Origin: an uncultured virus (IMG/VR IMGVR_UViG_3300020048_000013) | Lineage: Duplodnaviria; Heunggongvirae; Uroviricota; Caudoviricetes | Length of the DNA stretch: 64,000 nucleotides | Direction: 5' to 3' (one strand) | Virus record (IMG/VR): IMGVR_UViG_3300020048_000013 | In this document: one piece after another, positions 1-64,000 of the stretch | Position numbering within the stretch: the first letter of the stretch is position 1 | Layout: every line of letters starts with the position of its first letter | The notes under the pieces: model-generated | The model's database searches: none | What the model saw: the letters and a program-made list of their open reading frames with translations, nothing else | What the model was told of the DNA's origin: nothing | Made by a program: the position numbers and the translations under genes

Positions 1-1179
1 TTCTTTTGGAACGTCTTTAACTATGGTTTCGAGAGATATATTAAACTGCATCATTTGATGAGGATAACTACTGACTAAATCGGCAATAACAACATTAAAA
101 TATCTACCAGGAGTCAATTTCTCTTTCGGAGTTACATATCCGCCGATAATTTCTCTTTCGGGATGATGTTCGTATGGCAACATTTGATTTTTATCTAATA
201 GATATGAATACAAATAACTATGCCACAAAAATTCACTGCTAAAAACATTCGACGGCAATGCTTTCATGATATTAGATAAGTTCATTATAGTTTCCATCAA
301 CTTCATTTTCTTATCTATTTTAGAAAGTAATGCAACATCCTGTATGTTATAATCTATAAATTTTTCAAAATGTTCGTCGAATAATTGCCATAAAGGATAT
401 TCACTTTTTATTTTTCCTTCTCCAAGCTCATGCATTGATACGAAATCGAGAGAATATTTATCAATTTTTTTAGCAAAATATTTATATGCTTCCATATAAT
501 CTACAATCTGTATCGTATATAATTCTTTATTATATGGATTTATATTATTATCCATCCAATCTCTGATTATATGGTTCTTATTATAATACACATTTCTCAT
601 ACGATTTAAAAGATATTTGATATCGAAATGTAGAACGTTCCAACCAGAAATAATCTGAATATTCTTCATCTGTATAATTTTAACAATCATCTCTATCAAA
701 TGCTCTTCGTTGACTGCTTCCATATAACTATGCTGTTTGCTCTTTGGAGTATAATTTTTCATGGACATTGTGTAATAATGATCTTCGACTACCGAATAAA
801 AAGTAAATGCGTTGATTGAATACATCGCTTCTTCTGGTTTCGGAAAATTGTCTTTAGTATATACCTCTATATCAAAGAACCAAACATCAGGAGTACTTAT
901 AACAGATTCTTCTTTAAAATGTTCTTTAATGAATTGATATTTTGGATCAATTACTCCACACAAATCTCTATTTGATTTTACAAATTTTTTATATTCATAA
1001 ATATTATCAAATTCTATTCTTTTAACGATATTACCATGAATGTCTGTATAATCTCCATAATCAGATAATACTCCGACAGTGGGTTTATATTTTACCCAAT
1101 TTAATTGAGTTTTTCCAGTATTTTCGTCTTTATATGAATAGTAAATTTTACCTTGTTTTTCGTAAACATTATAGTACAT
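1..1179 (-). CDS. gp43: Family B DNA polymerase, N-terminal part (exonuclease + motif A), runs off the window; gp43A-like
   Basis: Not in the ORF track; translated by hand from ATG 1179 (MYYNVYEKQGK...). Contains ExoI FFDIEV, ExoII SGWNVLHFDIKYL and motif A ADLVSSYPH. Open to position 1. Confidence 0.9.
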   Translation of the reverse strand, partial: MYYNVYEKQGKIYYSYKDENTGKTQLNWVKYKPTVGVLSDYGDYTDIHGNIVKRIEFDNIYEYKKFVKSNRDLCGVIDPKYQFIKEHFKEESVISTPDVWFFDIEVYTKDNFPKPEEAMYSINAFTFYSVVEDHYYTMSMKNYTPKSKQHSYMEAVNEEHLIEMIVKIIQMKNIQIISGWNVLHFDIKYLLNRMRNVYYNKNHIIRDWMDNNINPYNKELYTIQIVDYMEAYKYFAKKIDKYSLDFVSMHELGEGKIKSEYPLWQLFDEHFEKFIDYNIQDVALLSKIDKKMKLMETIMNLSNIMKALPSNVFSSEFLWHSYLYSYLLDKNQMLPYEHHPEREIIGGYVTPKEKLTPGRYFNVVIADLVSSYPHQMMQFNISLETIVKDVPKE

Positions 1180-1202
1180 ATTTCCCCTTTTTGATTACAT
1201 AT

Positions 1203-1231
1203 AATATAGCACATATTTTATGTTTTGTCAA
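1203..1231 (-). promoter_or_regulatory. sigma70-type early promoter
   Basis: TTGACA-N17-TATATT upstream of the polymerase N-terminal gene. Confidence 0.8.
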
Positions 1232-1239
1232 GTGTTTTT

Positions 1240-1707
1240 TTAAATATTTTTTATTTCTATGGTTATAGATTTTATAACATTTTTTGGAACAATCATAATA
1301 TCTATTACATTTTTGTCGTCAGATTTTCTATCAATACTATATCTTGATATCAAATCCATATCCAAAAAATTTTCTAAAGTATTTACACAACGTTTGGTCA
1401 TTTCTTTTCTTAATTCTGAATCATTTATCTCAAAATAAAATTTTTGAAGTTCGTTGTGTAATGATTCCTTAATTTTTAGAATTGTTCTTCTTACATTCGC
1501 TTCTTGTATGATTTTATCCACATTTATTTTAAAATCGCTTTCGATTTCATTAATACATCTTTCTAAACCACACACTGATGTTATTGTAATAAATCTCAGA
1601 TAGGATGGGATGGAACAATAATAAGTCATTATTTCCATAAAATCTGCACTTGGTCTGACTTCCAATCTCAACACTTCCCCTCTATATTCAAATCTTTTTT
1701 CTAACAT
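1240..1707 (-). CDS. Hypothetical protein; C-terminal half resembles a tail-sheath C-terminal domain
   Basis: FYFEINDSELRKEM...VIDIMIVPKNVIKSITIEI pattern, recognised by eye. Confidence 0.5.
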   Translation of the reverse strand: MLEKRFEYRGEVLRLEVRPSADFMEIMTYYCSIPSYLRFITITSVCGLERCINEIESDFKINVDKIIQEANVRRTILKIKESLHNELQKFYFEINDSELRKEMTKRCVNTLENFLDMDLISRYSIDRKSDDKNVIDIMIVPKNVIKSITIEIKNI

Positions 1708-2048
1708 TATTTTTTCTCCTTTGCTTTAGCTTCTAATACCTTCAAATATAATTCCCTATCGACCAAAATATCATTTCCACCATCTTCTTCACCTAAATAT
1801 TGGTGACAAAGCTGAGATACTGCCATATAATCAGTATCAATCAATCTGTTGTCATGGAAGTATTCAAACGCCTTTTGTAATTCTTTTTTATTTTCTTCGT
1901 CAGGAACTACAATAATAAAATCAGACCATTCTAATTCATTATCTGGAATATCCGACCATCTTTTCATATCAAAATATCTGTTATCCTTCGGTATTCTGTC
2001 GAAGGGTTTTCTTACTCTATGTCTTGTTTTCTTATATTGACCTTTCAT
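1707..2048 (-). CDS. Hypothetical protein
   Basis: 113 aa ORF, coupled to neighbours. Confidence 0.7.
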   Translation of the reverse strand: MKGQYKKTRHRVRKPFDRIPKDNRYFDMKRWSDIPDNELEWSDFIIVVPDEENKKELQKAFEYFHDNRLIDTDYMAVSQLCHQYLGEEDGGNDILVDRELYLKVLEAKAKEKK

Positions 2049-2392
2049 TTTTTCCTTTTATTATTTAATTTTTCACATTCTAAATATAATATAGATTTTT
2101 CATCATCGACTATTTCATAATCGTGATGATACTTATAACAAATATACATTTTAATTTTAGTCTCTGTATTCGTACAGCAATATAAATCTTGATTGCCAAA
2201 CATTCCTAAAAATTTACAATTTTCACAAGGATTATACCACCAATTTCTTTTACTGAATAAATGCTTAATATCTCTAAACAATATGAATTTTTCATCATAT
2301 TCTCCATTATGAATTTTTATGATTCTCGTTCCCCATAGACATATATAGAAAACTATAAAAAATATCAGCATTATTATTAGTAGTATATTCAT
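2045..2392 (-). CDS. Hypothetical membrane-anchored protein
   Basis: N-terminal hydrophobic helix, Cys cluster, ATGA overlaps. Confidence 0.65.
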   Translation of the reverse strand: MNILLIIMLIFFIVFYICLWGTRIIKIHNGEYDEKFILFRDIKHLFSKRNWWYNPCENCKFLGMFGNQDLYCCTNTETKIKMYICYKYHHDYEIVDDEKSILYLECEKLNNKRKK

Positions 2393-2571
2393 TCTTTCGG
2401 TTCCGGTTTATGTTCTATAACTTCACATGCTAATTGTTTAGCTATTTTTAACGACACTCGTCCTTCAAACATAATAAGTTCTAACACTTCGTCCATCCTC
2501 GTGCAAATCGCATCAACAGCGGGTTGATTTACAGAGAAAAGAAAGTCTTCCATTTCTTTTGATTGTTTCAT
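2389..2571 (-). CDS. Hypothetical protein
   Basis: 60 aa, tightly packed. Confidence 0.6.
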   Translation of the reverse strand: MKQSKEMEDFLFSVNQPAVDAICTRMDEVLELIMFEGRVSLKIAKQLACEVIEHKPEPKE

Positions 2572-2572
2572 T

Positions 2573-2818
2573 TTATTCCTCTTCCTTTAAATAATCGCCA
2601 ACACTGGTATTAACAACTTCATACATCGTAAAAACAATTCCTGCTACTTTTTTTATCAATCCATTCTCTATTGCTTTTTTTAGAATTAGTTCTCTTTCGT
2701 CTGATGCCATAGTTTCGTCATCTTTAATTCTGAATTTTTTAGTCATTCCCAAATGAACATGTTTCGTTGTATCAAGACTAATTCTATAATATTTTTCTGG
2801 ATTAAATCTAGTCATCAA
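2573..2818 (-). CDS. Hypothetical protein
   Basis: 81 aa, tightly packed. Confidence 0.6.
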   Translation of the reverse strand: MMTRFNPEKYYRISLDTTKHVHLGMTKKFRIKDDETMASDERELILKKAIENGLIKKVAGIVFTMYEVVNTSVGDYLKEEE

Positions 2819-3146
2819 TTTCCTTTAAATTTCCTTCTCTATCTTCTGTAAATCTTACATCTAATTCATAAAAATTTTTAGAAACTATACTTTCAAATTC
2901 CCACTCTTCTTCGATAGGATTATATAGAGCTTTAACTGTTACTCTTGTATTACCAGAAGCTATTCCATCCGACAACCATTTATGACCTTCTATATCTGTA
3001 AAATAATTTTTATTTTTTATATCTTTTAATATTCTATTTATGGTTTCATGAATCCATTGTCTGGTTTCATTATCGGATATTTCAACACTATCTTTTGTTC
3101 CGAAGTGATAATAATCTTCTGGAAATCCATTTAATTTAGTCCACAT
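2808..3146 (-). CDS. Hypothetical protein
   Basis: 112 aa, tightly packed. Confidence 0.65.
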   Translation of the reverse strand: MWTKLNGFPEDYYHFGTKDSVEISDNETRQWIHETINRILKDIKNKNYFTDIEGHKWLSDGIASGNTRVTVKALYNPIEEEWEFESIVSKNFYELDVRFTEDREGNLKEIDD

Positions 3147-3870
3147 GTTTATCCTTTTTGTGTTGATATTCTATCCAATTTTCTTTTGTTACTGTTTCTC
3201 CATCAGGTTTATTTCTTATATATTCAACAAACTTAGTCAAAGTATCTATAAAATCAAAAGTCATCCTTAGTTCGTGACCTTTATCGTCTTTATATAATAA
3301 TTCTCCTTCGGGATTATCTTCACTTAAATATATGTTTTCTATATCATCTATTTTAAAAAATCTAAAATTGCCATGATAAACTAATTTTCCAGAAAATTCC
3401 CATGCAAGTGTTGTTAATATCTTGCCTAATAAATTCTTACCCCAGTTATCTTTATTTGCTAAAGCATCAAATTTTGAAAAACCAATTCCCCACATTCTAT
3501 CTTGTGGCGAAGCTTCTACTATTAATTCGTCTTTATGAGATATTAACTCTGCATATAAATCAGGATTTTGTAAAAATTTTGCTCTTAATCCTTTTTTAAT
3601 TAACTCGTAACAAACATCATCCCACATTTCGGGATCAAAATTCTTTACTTGTCTTCCTAACGCTTTTTGTTTTCTTGGTTCTGTTTCTTTCAAAATTTTA
3701 TCAGCAGTTTCGGTATCTCCAAATGTCATCGCTTTAACATACATGAAATACTGTTCGCCACAATTAAAATCTATTCCATCAACATCAAACCAAGATGGAT
3801 GCCAATTACTAAAAGGTCCGCCCCAGAAAAAATAATATTTTTTATCCAATTCATTCTCCTTGTCTTTCAT
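3136..3870 (-). CDS. NADAR family protein with C-terminal extension
   Basis: FSNWH, EQYFMYVKA, KALGRQVKNFD, VEASPQDRMWGIG and GKNLLGKIL are typical NADAR/YbiA motifs. Confidence 0.9.
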   Translation of the reverse strand: MKDKENELDKKYYFFWGGPFSNWHPSWFDVDGIDFNCGEQYFMYVKAMTFGDTETADKILKETEPRKQKALGRQVKNFDPEMWDDVCYELIKKGLRAKFLQNPDLYAELISHKDELIVEASPQDRMWGIGFSKFDALANKDNWGKNLLGKILTTLAWEFSGKLVYHGNFRFFKIDDIENIYLSEDNPEGELLYKDDKGHELRMTFDFIDTLTKFVEYIRNKPDGETVTKENWIEYQHKKDKHVD

Positions 3871-4072
3871 ATAATTCTATAAAATCTTGAATAGCCACAT
3901 CTAAATCTTTATCATAAACAGATGTTTTTAATCTTGGGTGTTTAATCCAAAAAACTTCACCGTTTTTCATATCATCTGTGTTCAATGGCTGAATATGTAT
4001 CTCTGTCCATAATGGTAAATCGTTTATAGTTTTCAATTTAATAATACTCCTTTTCTGAAAGTTGATATACAA
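3851..4072 (-). CDS. Hypothetical protein
   Basis: 73 aa ORF; start uncertain. Confidence 0.5.
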   Translation of the reverse strand: MYINFQKRSIIKLKTINDLPLWTEIHIQPLNTDDMKNGEVFWIKHPRLKTSVYDKDLDVAIQDFIELYERQGE

Positions 4073-4262
4073 TAGTTAATGGGTCTCCTCTCAAAGGACA
4101 TTTTTCGGGCGTGTTATTATTTTGAATATTATCTTGGGTAATTATCATATTTTTATAAGGAGCTTTCTTTTCAAAATATGGGTGACGACATTCCATACCA
4201 TCCATACTATTACCAAAAAAATCACAAAATCTACAATTATCTACTGTTATCAATTTTTTCAT
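4038..4262 (-). CDS. Small Cys-rich hypothetical protein
   Basis: CxxC...C...CPL pattern common in phage ORFs. Confidence 0.65.
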   Translation of the reverse strand: MKKLITVDNCRFCDFFGNSMDGMECRHPYFEKKAPYKNMIITQDNIQNNNTPEKCPLRGDPLTIVYQLSEKEYY

Positions 4263-4717
4263 TTTCCACTGCTCCCAATTCCACCAACTCTTTCTTCGGT
4301 TGTTTCGTCTCCATCAGCAACTAAATACTTTTCAAATATTCCTTGACAAATTTTAGTACCTTTTTCCAAATGTTTGGTTATACAATCTTGGTTATATAGC
4401 GATATTCCTATATTTCCATCATTATTTTCGTTTGAATAATAATCACTATCAATAATGCCAGTTTGGTTAGCTATCACGATTCCTTGCTTAATACCAACAG
4501 AACTTCTAATATGAATTTTTAAAACTTCGTCGGGTTGCATATATGCTTTAACATCACTCCAAGTTACGATTGTAAATCCCGGTCCTATTGAAATATCTTC
4601 TTTTAAAAAGAAATCCCAACCAGCAGAATGTTTTGATCCCCTCTTTGGTAATATTGTGGGTTCGTCTTTAAATTTTTTAAATTGTTCAGATACTTCTTCA
4701 AACCCTCTATTTTTCAT
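4259..4717 (-). CDS. dut: Trimeric dUTPase
   Basis: SAGWDF, RSSVG, GIIDSDY, ICQGIF and RVGGIGSSG motifs. Confidence 0.95.
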   Translation of the reverse strand: MKNRGFEEVSEQFKKFKDEPTILPKRGSKHSAGWDFFLKEDISIGPGFTIVTWSDVKAYMQPDEVLKIHIRSSVGIKQGIVIANQTGIIDSDYYSNENNDGNIGISLYNQDCITKHLEKGTKICQGIFEKYLVADGDETTEERVGGIGSSGK

Positions 4718-4886
4718 CCTTAACTACCTCTTTGGGTTTAGATATATTGGCAAGTTGAGTTCTAAGTAAATCAGCTTCCAACATGGTTAAAAGTTGTCTA
4801 TAACTTCTTTCATTCGGGTTGTTCAAATATTGGTTAAGAAACCAATTCAATTCTTCTTTTCTATTCATTTGTACAATTTCCATTCA

Positions 4887-5342
4887 TCATCCTTCTTTTT
4901 TAATTTTATGTATTGCGCTTGTTAATATGTTACTAAGTTCTTTAGAACAATTTTTTCTAATATCAGAAATTTTAATATATTTAAAATCATCCATTTCTGG
5001 TTTCTGTCGTCCGTCTGTGTCAGTAAAATAACTTTCACAACTTAATGTTTTTATATCTATTTTGTGTTCTAATATATATCCGAACAAATATAAATCTTTG
5101 TAAGGAAGATAAGTATATTTTCCGAGATCAATCATCAAATCTTCCCATAAACAAATTCCAGATTCTTCAAAACATTCTCTAATAGCACATTCTATATGTG
5201 TTTCAAAATCTTCTTTATGTCCTTTGGGAATATTCCATCTGTTACTATTATTATTGGTGGGATGTCCTATCAAAATTTCATCTTCAAATAATATAACAAC
5301 TCCGCAACTAAGTTCTTTAGTATTGCTTTCTATATTTTTCAT
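4887..5342 (-). CDS. NUDIX hydrolase (NudE-like)
   Basis: Nudix box WNIPKG...E...CAIRECFEESG; PEMDDF. Confidence 0.9.
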   Translation of the reverse strand: MKNIESNTKELSCGVVILFEDEILIGHPTNNNSNRWNIPKGHKEDFETHIECAIRECFEESGICLWEDLMIDLGKYTYLPYKDLYLFGYILEHKIDIKTLSCESYFTDTDGRQKPEMDDFKYIKISDIRKNCSKELSNILTSAIHKIKKEG

Positions 5343-5362
5343 ACAATTCCTTTTTTAAATAT

Positions 5363-5477
5363 AAGAGTAATTCAGTAGTCTTTAAACCACGAACACCATC
5401 AGCACACAACAGCAGTGTTCCCGAATCTGAAAACTATGGGTTCTGACTTCCCAGTTGTGTTTCGGAGAATTACTCTT
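5363..5477 (-). ncRNA. Candidate structured RNA (multi-stem with pseudoknot), family unknown
   Basis: 11-bp closing inverted repeat plus four internal stems and a 7-bp crossing helix, downstream of a sigma70 promoter. Confidence 0.5.
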
Positions 5478-5509
5478 TTTTTCCTATATCAATCACTAAC
5501 GAGGATGGT

Positions 5510-5538
5510 AATATAACAAAAAAAGACTTTATTGTCAA
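5510..5538 (-). promoter_or_regulatory. sigma70-type early promoter, -35 overlapped by a hairpin
   Basis: TTGACA-N17-TATATT; AAAAGACTT/AAGTCTTTT inverted repeat. Confidence 0.8.
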
Positions 5539-5575
5539 GTCTTTTTTTATCTTTTTTACTTTTTACATATAAAAT

Positions 5576-6081
5576 TTATTTTTCCTTAAATTTGTTTAAT
5601 AAAGAGTTTGTAATATAACTAATCATCTCTATCCCAACAACACAACACAATTTAATACTCATTCCAATATGTTTTAAATAATCTTTCACAACGCATTTTT
5701 TCTTTGAACCACAATCATCTAATACCGATTTCTTTCCTGCCAACACATCAATTTCACAAACATATGCATCAATGTTATCAGTGGGGTCTTTTAAATTGTA
5801 ATTAAATGGTATCGTGCATTGTTTTTTGCCCCAATATGAACATGGAGTGTTGGCAGCCAAGAAATAANNNNNNNNNNATCTTCCGATTTTTCTATTTTAT
5901 AAACTTGTCTCGCAGTTCTATTAGAACAAGCATTTATTAAATTATCCACCGAATAATGTTTACAACTAAAACATTTTTTCAATTTGGGATTTTCGTTACA
6001 AATTGCTTCGTGATTATAACAATCCAAAGCATTAACATATTTTACTTTTTTGCAATATTGACAACAATAATATAATATCAT
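5576..6081 (-). CDS. Cys-rich hypothetical protein (two track ORFs, probably one gene split by an N gap)
   Basis: Frame of 5576..5860 stays open up to the gap at about 5868-5877. Confidence 0.55.
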
Positions 6082-6093
6082 ATCACATCCTCC

Positions 6094-6426
6094 TTAGAAA
6101 TCTATTTTCTTTTTTATTTTAGTATTTATTACCAATCCTTTTTCGGTATCTTGAATATCTAAAGGATTTTCCAATTCTTCTTCGAGTAGTTCTACTGTTA
6201 GACGATATCCAGGATAAGTATTTTTTAAAGAATCGGATATTCTCGGACACGCTTCATGCATTATTCTACCAATAGTAATTTCTACAGCATAATTTATCGC
6301 ATCAATGACACTTCTATCATCTAATTTTTCGGGTTCTATTTGTTCAATGTAATGTTCAGCAACAGATTTTATTACATCTTGCTTAAATTCGACCTGAAAT
6401 ATTTTTTTGTTAATTTTATTTTTCAT
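6094..6426 (-). CDS. Hypothetical protein
   Basis: 110 aa with AGGAG RBS. Confidence 0.7.
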   Translation of the reverse strand: MKNKINKKIFQVEFKQDVIKSVAEHYIEQIEPEKLDDRSVIDAINYAVEITIGRIMHEACPRISDSLKNTYPGYRLTVELLEEELENPLDIQDTEKGLVINTKIKKKIDF

Positions 6427-6502
6427 AAAACTCCTTTTTTATTTTTAACTTTAATGTTTTTTATTATAAATAATAATATAACAATTTCCTCCTAAACCAA
6501 TC

Positions 6503-6526
6503 AAAAAAGCCTCTCTTTAGAGGCTT
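6503..6526 (-). terminator. Intrinsic terminator after gp55
   Basis: AAGCCTCT-AAAG-AGAGGCTT followed by a T run. Confidence 0.75.
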
Positions 6527-6532
6527 AAATTT

Positions 6533-7261
6533 TTATATAAATTTGAAATTGTCTTCATCTTCATCTGATATATCCCCATCCTCTTCGTTTAATATTCTTT
6601 CGAATTCTTCGTCGGATATTTCATCATTTCTTTTCATGTTATAATCATATTTTATCATTTCATCTGTTATAAAATTTTTAACATAATTCTGTTTATCTGA
6701 TAATAGTCTTTTTTCTTTTGCTATTTCCTGTAAAAAAGCATGCCATACTGATTTAGAAAAAAACCAAAATGGATTTTTTTTAGTATTAGACCTATCGAAT
6801 TTCAATAATCCTTTTATACAATGTTCCATCGCCAACATTTTCATATCTTCCAAAAAAGGATAGTTACTATAACACGGCTTTGTTGCAAAATGATTAATAA
6901 TTTTCATTATTTTTATTCCAATATTATCATATAATCGTTTGTATATGCTTCTTTCTCGAGGATTTAATTTAATTTTTTCGTATTTTTGCTCGATTTCTAA
7001 TAACGACTCATTTAATTCATCCAACCGTTGTTTTATAATCATTTTTCTATGATTTATTTCTTCTACTTTGCTCTCGCTGGGATTTTCTATATCATCCAAC
7101 TCTCGTGATATAATAATAATTTCTTTTTTACTGTTATTCAGTTCTACAATATTATTATATAATATATTTCCCATATCTTCTCGAATTTTAAAATCTTGCC
7201 ACTGGCTCAATTCTCCAAAGAATTCGTCTTTGTCTATATAATGATTTTTTTTCATTTTCAA
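6533..7261 (-). CDS. gp55: T4-like late sigma factor with internal coiled-coil insertion (ATG start probably 7255)
   Basis: HYIDKDEF...IGIKIMKI...YSNYPFLEDM...CIKGLLKFD...NPFWFFS...AFLQEIAKEK pattern; acidic C-terminal tail. Confidence 0.85.
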   Translation of the reverse strand: MKMKKNHYIDKDEFFGELSQWQDFKIREDMGNILYNNIVELNNSKKEIIIISRELDDIENPSESKVEEINHRKMIIKQRLDELNESLLEIEQKYEKIKLNPRERSIYKRLYDNIGIKIMKIINHFATKPCYSNYPFLEDMKMLAMEHCIKGLLKFDRSNTKKNPFWFFSKSVWHAFLQEIAKEKRLLSDKQNYVKNFITDEMIKYDYNMKRNDEISDEEFERILNEEDGDISDEDEDNFKFI

Positions 7262-7311
7262 ATTACCAATAATTGAAAAACTATTGTTTATACACGTGGT
7301 ATTTCACATAT

Positions 7312-7340
7312 AATATATAGTATGTTTTTTGTTTTGTCAA
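7312..7340 (-). promoter_or_regulatory. sigma70-type promoter for gp55
   Basis: TTGACA-N17-TATATT. Confidence 0.8.
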
Positions 7341-7370
7341 GTGTTTTTTTAAATATTTTCAATAAAAATA

Positions 7371-7397
7371 AAAAAGGGAATATTTCTATTCCCTTTT
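7371..7397 (-). terminator. Intrinsic terminator after the major capsid gene
   Basis: AAAAGGGAATA-GAAA-TATTCCCTTTTT. Confidence 0.8.
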
Positions 7398-7418
7398 AAT
7401 GTTATTTTCGATTATTTA

Positions 7419-9179
7419 TTAGTTTAAACCACCGATTGAAGATCCGCTTAAATCTACAACTACAGTTCTGTAATAATACTCAGCACCGTAAAGGTTGTTT
7501 ATGATAGCATCCCTTGTAAGGAAACCATAAACATCTTGCATACTTGCAGGATCGATAGCTTTTTTAACTTGTAATGCGATATAAGGACAGTAGATTAATC
7601 CAGCATCGTATTGTGAATTTCCTTTATATCCTACAAGAGCATAGTCATGTCCGAAGATATTGTAAGTATCTACATAAACTTTCAAGTTCTGTAGCATACC
7701 AACGAAAGAAAGTCCGCTGATTAATGTTTCACCACCAGTAGCAGCAGCAGGAATAAAGTCAAGAGCTTGTAAACAAGTCAATACGTTCGGAGTAACAACA
7801 ACAAAGTTACCGCTTCCTCTTCTTGTATATAGAGCTATTTCGTTTGCTTCTTTTCTTATTTTAGTTGCCAATGTCTGGAATTTTTCTTTTTCGAAACGTC
7901 CGTCTGCCATTGCAGAAACAGCAAGTCCAGTTCCAGTAGCATCATTTTGAACAGCAACACCAACAAAATCACCGTAATTCCAAGAACCAGCATTAGTAGA
8001 AACTGTTATGATTCTTTCAAGAATATCTGCGTTAATTTCGTTAGCAACTTCAAACTCAGCTATTCTCATAAGTTCTTCGTTTACCAACATACCGTGAACG
8101 GCTTTTAAATCCTGATACATCTCGTCAGAATATTGAAGTTTCAATTTTCTTGTCTGTACATATACAGGAACTCTTTCCATTGTCATTTTAATAGTTTTCC
8201 ATTCAGGAGTTCCTTCTGGAGCACCATATACACCCATCTGTTCACCAGCTGCAGTTGTGTAACGACCTGTAAAGTTTTTAAGAACGAATCTGTAACCAAT
8301 TTCATTGTTGAAATACTGATATACTTTTGCTTCGTCTGTTGTTAATTCAGAGAAAATTTTATTAGTAGTACCTGCTTCTGAAGGATCATCTCCCAAATCT
8401 GTATATAACAAGTCTGAAAAATATACTTGATCCGTGACGGAAGGTATACCGCAATAGTATGTAGTTCCAGAAACCCAAGAATATCTATTGATCATGACTT
8501 TAACAAAATCTCTAGTTTCTTCTTTATAAACAACTTCACCTGCTAAGAAAGCGGGTTGTGTCGACATTAGTTCACTTGGATCTACATCATCACCATCTAC
8601 AGTTTTACGAATAAGCATTGTTCCGAGAGCGATATCGGCATATACTACATCAGTAGCAGCAACTCCAACATTTTTCGGGAATACAAGAACATAAGACATG
8701 TGTTTAGGTCCGTATGTATCATTATCGTTAGCTACGTTGTTCGGGTTATTAGGTCTGTCTAATACGCCTGGCTGTAACCAAGTTTTTTCTTTGTCTCCAG
8801 CATAGTGGAAACGTAATGCGTAAGCAAATCCCTGAGGAGCATTCATCGGCTGAACACCAACCAAATCAAGTGCTGACATGGATTTATAAGCTCTTCGAAT
8901 AGTAGGAACCAAAATTTTAAGGAATGGTTCTACTCCACCAGTAGTACTTACATAAGATTCCTGAAGGCTTTTGCCCATAGTATCATACTGTTCGTTTACC
9001 CAGTTGTGCTGATTTTCAATCAGCCTTGCCATAATACCCAATTCTTCTTTCATAAGTCTTGGAGCATTTTCAGCAAGTAAAAGTTTTTGCCATTTAACCA
9101 CTAATTTGTTATTATCTTCATCAAGTCTTGATGTTTCTAATTCACTTTGTGATTTAGGCGCGTTCGATTTTTTTATCAT
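7419..9179 (-). CDS. gp23: Major capsid protein
   Basis: LVGVQPMNAPQG, TRKLK, QDLKAVHG, TRRGSGN, GYKGNSQYDAGLIYCPY. Confidence 0.97.
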   Translation of the reverse strand: MIKKSNAPKSQSELETSRLDEDNNKLVVKWQKLLLAENAPRLMKEELGIMARLIENQHNWVNEQYDTMGKSLQESYVSTTGGVEPFLKILVPTIRRAYKSMSALDLVGVQPMNAPQGFAYALRFHYAGDKEKTWLQPGVLDRPNNPNNVANDNDTYGPKHMSYVLVFPKNVGVAATDVVYADIALGTMLIRKTVDGDDVDPSELMSTQPAFLAGEVVYKEETRDFVKVMINRYSWVSGTTYYCGIPSVTDQVYFSDLLYTDLGDDPSEAGTTNKIFSELTTDEAKVYQYFNNEIGYRFVLKNFTGRYTTAAGEQMGVYGAPEGTPEWKTIKMTMERVPVYVQTRKLKLQYSDEMYQDLKAVHGMLVNEELMRIAEFEVANEINADILERIITVSTNAGSWNYGDFVGVAVQNDATGTGLAVSAMADGRFEKEKFQTLATKIRKEANEIALYTRRGSGNFVVVTPNVLTCLQALDFIPAAATGGETLISGLSFVGMLQNLKVYVDTYNIFGHDYALVGYKGNSQYDAGLIYCPYIALQVKKAIDPASMQDVYGFLTRDAIINNLYGAEYYYRTVVVDLSGSSIGGLN

Positions 9180-9225
9180 TTTTACCTCGTTAGTTAATTT
9201 AACAATTATTTTGTTCTTATATAAT

Positions 9226-9233
9226 TATTTATA
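9226..9233 (-). promoter_or_regulatory. T4-type late promoter TATAAATA; also at 11641, 13248, 14526, 16738, 19829, 29380, 32103, 33304, 51627 and 60063
   Basis: Exact octamer placed just upstream of starts of mostly structural genes; gp55 is present in the window. Confidence 0.7.
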
Positions 9234-9267
9234 ATTTAAAATACCAAAGTTGTATAAAATATTTTTT

Positions 9268-10524
9268 TTATACAATATCTGAGTACAAATCATCTGCAGT
9301 TTTTTCTTTTTTAGTGCTTTCGAATACAGGAGAAGTGTCTGTTGTTAATACTGTTTCTTTTTCTTCTGTCAAATATGATTTTTTAACTTCTTTTTTAGCT
9401 TTTTTTAATCTTTCTTCATTCATGATTTTAATAGATTTTTCTTTCAATATATTATAAAACTCTTCGAAATTATTAGTTGTTAAATTTTCAGCATAGCTTT
9501 CTATTAATTGTTTTGCATTATCGTCTTTTATTTCTTCTGTTACATCTCTTGTCAAACCATGTTTTATTAATGTATCGATTTTTCTTTTTAATTTAACATT
9601 ATTCTTTTCTAATAATTGTTTGCTTTGTATTAAATCATCTTTTTCTTTTCTATTATTTTTATCATTTTCTCTTAACATATTATATGTATTATTTAATCTG
9701 TTAAATTTCTCCTGTAATTTCAAAAGCTGTTCTTTGTAATTTAGCGATTCTTCTGCTATAGATTCGTCAACGAAACTATTTTTCATTTCCATCATTATTT
9801 CACGAGAAACATAATCAACATATTCATCAATTTGTTTTTTCTCAGATTTTATGAAATGATTAATTTCTTTTTCTTTATCGTTTTCTATTTCCATAATTTT
9901 AAATTTCAATCTATCATCAAAAGATTCTGATATGATATGAATTTGTCCTTCCAAAAAACTTTCTAAAATATTTTTTATTTTTTCTTTCATTAATTTCGGC
10001 AAAGTTTTATTTCCAATAACATTCATTATTTTATCAATTTCTTCATGAACACTTTTAGCCAATTCAGATTCTTCTAAAATTTTTATATTTTTTATTGTGT
10101 TTATTCTTTTTTGAGCATTTTCTTTAATTTTTTCTGAAAAATTATCATCTTTCTTTTCTTCGGAATCGTCTTTTAACTTTTTTTCTATATCTTTAATTTG
10201 TTGTAGTAACATTTTCTTGTTGTCTGTTGGTTCTTCATAAACTTCTTTTTCAGTTCCTTCTTCATCCAATTCATCATCGTCTTCATCTAAAGAATCTACC
10301 GAGTTTTCTGATTCGTTTAATTCATCAATTTCCATGAATTCTTTTTCAAAGATATTTTTTTCTATATCTATATTATATGAACTATCCATCAGATTGAATC
10401 CTTCATTTTTTTTGATATTCAATGTAACCAAATTATCATTTTCTTCGATGATTGTTACTATATCATCTTTTATAATAACGGAATCTTCGGTTACTATATC
10501 ATTTTTTGCCATATAAATTTTCAT
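9268..10524 (-). CDS. gp22: Prohead core scaffold protein
   Basis: Acidic coiled coil directly upstream of gp23, IDEYVDYV motif, many L/I-x-E sites; start chosen by AGAGG RBS. Confidence 0.75.
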   Translation of the reverse strand: MKIYMAKNDIVTEDSVIIKDDIVTIIEENDNLVTLNIKKNEGFNLMDSSYNIDIEKNIFEKEFMEIDELNESENSVDSLDEDDDELDEEGTEKEVYEEPTDNKKMLLQQIKDIEKKLKDDSEEKKDDNFSEKIKENAQKRINTIKNIKILEESELAKSVHEEIDKIMNVIGNKTLPKLMKEKIKNILESFLEGQIHIISESFDDRLKFKIMEIENDKEKEINHFIKSEKKQIDEYVDYVSREIMMEMKNSFVDESIAEESLNYKEQLLKLQEKFNRLNNTYNMLRENDKNNRKEKDDLIQSKQLLEKNNVKLKRKIDTLIKHGLTRDVTEEIKDDNAKQLIESYAENLTTNNFEEFYNILKEKSIKIMNEERLKKAKKEVKKSYLTEEKETVLTTDTSPVFESTKKEKTADDLYSDIV

Positions 10525-10541
10525 ATTTATCCTCTTAATTT

Positions 10542-10929
10542 TTATTTTATCTTTTTTATTAGTTTTAAACATTTGCGTTTTTCATCATCTATCATAACAC
10601 TAACTGTTGGTAAATGTTTATAACCGCTTTTATGTATTTCTTTATCTAATTTAACTACCATATTACCATGAATATATCCATCAACAACAACTCGTTCACC
10701 AGCTTTGACAACATGATTCTCAGGAAAAGATGGTGATACAAAATCTTTTATTACTAATAAGACATCTCCAGCAACAATATCTTTTTCAGATTCATCTATC
10801 TCNNNNNNNNNNTTCTGGTCCAAAATCTGTTATAGTTGGCATTTCTCTCGTCGACGAACATCCCATATCTCTATCATCTATTCCTTCATCAATAGATTCT
10901 TTATAATCTTCAAAAATAGATTTTATCAT
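10542..10929 (-). CDS. Probable prohead core/internal protein spanning an N gap
   Basis: Hand-translated start MIKSIFEDYKESIDE at 10929, open to the gap; lies between gp21 and gp22. Confidence 0.55.
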
Positions 10930-10930
10930 T

Positions 10931-11620
10931 TTATTTTCCATTTATTTTACCTATTAATTTATTATATAAATCGAAAGATTTTTTTCTATCTCTAGGATTT
11001 AAATTTTTAATTGATTTTTTGAATATATCTAATTCTTGTTCTGTTAATAAATTTTCTGTTATTAATGTGTTTGCTGATTCGTTTACTGCATGATATACAA
11101 TAGCATCTGGTGCTGATGGTTGAAAAACAACATCAACATAATATAATCTAAAATCAGTATCTACTTCATTATTTTTCTTTACTGTTCCTGTTCCTCTCGA
11201 AGAAACACCAATTTCAAATCCCAAATTAAATAAATCTTGAACTAATGCACCAACTCCATAATTTCCTATGACAGATTCGCCATAAATATTATTTCCTTCT
11301 GGCCACAATTTTCTAGTTCTTCCACAAGTTCTTTCCAGATTTAATTCTAAAGAATCTGGATGATTTAATTCCATTCCAGATTTTTTCATATTAACAACTT
11401 CTGTAATATATCTTTGAACTTCGGGCAATAATACTTTAAAAAATGGATACATTCTTCCATTTCTATTTTTAATATCTCCCTGCATATATATACCATTTAT
11501 AATAAAATCTGTTGTACTACTGGCTTCATTCAAAACTTTTCTCACGGTACAAACACTATTTGAATTTTCTATAAGTATTCCAAATCCAGTAGCATTTTCT
11601 TTTAATAATTGTATTTTCAT
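10931..11620 (-). CDS. gp21: Prohead protease
   Basis: GIYMQGDIKNRNGRMY, ELNHP, GVSSRGTG, DVVFQPSAPDA. Confidence 0.95.
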   Translation of the reverse strand: MKIQLLKENATGFGILIENSNSVCTVRKVLNEASSTTDFIINGIYMQGDIKNRNGRMYPFFKVLLPEVQRYITEVVNMKKSGMELNHPDSLELNLERTCGRTRKLWPEGNNIYGESVIGNYGVGALVQDLFNLGFEIGVSSRGTGTVKKNNEVDTDFRLYYVDVVFQPSAPDAIVYHAVNESANTLITENLLTEQELDIFKKSIKNLNPRDRKKSFDLYNKLIGKINGK

Positions 11621-11651
11621 ATAATTAACCTTTTTCTTATTATTTATAAAA

Positions 11652-12701
11652 TTATGTTATCGGATATCCTGTATGACCCAAAGAACTAACAAAAAATCCA
11701 TAAGGGTCGTTGCCAGTCGTTTTACTTCCAAGTCCTGTTATATATTTTGTTATAGTAGTTGTCCCAACGGCTATTTTGTAAGTATTATAACCATCACCAA
11801 CACTGTAAGTAGAAAAGAAAATATCGCCAGTAGAATTAGTATGAAGATTATAGCAGTAATATAATGGAGTAGTTAAATCTTCTTTTGTTAAATTAATTGT
11901 TGATGATACTGTCGGTGTTCCTTCTAAATCTGTTATTTTATAAATTTTGTTTTGAGTCGTTCCGTCTTGTTTGTTCGACAACCCCCACAAATTACCATCT
12001 TTATCACAAAAACTATCTATTATATATCCAACAGATTCATTTAAGTCTGGAGAATCTCCCGTCACGACAGAACCATTATAATATAATCTACGAAATGATG
12101 TAGATGGCACAACACCAAGCAATCCAAAAACCGTTCCATTTTGATTAATTGCCGTGAATGTAGTTCTACTATTACCGTCATATATAACAAAATCTGTGGA
12201 TTTATCGTCTGCATTTACAACTACAAAGTTATTTGATGTTGATGATACCAAATTTTTACTAAGCCACAAATTGTTAATTTTATCTATTTTAAACATTCCC
12301 ATTCCGCCCATCGCAGAGTTTATAAGATGCAAATTGTCCTCTGATAAAGTAAAATCTGAAGTATTAATTTTATACATTTTAAAAGAAGTTGAATTATAGG
12401 AGGCATTTATAGCAATATATAAATTTCTACCACCAACTTCTAATCCATTATCCAAAGACAACCCCAATACCTCATAACCAGTTAATGTTAAAGCGGTGTT
12501 TATGTTTATTGGTGGTGTCACTACCCCAGTAGAAGTTATTTTTCCGATAAAAGCCCCATAAGAATAATACATCGTTCCATCTGTATCACAAACACATCTC
12601 ATTTCATAATAATTTGTGAGAGGAATACCAACTTCGATTTGTCGTAATATTGTTGGATTTCCTTCTGGATCTGATCCAAGTTGTGTCGCATAATATTTCA
12701 T
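11652..12701 (-). CDS. Beta-propeller-like putative virion protein
   Basis: Repeated D..G.LW/IY blades, beta-rich composition. Confidence 0.5.
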   Translation of the reverse strand: MKYYATQLGSDPEGNPTILRQIEVGIPLTNYYEMRCVCDTDGTMYYSYGAFIGKITSTGVVTPPININTALTLTGYEVLGLSLDNGLEVGGRNLYIAINASYNSTSFKMYKINTSDFTLSEDNLHLINSAMGGMGMFKIDKINNLWLSKNLVSSTSNNFVVVNADDKSTDFVIYDGNSRTTFTAINQNGTVFGLLGVVPSTSFRRLYYNGSVVTGDSPDLNESVGYIIDSFCDKDGNLWGLSNKQDGTTQNKIYKITDLEGTPTVSSTINLTKEDLTTPLYYCYNLHTNSTGDIFFSTYSVGDGYNTYKIAVGTTTITKYITGLGSKTTGNDPYGFFVSSLGHTGYPIT

Positions 12702-12714
12702 ATTTTAATCTCCT

Positions 12715-13242
12715 TTATTCTGGTATTCCAGGGTCATCCGTTCCGTTTGTTAATATCATCCAACCGACAGGGAAAGTATCTATACTTGTATTCACTTCAT
12801 AGCTATAATTTGTTATTAACCAACCTTTATTATCATAAGGAATATTTTCGCCATAATAATAATTTGTAAGCATCCAAGGATTAATTATAATTTCTCCACC
12901 AGTTAAAGAAAATTCAGAACTAAATCCATAGACATATTCTAAATTAACAACACTTATTTTTATTTGATAATCGCTATTTGAATTATCTTCTAAAAGGTAT
13001 TGATAGACTCCATTATTCGGTGTGCTTGTTATTATAGTTTTATTAAATAATCCATTTTTGTATAATTCTAATTTAACATTTGGAAAATAAAAATTATTAA
13101 AATATCCGCTATTCCATAGAATTATTATTGTATATGGTTGTTCAAAAGTTCCGCCATCAGGAGAAAATATTCTTATATATGGAGACTTCGATCTCGTTAA
13201 TCTTGTATTTAATCGGTTAGATATTTCGTGTGTTAAATCCAT
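12715..13242 (-). CDS. Ig-like (Kre9/KNH-N-like) putative virion protein
   Basis: SPDGG...I.W...VKLELYKNG...TPNNGVY...YQIKI...S.EFSL pattern; late promoter upstream. Confidence 0.55.
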   Translation of the reverse strand: MDLTHEISNRLNTRLTRSKSPYIRIFSPDGGTFEQPYTIIILWNSGYFNNFYFPNVKLELYKNGLFNKTIITSTPNNGVYQYLLEDNSNSDYQIKISVVNLEYVYGFSSEFSLTGGEIIINPWMLTNYYYGENIPYDNKGWLITNYSYEVNTSIDTFPVGWMILTNGTDDPGIPE

Positions 13243-13265
13243 AATATTATTTATATTTCTTAAAT

Positions 13266-13292
13266 AAAAAATCCCGTCATAATTCGGGATTT
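13266..13292 (-). terminator. Intrinsic terminator
   Basis: AAATCCCG...CGGGATTT followed by a T run. Confidence 0.65.
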
Positions 13293-13311
13293 AAAATAAA
13301 AAATTTTGCTT

Positions 13312-14226
13312 TCATTCGGTATTATCATCAGTATCTATTACATTCATTTTAAGCTTTTTCTCAATTCTCCTCAATTCATCCAATCCATCCATTGTTTTTA
13401 TTGGAGAAGGTTCTTTATCATGCGTAGAACTCCAAGCAGCTAAAATATCGCTCGCTGTGTCTTGCATGAATAAAATCGAAAGATTAAAAAATCTATTCAC
13501 TTTATCATTTATCGTTCCGCCAATCATGCTTCTAACTTTTTCTGTATATTCGTCTAATCTTTTATGTTTTAATTCCATGTATTTATTACATACATCAATT
13601 GAAAATTCTTCTTCACATTTCTTATTCATTTTTGAACAATGACTTCTCAATTTTTCTATCGCTAAATTCAAATCTTCCTCGCTGTTGAACATATAAGTCA
13701 TGCTATCCATCACCCAATCACCAAATTCGCCACATTGTTCAACGATAAAGAAACGAAGCTTCTCATTATTAAAGAATGGAAGAACATCGCCTATTTTCAA
13801 ACGAATGACCCCTCTATATTGTTTGTTCTTTGCTTCTGAATCCTCGCCTTTTTTGAATAGAGCATAAAGATCATCCAAACCAGATTTTATATCTTCGAAA
13901 TTTTTATTTGTTGCATCAAAATGTTTATTGTGTTCTTTTAGAATGTCTTTTATGTCGTTGTGTTCTTTTATATTTTTTGCTTCATAAGTTCTCAATTCTT
14001 CTATAACAATCCTATCAAGTGTTACGACAGAATCTTTTTCTTCTTGTTTATCAGCATCATCTATAATTTTTTTCTCACTGAATACTTTTTCAAGAGCTGC
14101 AGTTACAATTTTTGATGATTGTTGTTCTGCTTCTTCTTCTCGTTTTTTATTTCCCGTGAAGTAGAAATATGCAATTACCGACAAAACTCCCAATTCTATA
14201 AAACTTTTCCATGTTAAAAAATCCAT
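13312..14226 (-). CDS. Membrane-anchored coiled-coil protein (possible lysis function)
   Basis: Single N-terminal TM helix; follows the holin-like gene. Confidence 0.55.
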   Translation of the reverse strand: MDFLTWKSFIELGVLSVIAYFYFTGNKKREEEAEQQSSKIVTAALEKVFSEKKIIDDADKQEEKDSVVTLDRIVIEELRTYEAKNIKEHNDIKDILKEHNKHFDATNKNFEDIKSGLDDLYALFKKGEDSEAKNKQYRGVIRLKIGDVLPFFNNEKLRFFIVEQCGEFGDWVMDSMTYMFNSEEDLNLAIEKLRSHCSKMNKKCEEEFSIDVCNKYMELKHKRLDEYTEKVRSMIGGTINDKVNRFFNLSILFMQDTASDILAAWSSTHDKEPSPIKTMDGLDELRRIEKKLKMNVIDTDDNTE

Positions 14227-14239
14227 TTAGTCAACCTTA

Positions 14240-14497
14240 TTATACTTTTTCTTTATTTAAATTTATTATTTGTTCATCTTTGTCTTTGGAACTTTTGGAA
14301 CTTCCGAAATAGTAACTAATAATGGTAATAAAAGAACCACATATAGCACCAACCAGAATATTAATTATTTGAACATTTTCTGTCGGGGGTTTAATATAAA
14401 ACAATAATCCAATTATTATCATAAACGCACCAACAACAATACTACCAAAAACTAACTGCATTGTCGAAAACTGTATTTTATCTTTTTTTTCTATCAT
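14240..14497 (-). CDS. Holin-like two-TM protein
   Basis: Two TM helices then IISYYFGSSKSSKDKD; late promoter upstream. Confidence 0.6.
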   Translation of the reverse strand: MIEKKDKIQFSTMQLVFGSIVVGAFMIIIGLLFYIKPPTENVQIINILVGAICGSFITIISYYFGSSKSSKDKDEQIINLNKEKV

Positions 14498-14528
14498 TTT
14501 ATCACTTCCATCTTTCTTTACTCTTTAT

Positions 14529-14684
14529 TTATAAAATATCATCGTCAATTTTGAATTCATTGCGTTTTTTATTATCTTTTTCTTTTTTCAAAAACAGTTC
14601 ATAATAAAACCAAACAATACATATAAAATATATTGATAATATTCCAACAACAATGTGTGGTATGATGGTCATAAAGTTTTCCAT
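14529..14684 (-). CDS. Small single-TM protein (51 aa)
   Basis: Hand translation MENFMTIIPHIVVGILSIFY... Confidence 0.5.
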   Translation of the reverse strand: MENFMTIIPHIVVGILSIYFICIVWFYYELFLKKEKDNKKRNEFKIDDDIL

Positions 14685-14701
14685 AACACCTTTTTTATTC
14701 C

Positions 14702-16715
14702 TTAATCGTTTCTTACTATATTTATTGCCAATTCGTTTTCATAATACCAAGAATATTGGTCATATTGTTTATCTGTATAATAGTAACTTACCAAATCCAA
14801 TCCATCTAATTTAGAAATTTGTTGAATACCAGTACTTCCTATTAAAGAACCCTGATAATAATGGTCTGGTTCTGGATAAGGAAGCCAAGCATTTGAAATA
14901 TTTTTATATTGCATTATTATATTTCCATTTGAATATATCATAACTTCAAATGTATAACTGGTGTCTTCATATGTAGACTTATATACTCCATCCCATTGAA
15001 CTATGAATCTATCATTACCACTATCAAAATAATAATAAACATTACCATCCGTAACAAAATCATCCCATAAAACAGCTATAATATTAAACGGACTATCAGA
15101 CATCTGACGAGGACCCATATAAGAGTCTGTCACTGTTCCGAATTGTAAATAACCATTTGTACTAACTACTACATTATTGTAGTTAGAACCATAGAACGGA
15201 AATGAAAATCCTATTGGCAACTGAGAACTATATCCATCATCGTTATCATTAAAAGTAACAACTGTTCCAATCGAAGAAATCTCGACCCAATTATATATTG
15301 CTTGCGGGTCTGAGTTAGTGTCTATTGCTGAATACAATCCGCTTCCTGTTGCTAAAGGTAAAGACACGGGGTTATCCCAAGTATTGATATTTANNNNNNN
15401 NNNTATACATAAAAATCGAAGTATGAATATGAGACTTGATATTTAAAGGAACTAATATAAATTTGTAGTTGTCTATTTCCACATCATAGAAAGTATAACC
15501 TAAACTATAAACATTATCAGTTAAATCTCCATATACAATTCCAAACCAATCATCCATTTCCCCTTCAACATCAAAAGTTTTTGAATGTGGATACCATCCA
15601 TTAAACGAATTCGATATAGTATTTACTGGCCAATCTGTGCCGTAAAATTTGTCATCATCTTCTAAATATGCACCATTGTTAAGATCGAAACGAGTTGCAA
15701 CATTACAACCCTGAGCAAGATTCCAATTAGACCATCTCCAAAAATTTCTTGTCATTTCTATTGTCGGAGTACTTGAAAATACATATTGAGAAGTTCGAGT
15801 TAATGATATGCTGTCTGTAATCGGAATTAATTCGCATTCATAATCTAAATCTTGTTCGTAAGGATCTTCGGTATCACTATTAAAGAAATCAGATTGTCTA
15901 ACAGAATATTTACTACCAGTATATATAGAAGCATCTCGTTCGTTACCATAATAATCAATACAATATCCTATTTGAGGACGGGTTAATGAAGTAGGTCTTG
16001 CCTCGTTCATTTTATACCAAACTTCCAAGTTATCTTCTATATGTTCATCTATTTCGATTAATGCTATTTCTTCGGGTGTTAATTTTTTAGAATATAATTT
16101 CCAATCTTTCATACTAATATAACAACCATATTGACGCAATTTGGTGACAGGATCTTTCCAACCATAACTAAATACATAGTCCAAACTAACATCTACTTGT
16201 TCATATAGTGAAAAGCCACTGGAACCAATTGATAATGTTTTTGGTTCCATTAAATTAAAAATTTGCTGAGAATCCATAACTTTTGTAAAAGTGGGGTGAA
16301 GTGAATTTTTTATCCAAACATCTGTAAAACCTTCGCTGGAAGAATATGTCATTATAACTCTATTCCATTCGCCATCAACCACATCTGTCTGAAAGTCTAT
16401 TGGATCTAAATAAACATCCCAGTTTCCATCTGTATCGCTTAATAACACCAATTCTCCCCAGTCATACCAAGTTCCAAAATCTTCTGAAGCTGGAATTTTT
16501 GGCATAAAATCAACTACTAAAGAAAAATCACTATCGTCTTGAATATAATCAACCATTACGGCATCATATCTTATTATATCAACTTCGTCACCAACACCGA
16601 AAGTATAGTAACCATCGCCAAGAGGTGGTGGCGGAGGCGGTGTCGGAGGAGTATAAGTTATCCAACTTTTGTTTCTTCCGTTTGCTAATTTCTCTCTAAA
16701 ACTATATCCAGGCAT
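14702..16715 (-). CDS. Putative virion/adhesin protein: LamG-like region plus C-terminal NIDO-like domain (two track ORFs probably joined across an N gap)
   Basis: Frame of the 221 aa ORF is open up to the gap (NINTWDNPVSLP); IGFSFPFYG..Y..V.VSTNGY..F and IIAVLWDDF motifs. Confidence 0.55.
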
Positions 16716-16740
16716 TTATATTTCCCGTTTTTATTATTAT

Positions 16741-17286
16741 TTATAAAAGTGTTCCTATAAAATATATAGTAGGTAAAATTAAACTCCAATCATACCATCT
16801 ATCCGAGTATGGAAAAGGTTTTCCAAACATCCAATAAGTAGTCATTGTGAGTTTATGTTTAAAAGTATTATACATTGTATAATTCATAATTCTCTTATAA
16901 ATCCAATTTCCTGTTATCCAAAGAGCAGAGAGTAAGAAGAAATCTTTCAAACAAACCCAAGCAATTACAAAAAATATTCCACCTTCTATCGCCCTGAGAG
17001 TATGGTAATCTATTTTCCAAATTAAGAATTTTTCTTCTTTGTTTTCAATTAAGAAATTCCTACTAATAAGAGTAAATATATACAAAACTAAACCCATATC
17101 AAATAAGTATATAGACCAAGAAGCTAAAGGCATACACCAATTTAACCCCACAAAAGATAAGAACACCAAGAAAGAATAAACCTTATCAGATATTCCTAAA
17201 TATGAATCTTGTTTAGACCACAAAAGTGCTTCCCGTGTTCCTGTGGTTATATACCAAGCAAATATTAAAATTATTGTTAAAACCAT
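16741..17286 (-). CDS. Multi-pass membrane protein
   Basis: Several hydrophobic segments in 181 aa. Confidence 0.65.
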   Translation of the reverse strand: MVLTIILIFAWYITTGTREALLWSKQDSYLGISDKVYSFLVFLSFVGLNWCMPLASWSIYLFDMGLVLYIFTLISRNFLIENKEEKFLIWKIDYHTLRAIEGGIFFVIAWVCLKDFFLLSALWITGNWIYKRIMNYTMYNTFKHKLTMTTYWMFGKPFPYSDRWYDWSLILPTIYFIGTLL

Positions 17287-17304
17287 TTTTATTACCTCTT
17301 TTAT

Positions 17305-17877
17305 TTACGGTGCATTACTTAATGTTTCTAAAACTTCATAATAAGCTATTGCTCTAATAACCCCAACAGCATTAGTAAAATTTCCAGCATCTCTTGTAAT
17401 TCTTATATTTGTAATAGCAGAAGTTATTTCATCAATATGCATTTTGTTTACTTTTGTACTTTTTGCGACAGCAGTTCCAGCAGAAGCAATGGCAGTAGTT
17501 GAACCAGTAATATATGCAGCACTCCAAGTTTCACCTGCTGTTAATGCAGTATCAACCCTTAATTGAACACCCAAAAGTTTAGAAGAAGCAGGAATACTTA
17601 AAGCAATATCAAAATAAGTTGTAGTTCCAGCAGGAGTTCCAGTAGCTTCTAAAAATTTTCTTGTATATCCACCGCCAGTAGTTGTAACAGTTGATTTAAT
17701 TGTTTCAAATCCTGCTATATTAACAGAATCATTAAATACAAAATCTGTTCCGTCATGTTTTAAAGTTTGAGCACCTAAAGTAATAAGTTCATTAGCACCA
17801 AGAGTTAATCCATCTGCTGTTGCTGTTCCAATTACTGTTAATGCTCCGTTTACTGTTGTTGCTTTAAGTTGTGCCAT
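17305..17877 (-). CDS. Putative fibre/decoration protein
   Basis: T/G/A-rich; shares the HDGTDFVFND motif with the C-terminus of the 2509 aa protein. Confidence 0.55.
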   Translation of the reverse strand: MAQLKATTVNGALTVIGTATADGLTLGANELITLGAQTLKHDGTDFVFNDSVNIAGFETIKSTVTTTGGGYTRKFLEATGTPAGTTTYFDIALSIPASSKLLGVQLRVDTALTAGETWSAAYITGSTTAIASAGTAVAKSTKVNKMHIDEITSAITNIRITRDAGNFTNAVGVIRAIAYYEVLETLSNAP

Positions 17878-17880
17878 CGT

Positions 17881-19806
17881 TTAAATCTCCACTATTTCAT
17901 TTTTAACATCTAATTCGTTTTCTAATAATTTCATCTGTGCTGGGTCATTCCAAATTTCTGATGGTTGCCAAAATGAAGTTGTTGTACCTGATACTGTAAG
18001 AACTGTTCCAAGTGAACCCGTTATGCTTGTTCCTGTTCCTTGATTAATATACCATATTTCATCGTTTATTTGGAATGAATAAACTTTATTGGGTGAATAA
18101 ACGCTACCATTTGCATAACATATACAAATAGTTCTTGTCATACCAATTAAATGATTTATATCTATTGAAATATTTGTAGCAGTATATACAGTCACTCCAG
18201 TAAGAACATCTATAATATAATAATTTATTTTTGTTTGACTTGAAGTTAATTCTATTATATAATCATAAATAGTGTTTTCTACTAATCCTGTTGCTGTACG
18301 ATATGCCAATCCATAACAAAAATACTCCGTTCCATAGATTGAGGTATTAAATATCATAAAATCTCGTTCTGAACCCGATACAACATTATAACTGCCGTGA
18401 CCCCTCGTAGTTGTTGGTGCATTATTATTATAGGTTTTTCTAATCTTAAAATAAGTTACATCTTTTGGTAAAATATTCGTATTGATTGATATGTTCGTTC
18501 CATTACCTTTTCCACAATATTGTTCTACACTTCTTGTGTTAATTTGCCAAAAATTATGTAAAGTTCCGCTTATATTTAAAACAGTTCCCTTATCACCAGT
18601 AATAGTATTTCCGTAACCTCTGCTGATATTCCAAGTTTCTGAATTGATTGTGAATGAGTAGATTGTTGAAGTTGTATAATATCTCGAACTATAATTCATA
18701 CAATAAATATATAAGTTATTGGTATCTTCAAGCAAATAAGAATTATTAGTATAAGAAGTGTTTAATACTACTGTATTTGTTGTTAAATTAGTAAAAATAC
18801 AATTTACTGTATGACCGCTATTCGTCATTGTTAAGCTAAGTGTATATTTATTATTTACTATTAAATAGGGAGCAAACTGAATAGCTACTGTGCTTGTAAA
18901 TAAAGCTAATGATGAATCTGTTTCTATTGGTGCTCTTGTAGCAAAATAAAATCTTCTATTAGAATCGTTCAAAACACCAAATAAATTTTCATTTGCTGTT
19001 CCTCTTCCAGCCCATTTAAAAGTAATCTCAAAATTTGTTATATTTACAGGTTTAACTAAAGTATCAATATAAATACTTGCCCCATCACCTTTTCCAGCAT
19101 AAGTAGTCGAAACTTCATCAAACTCATTACATTTTACCAATCCTGTATTGTACATCTTCAAATTAGCATCTTCATTCCAAATTCCACTTTGTTGCCAAAA
19201 ATTTGTAAGAGTTCCATTTACAGTTAGAACTGTTCCGAGTGAGCCAGTAATTGTATTGCCAGTTCCATTGTTTATGTACCAAGTTTCTGAATTTATTGTG
19301 AATGAGTAGATTGTATTTGGTGCATAAGCGTTTATAGAAGAAGTATCGAAAGTATTTCGAGCATAAATATATAAATTTTTATCAGGTATAGAACCACCGA
19401 TAGGGTTGAATGTATAATCTTGTATTAATGTGTTGGTTGTTAAATTTGTTAAAATACATTGATATATACTCGCACTCATTTTTATTATTTGTCTTTTATA
19501 AACATTACCAACAACCATAGAAGCTAAGGTTGAAGGTGCTGAAGAATTACCTATATATACCGTAACAGTACCAGAATGGTTATAATCTTGGAAATATGCA
19601 GAAGTTGTGTTTCTTACACCGAATAAACAATCAGATGTTGCATCTAATGTATCATGTTTCCAAACAATCTCAAAATTATCAATAGTATTAGCAGGAATTA
19701 AAGTATTAATATAAACACTTGCACCATCACCTTTCCCAGCATAAGAAATTTCAGAAAACTCTGTTGCTTCTAAATTACCTGTATTCTTTAATTGAGCTAA
19801 ACTCAC
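17881..19806 (-). CDS. Three-repeat beta-rich putative virion protein
   Basis: Three copies of GKG.G...I.T ... YSF.IN.E.W.I..G.G..ITG..GTVL.V.GT...FWQ; late promoter upstream. Confidence 0.6.
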   Translation of the reverse strand: MSLAQLKNTGNLEATEFSEISYAGKGDGASVYINTLIPANTIDNFEIVWKHDTLDATSDCLFGVRNTTSAYFQDYNHSGTVTVYIGNSSAPSTLASMVVGNVYKRQIIKMSASIYQCILTNLTTNTLIQDYTFNPIGGSIPDKNLYIYARNTFDTSSINAYAPNTIYSFTINSETWYINNGTGNTITGSLGTVLTVNGTLTNFWQQSGIWNEDANLKMYNTGLVKCNEFDEVSTTYAGKGDGASIYIDTLVKPVNITNFEITFKWAGRGTANENLFGVLNDSNRRFYFATRAPIETDSSLALFTSTVAIQFAPYLIVNNKYTLSLTMTNSGHTVNCIFTNLTTNTVVLNTSYTNNSYLLEDTNNLYIYCMNYSSRYYTTSTIYSFTINSETWNISRGYGNTITGDKGTVLNISGTLHNFWQINTRSVEQYCGKGNGTNISINTNILPKDVTYFKIRKTYNNNAPTTTRGHGSYNVVSGSERDFMIFNTSIYGTEYFCYGLAYRTATGLVENTIYDYIIELTSSQTKINYYIIDVLTGVTVYTATNISIDINHLIGMTRTICICYANGSVYSPNKVYSFQINDEIWYINQGTGTSITGSLGTVLTVSGTTTSFWQPSEIWNDPAQMKLLENELDVKNEIVEI

Positions 19807-19838
19807 TAAATTTTCTCCTGTTTCTCTTTATTTATAGT

Positions 19839-22800
19839 TTAATTTATTATAAAATCAATACTATTTGTAATTGCATTAAATTTCATAACAGCACTTGTAC
19901 CCATTCTAAATTCTGTTGCCTGTATATCATTTGCTCCTAAGTTTACATCGTCATTAGCAACAAATTCAGTACCATCGTGCGTAAGAGTTCCTGTTCCTAT
20001 TGTAAGTAATTCATCTTCTGCTAATGTAACACCACTCGCTTTAAGAATATTATCACCCAAATCGATATTATCGTTAAATATAAAGTCGTTCCCATCATGT
20101 GTAATACTATAAATATCTTGCCACATCAATTTTCTATTGTAATCTAAATTCAAATTACCAGTCAAATCAATGTTTGTAATTATATCAGCAGTACCAACAA
20201 CCAAATTGCCTTTAATATATGTATCAAAATACTCATATTCCCATATCATACCAGCTTCATTCCAAGTTCTGATACTATGACCAACATAAGTGAAATGAGA
20301 TACTTTATCTATTGCAAAATATGGAGTACCTGCGCCTTGACCACCACCCTCATTTATAGAAAAATATTGCGCATCAGAACGAATATTATATGGTGTATCA
20401 TCAGATAAATTTATATATGCACCACTTGTATTATATATGTCTATAAAACCTCTGTTTAACCCTGTATGATTCCCATCAAAATTCCCATCCTCTTCTAAAT
20501 ATATATCTCCAAAAACATCTATGTAATTACTTTGTAAATCTGTTGAGTTCGGGTCACCTATTGCAACATTTCCATTTAAACAACCACCACTATAAAAAGT
20601 ATCTAAATCTGCTGAGGCTATGTTAGAGCAAATCCTACCAGCAGGTAATTCTGCATCACCAGAACCAGTTATTAAACCACTTACATCTAAATCAGAAGTG
20701 GTTCTTACTATTCCAGCACCTTTTGGAACTAATTCAATATCATAATCTGTTCCTGTTCCTTTCGCTTTCCATTGATTTTTAAGAGTATCTTGGTCTTCTT
20801 CAAAATGTTCAAATAATCTATCCAAAGTAACTTTCAAGGAAGGGTAATCTAATTGAGAATTATAAGTACCACCACCCCAAATTAAAATATTTTGAGTTGT
20901 TAAAGGAGAACCACTTCTTTTCGCTTTAACTCTTATTGCCATTTTTTCACCAGCAACAAAACTATGTTGAGCATTAGCAGTTATAAGGAATGTATAAGCT
21001 TCAATATTAGTTGTTAATGGAGCTACTAATTCTGCTGATGAAAAGGTATGTAATACAGTTCCTACACTATCCAAAATCAATAAATCAACTTGGAATGTTA
21101 CTCCTCTATTCGCAGTTGTTTTTTGCAAATACAAATAATTTTCAAACCTATCACCAATCTCAATAGATGTTCTATAATTCATAGCATCTTCAAATTCAAT
21201 CCAAGTTTCTAATTCCGTTTGAGTATTTTGAGAAACCGAATAAGTATTAGAAAATGATGATTGTGCCGTTAAACTTAATAATTTATTTATTCCGCTGTCT
21301 GTATTTGTTAAGTATGCAATTCTATCTTGGTAAACACTCAGAGCTTCTTTTAATCTTTGTTCTGTTATATATTCAGCATTTCTGTATGAACTTACTGTTG
21401 ATACTCTTTCAGCTTCCCACATTTTCGTTACACCATCAGCTTCAACTTGGAAAGAAGGTCTTAAATCATTGTGAGCAGAATAAACGGCCAATCTTGTATT
21501 AGTGTGACGACAAATTGAACTTAATTCAGGTTTTGTTGAATAACTAGTAACAGGAACTAATCTTAACCAATAACCTTCTGTACCATCAATAGTCTTTTTA
21601 GCCCAATCTACAAATGCTGTATTATCCCATTGTATATCTCCATTTGCGGAAAGATTTGTTGTTGAATCTATTGCATTTGGAACATCCACCCAAGTATCAG
21701 AACCATTCAAATATTGAACTTTGAAAGTACCACCTACACCATATTGTGATAATATAACATTTACAACACTCCATTTTGAAGCATTTCCAAGATAAAGATA
21801 ATGATTGGTATCTCCCAATATTTCAAAACTATCAGCTATACTACATTGAGTTGTTGCTGATTTGTAAGTATAATCTATAAATGATGAACCAGCATCCTCA
21901 GAAACTATAACTCTGTGTATCATTGGAGGTTTAATATCCATCGTGTATGGTGGGTCTTGCGAGAATCCTCTTACAGACCAACTATCATCTGCTCCGTGAC
22001 CTGTTGTTGCTCCGAATGTTATATAAACACCTTGTCTTAATTCATAAGGAGTAACTTGACAAGGAATAAGAGTTCCACCAGAAGTCCAAGTTGAACCTGT
22101 TCCACCTGCATTAACAGAATATTCCCATCTGAAAGTATCTGTTGCTCCACCTACGCTATCAATATAAACTCTGAAAGCTGTTGTTAAATTTCCTTCAAAA
22201 TTTCCACTTGCAGTTACATCATTTAATCCTGTTCCGTTATAAGCTACATAAGGACTTACTAAACTTGTTGGTCTGTTAAATCCAAATCTACCATTTCTAC
22301 TTATTACTAAAGGATTTTCTGTACTGTCCAAATTGTAAAAATACATAAAACGAGCATCTTCATTTCTCCAAGCACCTTGAATAGCCCATTTATCTACACC
22401 ATTATCCTTGAACACAATTTGTTTATCAGTATCAACAGGTCCGTCTAAAAATAAACTATTTTGTTGAATATTATCACCATTATCAGTAGTGTCTTGTGCA
22501 TTGATAATTACATTTCCAGACACTTCTAATTTTGCATCTCCAGTAGGTAACATTCCAATACCAAAATTTTCAGAGGCATCAATATTTAATCCTGTTGTTG
22601 CTCCGATATTTTGATTTGTTAGTTTGAAATATCCTTGAGCATCTATTCCCATATAAATTGTGCTGAGTAGATTTTGAAGATAAAAATATGGAGTAGAATT
22701 TTCATTTACATCCCACATACCAATATAAGTTTCCCCTCTCATGGCCAATTCAATTCCAGCATTATAATCTATATCAGAAATCATCGTAAAATAGGTACTA

Positions 22801-25800
22801 CCAAACATTCTGACTATTGTATTATCATCACCAAGTAAAATATTATTATCAAAAAATTCACTAAAATCTTCATCATTTACTGCATTTGCCCCAATCGCCA
22901 TAGAATTTAAAACTCTTGATTCTGCATGATTACCTATTGCAACTGTGTTGTCTTTTGTTGCCATACTATAAGAACCGATAGCAATAGAATCATCACCTGT
23001 AAATTGTTGTAAAGCATCAATATCTCCAATACTACTATTATTACCTATACTTATGGCTCTGTTAGCTTTATTAAAAATTTTTGAACCTTCACCTATTGCA
23101 ACACTTCTATTACCATCAATTACAGCTTCATAACCAATAGCAATATTTCCGCTATAAGCATATCCAGTTCCGGCATCAGCTAATTTTCCAATTGCTATAC
23201 TATTATCCATTTGTGCTTTTGAATCTGAACCAATCGCTATACTATCACAAAAATAATCATATAATCCGGGAACAGAAGGGTGTAATATTCTACCACCACT
23301 TACAGCATTATTACCTACTGAAATGTTGGAATTTGAATCTGTACCATCTGAACTAAGAGCATCTTTACCTATTTCTATATTTGGCGAATATGTAGTGTTT
23401 AAGGAATTTATGGTTATGTCTCTATTATCTCCAAAAATAAGGTCACCATTATATATTGATAAATCACCAGTAAATAAAAACCCGCCGATAGAATTATTAC
23501 CGAATTTAGCTATACCATCTAAACTATTATACTCTATACTAAAATTATTCGCACCACTATCAAGATAAAGAAAACTTGATAATTCTTCATCATTCCAAGC
23601 TTCTAATAACGAACCTTGAACCTGAGCACCAGATACAGAAGTATTTTCTATGTATAATTTTGAGGTAGCTCCAATTAAATCTACATCGCCTGTATTTGTT
23701 ATTTTACCACCATCAACCAATTTCAAACTTATACTATTGATTTTAAAACCATAAGAAGATAATCCTGTATTTGTGTGTAATACAAAATCTCCTGGATTGG
23801 AATTTGTTCTTATATATTTTTTTCCAGTCCAGTTATCCAAGTACATATTTGAATCTAATATTTCTGTACCTATATAAGTTTCCGATATTGGTGGGTTGGT
23901 CGAAGTAATATCCCAAGACAATTCATAATATTTATTTGGTAGTAAGGGTATTAAAAAATCTGAAGCACTTATAGTCAATGTACCTGTACTACTAAAACTT
24001 AAATATTCAAAACAATTACAAATAGCCGACCAAGCATAACCACCAATACCAATCCAAGGTAATCCGTTTGGTGCTATCGCTGCGGGTATTATTTCATCAG
24101 ACTTATTGGTACCCAATACAACTAAAAAATTATTATTATAAAGATTATCTGTGATTGTATCATTTGCTAAATATGAATCCATACCAGAAAATGGTATGTC
24201 AGTAAAACCAATCTCATTATATTTGTTAATGTTTATACCAGTACTACTTTCTAAATCGGAATTGTTGGATGCTATTTTAAATATATTATCAGATATAGAT
24301 TGACCAATAGTATAGGAAGCAATACTTTCCATATTCGGTAAGGTGTCTTTAATTGTGAAATGTAAACCCACAGAATTTTGATTAGAAGTTATATAATTTG
24401 ATAAACCATCACAACCAAACTTAAATTCGGATATTTTGTTTAATGATCCATAATTATAGAAAGTTCTAAAATATCCGTTGAACATATCCAAAACAGAATG
24501 TTCACTTTCTTGCACATCAGAAAATTCGCTGAATGGAGTTATGTAAACACTATCTTTAATCTGTAATCTATAATTAGATGAAGGTATAGAGCAAATACCA
24601 ACATAACCATCTTTGTTTGAAGTTATTATATTGTTGTATGGATAACCAAGAGTATCATCATCTTTTTTATAAGAAAGTTTGAATAAATCGTCGTAATAAC
24701 CGAGTCTCCACCCCTCATAGTCAACTACATATTCATTATAAACATATTCTATTTCGGTTGGATTTAAAACTTTATTAAACAATTTAAAATTATCAATTCT
24801 TCCGTTCCAAGGGTCACCAATATAACTTTCAATACCAACAAATGGAGATTCTAAACCTACTATACTCAATAAATCAGATGAACTCTTTTCTCCGTTAACA
24901 TAAAAAGAAATATATCTTCCTGTTAATATTACACCGACATGAATCCAAGTATTTGTTGGAAGATTTTCTGTTCCTGTTATGTTTGATTGTGTACCAAAGA
25001 AATTTGGATATGTAAATTTCAGATATTTAAAAGCTCCATCAGTTTTTACACCAAAGGAGTATTTTAAACCAGCAACATCAAAAGTATCAAATAAAATCTT
25101 ATCTATTGTTGATTGTTGTGTTGAATCAATATAAACCCAAGCAAATAGAGAAACTGTCAAATCAAGATGGGTATCAACATTAAATGGATTTTCATCATTA
25201 AAATTACTATCTATGGTTAGCCAATTTGTAAAATTTTCAGGTGCACCTACATAATTATCAACTAAATGAATTGAATTGTTGGCTATGTTATTTCTATCTG
25301 GTGTATAAGTTATATTAGTACCATTTATAGTACAATTCCAACCATTCTCTGAGGTATCATTAATATTATTATTGAAGTTATATACTAATTTTAATTCATC
25401 TGATGTATAGGTATATAATATTTCAGAATCGTTTATGAATTTTACTTTATAATCACCCATATCCAAATCTTCTGTATTGTCGGTATATTTTACATAACCA
25501 GATAAATCAGCATTTTGGTCTTTTTTCCAAATACCACCACGATACATAATCCAATCACCGATAGTAAAATCTATTGAAACCCCGCCAAAGGTTTGAGTTC
25601 CTGCTACAGAGGTTACATAAAAATCACCGTCATTTCCTGTTCCATCTACGAGAGTTGGGGTGTTTGTTAGAGCATTCCAAGAACCTTTATATTCTATTAC
25701 TGAATCTGGTAAATATTCAGCATCAATTTTTTTAAGTGAATTTAAACCAACATAACCATTTATTTCATTTTTTTCTGAAATTAATTGATAATCATCCAAA

Positions 25801-27368
25801 GGAATGTTACCTATTTCATCTATAATTTTATCAGCAGACCAAATGTCGGTGTTAGAAATGCCTAAATCGTTTATTCTATATGTAAATTTAAAAATTCCTT
25901 TGGTAGTATCCCAAGAAATAATTTTTCCTTGTTGTGTGCATCCAGTACTATCAACATCAAATAATTTAGTTAAATAATATTTTTCTAAAGATCCACCAAC
26001 AGCACCGCCACCAATACCACTAGCACCGCCCATAAAAACTGGATGTCTATTACTATCATCATCAGTATTTTTTATTTTTATAGGAGAACCCCATGTGCCG
26101 TCGGGTTTTTGCCAATATAAATAATTTCCTCTAATCTGATGGTCTGGTATTTTTCCTTCTGGTCCTCTAAACAAATCGGGATTATCTTTAACAATCTGTT
26201 CAATATCTTCTATATTGATACTTTTTTTATCAACTTCTTTTATTTTATTGACTATTTGTTTAATTTCAGTTTCTATATCTTTTTTGATATCTACAATAGA
26301 ATTTTGGATAAATTTTTGAATATCTTCATTTATACCATTAACATCTTTTTTGATGTTTTTAATTTCTTTAGTATTGTCTTTCGATAATTTATCTATTTTT
26401 TCTGTTATTTCTTGATCATATTTTTGTTCCAATAAAGAAACAATTAATTCCTGAATTTGAGAAGAATTTAATGCATTTTCATTAACTAAAGATAAATTAT
26501 CAAAAATATTTTTAGAGATATTTTGAAAATTTTCTTTTATTTTTTTAATATTTTTATTTTGTTTATTAAATTCTTTCTTGAGATCGATCAAATGATTTTC
26601 AAATTCTTCCGAATTTAATTTTTCTGATAATTTATTTTTGATATCTTCTCTTAATAAATCATGATTATTTTCTATCAATTTGATATGCTGAAGAGTTTCA
26701 TTTATATTATTATCATGACTTTCATTTAAAACTGTCAAACTTTTTATAGTTTCATTTAATGATTTTTGAATTTTAGATAAATTTTTTCTATATTCTTCAT
26801 TAATTTTTTCTATATTAATATTCAGAGAATTGATATTTTCTGTCAAGATACTATCTATTTCGTCGATATTTTTATTAGTATCTGATATATTTTCTGATAA
26901 TATATCAAAATCTTCTTGCAATTTTTTCTGATTTTCTAAAATAGATTCATCAATAATATCCAATTCTTTTTCTATGGATTTAGAAAATTCTTGAATAGAT
27001 GCGTTATTATCGTCTTTTATTATATTACAAACTTCATTAAGCTTATTAAAATCTTCTTGTAATTTATTTAAAATATTAACATTTATATTAGATATTCTAT
27101 CAGAAAACAATCTTTTATTTTTTTCATCAGAAATCATCTTGTTATTATATCTTTCTGATAATTTTGATAGTTGAGAATTTATGTTATTAACGATATCATA
27201 AACGTCATAATTTATTTTATTATATCTTAAATTATCAGTATTTTTTAATTTATCTAATTCTTCTGATATATATTTTTTAAATTCAAAAATATCTTTTTTA
27301 TTATTTAATATTTCTTCTTTTAAAAATTCGTCGTCATGTAATATTTCAACAACCTGAACATCTTTCAT
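19839..27368 (-). CDS. Giant (2509 aa) putative fibre/adhesin: N-terminal coiled coil, LamG-like domain, YadA-head-like repeats
   Basis: About 430 aa heptad-rich N-terminus; NTWIHVGV..FYVNG..GRIDNFKLFNKVL; repeated SIAIG/SVAIG. Confidence 0.65.
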   Translation of the reverse strand: MKDVQVVEILHDDEFLKEEILNNKKDIFEFKKYISEELDKLKNTDNLRYNKINYDVYDIVNNINSQLSKLSERYNNKMISDEKNKRLFSDRISNINVNILNKLQEDFNKLNEVCNIIKDDNNASIQEFSKSIEKELDIIDESILENQKKLQEDFDILSENISDTNKNIDEIDSILTENINSLNINIEKINEEYRKNLSKIQKSLNETIKSLTVLNESHDNNINETLQHIKLIENNHDLLREDIKNKLSEKLNSEEFENHLIDLKKEFNKQNKNIKKIKENFQNISKNIFDNLSLVNENALNSSQIQELIVSLLEQKYDQEITEKIDKLSKDNTKEIKNIKKDVNGINEDIQKFIQNSIVDIKKDIETEIKQIVNKIKEVDKKSINIEDIEQIVKDNPDLFRGPEGKIPDHQIRGNYLYWQKPDGTWGSPIKIKNTDDDSNRHPVFMGGASGIGGGAVGGSLEKYYLTKLFDVDSTGCTQQGKIISWDTTKGIFKFTYRINDLGISNTDIWSADKIIDEIGNIPLDDYQLISEKNEINGYVGLNSLKKIDAEYLPDSVIEYKGSWNALTNTPTLVDGTGNDGDFYVTSVAGTQTFGGVSIDFTIGDWIMYRGGIWKKDQNADLSGYVKYTDNTEDLDMGDYKVKFINDSEILYTYTSDELKLVYNFNNNINDTSENGWNCTINGTNITYTPDRNNIANNSIHLVDNYVGAPENFTNWLTIDSNFNDENPFNVDTHLDLTVSLFAWVYIDSTQQSTIDKILFDTFDVAGLKYSFGVKTDGAFKYLKFTYPNFFGTQSNITGTENLPTNTWIHVGVILTGRYISFYVNGEKSSSDLLSIVGLESPFVGIESYIGDPWNGRIDNFKLFNKVLNPTEIEYVYNEYVVDYEGWRLGYYDDLFKLSYKKDDDTLGYPYNNIITSNKDGYVGICSIPSSNYRLQIKDSVYITPFSEFSDVQESEHSVLDMFNGYFRTFYNYGSLNKISEFKFGCDGLSNYITSNQNSVGLHFTIKDTLPNMESIASYTIGQSISDNIFKIASNNSDLESSTGININKYNEIGFTDIPFSGMDSYLANDTITDNLYNNNFLVVLGTNKSDEIIPAAIAPNGLPWIGIGGYAWSAICNCFEYLSFSSTGTLTISASDFLIPLLPNKYYELSWDITSTNPPISETYIGTEILDSNMYLDNWTGKKYIRTNSNPGDFVLHTNTGLSSYGFKINSISLKLVDGGKITNTGDVDLIGATSKLYIENTSVSGAQVQGSLLEAWNDEELSSFLYLDSGANNFSIEYNSLDGIAKFGNNSIGGFLFTGDLSIYNGDLIFGDNRDITINSLNTTYSPNIEIGKDALSSDGTDSNSNISVGNNAVSGGRILHPSVPGLYDYFCDSIAIGSDSKAQMDNSIAIGKLADAGTGYAYSGNIAIGYEAVIDGNRSVAIGEGSKIFNKANRAISIGNNSSIGDIDALQQFTGDDSIAIGSYSMATKDNTVAIGNHAESRVLNSMAIGANAVNDEDFSEFFDNNILLGDDNTIVRMFGSTYFTMISDIDYNAGIELAMRGETYIGMWDVNENSTPYFYLQNLLSTIYMGIDAQGYFKLTNQNIGATTGLNIDASENFGIGMLPTGDAKLEVSGNVIINAQDTTDNGDNIQQNSLFLDGPVDTDKQIVFKDNGVDKWAIQGAWRNEDARFMYFYNLDSTENPLVISRNGRFGFNRPTSLVSPYVAYNGTGLNDVTASGNFEGNLTTAFRVYIDSVGGATDTFRWEYSVNAGGTGSTWTSGGTLIPCQVTPYELRQGVYITFGATTGHGADDSWSVRGFSQDPPYTMDIKPPMIHRVIVSEDAGSSFIDYTYKSATTQCSIADSFEILGDTNHYLYLGNASKWSVVNVILSQYGVGGTFKVQYLNGSDTWVDVPNAIDSTTNLSANGDIQWDNTAFVDWAKKTIDGTEGYWLRLVPVTSYSTKPELSSICRHTNTRLAVYSAHNDLRPSFQVEADGVTKMWEAERVSTVSSYRNAEYITEQRLKEALSVYQDRIAYLTNTDSGINKLLSLTAQSSFSNTYSVSQNTQTELETWIEFEDAMNYRTSIEIGDRFENYLYLQKTTANRGVTFQVDLLILDSVGTVLHTFSSAELVAPLTTNIEAYTFLITANAQHSFVAGEKMAIRVKAKRSGSPLTTQNILIWGGGTYNSQLDYPSLKVTLDRLFEHFEEDQDTLKNQWKAKGTGTDYDIELVPKGAGIVRTTSDLDVSGLITGSGDAELPAGRICSNIASADLDTFYSGGCLNGNVAIGDPNSTDLQSNYIDVFGDIYLEEDGNFDGNHTGLNRGFIDIYNTSGAYINLSDDTPYNIRSDAQYFSINEGGGQGAGTPYFAIDKVSHFTYVGHSIRTWNEAGMIWEYEYFDTYIKGNLVVGTADIITNIDLTGNLNLDYNRKLMWQDIYSITHDGNDFIFNDNIDLGDNILKASGVTLAEDELLTIGTGTLTHDGTEFVANDDVNLGANDIQATEFRMGTSAVMKFNAITNSIDFIIN

Positions 27369-27376
27369 ATAATTCC

Positions 27377-29350
27377 TTATTCTGCGATAATATTATTATT
27401 TTTTACAACATATATTTTATTATTTATCTTTATTTTATTATTTTCTTTCAGATTATGTTCCGTTATTAATTTTTTAATATCAATTAATTTACTAACATCA
27501 TCCTTTATATATGATGCTTCTTCGTCTTTTTTAGCTGTTTTTTTAACTAAATCTTTGTCGTTGAAATCTTGATTTTCATCTCCTTCGGCTCCAAATTCTT
27601 CATCTCCTTCGGCTCCAAATTCTTCATCTCCTTCGGCTCCAAATTCTTCGCCTTCTCCAGGAGCACCTTCTTCTCCAAATTCACCACCGAAATCTCCTCC
27701 ACCGCCACCACCAGCTTCGCCGCCGAATTCACCACCAAAATCTCCGCCTTCTTCACCGAAATCTCCTCCGCCGCCTTCAGGACCACCGCCACCACCGAAT
27801 TCGCCATCTTCTTTATCTTTTGCAAATTCGATGTCTTTTATTCTATAAGTATCTCTTTCTTTTTGCATATCATCCCATTCGCTTCTAGTGAATTTTAATA
27901 CGTTTCTAATAACCCATTCTTTTGTAAAATATCCACTTTCGATAAATTGTTCCATTCTTTCTAATATGCTCAATTTCTGGTCTAAAACATAAAATTCTTT
28001 CATTGTATTATAATAGTTATCAGATTCCCACACCAAAACAATTTTATTTTTTACTTTAAACCAATCTTCCATCGTCAATTGTCTTTTGGCAATCATATCT
28101 CTTTTTATACATTCGAAAAATATTTTTTCAAAATTTCTTCTATAATTTCTAACTTTTTTACTAAAATTTAATTCTTCCCTCAGTATATTTGGATCAGTTG
28201 ATGAAGTCCATCTAACTTCTACTGGTTCTTCCACAGATCTTCTTCTACTTTTAGGAATACCAAATGCACCATATATCTGTTTTATGAAATGGTCTAAGTC
28301 ATTCAACTCTCCCATATCCATATTTCCACCACCCAACATATCTACACTAGAACCTTCTCCTTCGGAATTTTTAGGAAACCAGAAGTTTTCTCCGATTACC
28401 CTAACCTGTTTCTGTTCGTCGAGTTCTCCTGTTGATGTATTGTAATATTTTTTCTGTTCATAAAGCCTCTTTAAACGAGCAACATATGACTCTGCCTTAT
28501 CTTTGGTCATCTTACCACAATCAATATGAAATACCCTACTATCTGCGCTATGTGTCAATCTATACATAATAAGGTTATCTTCAATTAAATGCAGTTGGTT
28601 GATACTTCTCATTGCATAAAAGATAGGAGAAACATACATCATTTTACTACTATCCCAAATTCCAGAGTTTATAATAACAATTTGTTCTTCCTGTAATTCT
28701 TCTATATTATTAAATCTTTGGTCTGCTGGAATAAGTAAATCCATATTATTAATATTGTTTTTATATTCTTCTCCTTCCTGTAAATAATATCTCCAAACAA
28801 ATCTTTTGGTATCTACCTGATATATTTTTCTCAACGAAAATGGCGACAATTGGTCTATTCTCGCAATACCTTCAGTAAGTTTTTTATTATCATATATTAT
28901 CTCAAATGGTAATATTCCATCAATAAAAAATTGAGTGAATAGAATATCTGCTTTTTGATCAAACTCCAATAACTCTTTAATTTTCACGAAAGAATCTTCG
29001 ATTTGTTCTGATATTTCTTCGCCATATATATCAGCAACTTTAGCAGTATCTATTTTAACAACTTCGTTTTCGAGAACAATAGCATCATTAATAATTTCTT
29101 CAATACATTCTTGAGGAATTGGATGCATTGCTAATTGTCTCCATCTTCTTATTAATCTATCTCCAGTAAGACCTGTTTCTGCATCCATACCGAACATATC
29201 AAAATTTATTCCACCAGCTCTACTATCTTCTACCGAAAATGTTATTTCTTTTCTCGTAGGATGATATATACTAACACTATAATTTGGATTTGCTATATCT
29301 TTTTCTGGGAAAAAATTTCTTTTAAGGCTTTCGTATAATTTATTAGCCAT
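27377..29350 (-). CDS. gp20: Portal protein with acidic Gly-rich C-terminal tail
   Basis: INQLHLIEDNLIMYRL, RVFHIDCGKM, ENFWFP, ILREELNFSK. Confidence 0.93.
   Translation of the reverse strand: MANKLYESLKRNFFPEKDIANPNYSVSIYHPTRKEITFSVEDSRAGGINFDMFGMDAETGLTGDRLIRRWRQLAMHPIPQECIEEIINDAIVLENEVVKIDTAKVADIYGEEISEQIEDSFVKIKELLEFDQKADILFTQFFIDGILPFEIIYDNKKLTEGIARIDQLSPFSLRKIYQVDTKRFVWRYYLQEGEEYKNNINNMDLLIPADQRFNNIEELQEEQIVIINSGIWDSSKMMYVSPIFYAMRSINQLHLIEDNLIMYRLTHSADSRVFHIDCGKMTKDKAESYVARLKRLYEQKKYYNTSTGELDEQKQVRVIGENFWFPKNSEGEGSSVDMLGGGNMDMGELNDLDHFIKQIYGAFGIPKSRRRSVEEPVEVRWTSSTDPNILREELNFSKKVRNYRRNFEKIFFECIKRDMIAKRQLTMEDWFKVKNKIVLVWESDNYYNTMKEFYVLDQKLSILERMEQFIESGYFTKEWVIRNVLKFTRSEWDDMQKERDTYRIKDIEFAKDKEDGEFGGGGGPEGGGGDFGEEGGDFGGEFGGEAGGGGGGDFGGEFGEEGAPGEGEEFGAEGDEEFGAEGDEEFGAEGDENQDFNDKDLVKKTAKKDEEASYIKDDVSKLIDIKKLITEHNLKENNKIKINNKIYVVKNNNIIAE
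27575..27646. repeat. 24-bp tandem repeat x3 inside the portal gene (EFGAEGDE)
   Basis: ttcatctccttcggctccaaattc three times. Confidence 0.9.
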
Positions 29351-29362
29351 TTATAACTCCTG

Positions 29363-30058
29363 TTATTTTTTTATAAATTTATTTATAGTTTTGTTCATGA
29401 AATTCTTCTGTTTTACGACGGATGGTGATGGATGTATTACAGTTTTTTTCAAACTTTTGTATTTGTTGAATATAACGTCATAATCAGATTCGGGAATTCT
29501 TACAACTCTACCAATTCTATTCAAATAATATTTTCTTATTGCTTGCATTGCTGGTCTTAGTTGTCTGGTATTTTTTATATCATTGTATAATAATAATGGT
29601 AATTCTCGTTCTTTTCCTGATTTTTTTAAGTATTCATAAGATATTCTTATATATTTCCAAAAAGTATATCTATAATGTCTAGGAATCCAATGCATATTAA
29701 CAGCCAACAACATTCTACCATGTTTTCCTTGCTGTAAACCAAGCATTATTACAAGAGGTCTGATATCCCATATATTAGGATTTGTTACTGGATTTTTGTA
29801 TGTAAAATAAAATATGCTATATGGATCAAATCTTTTTTGTTTAGCCAATCTTGCTAATTTTTTTTCTTCTTTTAATTGATTAACAAAATCTTTTTTAGCT
29901 TTTATGGCTTCCGCAATTTTACTTCTAGTTAATATCTGATTTCTTTTTTTAATTAACTTTCGTATGGCAATATCTACCTGATCACGAGTTTTATATTTAT
30001 TTCCATATTTTCTCGTGAGTTCAGCTAATCTTGCTCTATTTAATTTATTATCTGTCAA
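29363..30058 (-). CDS. gp2: DNA end protector protein
   Basis: FYFTY...WDIRPLVI...LAVNMHWIP...IRKYYL. Confidence 0.75.
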   Translation of the reverse strand: MTDNKLNRARLAELTRKYGNKYKTRDQVDIAIRKLIKKRNQILTRSKIAEAIKAKKDFVNQLKEEKKLARLAKQKRFDPYSIFYFTYKNPVTNPNIWDIRPLVIMLGLQQGKHGRMLLAVNMHWIPRHYRYTFWKYIRISYEYLKKSGKERELPLLLYNDIKNTRQLRPAMQAIRKYYLNRIGRVVRIPESDYDVIFNKYKSLKKTVIHPSPSVVKQKNFMNKTINKFIKK

Positions 30059-31037
30059 TTAAAGATATTCCTCTTTCAAATTGTTCCCAAAATTCTTCAT
30101 TTCTATATTCGTTTTGTATTTCTGCATGATGTTTATAATAATAATCTATTATTTCTCTTAAAGCTTTCAAACCAATTCTATATCTTTTATATAAATATAA
30201 ACCTTTTGTCAATAATCCTCGATTATGTAAAATAAAAGTTTTTTTATCATTATTTTCGAAAACATTAATCAAATAATCATCTACATAATCTTGAAATTCT
30301 TTATATTCTCTATCATATCTAATTCCATAATCATACATTTTATTCGCAACATCTTTAAATTTAAAATTTTCAAAATATTTTCCATCTTTACCAAAAATAG
30401 ACAAAGCTTCTTTATAATTTTTAGATTTTATTAAATTAAAAAATTCGACCAACCTCGCTTCGTGTTCTGCTTGAGATTTGCTATGACCAGCACCACCCAA
30501 ATAAGCATATTCATTATTACCATGAACTGCTTTTACGAAAGGATGTTCGTTATCGAATCTTTCTTTATTTTTTTTCAAATCATAATCCGCAAATTTATTT
30601 TTTCCCTGCGAATAATGAGTTATTTCATGAGCTATAATAGATAATATTTTAGAAAGATTTTCATTATTAATATTTATTTTTAAAGAATCCAAATATTTAA
30701 TCAATTGTTTTTTTGTTTTAAATGACGAATCTATTTCTGTTGGTCTTCCATCCATCGTTGTTGTAAATTGAATTAAACCAACAGTTATGCTTTGTTTTTT
30801 TGGATCAAAATATGAACTTGATGATCTCGGCACAAAAGATATAGGAAATTTTCGACCATTTATGTTAATAGGAAATTTTCTCATATAACCATTTTCATAT
30901 GTTCCGATTTCTGTAACTTTTTGCCCGTCTAAAGATAATAATATCATTCTCGATTGATGTAATACGTCGTCCAAAATTCCTTTATAATTAGAAAATTTTT
31001 CTAAAATGTTCATATACTGTTCATATAATTTGTTCAT
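30048..31037 (-). CDS. HExxH-containing hypothetical protein (possible internal head protein)
   Basis: IIAHEITHYSQ...EHEAR. Confidence 0.5.
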   Translation of the reverse strand: MNKLYEQYMNILEKFSNYKGILDDVLHQSRMILLSLDGQKVTEIGTYENGYMRKFPININGRKFPISFVPRSSSSYFDPKKQSITVGLIQFTTTMDGRPTEIDSSFKTKKQLIKYLDSLKININNENLSKILSIIAHEITHYSQGKNKFADYDLKKNKERFDNEHPFVKAVHGNNEYAYLGGAGHSKSQAEHEARLVEFFNLIKSKNYKEALSIFGKDGKYFENFKFKDVANKMYDYGIRYDREYKEFQDYVDDYLINVFENNDKKTFILHNRGLLTKGLYLYKRYRIGLKALREIIDYYYKHHAEIQNEYRNEEFWEQFERGISLIDR

Positions 31038-31603
31038 ATTTTTATATCCTTGAAATTAATAGTTTTATTATCTTCTAAAAATAGATAAAACGTAATGTTC
31101 CTTTTATATTTTTCGTTAATGGCTTTGGCGAAACTATTAGCAGCCTTCCATTTACATATATTTATAAACCAAACACATTTTTCATTAACATAATTTTTTA
31201 TAGATTTTTGTGTTTTTCTATTTTTTAATTCTGGTTTTATTATTTGTTTATATGGTTTTATTTCCCCCAATATTTCTTGAATTTCTCCATTTTTGTTCTT
31301 CATGATTAAATGAACATCTGGATAATATTTTCTTATTTCGAATCTGATAATACGACCAACCCCATCAAAAATAGGTTTTTTATAAGGAATTGCTATTCCT
31401 TCTGATTGCCACTGAATAATATTCTTATTAATATCAAAATTTCTAAAATATTCTATCTCCAAACCACTTCTGGCTTTTATAATTTTATCTTCTCTTAAAT
31501 ATTTTTCTGGATGTTTTAAATAAGGATAATAATTTTCAATTTGATAAAATTTGGATTTCGATTTTCTCTTTTTTGGTTTTTCTATATCATCATCAACAAT
31601 CAT
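31034..31603 (-). CDS. gp4: Head completion nuclease
   Basis: RSGLE, WQSEGIAIPY, YYPD, EIKPYKQ, KWKAA. Confidence 0.9.
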   Translation of the reverse strand: MIVDDDIEKPKKRKSKSKFYQIENYYPYLKHPEKYLREDKIIKARSGLEIEYFRNFDINKNIIQWQSEGIAIPYKKPIFDGVGRIIRFEIRKYYPDVHLIMKNKNGEIQEILGEIKPYKQIIKPELKNRKTQKSIKNYVNEKCVWFINICKWKAANSFAKAINEKYKRNITFYLFLEDNKTINFKDIKI

Positions 31604-32082
31604 TATTCAACATCCTCGATTTTACAATAACTATATGCGATGTTGGCAGTAAAAGTTTTAGTATCGTCGTCGTCGATAGTTAAATCGTATGATGATAAGT
31701 CTTTGATATAACAATCGTTATATACAATTTTTTTAAAAACATTTCCTTTATTGCTTAACAAATACAAAATTCCTTCAAAAGAAGGATATTCTATATCAGT
31801 ATAAATCATATCTGCTCTGCTTGTAGATTCTGTTATAAAATTGAATAATGTTGTCCATATTTCCATTCCTTCATCACTCAATATAGTCAATGGAAGTTCT
31901 TCGAATGTCAATATTGTTCCTGGTTTTGGATATGTTAAGCTGGGAGCTTTAACACTATTCATTTCTAAAGAAACGCCTGGTAGTTTTGTGGATATTATAT
32001 AAAATTCTATATCATGCAAGTCGTTGTGTAATTTGAATAAGAACGAAGATGATTTGCTTTTATTCATTGGATTAAATGCCAT
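31603..32082 (-). CDS. gp3: Tail completion / tube terminator protein
   Basis: LPGVSL...PG..LTFEEL...ILSDE...W pattern; late promoter upstream. Confidence 0.7.
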   Translation of the reverse strand: MAFNPMNKSKSSSFLFKLHNDLHDIEFYIISTKLPGVSLEMNSVKAPSLTYPKPGTILTFEELPLTILSDEGMEIWTTLFNFITESTSRADMIYTDIEYPSFEGILYLLSNKGNVFKKIVYNDCYIKDLSSYDLTIDDDDTKTFTANIAYSYCKIEDVE

Positions 32083-32084
32083 AA

Positions 32085-32123
32085 AAAATCCTCTTTTATT
32101 TTTATTTATAAAAAGAGGATTTT
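32085..32123 (-). promoter_or_regulatory. 13-bp hairpin covering the gp3 RBS with a late promoter in its loop
   Basis: AAAATCCTCTTTT-TATAAATA-AAAAT-AAAAGAGGATTTT-TT-ATG. Confidence 0.7.
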
Positions 32124-32155
32124 AAATGTGGTATTTTATAGTCAGATTTTAAAAA

Positions 32156-32695
32156 TTATTTAAAAATATCGTCAAAAAAATCACTTTTAGGAACTTTTTT
32201 AATTTCTTCCATGTCTTTTTTAGACAGTTTTTGTTTTTTGATATTATCATTACTATATTTTTTGATATCTTCAAAATACTGTTCGATGTCTTTTAATTCT
32301 TCATCACTGATTATATCAAAATATTGTAGAGCTATTTTTCTCGTTACATCATAATAATCCATAATGAGATTTATCTTTTCGTTTTTCTCATTATCTTTAG
32401 GAAAAGGTATATAAATTATTTTTTTACCAAATTTCTTCAAATATGCATTCCTCATAATTAAAAAATGCATTTTTTTAGTATATCCTTTTTTATTAAGCAT
32501 TTCTACCAAAGGAGATAATTGATCACAGCTATGAAAAATTCTGTTTATCATAAAAATATCATAAGATTCAATTACATCATCAATATCTTCGGGTTCTAAT
32601 TTATATTCTCCAATAATAACATTAACCCACCCAACATTTAAAATTTCTCCAGTGCTTTTGTCTTTCTTGGTATATAAACTCATTTTTATATTCAT
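32156..32695 (-). CDS. gp62: Clamp loader small subunit
   Basis: YDIFMINRIF and IMDYYDVTRKIALQYFDII; start chosen by GGAGG RBS. Confidence 0.75.
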   Translation of the reverse strand: MNIKMSLYTKKDKSTGEILNVGWVNVIIGEYKLEPEDIDDVIESYDIFMINRIFHSCDQLSPLVEMLNKKGYTKKMHFLIMRNAYLKKFGKKIIYIPFPKDNEKNEKINLIMDYYDVTRKIALQYFDIISDEELKDIEQYFEDIKKYSNDNIKKQKLSKKDMEEIKKVPKSDFFDDIFK

Positions 32696-32717
32696 ATTTC
32701 CTCCATATATTATTTTT

Positions 32718-32751
32718 AATATAATAAAAAAAGGGCTTTTTGTCAAGCCCT
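32718..32751 (-). promoter_or_regulatory. sigma70-type promoter overlapped by a terminator hairpin
   Basis: TTGACA-N17-TATATT; AGGGCTT/AAGCCCT stem. Confidence 0.8.
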
Positions 32752-32764
32752 ATTTTAAGTTTTT

Positions 32765-33274
32765 TTACGGATTATCGTCGTTTATATGTTGTATGTCTGC
32801 AATATTAGCCACCGTATCAATATTAGTAATCTTCACCGTGCTGTAAGTGCCAGTATCTGGTATTGTTAAAAAGAATGCTTCGACACTTTCACTAGGATCA
32901 CCAAAAACAGATTCGTTGTTATTCAATACTATATTTCTAGTTGTCGGGTCAACGACATTAACTTCTGCTACTTGGCAACTAAAATTAGTTACATTAGCAT
33001 CTTTTAATCTAACAAAAACCCAATCACCAACCGATGGTATATGATTATAATCAGCATCAGTAATCAAAACCGTAGCAGTAGTTCCGTCTGGAGAAATATC
33101 GAAAGTAACTTCTTTTACATCTGATACTTGAAAATTTCCATAAACTCCACATCTTTGATCGACAATAAAACCTTTTATATGTTTCATATTAGATTCTTCT
33201 GAAGGAGTTTCGTAGTTTTCATAAGTATCGGCAAATATCATCTTACCCATTCCATATAATTTTATGTAGTACAT
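32765..33274 (-). CDS. Hypothetical late protein
   Basis: TATAAATA upstream, terminator downstream. Confidence 0.6.
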   Translation of the reverse strand: MYYIKLYGMGKMIFADTYENYETPSEESNMKHIKGFIVDQRCGVYGNFQVSDVKEVTFDISPDGTTATVLITDADYNHIPSVGDWVFVRLKDANVTNFSCQVAEVNVVDPTTRNIVLNNNESVFGDPSESVEAFFLTIPDTGTYSTVKITNIDTVANIADIQHINDDNP

Positions 33275-33319
33275 ATTATATCCTTTTTTTATTCATATAT
33301 CATTATTTATAAAAAATGT

Positions 33320-35029
33320 TTATGTAATTTTTGAAAATCCGCCAACATTTTCTACAATTAATTTTCTATTCAAATTGCTTTCTTCGATATTTACTTTATG
33401 AGTAATAATAATTATTTCCATATCTCTAGATTTTTCTTTTAATATTTCAAGAAAAAGGTCAAGACCGACTTTATCCAAACCATCTTCGACTTCATCTAAC
33501 ATCAACAAATTATAACTTTGATTTTTTATTTTTTTACTTAAATCAGACAAAGCGAACATTATGCTGAGATCAATCCTTTTTCTTTGTCCGTTACTTAATC
33601 CGCCATAATCAATCTCCATTCTATTTTTAAATGATATAGTTTCTTCAAATTTCTCATCAAATATTATATTCATAGGCAATCCAAATTTGAATAGATATTC
33701 GTTTACTATTTGATTGAAATATGGAATCCATCTTTTAACTATATAGAACTTCAAAGGATTTATTAATTTTTTGATAATTTCTTCATATTTTTCTTCTTCT
33801 CTTATTTCACAAATTTGTTCATGAGATTCTTTAATTTTATTTTCGGTATCAATTATATCAGAAACATCCTGTTCTATAAACAATTCTTTTTTTAATTCAG
33901 ATATAGTATATAATTTCTGATCTCTCAGATCTACTTCTTTATGTAATAATGAATTTATTGCGCTTTCTTTGATAGTAAACTCTTTACATTCTTCTATTTC
34001 TTTTTCGTGCTGTAATATATCAGCATCTATATTTGCTATTTTTTCATTATTATTTTTTATATCTTCGATTATGTTGTCTATATTATCCAATTTTTTAATT
34101 TTCTTTAAAACTTCACAAGAACCGCACATAGAATCGAACATTTTGTTTTTATCGTTTATCACTTTTATATAGGTATTATTTTCTAAATTTTTATTTTCAT
34201 ATTGTTTTTTATTTTCATTTAATCCCCAAAGAACTCTACTAATATTATTAATTTTGCTTTTTTTACCATCTATAAAATTTTTAGCCTTTACTAATTTATC
34301 AATCTCGATTTTAATTTTTTCTATATTTTCTTCGTGTTCTTTGATTTTATCAGAAATATTATTCTTACGATTCTGTTCTACTATATCCAATTTGGTTTTT
34401 TGTTCTTCGAGAAGTTTTGTATATATGTTATAACTATTATTAGAAATTTCTAATTTTTGTTTTATTCTCGCCAAATCTTCTTTATTTTCTTCTGCAATAT
34501 AATCAAATATTTTTATATTGAAAACAGTATCCATAAATTCTATTCGTTCTTTTTTTGATAAAGATATAAATGAAATATATTTTTCTGGCAATGCTGATTT
34601 TGTAACAACAAGCTCGAAATAATATTTATCCATACCGATAACATTTTCTTCGAATTGCTTTTGATAATTATTTTTATTTGGCAACAATGGTTCTATAGTC
34701 CATATGCCATCAATCATTTTATAATATCCAAAAAAATCCGATTCTGTTTTCGATTTCATAGTTCTGCGAACATAATATTTTTCATCATTTTTAGAAAAAT
34801 ACAAAATAACTTCTAAATTCATTTTATTTTTAAAGTTGACTAATTTGGCTAATTTAACATCTCTATAAGAAGAATTAAATAGAACATAACACAAAGCATC
34901 AGATATGACTGATTTTCCGACACCGTTGATCCCAATAATAGAAGTTATTCCATTCTCGAAATTATAAACTTCGGACATATTTCCATATGACAAAAAATTT
35001 TTAAATTCTAGTCGTTCAAATTTAATCAT
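33320..35029 (-). CDS. gp46: Recombination ATPase (Rad50/SbcC-like)
   Basis: KNFLSYG, GINGVGKS, CxxC hook, LSNGQRKR, LMLDE, ITH. Confidence 0.95.
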   Translation of the reverse strand: MIKFERLEFKNFLSYGNMSEVYNFENGITSIIGINGVGKSVISDALCYVLFNSSYRDVKLAKLVNFKNKMNLEVILYFSKNDEKYYVRRTMKSKTESDFFGYYKMIDGIWTIEPLLPNKNNYQKQFEENVIGMDKYYFELVVTKSALPEKYISFISLSKKERIEFMDTVFNIKIFDYIAEENKEDLARIKQKLEISNNSYNIYTKLLEEQKTKLDIVEQNRKNNISDKIKEHEENIEKIKIEIDKLVKAKNFIDGKKSKINNISRVLWGLNENKKQYENKNLENNTYIKVINDKNKMFDSMCGSCEVLKKIKKLDNIDNIIEDIKNNNEKIANIDADILQHEKEIEECKEFTIKESAINSLLHKEVDLRDQKLYTISELKKELFIEQDVSDIIDTENKIKESHEQICEIREEEKYEEIIKKLINPLKFYIVKRWIPYFNQIVNEYLFKFGLPMNIIFDEKFEETISFKNRMEIDYGGLSNGQRKRIDLSIMFALSDLSKKIKNQSYNLLMLDEVEDGLDKVGLDLFLEILKEKSRDMEIIIITHKVNIEESNLNRKLIVENVGGFSKIT

Positions 35030-35691
35030 ACTTCCTCAAAAAAATTGTTATTGCTATATCTCAAATGCCATTCTAATCTATTTTTTGCACTTTCGTAGTA
35101 TTCTGGGTCTAGTTCACAAGCATCCAAATTATAACTCATATCCCAACAAGCTATTCCGATTGATAAAGATCCAAAATGAGTGTCTAATATTTTATCTCCT
35201 TTTATTGCATAATTTTCCAAAATCCATTTATATAAATTTATCGGCTTTTGATTAATATGAAATCTTTCCTCTTTATTTGCAGAAGCTCTGCTATAACTAA
35301 ATATTCTCATTGCTTTATCGAAAGATGTCCATGCCATTTCTCCATCTGCTAAAGTAAAATTTCTCTGTCCTTTATCCCAAACAATCCAACCAGCACTATT
35401 TTTATTAATGTCTGTAATAAAATGATTTGCTCCCCAAATTATTTGATTTTTACTTACTCTAAACAGTTCGTCAAAATATGATTTATCGGGACTTTTCACA
35501 TCCCATTCTTTTTTATCCCATTGTTTATATCCATATTTTTCGTCTCCCCATATTTTAGTAATATTTAAACCATATGGAGGATCTACTATAGCCAATTCAT
35601 AAAATTTATCAGGAACATTTTTAAGAAATTCCATGCAGTCACAATTATATAATCTTATTTTACTACGACCATCATATTCATTATTAATCAA
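35026..35691 (-). CDS. DNA amino-methyltransferase (beta class)
   Basis: VDPPY, HINQKP, ILDTHFGS. Confidence 0.9.
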   Translation of the reverse strand: MINNEYDGRSKIRLYNCDCMEFLKNVPDKFYELAIVDPPYGLNITKIWGDEKYGYKQWDKKEWDVKSPDKSYFDELFRVSKNQIIWGANHFITDINKNSAGWIVWDKGQRNFTLADGEMAWTSFDKAMRIFSYSRASANKEERFHINQKPINLYKWILENYAIKGDKILDTHFGSLSIGIACWDMSYNLDACELDPEYYESAKNRLEWHLRYSNNNFFEEV

Positions 35692-36753
35692 TTAATTACT
35701 CCCTATTTTTATAACAGCATTATTAAATTTTTTCTCAAAAGTTGCTATCAATTTATCTACAATTATATCTTCAAAAGTCAATTGATTGATATAATTAACA
35801 CATAAACCCAAAGTTCCGATATCGTCGCTTATTACAGCAACTTCTTTCATAAATTCTTCTAAAATTTCATAATTCTGCAATCTTTTATAATTTTTTATTC
35901 CACCGATAAATTTATCAAGCAATGCTTCGTTTTTATATTTATGAACATAAACATCTGTGAAATCGTTATTAATATATTCCTGAGCAATCATAGCGTTAGT
36001 AAATACTTTTTCAGATATTCCATCATCAACTACAATTTTTAAATTCTTGCCATCTTCTTCGTAACTAACATTATTAAATTTCGGAGATACTATATTCTCT
36101 ATAAAATTCAATTTTCCGTCATAAGTATAAAATCCTTTACGAACTCCATAATCATTTCTATCTAGTTGATATGGAGTTCCTATATAAGTAACATTTTTAT
36201 TCTCGCTATAAATATGATAATGTCCGCTCAAAACTGTTTCATAATCATTAAAATCAGATAATTTCAATTTTCCTGTCGATTTGGTAAATTTATTATATGG
36301 AACTCCGCCAATATCAAAATGACCACACAACAATTCACATTTTTTAGAAAATTCTCCCAACATTCTCCATGGAGCAAATGCAATATCATGATTATCAATT
36401 TTCAATACCGTCGGTTTATCTATAATATGAATATTTTTATATTTCTTTAATGTATAAAGATAAGATATGTCATTGCTTTCTCTAAAATATACGTCATGAT
36501 TACCAGCAATGACATAAAAATTGATATTATTATCTTCAAAAAAACTATAAAATTCTTCTTCGAGTTTTTGTTGAATATATATATCCATAACCTGTCTATG
36601 ATGAACTATATCACCCAAACAAATACAATCTTTTATATTATTTTCGATTATATATGGAAATAGTTGTTTCTTATAGAAATCTAACTGATAATGAAAAAAA
36701 TCTTTATCGAAGTTTTGAATTCCGAAATGAGAATCTGTAAATATAGCAATCAT
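35692..36753 (-). CDS. gp47: Recombination nuclease (Mre11/SbcD-like)
   Basis: DSHFG, LGD, GNHD, GHF, SGHYH, YIGTPY. Confidence 0.95.
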   Translation of the reverse strand: MIAIFTDSHFGIQNFDKDFFHYQLDFYKKQLFPYIIENNIKDCICLGDIVHHRQVMDIYIQQKLEEEFYSFFEDNNINFYVIAGNHDVYFRESNDISYLYTLKKYKNIHIIDKPTVLKIDNHDIAFAPWRMLGEFSKKCELLCGHFDIGGVPYNKFTKSTGKLKLSDFNDYETVLSGHYHIYSENKNVTYIGTPYQLDRNDYGVRKGFYTYDGKLNFIENIVSPKFNNVSYEEDGKNLKIVVDDGISEKVFTNAMIAQEYINNDFTDVYVHKYKNEALLDKFIGGIKNYKRLQNYEILEEFMKEVAVISDDIGTLGLCVNYINQLTFEDIIVDKLIATFEKKFNNAVIKIGSN

Positions 36754-36756
36754 ATA

Positions 36757-37635
36757 TTATTCAACCGATTCTTGTTTAATTTCTTCGGCTTGTTCGATAT
36801 TTTTTGATTTGAGTTCTTCTTGTTCTTTAGATTTTTTCATATGTTCTTCAGTAATTAGTCTAAAAACCTCATCAAATTTCTGCATAAACAATCTATATAT
36901 TCCCCTATGATTTCCTTTATGAACAGTAAAATCTAATGTTGGTGTCATATCAAAAGAAAATTCAAGCCCTCTTTTTTTACATTTAAAATTAATTCTCTTG
37001 ATAGTTTCTTTTTCTTGTTTCAAAATGTTTTTAGATTGTCTTTTATATTCGTCGATATATGATACTACATCACCATATACGATTTTACCATCAATATTTT
37101 TGGAAAAATTTTGAAATGTTTCTGTTAATAAAGTAAAAAACATTCTTCTGTTATTAATATCATCCCAATTTATACTGTTGGTATATTTAATTGGTTGCCA
37201 TTTTGAAGCTTTGTGTTTATGATCGTGATTGCCGTGATCATGCCCGCAACCACATTCTGAATGTTCTTTTGGTTCACCATGTGAATGATGTTCTGTATGG
37301 TCGTGTCCGCAACCACAAGCATCTTCGGCATGTTCGTGGTCACAAGTGCATTTGTGTTCTGTTTGTTCTATTCCGTCAGAATTGCCTTCTATAACAGGCA
37401 AATCGNNNNNNNNNNCACATTTACATTTATCATTCTGTTCGTGAGCACATTTACACCCGTTTTTTGTAGGTATCATATCAGGGTTACCTTCAACTACCGG
37501 TAAATCATCAAATCCGGCAGGTTTTATTCCTTCGCTTTTTAAAACTTCGTCGGATTTTATTCCTACGAATGTTCCTTCGATTGGAGTATCTTGTTTAATT
37601 GGTTCTGGTGTTGTTTGATATTGTTGTCCGCCCAT
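36757..37635 (-). CDS. Hypothetical protein with His/Cys-rich putative metal-binding segment (N gap inside)
   Basis: CTCDHEH, CGCGHDH twice, His runs. Confidence 0.6.
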   Translation of the reverse strand: MGGQQYQTTPEPIKQDTPIEGTFVGIKSDEVLKSEGIKPAGFDDLPVVEGNPDMIPTKNGCKCAHEQNDKCKCXXXXDLPVIEGNSDGIEQTEHKCTCDHEHAEDACGCGHDHTEHHSHGEPKEHSECGCGHDHGNHDHKHKASKWQPIKYTNSINWDDINNRRMFFTLLTETFQNFSKNIDGKIVYGDVVSYIDEYKRQSKNILKQEKETIKRINFKCKKRGLEFSFDMTPTLDFTVHKGNHRGIYRLFMQKFDEVFRLITEEHMKKSKEQEELKSKNIEQAEEIKQESVE

Positions 37636-37636
37636 T

Positions 37637-37843
37637 TTAATTTTCTCCTTTTATTTCTTTTATTTTATAATCTAAATGTTCTTTAATTTTAATGAAAAAT
37701 TCTATTCGTTTTTCGTCATCCAAATTCCAAGTATCAACATAAAAAACATAATCATCATGATTATATTTATGTGCCATTATTTTAACACTAGGAACTACTT
37801 CCCTACCTTGAAAATTTAATCCATCATGATTTTGTCCACCCAT
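37637..37843 (-). CDS. Hypothetical protein
   Basis: 68 aa with RBS. Confidence 0.6.
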   Translation of the reverse strand: MGGQNHDGLNFQGREVVPSVKIMAHKYNHDDYVFYVDTWNLDDEKRIEFFIKIKEHLDYKIKEIKGEN

Positions 37844-37856
37844 TCATTTCTCCTAT

Positions 37857-38237
37857 TTATTGTATTATTATATGTTGAAACTTTTTCAATAATTCTAAAA
37901 AATTTTCAAAATTTTTGTTTTCTAATTCTATCATGTCGTTAATTATTTCTGCTTTAAATGATTCTAATAATCTATCAAATCTATAACTAAATGGAGTATC
38001 TACATATATGACCAAAAAATTATTATCTGGTGTTAATTGTTGTAAATCGCTTCTAGTTATTTTTTTAATTTTATTTTCTATTTTTATATAAGAATTAATC
38101 GCGTCCATATAATCCCGACAATCCGATCCCATCTTTCCTATAAAATAAATTTCATCGACGAAATATTTATCATAGTCGTTTATAGAAATCATTAATTTAT
38201 TATCATTAACTAATTGAATTTTTAAATTATCTTTCAT
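37857..38237 (-). CDS. Hypothetical protein
   Basis: 126 aa, directly behind a sigma70 promoter. Confidence 0.65.
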   Translation of the reverse strand: MKDNLKIQLVNDNKLMISINDYDKYFVDEIYFIGKMGSDCRDYMDAINSYIKIENKIKKITRSDLQQLTPDNNFLVIYVDTPFSYRFDRLLESFKAEIINDMIELENKNFENFLELLKKFQHIIIQ

Positions 38238-38249
38238 TATTCCCCCTTT

Positions 38250-38278
38250 AATATAATATATATTTCATGTTTTGTCAA
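38250..38278 (-). promoter_or_regulatory. sigma70-type promoter
   Basis: TTGACA-N17-TATATT. Confidence 0.75.
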
Positions 38279-38286
38279 GCAAAAAA

Positions 38287-39243
38287 TCAAATATAATTGA
38301 GTGCCAACTTTATCAGAGCTTCTTTTCCGCTATATATATTTTTATTAACAATCATTGGTATTTTTTCGGCAGGAACACCAGCTCTAACTAATTCATTAAT
38401 ATCTTTATATCTTATTAATTCTTTTGGCATTATAAAAATTTTATATCCTTTTTCTATCATTTTTTTAGATTTTAATATGCCCGTATTATCGTTATCCAAA
38501 ACAAAAATAGGATTTTTGAAATCTAAAATATATTTTTTAGAAATTGTTGATCCATTCATTGCTATAGAATTTTCTAAAAATAAAGAATCGATTATACTCT
38601 CAGTAAAAAAGCAATCCAACATCTTATTGACATTATAATAATTATAAAGTTTTATATTTTTATCGTCAGCAAGTTCAATATGAAAAAATTTATTATATAT
38701 GTTTCTACTAACAAAGCCATAAACTTTATCACCTTTTCTTAATGGGAATATTATGGAATTTGAATATGCTTCGTGTTTCTTAGTACTAAACCATATATCA
38801 TTCCAGAATTTTTCTGGTATTTTTCTTGCTTTAATATAATCAAAAGTTTCATTTACTGATGTCGCCAAAATAAAATCTGAAGGTAATTCCATATAAACAG
38901 TATCGTCGATAATTTCTTTCTCTACCACATTCTTTTTCTTATTGTTCAAAAATGTTTCGATATAATATTTTTTATTCTCAGCAAAATATTGTTTAAATAA
39001 TTCTGGATCTATGTATCTCAAAAACCAATCAAAATTTTTAGCAGTTCCGCAATTATGACAATAAAATCTATATCCATCATTTTTTAATATGAATGCGCGG
39101 TGTTTCTTGCCTTTGGAATTTCCTTCGTTACAATACGGACAAGAAAAATTAACAATAGAACTATCTGACATTGTTTTCTGTTTTACCAAGTCTAATTTAT
39201 TTAAAATTAGTAACAAATATTTTTCATAAGATTCATTATTCAT
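38287..39243 (-). CDS. gp61: DNA primase
   Basis: CPYC...FYCHNCG zinc finger; TOPRIM ESIIDSLF, LDND..G, KDINE. Confidence 0.93.
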   Translation of the reverse strand: MNNESYEKYLLLILNKLDLVKQKTMSDSSIVNFSCPYCNEGNSKGKKHRAFILKNDGYRFYCHNCGTAKNFDWFLRYIDPELFKQYFAENKKYYIETFLNNKKKNVVEKEIIDDTVYMELPSDFILATSVNETFDYIKARKIPEKFWNDIWFSTKKHEAYSNSIIFPLRKGDKVYGFVSRNIYNKFFHIELADDKNIKLYNYYNVNKMLDCFFTESIIDSLFLENSIAMNGSTISKKYILDFKNPIFVLDNDNTGILKSKKMIEKGYKIFIMPKELIRYKDINELVRAGVPAEKIPMIVNKNIYSGKEALIKLALNYI

Positions 39244-39425
39244 TCAAAAAGCAATCCTGTTTTTTCTACTTTAGAATCAGAACTCTCGAACAATCCTTTT
39301 TCTTTCAATTTTTTTTCTACACATTCAACATGACCGACAACATATTCGTGTTCATTTATTTTAGCACGATATAGACTCGTTCCTTCTACCATCAATCCGC
39401 AAATTTGACATTTTATTTGTTCCAT
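39240..39425 (-). CDS. Small Zn-binding hypothetical protein
   Basis: CxxC...HxxC. Confidence 0.55.
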   Translation of the reverse strand: MEQIKCQICGLMVEGTSLYRAKINEHEYVVGHVECVEKKLKEKGLFESSDSKVEKTGLLFE

Positions 39426-39426
39426 A

Positions 39427-40296
39427 TTACCCTCTGTAATTTTTTCTTTTATATTTATTTAATGGATTTCTTTCGTTATTAATATACTTATCGTAACTTA
39501 ATATATCGACAGAATCGTCAGTAATCAAAGCAATTTCGTTTTTGCTTTTATCTATAATCCATCCAGTGTTATTTATAATATGTAGAGTTTTTCCTATAAA
39601 CAAAACGGTATGATTGTTCATATCCATCAAAATATATCCATCGTTTTTTTTAAGAATATACAAAAATTTTTCTAATTTATAATAACGACTGATGAAATCT
39701 ATCAGTTTATCTTTTTTGTATATTTCGATGCCTCCAATATTATCAAAATATATTTTGATTTTTTTTGTAACTAATACATTATCTCCTTTAATTATATTTA
39801 TAGTATAGCTGTCTTTTATCATATCATAAACAAGTTTTTTATTCATTCTTTCGTTTATAAAATACATTTTTTTATCTTCGTCGTCTATAATGAAATTGGT
39901 AAAAGATAATAAAACCGAATCAATCACGATATCAATATCGGTTTTATTAAATTTACATAGTACATAAAAATCAGAGTCTTTCTTTATAAGCAGTCTAAGT
40001 TTGAATGACAATATAAAATAATTAGATATATACTGCATGACATACTCTTTAGTTTTTTCATTATATACATAACTCAACCACTTTTTTCCATTAAATAATA
40101 TGACAATATTCGCTTTCGGATAAACATAATAACAAGTACAATAGCTTTGAATAATTTTCTTTTCAATGCCATTTTTTATAAAAAAACTAAAAACATTGAC
40201 AGATTTTTCAATATAATAATTATCCTTTATATTATATAGAAAATTTTCTTCTATGCTATTTTGTTTTTGAAACGATATGCTTTTGTTAAAATTCAT
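39427..40296 (-). CDS. Hypothetical protein
   Basis: 289 aa ORF coupled to rnh. Confidence 0.6.
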   Translation of the reverse strand: MNFNKSISFQKQNSIEENFLYNIKDNYYIEKSVNVFSFFIKNGIEKKIIQSYCTCYYVYPKANIVILFNGKKWLSYVYNEKTKEYVMQYISNYFILSFKLRLLIKKDSDFYVLCKFNKTDIDIVIDSVLLSFTNFIIDDEDKKMYFINERMNKKLVYDMIKDSYTINIIKGDNVLVTKKIKIYFDNIGGIEIYKKDKLIDFISRYYKLEKFLYILKKNDGYILMDMNNHTVLFIGKTLHIINNTGWIIDKSKNEIALITDDSVDILSYDKYINNERNPLNKYKRKNYRG

Positions 40297-41276
40297 TATA
40301 TTTCGTCAAAAAAGTTTTTAATAATATCATTTTTTAATTGTTCTTTATTAATTTCACTGTAACTATTATTGGAAAATTTGAAGCTGTTGACATTAGACAA
40401 CAATTCCCTACATCTATACTTGTTCAAGAATTCTGTAAATTTATTTGCATTAAAATTAAACACGCTTTTCTTGTCGTCGTATGAGTTAATAATTTTGTCA
40501 CTAATATACGAAGGAATTTCCGTTAAGTCAATAAGTTTTTTATTTATTTTATATCTGAATTTTAAATCATTATCAGTTTCTAACATCATATCTATATTCG
40601 GAAGTAATTTTATAGCAGTCTTTTCTCCAACTCTTTCCATAATAGCAGGAATTTCGTCTGCCTTGTCTCCCATTATTATATGAATTTTCAAAAACAATTC
40701 AGCATCGCTTACTTCTGCATATTGACCTTTTCTTCCATCATATAATTTTATGTTAGATTTGGTTAATAATTGTTTGAAATCCTTATCTCCAGAAACTATG
40801 ACAACATCTTCATTAGAATTATTTAAAGTCAGTGCTCCGATAATATCGTCTGCTTCAGCTTCTTCTATTTTTATAGCCACAATGTCAGTATATTTATTTA
40901 AATTATCGACTATATCATCGACCATTTTATATATTTTGTTCCAATCAATAGCATCAGACTTTTCTCTATGTGCTTTATAACCTTCGTCAGACTTCTCTTT
41001 ATTTTTGTAGTAATTTTTAAAATAATCGTCTTTTACTTTTTCGAAATAGTCTTTTCTCCAACTTCTCGAATCGATGGCCAAAACAATTCTATTATTTTTA
41101 TCTGCATTAAACATTTTTATTCTTTTCGTCAATTGAGTCAAAAACAGATGAACAAAAATATCATATTGATCACCAAGTTCTTCCATTTGTTCTGTTCTTT
41201 GTTTTGAAATATCAAAAAAATCTAAATTAGAAAAAATTACTCCATATATATCTATACTACTGTCTATTAATATCAT
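40296..41276 (-). CDS. rnh: RNase H / 5'-3' exonuclease (FEN family)
   Basis: SWRKD, YKAHR, EADDIIG, SGDKDFKQL, GDKADEIP. Confidence 0.93.
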   Translation of the reverse strand: MILIDSSIDIYGVIFSNLDFFDISKQRTEQMEELGDQYDIFVHLFLTQLTKRIKMFNADKNNRIVLAIDSRSWRKDYFEKVKDDYFKNYYKNKEKSDEGYKAHREKSDAIDWNKIYKMVDDIVDNLNKYTDIVAIKIEEAEADDIIGALTLNNSNEDVVIVSGDKDFKQLLTKSNIKLYDGRKGQYAEVSDAELFLKIHIIMGDKADEIPAIMERVGEKTAIKLLPNIDMMLETDNDLKFRYKINKKLIDLTEIPSYISDKIINSYDDKKSVFNFNANKFTEFLNKYRCRELLSNVNSFKFSNNSYSEINKEQLKNDIIKNFFDEI

Positions 41277-41278
41277 TT

Positions 41279-42713
41279 TTATCCTTATATTTCGTCAAAA
41301 AAATTGTTATTATGATACGGAAATTCTTCAAATATTCTTTTTTCTGCAAGTTTAGCATATTCTTCATTCAATTCTATACCAACATATTTCTTGCCTTGAT
41401 TTATTGCTTCTATTGCTGTTGTTCCAGACCCCATAAAAGGATCTAATACTATTCCTGCTTCGAAAGGAGCATTGCAGTCACAAGTAGCAATATTATTAAA
41501 TTCGCTTATTTTCGACATACTATTAAGAATATTTCTTTTTGTGTCGGATGCATTAGGCAATCCGTTACTTTCATAATCTTTAATAGCATTACCATCATAT
41601 TTTTCAACTTCACCAAAACCAACAACTTCTTTATAGTAAATCTTAGGTTTTCCGCACACAGAACACTGTTCCAAAGGACAACCAGCATCTATAGGAGTTT
41701 TACATAGCTCTAAAGGAAATGTTGCAAAATGTGCTTCCCTATATGGTTTTGTGTTTATATTCCAAGTGGTTCTTTTATTCTTACCCAAAGGATTTGGTCT
41801 CATCGATCTTTCTCTTTCAGGATATCCTATTCTTGCTATATGAGGATTATTATTTTTATATGGTTCTTTATTATTTTCTCCAGTATTTGCTCCGTCTGCA
41901 TGATATTTTCCATGATATTCTTTTACTTCTTCACCACCCCATCTATCAAGAGGTTCTGTATATGGATCAAATTGCTGTTTAAAATAATATTTTTTATTTT
42001 TAGTAAAGAAATATACTTTTTCAAAATCGACAGTAAATCTATCAGAAGCAGAAGACGGCATGACATTATTTTTTTTCCAAATTATTTCGTTTCTCAAAGT
42101 CCATCCTCTATTCTGCATCTCTATACTAAATCGTGCTGGAATATTACATAAATTTTTATGCATTTCTTTTGTAGTTCCACGAAGTTCGTTGGCTTCCTGT
42201 ATTCCAGTCGAATCAGAAATTTCTTCTTCTGTCTTAGGATTTAAATTGTCGTTAACAAAACCACTTCCGCTTTTTGTTCCGTATGTATCTCCGATATTAA
42301 CATAAATAGATCCATCTTCTCTAATAACTCTTTTAATTTCATCAAAAATATCACACAAATGCTTGATATATAAATCGAAGGTTGGTTCATTTCCCAATTC
42401 CCCACGCCAGCATCCGCACTTATTACAAAAATTAGAAGTAGCAGAAAAATGTATATCTTTGTTATGGCTATCCAACGCACCATTAGGTCCGCCGTCACTA
42501 ACCATACGAATTTCTTCTCCCCATACATGTTCACAATCTTTATCTCCATCCCACAATTGAGCAGCAGTCTTATAATTTCTCAATGCCCAATAAGGAGGAC
42601 TTGTCATGACCATATTAATACTATTATCTGGGAATGTTTTTAATACATCCAAAACATTCCCAACATATATTTTATTGGTTTTCATATTATCCTTATATTT
42701 CGTCAAAAAAATT
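41279..42713. repeat. 27-bp perfect direct repeat (41279-41305 and 42687-42713) flanking the methyltransferase gene
   Basis: ttatccttatatttcgtcaaaaaaatt at both sites; 18-nt partial third copy at 40296-40313. Confidence 0.9.
41285..42685 (-). CDS. DNA amino-methyltransferase (SPPY, probably N4-cytosine, beta class) with Cys-rich insertions
   Basis: TSPPY, HFATFP, VLDPFMGSGTT, GIELN; start chosen at MKTNKIY behind AAGGA. Confidence 0.92.
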   Translation of the reverse strand: MKTNKIYVGNVLDVLKTFPDNSINMVMTSPPYWALRNYKTAAQLWDGDKDCEHVWGEEIRMVSDGGPNGALDSHNKDIHFSATSNFCNKCGCWRGELGNEPTFDLYIKHLCDIFDEIKRVIREDGSIYVNIGDTYGTKSGSGFVNDNLNPKTEEEISDSTGIQEANELRGTTKEMHKNLCNIPARFSIEMQNRGWTLRNEIIWKKNNVMPSSASDRFTVDFEKVYFFTKNKKYYFKQQFDPYTEPLDRWGGEEVKEYHGKYHADGANTGENNKEPYKNNNPHIARIGYPERERSMRPNPLGKNKRTTWNINTKPYREAHFATFPLELCKTPIDAGCPLEQCSVCGKPKIYYKEVVGFGEVEKYDGNAIKDYESNGLPNASDTKRNILNSMSKISEFNNIATCDCNAPFEAGIVLDPFMGSGTTAIEAINQGKKYVGIELNEEYAKLAEKRIFEEFPYHNNNFFDEI

Positions 42714-43823
42714 ATTTTTTTTCTCGAAACTCCATCCGACATCATCCATCAATCTATTTAACGGAGCAACAAAAACTTTATCCCACATAGTATCATAATC
42801 AATATGGTCTTTAACTATATCATATAACATTGGGGGAAACTTATCTTGTAAATTTATAGCAATACTATTCAATCCAATTTTAGCTTCTCCGATTTCGTCA
42901 AGATAACATATCGCAATTTTAGCACCACTATAAATTTTTTGATAATCCATGCTCAAATTATTATCTTCCAAAAAACTATTATAAACCATAGAAGATTTTA
43001 CATGTCTCGGAGCACCTTTTTCTCCAATTTTATATTTATCCATATCCTGAACAGATGTCGGTTTTGCTATATCCAACATATCTAATTTCATAAATTCTTT
43101 TTTACATTTATTAATATATTCAATCATTTCGTCATTAGTTCCGTCGAATATAATTCTCAAGGAGTCATAAATTTTATCCCTAACCCAAACTGGAGAATCT
43201 CCGCGAATTATTTCCATTCCTTTTATTTTGAAATTATACTGTTTTTTATCGTAAAATAATCCTTTATGTAATATAAGTCTTGCGATATATTTCTTCGGAC
43301 TATGCATAATGATTTGATCACAATAAGATTCTATATCCATCTTCATGAGATTTTTAACATTCATTTTTTTAGCAAAATCTTCAAAAAATTCTTTTATGTT
43401 TGGTGCTATTTTTTTATTTACATAAGCAGTAGTTTTCTCGACAAAATCTTTAGAATCACTACATTCGATGGATGGAATAGTTATAAACATAGAATCTGTA
43501 TCGTTATAAAAAACTTTCGCTTCGTTCAATAACTTCTCGTCGATATATGCAGAAGAACCACGAACACATAATTGTCCGCAAGAAGTAACCGATTCTGCAT
43601 TGACTGGATGATTTATCGGACTATGTTTCTCTTTCATTATGCCATATAAAGCGTTGATTATTTTTGCTTTGTATATGTCATTTTCAATATCCCAGAATTG
43701 TTTAAATTCTGAGATTTTGTTTGTCAAAGCCACCAAGTCCGATATGTCCAATTCCTTTAAATTTATAGTAGATAATGAATCAAAACAATTTTTGTAATTC
43801 ATTTTTTGTAAATCTATATTCAT
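42693..43823 (-). CDS. gp43: Family B DNA polymerase, C-terminal part (motifs B and C, thumb); gp43B-like
   Basis: IINALYG, AESVTSCGQ, YNDTDS, KKY, IKGMEIIRGDSP; lacks exonuclease and motif A. Confidence 0.9.
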   Translation of the reverse strand: MNIDLQKMNYKNCFDSLSTINLKELDISDLVALTNKISEFKQFWDIENDIYKAKIINALYGIMKEKHSPINHPVNAESVTSCGQLCVRGSSAYIDEKLLNEAKVFYNDTDSMFITIPSIECSDSKDFVEKTTAYVNKKIAPNIKEFFEDFAKKMNVKNLMKMDIESYCDQIIMHSPKKYIARLILHKGLFYDKKQYNFKIKGMEIIRGDSPVWVRDKIYDSLRIIFDGTNDEMIEYINKCKKEFMKLDMLDIAKPTSVQDMDKYKIGEKGAPRHVKSSMVYNSFLEDNNLSMDYQKIYSGAKIAICYLDEIGEAKIGLNSIAINLQDKFPPMLYDIVKDHIDYDTMWDKVFVAPLNRLMDDVGWSFEKKNNFFDEI

Positions 43824-43831
43824 ATTTGTCC

Positions 43832-44581
43832 TTAGTTTGTTTTATCTAGGAGAGTTAAAATCATATATTTAACACCACTATTCAAACCTTTGAACAATAT
43901 TGCTTTTTCTAATACTGTTATTTCGTAAGTATCTTCTACGAACATTTCGATATTCAATTCAAATCTTATAAATTTTCCATTCTTCATTGCGTTCAAATTA
44001 ATAAATTCTATGTTTCCGTTTATTTCGATTTCAGCACTATCAGAATTTGCAGTAAAATCATCAGCAACCTTCACACTAATAGAATTGTCTTTCTTACTAT
44101 AAACATAAATATATTTTTTATTAAGAATTTTTTGATTTTTTATCAGATTCGTCATGACAGACCAATCTATCGAAAATCTGGCACTATCGGCCATTGTATA
44201 AATTTTGTTAAATTTGCTTTCAGAATCAACACATGGAATTAGATTTTTTTCTTCTGGAGTTAAATAAATTTTAATTGTAAATTTGTTATCCAAATCAATT
44301 ACATCAACATAAGTATCATAAATCTTCAAATCATAATTCTTTATAGTCTTTAATAGTTGTAGTAACTTTTTAATATTAAAAAATCCTATTTTTTTATCAA
44401 AATTATGAGGATTGTCTAATTTAACAAAAGCCATTTTGCTAATACTACTAATATTTCCAGAATTATCAATCTTTCCATCAATAACACTAATTCTGTCTGA
44501 TTCAATAAACATTTTTTCATTAATACATGAAAATTTATCAAGTATCAATATTTCTTTTTCTGTTGGTTTGTAACTACCCAT
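43832..44581 (-). CDS. gp45: Sliding clamp
   Basis: ILDKFSCINE...IGFFNIKKLL pattern, size, adjacent to the polymerase. Confidence 0.7.
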   Translation of the reverse strand: MGSYKPTEKEILILDKFSCINEKMFIESDRISVIDGKIDNSGNISSISKMAFVKLDNPHNFDKKIGFFNIKKLLQLLKTIKNYDLKIYDTYVDVIDLDNKFTIKIYLTPEEKNLIPCVDSESKFNKIYTMADSARFSIDWSVMTNLIKNQKILNKKYIYVYSKKDNSISVKVADDFTANSDSAEIEINGNIEFINLNAMKNGKFIRFELNIEMFVEDTYEITVLEKAILFKGLNSGVKYMILTLLDKTN

Positions 44582-44636
44582 TTTTAAAATCTCCTTTTTA
44601 TTTTGTTTTTATGAAATATTTAAATCATATAGTAAT

Positions 44637-44665
44637 AATATAACACTTTTTTATATAATTGTCAA
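44637..44665 (-). promoter_or_regulatory. sigma70-type promoter for the replication operon
   Basis: TTGACA-N17-TATATT. Confidence 0.8.
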
Positions 44666-44907
44666 GCATTATTTTCACTTTTTTTAATATAATTCAAGCC
44701 ATTCCATTTAATAATAACATATTCTTGCATTTTTGATAATATGCTGATATCATTTTTTCTCGGATCTTGTATAGACAATGCTTTATCATAAACTTCTTTT
44801 TTACAATCATCACAACACACGAAATATCCGAAATGAGAATGTTGGAAAGAACACATATTTGTTTTTTCTGATCCACAAGAACATTTTTCAATTTTCAATT
44901 TTTCCAT
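44662..44907 (-). CDS. Lar-like zinc-finger protein
   Basis: CSCG...CDDC...KWN. Confidence 0.55.
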   Translation of the reverse strand: MEKLKIEKCSCGSEKTNMCSFQHSHFGYFVCCDDCKKEVYDKALSIQDPRKNDISILSKMQEYVIIKWNGLNYIKKSENNA

Positions 44908-44919
44908 TTTTCTCCTTTT

Positions 44920-44950
44920 AAAACAAAGTCCGCCTATTTCTAAGCGGACT
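44920..44950 (-). terminator. Intrinsic terminator
   Basis: AGTCCGCTTA-GAAA-TAGGCGGACT-TTGTTTT. Confidence 0.75.
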
Positions 44951-45060
44951 GAGAGCTCAATTCTCCTCAGTTGGTGAATGAGACATTCGGTTTGTTCGAT
45001 AACTCAAAAGCCAGCCAATTTAAGGAATAAACCGATAAATAACCTCGACTGGAAATCCCA

Positions 45061-45312
45061 TTATTTTACAATAGGTGTTTCGACTGATTTAACTACTTCC
45101 GGAACTACTTCTGGAACTTTCGTAACGACTGTAGTAGAATCTTCAACTACAACATTGACTACATCAGTAGGTATTGCTATAGGTGTCACAGCGTTTTCTG
45201 AAATTACTCCATTCGCGTAAAAATAGTTGCTAAACCATCCGATAGTGAATACTATCAGAGCGTAAGCAAATTTTTTCAGCATTGTTGATTTTGTTTTTGT
45301 TTCTGTTGTCAT
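45061..45312 (-). CDS. Small membrane/secreted protein
   Basis: N-terminal TM, V/T/P-rich tail, AGGAG RBS. Confidence 0.6.
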   Translation of the reverse strand: MTTETKTKSTMLKKFAYALIVFTIGWFSNYFYANGVISENAVTPIAIPTDVVNVVVEDSTTVVTKVPEVVPEVVKSVETPIVK

Positions 45313-45351
45313 TTTTGTTACTCCTTTGTTAGGTTTATTTGACTCACTTAT

Positions 45352-46835
45352 TTATAATTTTGTTTTAGATTTTAGAAAATTTATTTTTTCATCAATATCC
45401 AAAACTTGATTCATGTAATCTGTTTTCATGACCCAATCTTCTGTCGTTCCTATCATGAAAACGAGACCTTTTTTTTCTTCTTCTAATAATTTGATTTCAG
45501 ATTTAACATCAATCTGTTCGATGTTTTTCATTTTATTTCTCCTTTNNNNNNNNNNATTTTTCTTCAATATAACGTTTTAATTTTAGAGCTTCTACATTGC
45601 TTAATGCCATATTATCTGTGTAAATAAGTCCTGTTTTAATATGCCACAAAGCATACTTTATTCTTTCCCAAAGAGAGCGAGAGTTGTCGTATTGATACCC
45701 ATAAGAATACATGGCGAGATCAAAACATTGATGTTTTTCGTCTTTTTCAATCCTAAGAACTTCATTTCCGCATCTACATTGAATCCATTCTTGTTTTTGT
45801 GTTGAATCAACCATTATTTATCTCCGATTTATTTTTATATAACTCAATAAACTTTTGAAGTCCTATTTTTTTGGCTTCGTCAACATAGACCCAAAAATCA
45901 TTAATATTATCTCGCAAATCCCAATATGCCGACATTTTTAAAGTTTCTTTATCATATCCTTTTTCGATAACTCTGGTGACAATAAAAATAACTTCATCCA
46001 TATCAGCAGTCGTTCGACCACCACCAATACTACAATATACTTCGGGTTTTTGTTTTTTAGTAAATATCATTTTTTATCCCAATTCATAATTTCATTCCAT
46101 ATCATCTGTACTCGCTTATATTCTTCTATTTGTCTTTGTCTATCAATATCTCGTTCTATCATTTCTCTCCGCCTTTCGCGTTCCAATTCTAGTGGTGTCG
46201 GGTCGTTTATGTCAGACCAAATTTTTTCTTGTTCTATTCTATATTTTTCTGCTTCTATTGTTCCTTGCGTTTTTTCCAACCATTTATACTTATCCATAAA
46301 CATATAACCACATTTTTCCATAGATTCTCTTACACAATCAGAATAATAAATTTTCCCGATGGTGGATTCTACGAAAAGACACCAAGCTTGATAAAACATA
46401 TAAATAAAGCAAACAAATGCTAATAGTTGAGCAAAAATCATTTACTATTCCTTTCGAGTTTTAATTTCTTCGCACCTTCTTTAAACCATTTTTCCCAATC
46501 TTTTTCAAATTCTGGTATAATATCAACTATAAAGTCTGGTTGTCTGTTATAACAATAACTAATATATCTTTTGAATTTTTTCTCCAATTTTCGTGTAATT
46601 TCTAATTGGGCATCAAAATCCAAATCTTTCCAAGCTATATTAGTCATTATACTTCCTCTGTTTTGAGTATTTCTAATAATTTATCATATTCTTTTATAAG
46701 AATAGGAGCCACTGTCGACCACTGATGATGGCCAGCTCTTGAATACGAAGGATTTATTAACTTTGGTTTGTGATATTGTTCCAACCCAATTTTTAATTCT
46801 TTTCTTTGATTTTCAATATAATCAATTATTTTCAT
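45352..46835 (-). other. Run of six small hypothetical genes (45352-, 45533-, 45807-, 46067-, 46438-, 46647-)
   Basis: Contiguous minus-strand ORFs with overlapping start/stop codons. Confidence 0.6.
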
Positions 46836-47162
46836 TATTAATTCCTTTCTTTACAGAATTTACAGTTTCCTTTGTGGGTCAATGATGTCGACCCAGTAAC
46901 CATCGGTTGATATGACTGAATATATTCACAACTATCCAAAACAACAACTCTATAATTTATTTCCCATTTTCTTTTATTCAATTATTATATTAANNNNNNN
47001 NNNAAACAACAACTCTATAATTTATCTTATATGTTGTTTCTTCTGTATATGGACAGATTGTTTTTCTGTTTGTTGTATTACCATATTCCCACATTTTATG
47101 TAATCCTATACTCACACCCCAACAAGAGGCGACTATAACCATAGCTATTAATACGGCTTTTA

Positions 47163-48503
47163 TCATACTTCATCTCCTGTTTGTTCTTCCATATCTTCGA
47201 CTCCTTTATCAAGATTATCTGTTTCTGCTTTAAGGAAAGTAAAAGATTTGAATTTAAATGCTTCTCCTGTATCTTCAAGTCTCACAACAACACCTTCAGT
47301 AGGAACTTTATTTCTACACATAGGTTCATCAAATTCCAAGTATTTTTCTCTCAATTTTATGAGAACATTTTCATGCCAATGTTGTTCTGTAGAAATTTCT
47401 GGAAATAAATTTCTAAAAGTTCCATAATATAATTCTGGAACTGGTTTTAATCCTCTCAAATTACACCAATTCTGAACTTGTTTTGCAGAAAACTCAAAAA
47501 CATTTCCGATAGCATTAGTATAAGTTATTCTATAAATGTATATTGCGTGTTGATTTTCTGCGCAACCATAATCAAAAGGTTTTTGAATAGATGCTCCTGT
47601 TGACAGATATCCAACAACTTCTGCGTAAATAGTCATGCCGTCTACTAAAAATTCTTTCAACTCATCGTTAGAAGTTTTGTAAATATTTTCTTTTATAGTT
47701 CCGCCATAGAAAGAATTAAACTCTTTTTCTCCTTCTTCAAATTGATTTTGAACTACTTTTCTTGATGAATAAATATTTCCAAATTCAGTAGTAATTACAT
47801 TTGCACCAAGTTTCTGTAAAATTCTTTGCCAAACAGAAAGTTTCTTTTTGACTAAAACTTTAGAAACTACTAAAGAAGTTCCGTGAAGTTTTCTTGTAAT
47901 AGACACTATAGTATCTGGATTAAATAAATGAATATTTTTACCAAGTTGAGAAGTGTCGTAATGTAGTCTGAATTGGTTATCAACTAATCTCGAAACTCTT
48001 TTAACTTTACCTTTACCATTAGCATTTCCTTGTCCTGGAGTTCTTTGATTTTTAGGTATATATTTTCTGCAAATTTCAAAATCTGCCCAGAAATCAAAAG
48101 AATCGCCAATATTTAATAATTCTCTATGTGCTTTCCCCATTGCGAATGTTAGATAATCAATTGGGCAGAAAAATCCCATTGAAGGATTTCCTTGTAATTT
48201 TTGACATTTGACTCTACCATTTTCTTCAAATAATCCTTTGTGAGTGATATCTTTGTTTATTTCTAATTTTCTGTAAAGAGAGTTTTCAAACAGAAATTCT
48301 TTTGATAATTGAGTTTCGACAGGAAAAAATAAACCAACATCACCAACTTTTGTGTCTTTTCCAATTACTACATTATTTCCGAAGATAGTAGTTGCTTGAA
48401 TTGTGTTGCACGGTTCTCCCTTAGCAGTAAACATAGGGATAATATTTTTAATTTCTACTACTGTTGCCGTGTAGTTAATATTTTTTGGTGTTTTAAATTC
48501 CAT
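47163..48503 (-). CDS. RNA ligase (Rnl2/DRB0094-like) with N-terminal OB-like domain
   Basis: Nucleotidyltransferase motifs TRKLHGTS, IYAEVVG, EGVVVR, FKFKS; start chosen by RBS at MEFKTP. Confidence 0.85.
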   Translation of the reverse strand: MEFKTPKNINYTATVVEIKNIIPMFTAKGEPCNTIQATTIFGNNVVIGKDTKVGDVGLFFPVETQLSKEFLFENSLYRKLEINKDITHKGLFEENGRVKCQKLQGNPSMGFFCPIDYLTFAMGKAHRELLNIGDSFDFWADFEICRKYIPKNQRTPGQGNANGKGKVKRVSRLVDNQFRLHYDTSQLGKNIHLFNPDTIVSITRKLHGTSLVVSKVLVKKKLSVWQRILQKLGANVITTEFGNIYSSRKVVQNQFEEGEKEFNSFYGGTIKENIYKTSNDELKEFLVDGMTIYAEVVGYLSTGASIQKPFDYGCAENQHAIYIYRITYTNAIGNVFEFSAKQVQNWCNLRGLKPVPELYYGTFRNLFPEISTEQHWHENVLIKLREKYLEFDEPMCRNKVPTEGVVVRLEDTGEAFKFKSFTFLKAETDNLDKGVEDMEEQTGDEV

Positions 48504-48516
48504 TATTTCTCTCCTT

Positions 48517-50044
48517 TTATTTCCAATTTTCACAATTAGATTTTGTGTTTTGAAGTCTTGTTTCTGTTTTATCACGACCATCCCACTGAATACAATACAT
48601 CTTATATTCTTCGTGTTTATCACTATTAATAAAATTTTTACAAGTGTTACAACTTTTAGTGTTTGGATTATGAGCACATTGTTTTTCGTGTTCATTCATA
48701 TTTAATTCATTAGACATTATACATTTACAATAACTACATTCAAATAATTTTTTCATATTAATACTCCATTGTGTTAAATATAGTTATTATGTTTTCTCCA
48801 TCCCACACATCAACCACTAACGGGTACCCACATTTTTTCTCTATAGCTATTAATTCATCTAAAGAATTTATCTCAATATCAATATCATTTACGTTGTCAT
48901 ATTCATCAAACGACAATCCTACAGATTTTAATTGGTCTCTTTCTTCTTTACGCAGTGGGCTAATTTTACCTTCACTGCTTTGAAGTTTGAATTTCATCGT
49001 TCTCTCCTGTTATCAAATTTTTAATCGCTTCAACAAAATCATCACAATAAAAAATCACACTGTCGTCCATATTACAATCATCACAATAACCCAAATTTAT
49101 ATTAACAGAACCTACCAGAAATGTGTTATTTCCGTCTCCGAAAAAATCATCACCGGTTTTTACGAGCATTCCGGGTTTAAGATTTGTTACACCCGATTCG
49201 TATTTCTTCCAATTCATTATTTCTCTCCTTCTATATCGTATTGTATTTCCAATGAATCCACATTAAATTCGTGTTTTGGTTTTTTTCCTGTTATTATAGT
49301 TGGACTATATGTAGTTCCGCTTTGACTGTTTCTAATTCTATTTTCTCTTTGGCAAATTATACATGCTTCATGTGCGTTTTTTGCTTGTACGAAATAAACA
49401 CCATCGGCATTAAGCGAGTCTTTTACTATAATTTTATACTTCATTATTCCTCTCCTTTTATTTTATAGTTAGCCATAAACCACACTAAGAATGAAGTACA
49501 TATAGCTACTGGCCACAGCCATTCGCGATAAATGGTCTCGTTGGAAAGTTTTAAACCCAAATACACAATCGACGGTATTAAAAACACATGCATAGTTGTT
49601 GAAGGCAATGCGTATTTTCGTTTAATTATTTTCATTTTCTAATTTTCTCCCAAGTTCTTGTGTTATCGCTATTTGTAATCAATTCGTATTTAGCTTGTCC
49701 TAAAAGTGCATCTATTGTTCCTGACATAAGTAACCAACAAATCGCACTCAAATACCATATAAAACTAGAGAATGTAAATTCTTCTTCTTTCAATGTAATC
49801 ACGGTAGCGATTATCATGGTAGCGAACAGCATTATTATTTTTAACGTTATTAATATCATTTTATTTCTCCCCTTTTTTCTTCTTTAACCATTTTATCATA
49901 CAGATCTAACAACAATCTTATAGCAGTATCTTTACTAAAATTTTCTTCATATTCGGAATGAGAACCAGTCCAACACCAGCCACCAATTACAGATTCTACT
50001 AAAATACAATCAACTTCTTTTTCAAAATCTTCCCTAGATATCAT
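48517..50044 (-). other. Run of seven small hypothetical genes, two of them membrane proteins
   Basis: Contiguous minus-strand ORFs 48517-50044 behind a sigma70 promoter. Confidence 0.6.
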
Positions 50045-50072
50045 TTTTCTCTCCTGTTTTAAATTCTAAGGT

Positions 50073-50101
50073 AATATAACAAATGTTTTTAGTAATGTCA
50101 A
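50073..50101 (-). promoter_or_regulatory. sigma70-type promoter
   Basis: TTGACA-N17-TATATT. Confidence 0.8.
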
Positions 50102-50108
50102 GTGTTTT

Positions 50109-50774
50109 TTAATTAATACTCCGTGTATTAACTCTTTTTCCACAATCAGAACAATAATCGACGTTGATACTATCGCCATAAGGAAACACATTTGTTTCTA
50201 TTTCTGTTCGTATATTATCATGAGAACAAACATTTAGTATATCAATAGCTTTTTGAGCAAGTTCGTCTGTCAATCCTGTTCTCCAAGAAGTATTCACAAA
50301 ATAACAACTTGGGTATATATCACAATCATCATCAATCATAACATATTTAAGATCTTCCCGATCTGAATATTCTTTATAGTTGGCATATATCCACTCTTGG
50401 ATTTCTATACCTCTGGGAACATGAGACTTTATTTCTATATTACTTTTCCCATGTTTTAAGTCCCATATTGTTGGTGTAATTCCTACCACTTCTCCGATAA
50501 TACCAACATCTTTTAAAATATCTTTAATGTTTGGCATATTTCTCCATACAGACGAAACGACGATTTTAGCACCAGTTTCTTTAATAATTTTATTAAGTCG
50601 TGCTACCGCATCGGGATCGAATTCCCAAGCATCGTGTTGTATATCAGACATATGTTTTTTATTATCCAAATACTCTTTGAATTCTGGCATCACATATCTT
50701 TTTTTATACCAATTTTCCGAATTAAGTACTCCATCAATATCTAAAAAAATGATTTTATCATATTTTTTAGGCAT
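50109..50774 (-). CDS. HAD-family phosphatase (RNA-repair HAD_SAK-like) with C-terminal Zn ribbon
   Basis: IFLDIDGVLN, IVVSSVWR, RGIEIQEW, YVMIDD, GLT. Confidence 0.85.
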   Translation of the reverse strand: MPKKYDKIIFLDIDGVLNSENWYKKRYVMPEFKEYLDNKKHMSDIQHDAWEFDPDAVARLNKIIKETGAKIVVSSVWRNMPNIKDILKDVGIIGEVVGITPTIWDLKHGKSNIEIKSHVPRGIEIQEWIYANYKEYSDREDLKYVMIDDDCDIYPSCYFVNTSWRTGLTDELAQKAIDILNVCSHDNIRTEIETNVFPYGDSINVDYCSDCGKRVNTRSIN

Positions 50775-50801
50775 ATTTACACCTCCTTTTTAATTTGTGA
50801 C

Positions 50802-50830
50802 AATATACTAAACAAAAATCATAAAGTCAA
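50802..50830 (-). promoter_or_regulatory. sigma70-type promoter
   Basis: TTGACT-N17-TATATT. Confidence 0.7.
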
Positions 50831-50840
50831 CAGTTATTTT

Positions 50841-51605
50841 TCACATTTTCCATTTTATTTTTCTTCCTTTAAACCATCCTTTATTTATCCAATTCGACAA
50901 TTCTTCTTTTTTAATTTTTTTATTTTCTTTTAATTCCATGTTATATATCCACAAAGAACCATATGATGGATTATTTTTGGGATTTTTATATCTTTCTTTA
51001 GCATCATCTCCTATTTTTTTCTTAGTTTCTTCGGATAATACTCTATCAAACATTTTATATCGTTCTCTTAAAGAATTACTAATTTTTTTCTTAGTTTCTT
51101 CAGTACATATAGCACCGATTCTTATAAAAACCAATTCGCCACTTAAATATCTCGGATCGTCTATAGAAACTTGATACACTACTCCATTTTCGTCTTTAAC
51201 AGTAACAGTCCCGGAACTATTTCCAACCAATTCGCCACTTAAATATCTCGGATCGTTTTTCGATATATTAAAAAGTTTTCCATCTTTGTCTTTAGCAGTC
51301 AGTCTACCAACAGCAAAACAATCATATCCACCAACACACATATTATAATTATCATCTCTTTTAATAAATTCTTCATTCACTAATTCAATTTCTTTATTAT
51401 TCATTTCTTCAAAACTATCATAATCACAAATAATTTCTTTTGTAAAATTTCCTCTGCCATATTTTTTCTGAGAGTTCTTTAAATAAGTTCCGCTGCCCAT
51501 ATAACCATCGTTAATATTATTAGTAACATGAATGCCAATATAAATCTTTCCATTAATATTATTTGTGATTTTATAAACCAAATAATGTTTCTTCTGTTCT
51601 TCCAT
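50841..51605 (-). CDS. Free-standing GIY-YIG (Seg-like) homing endonuclease
   Basis: VYKITNNINGKIYIG, GYMGSG, YN...GG, NUMOD3-like EETKKKI twice, DPRYLSGELV twice; late promoter upstream. Confidence 0.9.
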   Translation of the reverse strand: MEEQKKHYLVYKITNNINGKIYIGIHVTNNINDGYMGSGTYLKNSQKKYGRGNFTKEIICDYDSFEEMNNKEIELVNEEFIKRDDNYNMCVGGYDCFAVGRLTAKDKDGKLFNISKNDPRYLSGELVGNSSGTVTVKDENGVVYQVSIDDPRYLSGELVFIRIGAICTEETKKKISNSLRERYKMFDRVLSEETKKKIGDDAKERYKNPKNNPSYGSLWIYNMELKENKKIKKEELSNWINKGWFKGRKIKWKM

Positions 51606-51669
51606 AAATAATAACCTTTTTATTATTATTTATAAAAATTCCAACTAAACTTAACTAAAATGGAATAAA

Positions 51670-51846
51670 TTATAATTTATTGATTGGAGTGTTCAAATTA
51701 TTCCACAAAACTTTACATGCCCACAACGATGTCTCACTAACAGCTTCGTTTCCACAACTGCAATACACTTTATGTTCTGATTTATATGCAGTGTGTGTAG
51801 ATTTTGTTTTTGGTATTTTCTCGCATTTACTACATCTCTTAATCAT
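51670..51846 (-). CDS. Small Lar-like zinc-finger protein (58 aa)
   Basis: Hand translation MIKRCSKC...YCSCG...LWN. Confidence 0.55.
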   Translation of the reverse strand: MIKRCSKCEKIPKTKSTHTAYKSEHKVYCSCGNEAVSETSLWACKVLWNNLNTPINKL

Positions 51847-51897
51847 AATAATCCTTTTTATTATAATAAGAGAACAAAATGGATATTGTTAAATATT

Positions 51898-52077
51898 TTA
51901 TTTTTTGTTATCGGTTATTACATCGCCCCAATTAAATAATATACCGCATCTTTCACAATAATATTTCTTTTCGTCTCTATTATGAAATTTCCATCCACAT
52001 TTATCACAGCAATACATTTCATACCATCCGACTAAAGGGTCTTTTATACTTTCTACGTATTTAACATTTTTATCCAT
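51898..52077 (-). CDS. Small zinc-ribbon protein (59 aa)
   Basis: Hand translation with CDKCG...YCERCG. Confidence 0.55.
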   Translation of the reverse strand: MDKNVKYVESIKDPLVGWYEMYCCDKCGWKFHNRDEKKYYCERCGILFNWGDVITDNKK

Positions 52078-52095
52078 TTTGTTCTTCCTTATTAA

Positions 52096-53148
52096 TTATA
52101 TTTCAACCACTTTAAACAATTTCGCGCCATTATAATTGACTCTTTCGATTAATTTTTTTGTATAAGAATAAAAATGCATTGATCCGTTAAGATAAATCAT
52201 ATACATTCCTGGACATTTGCTATTAACTAGTCCTCCAGTATACATGTATATATCTCCATTTATCAACAATTCATTCTTCCCGACTTCAACAAATTTATAT
52301 TTTTTATTTGTTTTTTCGGCAATACTAACAAGCAATCTTTCGAACTGTTTTGAATAATAAAATACGATATCCTTTTCTACAATTATACCTTTACTTCTTC
52401 CATAAAAAGAAATGACACCATCTGGAACTAACAATTCTTCTGGTTTCGATTTTTCTTCAATCACAACAGCATCCAAAACATTTATAAGCATGCCGTCTTT
52501 TGTGACGTAAAATGTTTCTTTTCTATCAATAACATCAACAACAATTCCCACATCGTCTCTATACCACATACAATTTTCTCCACATTTGGTAATTCTGACT
52601 TTTTTTGTCGTGGTTTTGTTCAATTTAGTGACAAATTTTGTCCACCACCAAATTCTTTGACCGTCTTTAAATTTCAAAAGAACGGTTTCGCCAGACGCTT
52701 CAGCGGCATTTTTTTCTATTATTGCTGTTTTTCCAATAAATGTTCTCTTGTATCCAGTAGAACCATTTATAATTTTTACTTCGTCTCCGATTTGTAGCAT
52801 TTTGTTCTCCTTGTTTTTTATTATTTTCTCGAAACATTGATAAGGAAGCATAATATTTTTATCCTTATCAAAATCCACAATATATTCACCAAAAGGGATT
52901 ATGAGCCTTTTCTTCAACTGCCCAACCATTCCATCCCAAACAGTACCTTTTATTTTTACCCATTCCCCAATAGAAAAATCTGAACTTTTATTTACTTCCT
53001 CACAATCTGATTTATCAATCAACCAACAAGTATCAATTACTTTATAGCTTTTTTTATATCTATCAGATTGTTTTACTTCAAATATTTCTCCTATTCTCTT
53101 TTCATACCAATAAGTTGGTTTTTTGCATTTAATTATTCTTACTTTCAT
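52096..53148 (-). CDS. Hypothetical protein of repeated SH3/KOW-like modules
   Basis: KVRI.KC....WY twice and IG..VKI twice; start chosen by AAGGAG RBS. Confidence 0.6.
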   Translation of the reverse strand: MKVRIIKCKKPTYWYEKRIGEIFEVKQSDRYKKSYKVIDTCWLIDKSDCEEVNKSSDFSIGEWVKIKGTVWDGMVGQLKKRLIIPFGEYIVDFDKDKNIMLPYQCFEKIIKNKENKMLQIGDEVKIINGSTGYKRTFIGKTAIIEKNAAEASGETVLLKFKDGQRIWWWTKFVTKLNKTTTKKVRITKCGENCMWYRDDVGIVVDVIDRKETFYVTKDGMLINVLDAVVIEEKSKPEELLVPDGVISFYGRSKGIIVEKDIVFYYSKQFERLLVSIAEKTNKKYKFVEVGKNELLINGDIYMYTGGLVNSKCPGMYMIYLNGSMHFYSYTKKLIERVNYNGAKLFKVVEI

Positions 53149-53149
53149 T

Positions 53150-53794
53150 TTATTCTCCTTTATTAAAATATAGTAATGTAGGGCTATCTTTTTTGATATC
53201 ATCTTTCTTCATAATCTTTCCTGTTCTTTCTTCCCACAGTTTACGAAAAGTTATTTCATCAAATTTTTTTGTTATGATATGATGACCGTTTACTGTAGGA
53301 ACTACACACAAAATCTTGTCTCCCTGTTCTGTTGGTCGAACATCTTTTAAAATAGTTACTAAATTATTAGAAAAATTAATAAATTCTACGGCATCACTAT
53401 CATCAAAATCAATTATCCACTTTTCTTTTTTCTCATTATGATATTTACCACAAATAGAATCCCAAGCTCCTTTGTTGCCTTCATAGTTCTCTGTTTCAAT
53501 GTTTTTAGCAACAGCAGATATAAGTTTCATAGAGCATTTTTCAAAGCTTCTTTTATTCAGCCAAAAATATACTCTGGCGTGTGTAGCATTAGCAACTCTT
53601 ATAATATCCTCTTTTTTCTTATCGAACGCATCCAAAGATTTTATGTAGTAATTTCTCACTGGAACATTATTACAATCAGTAGTCCAATCACCATGGTCAT
53701 CTTTCTTTCGTCTGAATAAAGTAACAAAATAAAAATCATCTTTGCTTTCGAAATTTAAAAGAGTTCTTACTGTATCAAAATTATCAACTTTCAT
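53150..53794 (-). CDS. Hypothetical protein with AEP-like motifs
   Basis: WIIDFDD and PTVNGHHII. Confidence 0.5.
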   Translation of the reverse strand: MKVDNFDTVRTLLNFESKDDFYFVTLFRRKKDDHGDWTTDCNNVPVRNYYIKSLDAFDKKKEDIIRVANATHARVYFWLNKRSFEKCSMKLISAVAKNIETENYEGNKGAWDSICGKYHNEKKEKWIIDFDDSDAVEFINFSNNLVTILKDVRPTEQGDKILCVVPTVNGHHIITKKFDEITFRKLWEERTGKIMKKDDIKKDSPTLLYFNKGE

Positions 53795-53795
53795 T

Positions 53796-54050
53796 TTATC
53801 CCCACCATTTTTTATTCAAATATTTAAAAATATCTCCGCCAAACACTGCAATCATAACTTCTTCGTATACATATTGATTATCATCGTCGTCTGGTTCTTC
53901 CGAATCTATGATATCTTGTGCTAACTTCTTGACATTACTCCAATCAATATCTGCTTTCATTTCTGGTTTTCTCATCTTTGACAATTCTTCATATTTTTTA
54001 CATTCTTTTTCAGTAGCAAATACTTTTCCATCTTATGCAACATATTTCAT
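53796..54050 (-). pseudogene. Small gene with in-frame TAA at codon 6 (or sequence error)
   Basis: MKYVA*DGKVFATEKECKKYEE in frame with track ORF 53796..53984. Confidence 0.55.
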
Positions 54051-54235
54051 GTTATCTCCTTTTCTAATATTATTTCAAAATGATATCTCACGTATCCACG
54101 ACCATCAAATTCATTACATAAATCTTGTTTTAAATTTACCAATCTCCAACCTTTATGACCCTCAGTATTTAAAAAACCTGACATTTCAGGAATAGATAAT
54201 GTTTTAATTACATATACATACTCATATTTTTTCAT
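54047..54235 (-). CDS. Small hypothetical protein (DUF4177-like)
   Basis: KYEY...LN.EG..GW.LV. Confidence 0.55.
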   Translation of the reverse strand: MKKYEYVYVIKTLSIPEMSGFLNTEGHKGWRLVNLKQDLCNEFDGRGYVRYHFEIILEKEIT

Positions 54236-54645
54236 TTATCTTCCTTTTCTAACAAATATTGATGATTATCTATTTCACACTCTACTTCCATATCTTTCAT
54301 CCACGATTTTTTGACTCCTTTCATAACATAATGCGAAGATTTTATCGTGGGTCTAAAGTTGTTATCATACATATGAACAGCAATAATTAAAGAAATCATA
54401 AAATCTAAATTTCTTTTTTCAATTTTCTTCATATTACCTTGTATCAGAATCCATTCATTATAACACGAAAATTGTTTGGGTTTTAAAATTATATCTGCAT
54501 ATGTTTTTGTGCTATCTTTTTTTACAATTTTATCGTATCTGTTTTCAATTACTGAAGCAACTGCAAGTTTTCCTGTAATAGATTCATGCAACGCTTCACT
54601 AAATATTGTGAATGCAATGAGTAATATTTGAAATATTGCCATCAT
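54232..54645 (-). CDS. SleB/Hydrolase_2 cell wall hydrolase
   Basis: IFSEA..E...GKLAVASVIENR, QFSC, IDNHQY. Confidence 0.85.
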   Translation of the reverse strand: MMAIFQILLIAFTIFSEALHESITGKLAVASVIENRYDKIVKKDSTKTYADIILKPKQFSCYNEWILIQGNMKKIEKRNLDFMISLIIAVHMYDNNFRPTIKSSHYVMKGVKKSWMKDMEVECEIDNHQYLLEKEDK

Positions 54646-54668
54646 AAATCCTCAATTTTAATAAATTT

Positions 54669-55328
54669 TTACCACACCCATTCGTCGCCGCGTCTTGTAT
54701 TTCCTAATATCTTTTTCTTTAGATTATCGAGTTCACGAATAATCCCATCTTTTTGAAGTTTGAGTGTTTCATTTTCTTCTCTAAGTTTTTTAACTTCCGA
54801 ATTATCATTCATTAATCCGAATGTTGTATTAATTCCATTTTTAAATATTGCCCATTTTGAGATATATTTATTTAATTCTAATCTTAAAGTTGATATAGTA
54901 TCGTTTGCTTCTTTCAATCTTTTTTCTAATATTTCGATTGTTCCGAGTTTGGTACATTCGCCCATGAGACGTGACATAACATATTTTTGCTGTTCTCTTA
55001 CTTTCCCAGAGCAAATTAATTGAAGTTCTTCTTCAAAAATATTACTGAGTAAGTAGCTGTGACGTTCGTTAATAATCTGATATTTAATATCATTCATTTC
55101 AGATGCTTGACATCTAGAAATACAATAGTCTTGATTTTTGTAACGAACCATATCACCCCTTTCGTATTTAGGAATTCTTGTCAAATCTTTAAATAATACA
55201 TAAATTCGTTCGCCATCTAACCTATCTACTACAGCCATCACACGATTTAGAACATACACATAACTAAATGATGATATAATTCCCTCAATACTTCCACATT
55301 TAACTTTGTCGCCTTTTTTGAAATTCAT
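54669..55328 (-). CDS. Hypothetical protein (SH3-like modules plus coiled coil)
   Basis: FKKGDKV and YERGDMV modules. Confidence 0.6.
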   Translation of the reverse strand: MNFKKGDKVKCGSIEGIISSFSYVYVLNRVMAVVDRLDGERIYVLFKDLTRIPKYERGDMVRYKNQDYCISRCQASEMNDIKYQIINERHSYLLSNIFEEELQLICSGKVREQQKYVMSRLMGECTKLGTIEILEKRLKEANDTISTLRLELNKYISKWAIFKNGINTTFGLMNDNSEVKKLREENETLKLQKDGIIRELDNLKKKILGNTRRGDEWVW

Positions 55329-55356
55329 TTTATCTCTCCTTTTTTAATTTTAAGTA

Positions 55357-55390
55357 AATATAAACAAAAAAAGGGCTAATGTCAAGCCCT
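55357..55390 (-). promoter_or_regulatory. sigma70-type promoter overlapped by the terminator of the pilin-like cluster
   Basis: TTGACA-N17-TATATT; AGGGCT/AGCCCT stem with T runs. Confidence 0.8.
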
Positions 55391-55412
55391 TTTTTAAGTA
55401 TTTTAAACATTT

Positions 55413-57191
55413 TTATTTTCTTATGACATCATTCCAATCATTTATCTTACCAAAAGTTGTAGTTGACCATCTATGATTTCTATTCAAACCATTTGGATCT
55501 TCGTTTGGATGATCTCCTGGACCACTACCACACATTGGTGGCAAAGGCTCGTCGGGTCTTAAATATCTTTGGTCTTGAACAAAAGTCTTAGGCCACTTCT
55601 GTGCAGTATCACTTGGACCACTCATAATTTCCTGTTGGTTGAGAACCATTGTCGGTCCGATATTGATTAAATTCAAATTAGTTCCACCGACACCTTTGGC
55701 ACTCAACTCACCAAATTTTGTTATATATGCCGTAGTAGAAAATATAAGTTTTTCATTCGGGAAGTAAATGGGCGGAACTGTTTTAACAAATTCTGCTTCT
55801 GTCATTCCTAAACAAGCTATTACAGCAAGGTGACCTTTTGGGTCATAAGTAATCATATCTTGCCAAATTTTAGTCAATAAAGCAAATGTTGGTTTCTCTA
55901 ACAGTGAAGTAAATTGTGAATTTAAATAATTCTTTGTTGCTTCCATTTCATATAGATAAAAATTATCTGTTATTAAAACTTGGTCTTTTTCTGTTACTAA
56001 AGTAAAATCATTAGCAGAAACCCCTTGTAAGCTTACTGTTCCATATTTTGCAGATACAGCTATGCCTTTATAAGCCCCTGAATAATCACCTATCTCAATA
56101 GTTTTAATAAGAGAAGATCCATTATATAATTTGGCTCTGGTTCTTGCTTGTCCACTTACAAAATAAGTTTCAATTTTTACTCCTACTGCACTACCAACAG
56201 CAAATTCCGAACCAATAAAATATGTTTTGTTCTGAGCTCCGTATTTAACAACATCTTCCCAAGTCCACACTACATTATCAAGGTTGAGTTCTTTTACATT
56301 CTTTTCATATCCGCCAAGCAATGAAGTGTTTGCTAAAGTCACTGCTTCTGCTTGATTAGAAACCTTTGCGGAATTTATACCCAATCCCAAACCATAATCA
56401 TGAGTAGGGTTGAATAAATTACCATCATTTTTATACCAAGAAGTTTGGTCTGCTGCAGATTTAATTTTTCCGTAGAATACAGGTCCTATTTTACCCGAAC
56501 CAGTAATATAATCAAAATGAACTAATCCATTAAAGTAACATTGACCATATCTCGTGTCTTGTTCGTTAAATCTTCCTTTAACACCATGAAATCCTGCTCC
56601 TGCTAAGGTAGCGTTAATCAATTCGGAATTAATAAACGGTTCGAGTTCGCCTTCGAGTAAATAATTATAAACATTCGACAAGCAAATATTAACTGATTGT
56701 CCTGTCTTATTATCCTTTGCATATGAATCTAAAATCCAAACCGCTTGAGTAGGGAAGCCTTTTCGAGCCCCTTTGTAACGAGCATTATACAATGTATAAT
56801 CTTCTGTATTCAATTCCAATATTTCGTTTTCTGTATTTCCGAATAACAGAGTTGAAGGGTGTAAGTAAACTATATCATTTACTGCCATGTTCTCGCTTTT
56901 TGGAAACAGAGATGTGGAAAATTGTTTACTTGTTTCGTCGTAAGTTTCATTCCCCACTATATAAGGAACGTCGAATCTTTTTCTTGTGCTGTCACTTTGG
57001 TTTACCCACCATCTTACATTATAATTAGAAGCACTTTCTGCCATCCAATATAATTTCAGATTGTCGATATTAGTACTTGTTGCTCTTTGAGTATTTCCTA
57101 CAAGTGCAAGAAATCCCATCGCCATAATCAATAGCACTACGCTAATCATTATCGCCATAATCAAAGAAAAACCTTTTTGCTTTTTCTTCAT
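55413..57191 (-). CDS. PilX/GspK-like large minor pilin (592 aa)
   Basis: MKKKQKG|FSLIM class III signal without Glu5, TM helix, LYWMAESA. Confidence 0.75.
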   Translation of the reverse strand: MKKKQKGFSLIMAIMISVVLLIMAMGFLALVGNTQRATSTNIDNLKLYWMAESASNYNVRWWVNQSDSTRKRFDVPYIVGNETYDETSKQFSTSLFPKSENMAVNDIVYLHPSTLLFGNTENEILELNTEDYTLYNARYKGARKGFPTQAVWILDSYAKDNKTGQSVNICLSNVYNYLLEGELEPFINSELINATLAGAGFHGVKGRFNEQDTRYGQCYFNGLVHFDYITGSGKIGPVFYGKIKSAADQTSWYKNDGNLFNPTHDYGLGLGINSAKVSNQAEAVTLANTSLLGGYEKNVKELNLDNVVWTWEDVVKYGAQNKTYFIGSEFAVGSAVGVKIETYFVSGQARTRAKLYNGSSLIKTIEIGDYSGAYKGIAVSAKYGTVSLQGVSANDFTLVTEKDQVLITDNFYLYEMEATKNYLNSQFTSLLEKPTFALLTKIWQDMITYDPKGHLAVIACLGMTEAEFVKTVPPIYFPNEKLIFSTTAYITKFGELSAKGVGGTNLNLINIGPTMVLNQQEIMSGPSDTAQKWPKTFVQDQRYLRPDEPLPPMCGSGPGDHPNEDPNGLNRNHRWSTTTFGKINDWNDVIRK

Positions 57192-57208
57192 AATTTCACC
57201 TCATTTAG

Positions 57209-57502
57209 TTAGTTAATCATATCTAATGCTTTTTTATACTCCATATTATCTGGGTATAATTTTATTAAATTTTCTATTGCTGATATAATCATATTATATG
57301 TTTTTTCATTTCTCATACCCCTACCAACAATAGTATAAGTAAATCCGTTTATTATTTCTTGTGCTGATAAGTTATAATCATTCACTTCTTTTAGTTCTGC
57401 CACTGTCGGATTTCTGTATGTGGTTCCTCTAAAAATGGTTGGTTTGCTTTCCAAATTTTCTTTTATGAAACTTTCTTTGTAATCTTCAAATATATCTGTC
57501 AT
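57209..57502 (-). CDS. Hypothetical protein with possible capsid-targeting N-terminus
   Basis: IFEDYKES identical to the N-terminus of the gene between gp21 and gp22. Confidence 0.6.
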   Translation of the reverse strand: MTDIFEDYKESFIKENLESKPTIFRGTTYRNPTVAELKEVNDYNLSAQEIINGFTYTIVGRGMRNEKTYNMIISAIENLIKLYPDNMEYKKALDMIN

Positions 57503-57519
57503 TATTTAATCTCCTTTAT

Positions 57520-57651
57520 TTACCATCTTAAATTTTCCCAACTACCCAAAAGAAATATAAACCAAACACCTACAACAGCAAGAGCTAAAATTACAAGACC
57601 ACCGATAATTCCGAAAGTCCATAACAACCAAACAGGTATAATAATAGTCAT
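57520..57651 (-). CDS. Small single-TM protein (43 aa)
   Basis: Hand translation MTIIIPVWLLWTFGIIGGLVILALAVVGVWFIFLLG... Confidence 0.55.
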   Translation of the reverse strand: MTIIIPVWLLWTFGIIGGLVILALAVVGVWFIFLLGSWENLRW

Positions 57652-57908
57652 TTTACATCCTTATATTTTTCTATAAATTTGTAAATATCATCAATTGTTT
57701 CGACATTTTCAGAAATCCTCCAATAAGGATCTTCGTTGGTAGGTGTTTTGTGGGTATAAATAATTTTCCAATCATCTTCAGGTAAATACACAAATCTTTT
57801 ACCATCCACTACCTTTGTAAAACTTTCGTTTATATCCTGCATACTTGACGGATCAACCGAATGTTTTGTTGAATACTCCCATCCCTCTTTTTTTAATCGT
57901 TCTCTCAT
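57648..57908 (-). CDS. Hypothetical protein
   Basis: 86 aa, tightly packed. Confidence 0.6.
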   Translation of the reverse strand: MRERLKKEGWEYSTKHSVDPSSMQDINESFTKVVDGKRFVYLPEDDWKIIYTHKTPTNEDPYWRISENVETIDDIYKFIEKYKDVK

Positions 57909-58520
57909 TTAGTCAGTATCCTTTTTTATATAATGATAATTCTCATAATCCTGTAATCTTTTTATATATTTCATGGATTCTCCGCATTTACCACAAACTT
58001 CACCCATCTTATCACTATCGGAATGTTCATATACATACCTACACTCGTCACAATTTTCAATTTGTTTATTGACAATTTCTATTACTTTATTTTTCTCTAT
58101 TTTAACACCTTTTACTACATAAGCAAAAAATATATCAGAATCATATCCGCTTTTTCCTCTTAGGTCACCGACCCAAACAACTTGCTCTCAGAAATATGTA
58201 ATATGCGAATACCCCATTTCCTTTGCTTCTTTTATCAAACCATTAAAAATTGCTTGTCTGTCGGATTTAGGCAAGGAATACCAACCATACTCTTTTTTAA
58301 AATCTTTAACGAAACCGTCTATCGTTTTATGTTCATCTTTATTATGATAACTATAAACATCATCATATATAATAGGAGGGCTGATTGTTCTTACAGCACA
58401 CATCTTTTCTCCTATAGCCCAATAAGGTTTTCCGTCTATATACCCACAAGGTTTTTCCAACTCTATAATATCTTCTGAAAATTCATAATCTTTAAGATAT
58501 ATTTCTACTTGTTCGCTCAT
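57909..58520 (-). CDS. Candidate selenoprotein (203 aa via UGA at 58188-58190) with C-terminal CxxC-CxxC
   Basis: Frame stays open 92 codons past TGA to a TAA abutting the next ATG; SECIS-like hairpin 11 nt after the TGA. Confidence 0.6.
58160..58176 (-). promoter_or_regulatory. Candidate bacterial SECIS element
   Basis: UUGGGUC-GGU-GACCUAA stem-loop, 11-nt spacer from UGA. Confidence 0.55.
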
Positions 58521-58538
58521 TTTCCATCCCTTTTATTT

Positions 58539-59036
58539 TTACCATATTATGCCGTCTGGGTTTGTTCTGCAATAGAAGGCATTAGTTATATTCGGAATTG
58601 TTAATGTTCCACTTGGGTCAATCATAGAAATTGATAAATCTATTTCGACCTTATGATATGCTCCTGTTATACTTGTTTTAAACGCGTCATTTATATTGTT
58701 TATTTCAAAAGCCTCTGCCCCAATTAGTAAGAAGTCATTTGAATTTCCATTAGCCGACAATCGCATTATCTTTTCGTTTTGAATAGTCCATTTAGTTATG
58801 GTTTTATCTGCATTAAGAATTGATAAGGAAGAGCCATCAGATTCCAATTTAGCCCCGCCTTTAACATCTCTACCAATATCCATCATAAGTCTCTGAACAT
58901 TTGAAGATAACATTGCTTTTCTTGTACTGTCTGAACTAATACTGTTTGAATTAGCAATAACATTAACTATTCCCAAACCAAGAAAACCAACAATCAATGC
59001 TACGACCATAACCTCAATTAGTGTAAATCCTTTCAT
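58539..59036 (-). CDS. PilW/GspJ-like minor pilin
   Basis: MKG|FTLIEVMVVALIVG; M.DIGRDVKGG helix end. Confidence 0.85.
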   Translation of the reverse strand: MKGFTLIEVMVVALIVGFLGLGIVNVIANSNSISSDSTRKAMLSSNVQRLMMDIGRDVKGGAKLESDGSSLSILNADKTITKWTIQNEKIMRLSANGNSNDFLLIGAEAFEINNINDAFKTSITGAYHKVEIDLSISMIDPSGTLTIPNITNAFYCRTNPDGIIW

Positions 59037-59293
59037 TTTTTCACCATATCGTTAAGTATTGTAGATATAATTTTAATATACTTTCTTTCAGGGAATTTTT
59101 TGTTGGTGTCGTTTCCAATATTCCAATGTGAACGAGCAGTCATCAATAAACTTTTTTCTATATCCAATCTATCATTTTCTATATCTTCTACGGATATATT
59201 ACCCTTAGATATCTGTCTTTTGAAATAATGATAATCGTCATCATCAACACCATTAATGATACTTTCATATATTTCGTTTAATCCTTTTTTCAT
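59033..59293 (-). CDS. Hypothetical protein
   Basis: 86 aa, ATGA-coupled on both sides. Confidence 0.6.
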   Translation of the reverse strand: MKKGLNEIYESIINGVDDDDYHYFKRQISKGNISVEDIENDRLDIEKSLLMTARSHWNIGNDTNKKFPERKYIKIISTILNDMVKK

Positions 59294-59643
59294 TTAAAAA
59301 CTTCCTCTGGGTCTTCTAAACTATTCGTTCCGTCAAAAATACAACCTTCTGCTAAAAACTTCTCTATAAAATCATCTGGGGATTGTCCAGGATTTAATGT
59401 ATGAACAATAAATCCGTTTTCTTCTGTAATTAATGAATCTTTTTCAGAAACAGCACCATTATATTTTGAACCATATTCCCCAGTAATCTTTTTAGTAACT
59501 GGGTCGACATCGCCCCAAGTTCTTTCAGTATAATTACTTATGGTTTCAATATAATAATTCTTTCCCGTCTTCAAATCTTTAACAATACATCTTCCAGTTT
59601 CGTCTGTATTTGTTAAAAATTGTTTATTGAAGTTTTTATTCAC
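59290..59643 (-). CDS. Phage hypothetical protein
   Basis: DETGR...WGDVDP...YGSKY.GAV...SLITEENGF. Confidence 0.65.
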   Translation of the reverse strand: MNKNFNKQFLTNTDETGRCIVKDLKTGKNYYIETISNYTERTWGDVDPVTKKITGEYGSKYNGAVSEKDSLITEENGFIVHTLNPGQSPDDFIEKFLAEGCIFDGTNSLEDPEEVFK

Positions 59644-59646
59644 TTC

Positions 59647-60057
59647 TTACTCCGTATCATTAGTGAAAGTTCTTGCTTTCAATTCATTTTTTCCGTTCAC
59701 TTCTATCCATTCTACAGTTGCTTCAATTTCTGTCGTTGGAGTGGTTGGTGTCGGGTGTAATAGTCTTGTTGCTCTAAATGTCAACAAATATTCTCTCGAT
59801 TGATTTTCTGCTAAATATTTTGTTATAACTTTAGGAGTTGTTGAATAAGGAATAACAAAATCCAACAATGCTGTTGCTGTTGATAGTCTTTGAATTTCCT
59901 CGAAGTGTTCGTTTATTATTAGTGATGCGTTTGTCAAATTAGAATTATGAATCTGTAATCTTTGACAATAAACAAACGACATTAACATCCCTGTTATTGT
60001 GATTACTAATATCAGGGATGTTACGAGTACTTCTATTAATGTAAATGCTTTCTTCAT
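59647..60057 (-). CDS. PilV/GspI-like minor pilin
   Basis: MKKA|FTLIEVLVTSLIL; A..I.....EEI helix; C-terminal IEATVEW strand. Confidence 0.85.
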   Translation of the reverse strand: MKKAFTLIEVLVTSLILVITITGMLMSFVYCQRLQIHNSNLTNASLIINEHFEEIQRLSTATALLDFVIPYSTTPKVITKYLAENQSREYLLTFRATRLLHPTPTTPTTEIEATVEWIEVNGKNELKARTFTNDTE

Positions 60058-60065
60058 ACTATTAT

Positions 60066-60506
60066 TTATAAAATAAATTTAAAGTTGACATTTGATTTTA
60101 TATGACTAAAAAGAAATTTTCCGTCATTCTGTAGAGGAATTTCTAACGTAAAAACATACTTAGGAATATCTTCTTTACTCTTTACTGTCAAATTAGTAAT
60201 CATGACTTTTATAAACTGTGCTTCGCAATAAGGAACATTTTCCGATTCTATTTCAGAAAACATGACACTTGTGTTTATCGTTGTCTGATCACCAAAATCT
60301 ACACTTAAAAATGGCATTGGTTGAATATTTAATAATGTAGATGCTATTGCAGAATTAAATTCTGTTAAAGAATCATAATCAATATCATCAGATTCTAATT
60401 TAACTTTATAAATTTCGAATCTTTCTTTTTCTCCACTACCATTAGTTTCTATTTTAGCACCAGCAGATACCGATGTTATTTTTCCTGTAAACATTTTATT
60501 AAACAT
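60066..60506 (-). CDS. Hypothetical protein
   Basis: 146 aa ORF. Confidence 0.65.
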   Translation of the reverse strand: MFNKMFTGKITSVSAGAKIETNGSGEKERFEIYKVKLESDDIDYDSLTEFNSAIASTLLNIQPMPFLSVDFGDQTTINTSVMFSEIESENVPYCEAQFIKVMITNLTVKSKEDIPKYVFTLEIPLQNDGKFLFSHIKSNVNFKFIL

Positions 60507-61607
60507 TATATTTCTCCAATTCTTCTTTACTGTTTTTTACTTTAAGATAAGATGATGCATTAGTAATACTATCCAACACTTCCATTTCTTTTTTAAATGG
60601 ATTTAATATAATAGTCGGCATTATTCCAGACGAATCATTGAATCCCAGTTGTCTTGTATATGGATCAGCGACCTTATAACTAGAAGGTCTAATTGCAACT
60701 CTTCTCTTGCCTTTCCAATTAAATAATTCCCAGGCATCTTCATGATTATGAGCAACAATTACAATATCAGAATCATAAACACCATTTCTCAACAATTGTT
60801 TTGCACAATTTGTTAAATTTATGTTACTTTGATGTGAATATTTGTGTCTCATATAAAGCTCATAAGATACTCCAGAAGGAAATTCGAAAGTTATGAGATA
60901 TTGATGACTACAATAATGCACTTTATTATCCTTCACCAAATTTCCAACAATATCTATTCCAGAAACTTGTTTAGATCTCAAATCATGATTTCCGCCAACA
61001 ACAGCAAGAATTTTTTCTGCCGTCATTGTATTAATCCAATGAGTTAATAATGCAGTTTGTTCTTTTGGACTTGTCGTNNNNNNNNNNTCGTAGCATTAAT
61101 AACTGCTTCCTGCATCTTAGAATTGATAAAATTATCTATCAAATCTCCAGCATGAATTACTCCCAAATAATCGCTATTTCTGATAGCTTCAGCATCAATT
61201 CTCATTTTTTCATAATCACAACCTTCTCCGCCGATATGAGAATCTGATAGAACTACGATTCCAAAAAACTCATCGTATGGTAATTTCACAACAAGCTTAT
61301 CATCTTTTTTCCAATCATCGATATATAATTTAGATCGATATTCCATCTGTCTCCAAAATTCTTCTCTTTCTTCTTCTAAAACTTCGTCGGGTTTAATATT
61401 GTCTATAAAAGTAATAGGCAATCTTTTTGACTGATTATTAATTCTCACATTATGTGACAATTTATTATCTTTTATACAACATCTGACTGATTCGGCAGTC
61501 GTTCCCAATTCCCTTGCTATTTTTTCATATTGTCCGTTTAATCCTAGGACCAATGGATTTTCTTTCAAATAATTCATCAATCTAATTTTCAAATCACCTT
61601 TTGCCAT
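60499..61607 (-). CDS. Calcineurin-like metallophosphoesterase with N-terminal HTH-like segment (two track ORFs joined across an N gap)
   Basis: SDSHIG and GDLID before the gap; GNHD, RH and AHNH after; downstream frame open to the gap. Confidence 0.85.
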
Positions 61608-61640
61608 GCGTACTCCTTTTTTAATTATACTTATAAAAAT

Positions 61641-61680
61641 AAAAACCCCAAAACATAATTTTTATGAAATTTGGGGTTTT
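61641..61680 (-). terminator. Intrinsic terminator after the SPFH gene
   Basis: AAAACCCCAAA...TTTGGGGTTTTT. Confidence 0.65.
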
Positions 61681-61689
61681 GTGTAAAAA

Positions 61690-62959
61690 TTATTTACTCA
61701 ACTTTTCCGTAATTCCAAGAAGCATGTTGATGCCAATTGCATCCATAACACTGTTACTTCCGCCTTTACCATCTCCGCCACCCATAACAATAGTAGGAAC
61801 TTTAACTTTTGCTAACTCTGCAGCCACACCAACTTTGGTCTTATAATCCCATTCTGCTCTTTCTTGTGGAGNNNNNNNNNNATCTACTTGCTTCGGAATC
61901 AGCTTGTCCTCTGAAAATTGTAGCTTTCTTTTCTTCTTCTGCTTGTTTAGCTTGTAACTGAGCAACTTTATATTCCTGTTCAGCTTTTATAACTCCAACT
62001 TCATATACTTTCTGAGCATCAGTAACTTCTTTAACTTTTTCAACCTCTCTTGTATATTTTGCAGTAGCCACATTCGCTTTACCTTGTTCTTCTGCTGTGA
62101 TAGCATCCTGTTTAGCTCTTAATGCTGACTGTTTTGCAAGTTCTGTTTTCATTGCTTCATTCTTTCTTGCTGCAATTTGTTTTTTAACTTCATCATCAAA
62201 ATCAGGTATATCAATTACACATTCCGCAACTTCACAACCAAGTTCCTGTAATCTTGTCGGAACTCTTTTTGCTGTTCCATCTTCATTATATACAATAACA
62301 GTAACACTCTGTTCTACCATTTCGCCTGTTGCTATATTTTCAACTTTAACAACTTCTTTCTTAGTTACATAAATACCATTTCTTAATTGGTCATCAACTG
62401 ATTGCTGAAATAATGCGACATTTGTATAAGCATCCTGTGCTGTTCTTAAATTGGCGGATAGTTTAATAGCATTGTTTACAATAGGAACTACACCACTTCT
62501 AATAAAATGCTCATAACCACCTTCATAATCTCTTTTTAAAACCAAACATCCTTCAGTAGTTGTGGGCAATTTAACCCTAACAAGACCCGATATTTTAGCA
62601 ATAGAACCATCATTAAATATAACATCTACTGGAACCGCGCCTTCACCAACATCAGCAATATCACCAGCACCGAATCTCAAAGTAGCCACATTTCTATAAG
62701 TATCAATAGTACCAAATCCTTGAATATACAATCCTGGATTGTGTCTCACAGACATAGTTCCCGACCAAGCCGCCTGTTTAATCTGAAAATGCCCCGCTTT
62801 ATTAGTTTCCCATATTTTACCCGAAAATATTACTAACATTATCAGTCCTATAGCAACAACACCCATAAGAACAGATTTTTTGATTGATAGTTTCGACCAA
62901 TCGAATTTATTATATTTGTTAACTGTGTCGTCTGATTCTTCTTCTCTATTGAATCCCAT
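61690..62959 (-). CDS. SPFH/band 7 family membrane protein (C-terminus in a second frame across an N gap)
   Basis: N-terminal TM, SPFH-like core, AE/AQ-rich coiled coil, VPTIVMGG tail. Confidence 0.8.
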
Positions 62960-62960
62960 T

Positions 62961-63203
62961 TTAATTCTCCTTTTTATTAAATTTTTCTTCTTTCAGTTTA
63001 TCCAATTTGTAATTAGCTTGTGCTAATTGTTTTGGGTCAATTTCATCTAATTTTTCTTTCAGTTCTACTAGTTTGTGATAATCTTCTAATGTTTTATCAA
63101 CCAAGTCTGAAAGTTCGTCTTTCTTTTCTTTTTTATCTGATACTGTAAGCATGTATATGATAATAAATGCTACTATAATCATTGTAAAATATGCAAATGG
63201 CAT
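62961..63203 (-). CDS. Small membrane-anchored coiled-coil protein
   Basis: N-terminal TM, directly upstream of SPFH. Confidence 0.6.
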   Translation of the reverse strand: MPFAYFTMIIVAFIIIYMLTVSDKKEKKDELSDLVDKTLEDYHKLVELKEKLDEIDPKQLAQANYKLDKLKEEKFNKKEN

Positions 63204-63592
63204 TATTTCACCTCTTCTTTTTTAGTTTCATCTTTAAATTCTTCCATAATATCTATAACATCTTGTTTAAGAATGTCGTGAATATCTTTTACTCCTGTCT
63301 TTAAACTATCAACTCGGTCATAAGTGACATTTTGAGCTACTACCATTGTTATTAAAGTTTTTCTATCTGGCATTAGTGTGGCTATTGTAATACTAATGAT
63401 AAACATCAAAGAAACGACCCATCTCGTTAATATAGAAGGTTTTTCAGAATAATCAAATCCTCCCGAAATATTCATAATACCATATATAACAATCGCACAA
63501 CCCAACAAGAAAGCGAGTATTGTAAACAAACCGCCGATATTTGGGATAACATTAATCCAGTAAACCAACCAAGGACTTATAATAGGTGTCAT
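63203..63592 (-). CDS. Phage membrane protein
   Basis: PIISPWLVYW, two TMs, P.RKT...M. Confidence 0.65.
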   Translation of the reverse strand: MTPIISPWLVYWINVIPNIGGLFTILAFLLGCAIVIYGIMNISGGFDYSEKPSILTRWVVSLMFIISITIATLMPDRKTLITMVVAQNVTYDRVDSLKTGVKDIHDILKQDVIDIMEEFKDETKKEEVK

Positions 63593-63891
63593 TTTGTTTC
63601 TCCTTTATTTTTTCCCGATTTTTTGACTTTAGTGTTTGTTTTAAATGCTTTATCGAGTCTTTCACGAACTTCTGCTTCAGTCATTTCTTTTGATATCATT
63701 GACGAACCTGATAGTTCTGTTACCAATATCCCCCTTCCTTTTGTCAAAACTCCGACAGTCGATCCTCTTACTACTTTCTTCCACAACATTTTTGAGCAAA
63801 AACTCCATCCAGTATTGCTATTTACCATCATGTTTGCTCTTTCATCAGGAACTCTTTTAATTTCTCCTGTTTCATTCGATATACACTTCAT
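63589..63891 (-). CDS. Hypothetical protein
   Basis: 100 aa with GGAGG RBS. Confidence 0.65.
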   Translation of the reverse strand: MKCISNETGEIKRVPDERANMMVNSNTGWSFCSKMLWKKVVRGSTVGVLTKGRGILVTELSGSSMISKEMTEAEVRERLDKAFKTNTKVKKSGKNKGETK

Positions 63892-64000
63892 AGGTGTTTC
63901 CTCCGTGTTTTTATTTCTCTCCGTTAATAATAAAACCCCTACTCAGGGAGAGAGTCCTTTCGGGGTTCAAAAATTATTGTAATCTTTCTGTAATGACATC

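Follow-up and report, generated by a model that had tools for sequence, protein, structure and literature searches.

In Thermus thermophilus, pilA2, pilA3, and comZ specify, in this order, a GspI-like minor pilin, a GspJ-like minor pilin, and a large tip pilin, ComZ (6QVI). ComZ combines a pilin domain with a triangular solenoid resembling ice-binding proteins, placed before the last strand, and its binding to PilA2 has been measured (Kd, 0.69 uM) (PMC6561018). The cyanobacterial PilV-PilW-PilX proteins are described as a three-family priming complex, with several alternative sets operating on one machine and a PilX solenoid inserted after the penultimate strand and before the final one (Schuergers et al. 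2026; PMC13759059). The pseudopilins of type II secretion systems (T2SS), GspI-GspJ-GspK (3CI0) and XcpVWX, are likewise heterotrimers, built from a small, a mid, and a large subunit, the apical one of which lacks Glu5. Among phages, F10-like prophages of Pseudomonas encode P-FimU, which is reported to replace the host FimU at the tip and to stop tip-binding phages, and PilA-like genes are said to be carried by virulent phages (Sztanko et al. 2026; PMC12952977). The original prediction for the locus analyzed here knew of no T4-like phage with a full minor-pilin trio, and our literature search found no phage with one, only prophage FimU and the phage PilA-like genes.

Our analysis covered a 64-kb window of a 197-kb contig from a distant T4-like phage of fresh water, which carries three prepilin genes in the order small, mid, large (Table 1). 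By sequence comparison, the trio is a phage-encoded homologue of host tip pilins, as is P-FimU, which relies on the host pilus machine. P-FimU is a single FimU/GspH-class gene of temperate phages, whereas the T4-like phages here are of virulent type and carry three, from the I, J, and K/ComZ classes. The trio differs from the Thermus genes in being phage encoded and in having no adjoining PilA1 or FimT/GspH-like fourth gene, and its large protein is only 9 to 12% identical to ComZ, with no sequence-level match. The cyanobacterial sets belong to another phylum, include a FimT family member, and have no detectable sequence relation to the window trio; a profile search across 1.84 billion representatives yielded 95 hits and no more, all of them within a narrow family. 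Against the NCBIfam GspK, GspJ, and GspI models, the three proteins score far under the cut-offs, with coverage of the N-terminal helix only.

Table 1. Features of the minor-pilin locus and a T4-like marker gene (window coordinates)
Feature	Position	Strand	Remarks
gp55 homologue	6533-7261		
Terminator-like hairpin	55367..55395	-	11-bp stem and T-run; 18 nt past the large-gene stop
Large tip pilin, 592 aa	55413..57191	-	Leader MKKKQKG/FSLIM; no Glu5; ComZ/PilX-solenoid class (predicted fold)
ORFs between mid and large genes	57209..58520	-	110, 86, 43, and 97 aa and a possible zinc ribbon; dense packing, overlapping stops and starts
43-aa membrane peptide ORF	57520-57651	-	
Possible CxxC zinc-ribbon ORF	within 57209..58520, ends at 57909	-	
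Mid minor pilin, 165 aa	58539..59036	-	Leader MKG/FTLIEV; Glu5 present; GspJ/PilW class (predicted fold)
Two ORFs between small and mid genes	59033..59643	-	117 and 86 aa; not pilins
Small minor pilin, 136 aa	59647..60057	-	Leader MKKA/FTLIEV; Glu5 present; Ala at -1
TATAAATA box	60063..60070	-	5 nt ahead of the start codon (ATG) of the small gene; overlaps the upstream ORF's stop codon

The trio is embedded in T4-like phage DNA

The window contains gp23, gp20, gp21, gp55, gp46/47, gp61, and a split gp43, bearing out its assignment to a T4-like phage; its capsid protein is only 29% identical to the best phage-database match. A regular-expression search of every ORF start in six frames returned the three trio ORFs as the sole class III signal candidates in the 64 kb, all on the minus strand and with the positions, N termini, and lengths originally predicted. 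Also in line with that prediction, T2SSE, T2SSF, secretin, and Peptidase_A24 had no match among the 95 minus-strand ORFs of at least 45 amino acids in the window (14 plus 81), so that no pilus ATPase, platform protein, secretin, or prepilin peptidase was found there. The pilin genes had been described as interleaved with ordinary phage ORFs, which holds for the window, whereas the trio is contiguous in cells and in a second phage lineage, L033. The interleaved ORFs that were scanned (110, 86, and 97 aa, and upstream 117 and 86 aa) have no Pfam or PHROG match; the 86-aa ORF between the small and mid genes is 95% identical to L010:4644-4898.

L010 is a separate contig with the same arrangement as the window and a trio about 60% identical to it. 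The trio occurs in at least three T4-like phage lineages, and in L001, L010, and L033 T4-like core genes are present beside it. These data bear on whether the locus might be chimeric host DNA or a recently captured, decaying set of genes with no role. Short contigs in two runs read across from pilin genes into phage ORFs, 100% identical and without joints, as had been sought to detect a chimera; these runs probably represent the source sample and hence are not independent, and coverage is low (about 3 to 5). Nevertheless, the interleaving, the recurrence of the trio in other phage contigs, a related variant of the region in a third run from a separate study, and a phage-like GC content (32 to 35% in the three pilin genes, compared with 29.3% in the window and 35 to 45% in cellular trio loci) all speak against such an artifact, as do intact frames and a monophyletic phage clade in a quick tree (SH-aLRT 99). 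We regard both an artifact and a passenger as highly improbable. Since the window large protein retains all 47 of 47 family-invariant columns and the window and L010 trios are about 60% identical, T4-like phages appear to retain the trio.

Cellular orthologues point to Candidatus Delongbacteria-type bacteria

In the search for cellular relatives proposed at the outset, every pilin ORF had a single orthologue, matched over its full length, in a small-mid-large operon on the chromosomes of Candidatus Delongbacteria-type metagenome-assembled genomes (26 to 52% identity). In full-length BLASTP alignments, the small protein is 32 to 42% identical to the first gene product of the cellular trios (63% to the L010 phage copy), the mid protein is 26 to 39% identical to its orthologues, and the large protein is 31 to 52% identical to the third, the closest cellular copy being the one at 52%. 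The contiguous small-mid-large order is found in 16 of 18 cellular loci (L006 departs from it, and L015 is truncated by a contig end), with chromosomal flanks encoding GAF, DUF1385, ribosomal protein L31, DUF6029, and MeaB. The trio was likely acquired from bacteria of this type, which sequence relationships suggest as the likely host group; this host assignment derives solely from relatives of the trio genes, whose genomes lie 6 to 16 GC points above the phage.

T2SSE ATPases and one Peptidase_A24 each were found in five of five related cellular genomes. With this machinery absent from the 64-kb window and present in the related cells, the host machine probably serves the trio. Some of the T2SSE matches sit in open frames of about 360 to 400 amino acids, which are possible PilT-type retraction ATPases, judged by size alone. 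There is, in our estimate, about an even chance that the trio is a phage copy of the cellular core minor-pilin set, the complex priming a type IV filament and afterwards capping it.

Sequence features and predicted folds of the three subunits

Type IV pilin features are complete in the mid protein. The cut-off of the N_methyl family (PF07963), a search proposed at the outset, was reached by the mid protein (22.6 bits; curated cut-off, 21.2), narrowly missed by the small one (17.6), and not matched by the large one. TIGR02532 (cut-off, 16.3) gave the same order, with 21.0 bits for the mid and 15.3 for the small protein, whose cellular orthologues pass (27.8 and 28.6 bits). The small protein has the motif with Ala at -1, and its place in the locus, its size, and its predicted partner make it GspI/PilV/PilA2-like. 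Leader, Gly(-1), and Phe+1 are present in the large protein, which matches no class III or pilin model. As predicted, it lacks Glu5, a feature shared by 21 of 21 aligned family members; Glu5 is present in 18/18 mid proteins and in 16/18 small proteins, the other two having Asp.

The AlphaFold2 (AF2) model of the mid protein (pLDDT 82.3) folds like GspJ/PilW. The best 12 rows in VIA contain only minor pilins and pseudopilins, for the most part of that class (XcpW, EpsJ, GspJ, TTHA1219), with Z 7.5 to 9.5, rmsd 2.6 to 3.9, and 100 to 142 residues aligned; they include XcpW (Z 9.5, rmsd 2.8, 118 aligned), Thermus TTHA1219 (Z 9.3), GspJ (Z 8.0), and the pilin module of S. sanguinis PilB (Z 7.5 to 8.0), and the first unrelated row drops to Z 4.9. 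Foldseek E-values are weak (0.011 to 0.12), and the protein stays below the cut-offs of TIGR01711 gspJ (15.8 bits; cut-off, 64.85) and NF041002 ComGF (20.9 bits; cut-off, 80).

The large protein has 29 homologues, which are 33 to 59% identical to it. It matches no Pfam family (E up to 0.1) and no PHROG. In the AF2 model (21 sequences; pLDDT 84.4, pTM 0.74), an alpha-1 helix (residues 10 to 63) and a pilin sheet (about 77 to 175, with strands before the solenoid reaching 174) precede a triangular beta-solenoid (about 181 to 547), after which a final strand (574 to 582) would return to the pilin domain; this order of elements fits the ComZ/PilX-solenoid class. The top Foldseek match is ComZ 6qvi (E 7e-6), which also leads in VIA (Z 14.0, rmsd 11.2, 347 aligned, model residues 37 to 582), followed by ice-binding proteins aligned on 181 to 547 (Z about 12, rmsd about 3, about 190 residues), such as FfIBP 4nu2 (Z 12.1, rmsd 3.1, 191 aligned, residues 181 to 541). 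The predicted fold is thus ComZ-like, a pilin domain without Glu5 that carries an ice-binding-protein-like beta-solenoid; the published accounts of ComZ (PMC6561018) and of cyanobacterial PilX (PMC13759059) give this two-domain make-up as well. A PilX_N (PF14341) protein, by contrast, is not what the 592-aa protein proved to be, as it has no match to that family. In an Atlas feature search, neighboring clusters had PF14341 in 12 to 16% of their members, which we note as a lead only.

These folds also bear on whether the trio might serve a T2SS-like piston, for example, one exporting a phage or host protein, with no external pilus. The best fold matches of the mid protein are T2SS pseudopilins (XcpW, EpsJ, GspJ), but TTHA1219, a type IV pilin, matches it as well as they do; the N terminus of the large protein weakly matches GspK in NCBIfam (E 0.022, far under the cut-off), but its model fits ComZ with its solenoid and not GspK, in which an alpha-helical insert occupies a different position (PMC6561018). 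The frames of possible PilT type in the cellular genomes would likewise argue against a piston, which we consider very unlikely.

The three subunits are predicted to form one complex

In the proposed three-chain modeling, the soluble parts of the small, mid, and large proteins were predicted as one complex, with ipSAE 0.90 in three runs that shared at least 81% of contacts (partner pLDDT at least 85), a pass that may reflect likeness only because GspIJK-type complexes have already been solved; of 157 solved complexes, 116 attain the ipSAE mark used, as do 2 of 215 mismatched pairs. Controls with a replaced partner gave 0.00 and 0.00, and replacing the mid protein gave 0.62, the best control. 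In the complex model, the small subunit supplies most of the low-error contacts to the large subunit, residues 563 to 577 of which contact the partner chains beside alpha-1, and this predicted tight pair parallels Thermus ComZ-PilA2 binding. The original designation as a PilV-PilW-PilX-like set in that order therefore holds as far as the cellular operon orthology and the predicted complex are concerned, with a ComZ-like protein rather than a PilX_N protein as its large member.

Cleavage sites and the possibility of a blocked pilus

Ala occupies position -1 in five of six phage small and mid copies (four of five in L010 and L001, plus the window small copy) and in 0 of 30 cellular copies. A review terms Gly at this position critical for prepilin processing (PMC4471445). 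Because of these Ala residues, processing of the trio by the host peptidase is an assumption and not assured. Poorly cleaved or uncleaved small and mid subunits might instead bind large subunits of phage or host in dead-end platform complexes and jam the machine, an outcome favored by the strong small-large interface predicted even without the mid protein and by a report that FimU overexpression alone upsets pilus assembly (PMC12952977). Priming would then fail, and the infected cell would lose its pili and with them a phage receptor. We think this unlikely, since the phage large subunits, the window mid copy, and the entire L033 trio keep Gly(-1), processed pneumococcal pilins are reported to have leaders that naturally end in Ala (PMC8727766), and the trio keeps all invariant residues and the whole solenoid, whereas a plug needs neither these nor three full-length genes. 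The Ala(-1) of the phage small and mid copies is in itself an unexplained lead.

A phage-specified pilus tip as the proposed role

The trio may serve exclusion or receptor masking, jamming, or a re-purposing of the pilus. The reading we favor, which we hold to be about as probable as all others together, is that it is a host-derived tip and priming set, assembled by the host machine to give a phage-specified pilus tip, with receptor replacement as the most likely benefit. The three prepilins would enter the inner membrane of the infected cell, be trimmed by the host prepilin peptidase, and assemble as a tip complex on the host platform and ATPase in competition with host sets, so that new pili would bear the phage-specified solenoid tip. 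If this reading is true, infected cells would build pili tipped by the phage set. The benefit would be receptor replacement, as with prophage FimU, the nearest precedent: the altered tip would block adsorption of tip-binding phages, whether competitors or the phage's own progeny, to infected cells and debris.

The solenoid is no more variable than the remainder of the large protein (mean identity, 60% in the phage clade and 51% in the cellular set), and we therefore saw, as a point against the favored reading, none of the arms-race signature known from P-FimU. The phage large subunits show no extra occluding loops, in contrast to P-FimU, and rank with the shortest family members (589 to 597 aa in the window clade and 589 aa in L001, against 603 to 656 aa in the other 14 rows of the alignment). 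Good conservation of the solenoid among phages is also as expected of a working binding domain, and the phage set might thus prime a particular filament, such as DNA-uptake pili that scavenge nucleotides or adhesive pili that keep infected cells beside new hosts, with receptor masking not the point. ComZ is described as a tip DNA receptor required for competence (PMC6561018), different cyanobacterial core sets are reported to use a common machine while each primes its own kind of filament (PMC13759059), and the cellular genomes related to the trio hold one or two alternative sets (two in tandem in L008; a second, distant set in L005 and L020). However, the lysines implicated in ComZ are unmappable at 9 to 12% identity, and a solenoid is found in both cyanobacterial PilX subfamilies and hence is no competence marker. 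A re-purposed filament is, in our judgment, doubtful.

Transcription signals flanking the trio

The first pilin gene is preceded by the sequence TATAAATA, which we take to be the T4 late-promoter consensus. In the window, 12 of 16 minus-strand boxes sit 5 to 46 nt upstream of an ORF start, compared with only 8.5% of positions; no box was found at the equivalent site in L010, L001, or L033. From its position, the box may mark where a late, leaderless pilin transcript begins, and the hairpin past the large gene is likely the end of that unit. For a phage-specified tip, the late-promoter-like box would suggest expression late in infection, before lysis. The box before the first pilin gene is a further unexplained lead. 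Counting against the favored reading, known T4 exclusion genes are early, in contrast to the sole promoter-like signal at the trio, which is of the late type.

A minor-pilin trio in a distant T4-like phage

The three prepilin ORFs of 136, 165 and 592 aa named in the original prediction were present exactly as it gave them, and in a scan of all possible starts in six frames no other ORF paired a class III signal with a hydrophobic stretch behind it. The expected N_methyl domain was recovered above the Pfam cut-off in the 165-aa protein; the 136-aa protein fell just below the cut-off and the 592-aa protein gave no match, nor did the latter belong to any Pfam, PHROG or NCBIfam family. The predicted lack of machinery also held, with no pilus ATPase, platform protein, secretin or prepilin peptidase among 95 ORFs of the window. 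The trio would be a phage-encoded replacement of pilus tip components, of a kind already known from prophage FimU. Our literature searches turned up prophage FimU and phage PilA-like genes, and no phage in which minor pilins of the I, J and K/ComZ classes occur together.

The surrounding sequence is that of a T4-like phage. The window (mean GC 29.3%, about 97% coding, on the minus strand) is part of a 197-kb contig and carries a range of T4-type core genes. Among 50,697 phage records, the closest matches to its capsid protein were Campylobacter phages at 29% identity, which by sequence comparison places it in a distant T4-like lineage not yet described. Its B-family DNA polymerase is encoded in two pieces, the C-terminal half preceding the N-terminal (exonuclease) half along the coding strand. 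The C-terminal half is also a stand-alone ORF (11953-13080) in the T4-like phage contig L001.

Features of the window
Feature	Position	Strand	Remark
Small minor pilin	59647-60057	-	136 aa
86-aa ORF	59033-59293	-	Between small and mid genes
Mid minor pilin	58539-59036	-	165 aa
Zinc-ribbon-like ORF	~57909-58100	-	Small, CxxC...CxxC; start uncertain; between mid and large genes
43-aa peptide	57520-57651	-	Single-pass membrane; between mid and large genes
Large minor pilin	55413-57191	-	592 aa
gp23 capsid	7419-9179		T4-type core gene
gp20 portal	27377-29350		T4-type core genes
gp55 late sigma	6533-7261		T4-type core gene
gp21 protease; tail tube; gp2-like end protector			T4-type core genes
gp46/47, primase, RNase H, RNA ligase			T4-type core genes
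B-family DNA polymerase, two ORFs	1-1179 and 42693-43823	-	~41 kb apart
2509-aa protein	19839-27368	-	Minor-tail-protein segment, Laminin_G_3 domain, YadA-head repeats
RNA-repair-type module, NADAR domain protein and homing endonuclease	47163-48695, 50109-50774, 3136-3870, 50841-51605		
Metallophosphoesterase	61044-61607		Broken by a 10-N run
SPFH protein	61841-62959		Broken by a 10-N run
Masked stretches	5868, 10803, 15394, 37406, 45546, 46994, 61078, 61872		Eight runs of exactly 10 N
TATAAATA boxes before ORF starts	9226, 11641, 13248, 14526, 16738, 19829, 29380, 32103, 33304, 45349, 51627, 60063	-	Twelve; 60063 lies 5 nt before the small pilin ATG

Several observations bear on the alternative that the trio is chimeric host DNA, which the original prediction had judged improbable. 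The GC content of the three genes (32-35%) is close to that of the phage and below that of the cellular copies. Contigs from two runs of one study covered 30 of 30 bins across 54000-61000 at 100% identity with no joints, and contigs assembled from the sequencing runs span the junctions between pilin genes and phage ORFs. These two runs may be the source sample and so lend weak independent support. A run of a second study held a variant whose large and small genes were 90-99% similar and whose interleaved stretches diverged. A stronger argument against chimerism than the run contigs is the existence of trios in three other T4-like phage contigs, L010, L001 and L033.

Of the ORFs lying between the pilin genes, the 86-aa ORF matched no family. 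It shares 95% identity across 82 aa with the L010 counterpart (4644-4898), far closer than the flanking pilins are (~60%), and from its sequence would be either very strongly constrained or recently exchanged.

Cellular and phage relatives of the trio

The 592-aa protein has 29 homologues of similar length (33-59% identity), and the DNA around them is of two types, cellular and phage. The cellular contigs (GC 35-45%) are labelled Candidatus Delongbacteria, UBP11 and, in one case with the same synteny, Bacteroidia. Here the genes form a contiguous operon of a small (132-148 aa), a mid (160-194 aa) and, last, a large (600-654 aa) subunit, an order seen in 16 of 18 loci (L006 deviates and L015 is cut at a contig end). 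The operon's neighbours are chromosomal (ribosomal protein L31, DUF1385, MeaB and GAF), and no pilus machinery adjoined it among the loci examined. One locus, L008, carries tandem trios of the main family (5447-8609 and 8992-11836), while in L005 (168-2711 and 3276-5996) and L020 the second trio is a distant one whose large subunit measures 530 aa. These paired trios recall the multiple minor-pilin sets of cyanobacteria and myxobacteria.

The phage-context contigs have a GC content of 26-30% and T4-like genes. ORF sizes at the locus run 136-84-82-165-67-596 aa in L010 and 132-166-60-589 aa in L001. The trio of L033 (6001-8412; 127-148-519 aa) is contiguous and much more distant, matching the large family in hhalign with a probability of 97.3% (E 2.7e-11). 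L033 is a 59-kb IMG/VR contig (GC 26%) of a third T4-like lineage, where the trio is flanked by a gp5-like baseplate hub gene and a gp63-like RNA ligase gene.

In BLASTP, every window trio protein matched its cellular counterpart over its full length; the small and mid families resemble each other in the N-terminal helix alone. Scans of viral contigs with the small and mid alignments found one close relative, the contig of L001, and also L033. Three further viral contigs of 168, 35 and 48 kb were rejected as relatives of the trio, the match being confined to the N-terminal helix; in each, a lone ORF bears a perfect prepilin signal, KGFTLIEV (L029:6001-6459, 152 aa; L030:5995-6339, 114 aa; L031:5959-6189, 76 aa). 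The large protein had no tblastn match in the 50,697 phage records, and PDB profile searches with all three alignments gave nothing beyond the N-terminal helix of known pilins. When 1.84 billion representatives were searched with a profile, just 95 proteins reached E ≤0.001 (22 at E ≤1e-30). The large family is rare and narrow, and these 95 make up a small family of ComZ-like tip pilins that had no name before.

Predicted structures of the subunits and their complex

The AlphaFold2 model of the large protein, built from a 21-sequence alignment (pLDDT 84.4, pTM 0.74), begins with an N-terminal helix of 54 residues, followed by a small sheet, then a long beta-rich domain and a last strand. In Foldseek its only significant matches were three chains of ComZ, the Thermus tip pilin (E 7e-6 to 3e-5), with which VIA-align superposed 347 residues of model positions 37-582 (Z 14.0, rmsd 11.2). 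Next in rank, about 12 DUF3494 ice-binding proteins aligned over ~190 residues in the 181-547 part of the model (Z 10.6-12.4, rmsd ~3). A structure search from the Atlas's own poor model of the protein (pLDDT 0.59) gave no usable match. ComZ is described as a GspK-like pilin domain into which an FfIBP-like triangular solenoid has been inserted ahead of the last strand, and it is argued there that a pilin bearing this solenoid fits only at the pilus tip (PMC6561018). The predicted anatomy of the phage protein appears to match the one published for ComZ (PMC6561018), and also that described for cyanobacterial PilX (PMC13759059).

The mid protein model (pLDDT 82.3) matched XcpW, TTHA1219, EpsJ and GspJ at Z 8.0-9.5 and the pilin module of S. 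sanguinis PilB at Z 7.5-8.0, unrelated entries reaching Z ≤4.9. Assignment of the small protein to the GspI/PilV/PilA2 class rests on its size, its gene position and the complex model.

The heterotrimer anticipated in the original prediction was recovered in silico. With the membrane helices removed (residues 27-136, 25-165 and 30-592; one alignment per chain), the three-chain prediction scored 0.90 in three runs, with at least 81% contact agreement and a partner pLDDT of at least 85. Among solved complexes 116 of 157 reached this mark, as did 2 of 215 mismatched pairs; because the GspIJK and XcpVWX complexes have been solved, the result shows likeness to them rather than binding by the phage copies. 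Swapping the large protein for unrelated proteins gave 0.00 and 0.00, and swapping the mid protein gave 0.62. Most low-error contacts place alpha-1C and the last strand of the small protein against alpha-1C of the large protein, while the mid protein contacts the large protein's helix and residues 563-577. The predicted small-large pair echoes that of ComZ and the GspI-like PilA2, for which a Kd of 0.69 uM is given in PMC6561018. The soluble parts of the trio should express easily for binding and structural work.

History of the locus and the putative host

In a maximum-likelihood tree of 37 large proteins (a quick IQ-TREE search), the window belonged to a six-member clade (SH-aLRT 99) nested among cellular sequences; phage context was seen for two of the six, the window and L010, the other four being counted as phage by clustering. 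L001 was placed elsewhere in the tree. The window, L010 and L001 all carry a metallophosphoesterase gene shortly upstream of the trio, and this conserved site combined with the split tree is most simply read as a single old insertion followed by allele exchange with hosts.

Gene ancestry leads us to infer that the phage infects Delongbacteria-type bacteria, and the trio thereby offers a host lead for an unassigned lineage; our literature search found nothing on phages of Delongbacteria. The five cellular genomes reached through the loci (1.6-2.5 Mb) each had 4-7 T2SSE-family matches, in open frames of ~360 to 740 aa, and exactly one Peptidase_A24 match. Judging by frame size, the long T2SSE frames are possibly PilB-type and the short ones PilT-type ATPases.

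Leader residue and expression signals

The residue just before the cleavage site is Ala in five of six small and mid copies from the window (small), L010 (small and mid) and L001 (small and mid). All 30 cellular small and mid copies have Gly there, as do every large subunit and the trio of L033. A review describes Gly at -1 as critical for prepilin cleavage (PMC4471445), and pneumococcal pilins with a natural Ala leader end are reported as still processed (PMC8727766). The Ala could slow or prevent processing, or it could suit a particular peptidase.

A strong hairpin with a T-run lies downstream of the large gene. Upstream of the small gene is a TATAAATA box, which we take to be the T4 late-promoter consensus. 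The box total in the window is at chance (24 versus 21 expected), and totals in L010, L001 and L033 show no excess over chance. Placement of the boxes is non-random: 12 of 16 on the coding strand sit 5-46 nt before an ORF start, against only 8.5% of positions, and they mostly precede structural genes (capsid, protease, portal, tube and others). The twelve make a clear putative T4-type late-promoter set. The 5-nt gap before the small pilin gene recurs before the ORF starting at 13242; given the spacing in T4, transcription of the small pilin gene would begin on the AUG or right beside it, giving a leaderless message. No box occurs at the equivalent position in L010, L001 or L033. A scan for sigma-70-like promoters in the window was at chance level (63 found versus 63.2 expected).

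What a phage-encoded tip could do

The phage would provide a complete, self-compatible priming and tip complex, which the host peptidase, platform and ATPase would assemble. This complex would compete with the set or sets that the host itself encodes, so that new filaments would end in the solenoid of the phage. Adsorption to infected cells or debris might then fail for phages that bind the tip, or for the progeny of the phage itself. On the precedent of P-FimU, the prophage-encoded FimU of Pseudomonas phages, which is described as joining the pilus tip and blocking tip-binding phages with motility kept (PMC12952977), blocked adsorption would be the likeliest pay-off. Late expression would fit such masking ahead of lysis. 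Against it, the exposed solenoid bears no sign of accelerated change, being no more variable than the other domains by per-domain identity, the measure used for diversifying selection, as synonymous sites are saturated at ~40% protein divergence; extra occluding loops are also absent.

Rivals to masking are jamming of the pilus, its re-purposing for DNA uptake or adhesion, and a pseudopilus role. We regard it as improbable that the priming set seizes the host type IV pilus machine late in infection and makes of the filament, with its ComZ-like solenoid, a tool for DNA uptake or tethering rather than a shield. Such a filament would draw in extracellular DNA to feed replication of the 197-kb AT-rich genome, or would tie the infected cell to uninfected hosts that the burst then reaches. 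Repeated allele exchange with successive hosts would maintain the set's fit to the host machine, and would account for a conserved phage insertion site together with phage clades nested in different cellular clades.

Rewriting of host receptors by phage pilus parts has been shown only recently (prophage FimU, 2024-2026). The trio would extend it beyond the single linker subunit of temperate Pseudomonas phages to a complete three-protein tip, predicted to fit together and including a large apical adhesin. At least three lineages of virulent-type T4-like phages, with putative hosts in an uncultured phylum, carry such a trio. This suggests that phages more generally contend for control of the pilus tip, or use it as a tool.

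Elsewhere in the window, the 2509-aa protein may be a giant fibre or adhesin and could serve the phage in receptor binding. The RNA-repair-type module comprises an RNA ligase and a HAD domain of the Swiss-Army-Knife RNA repair proteins.
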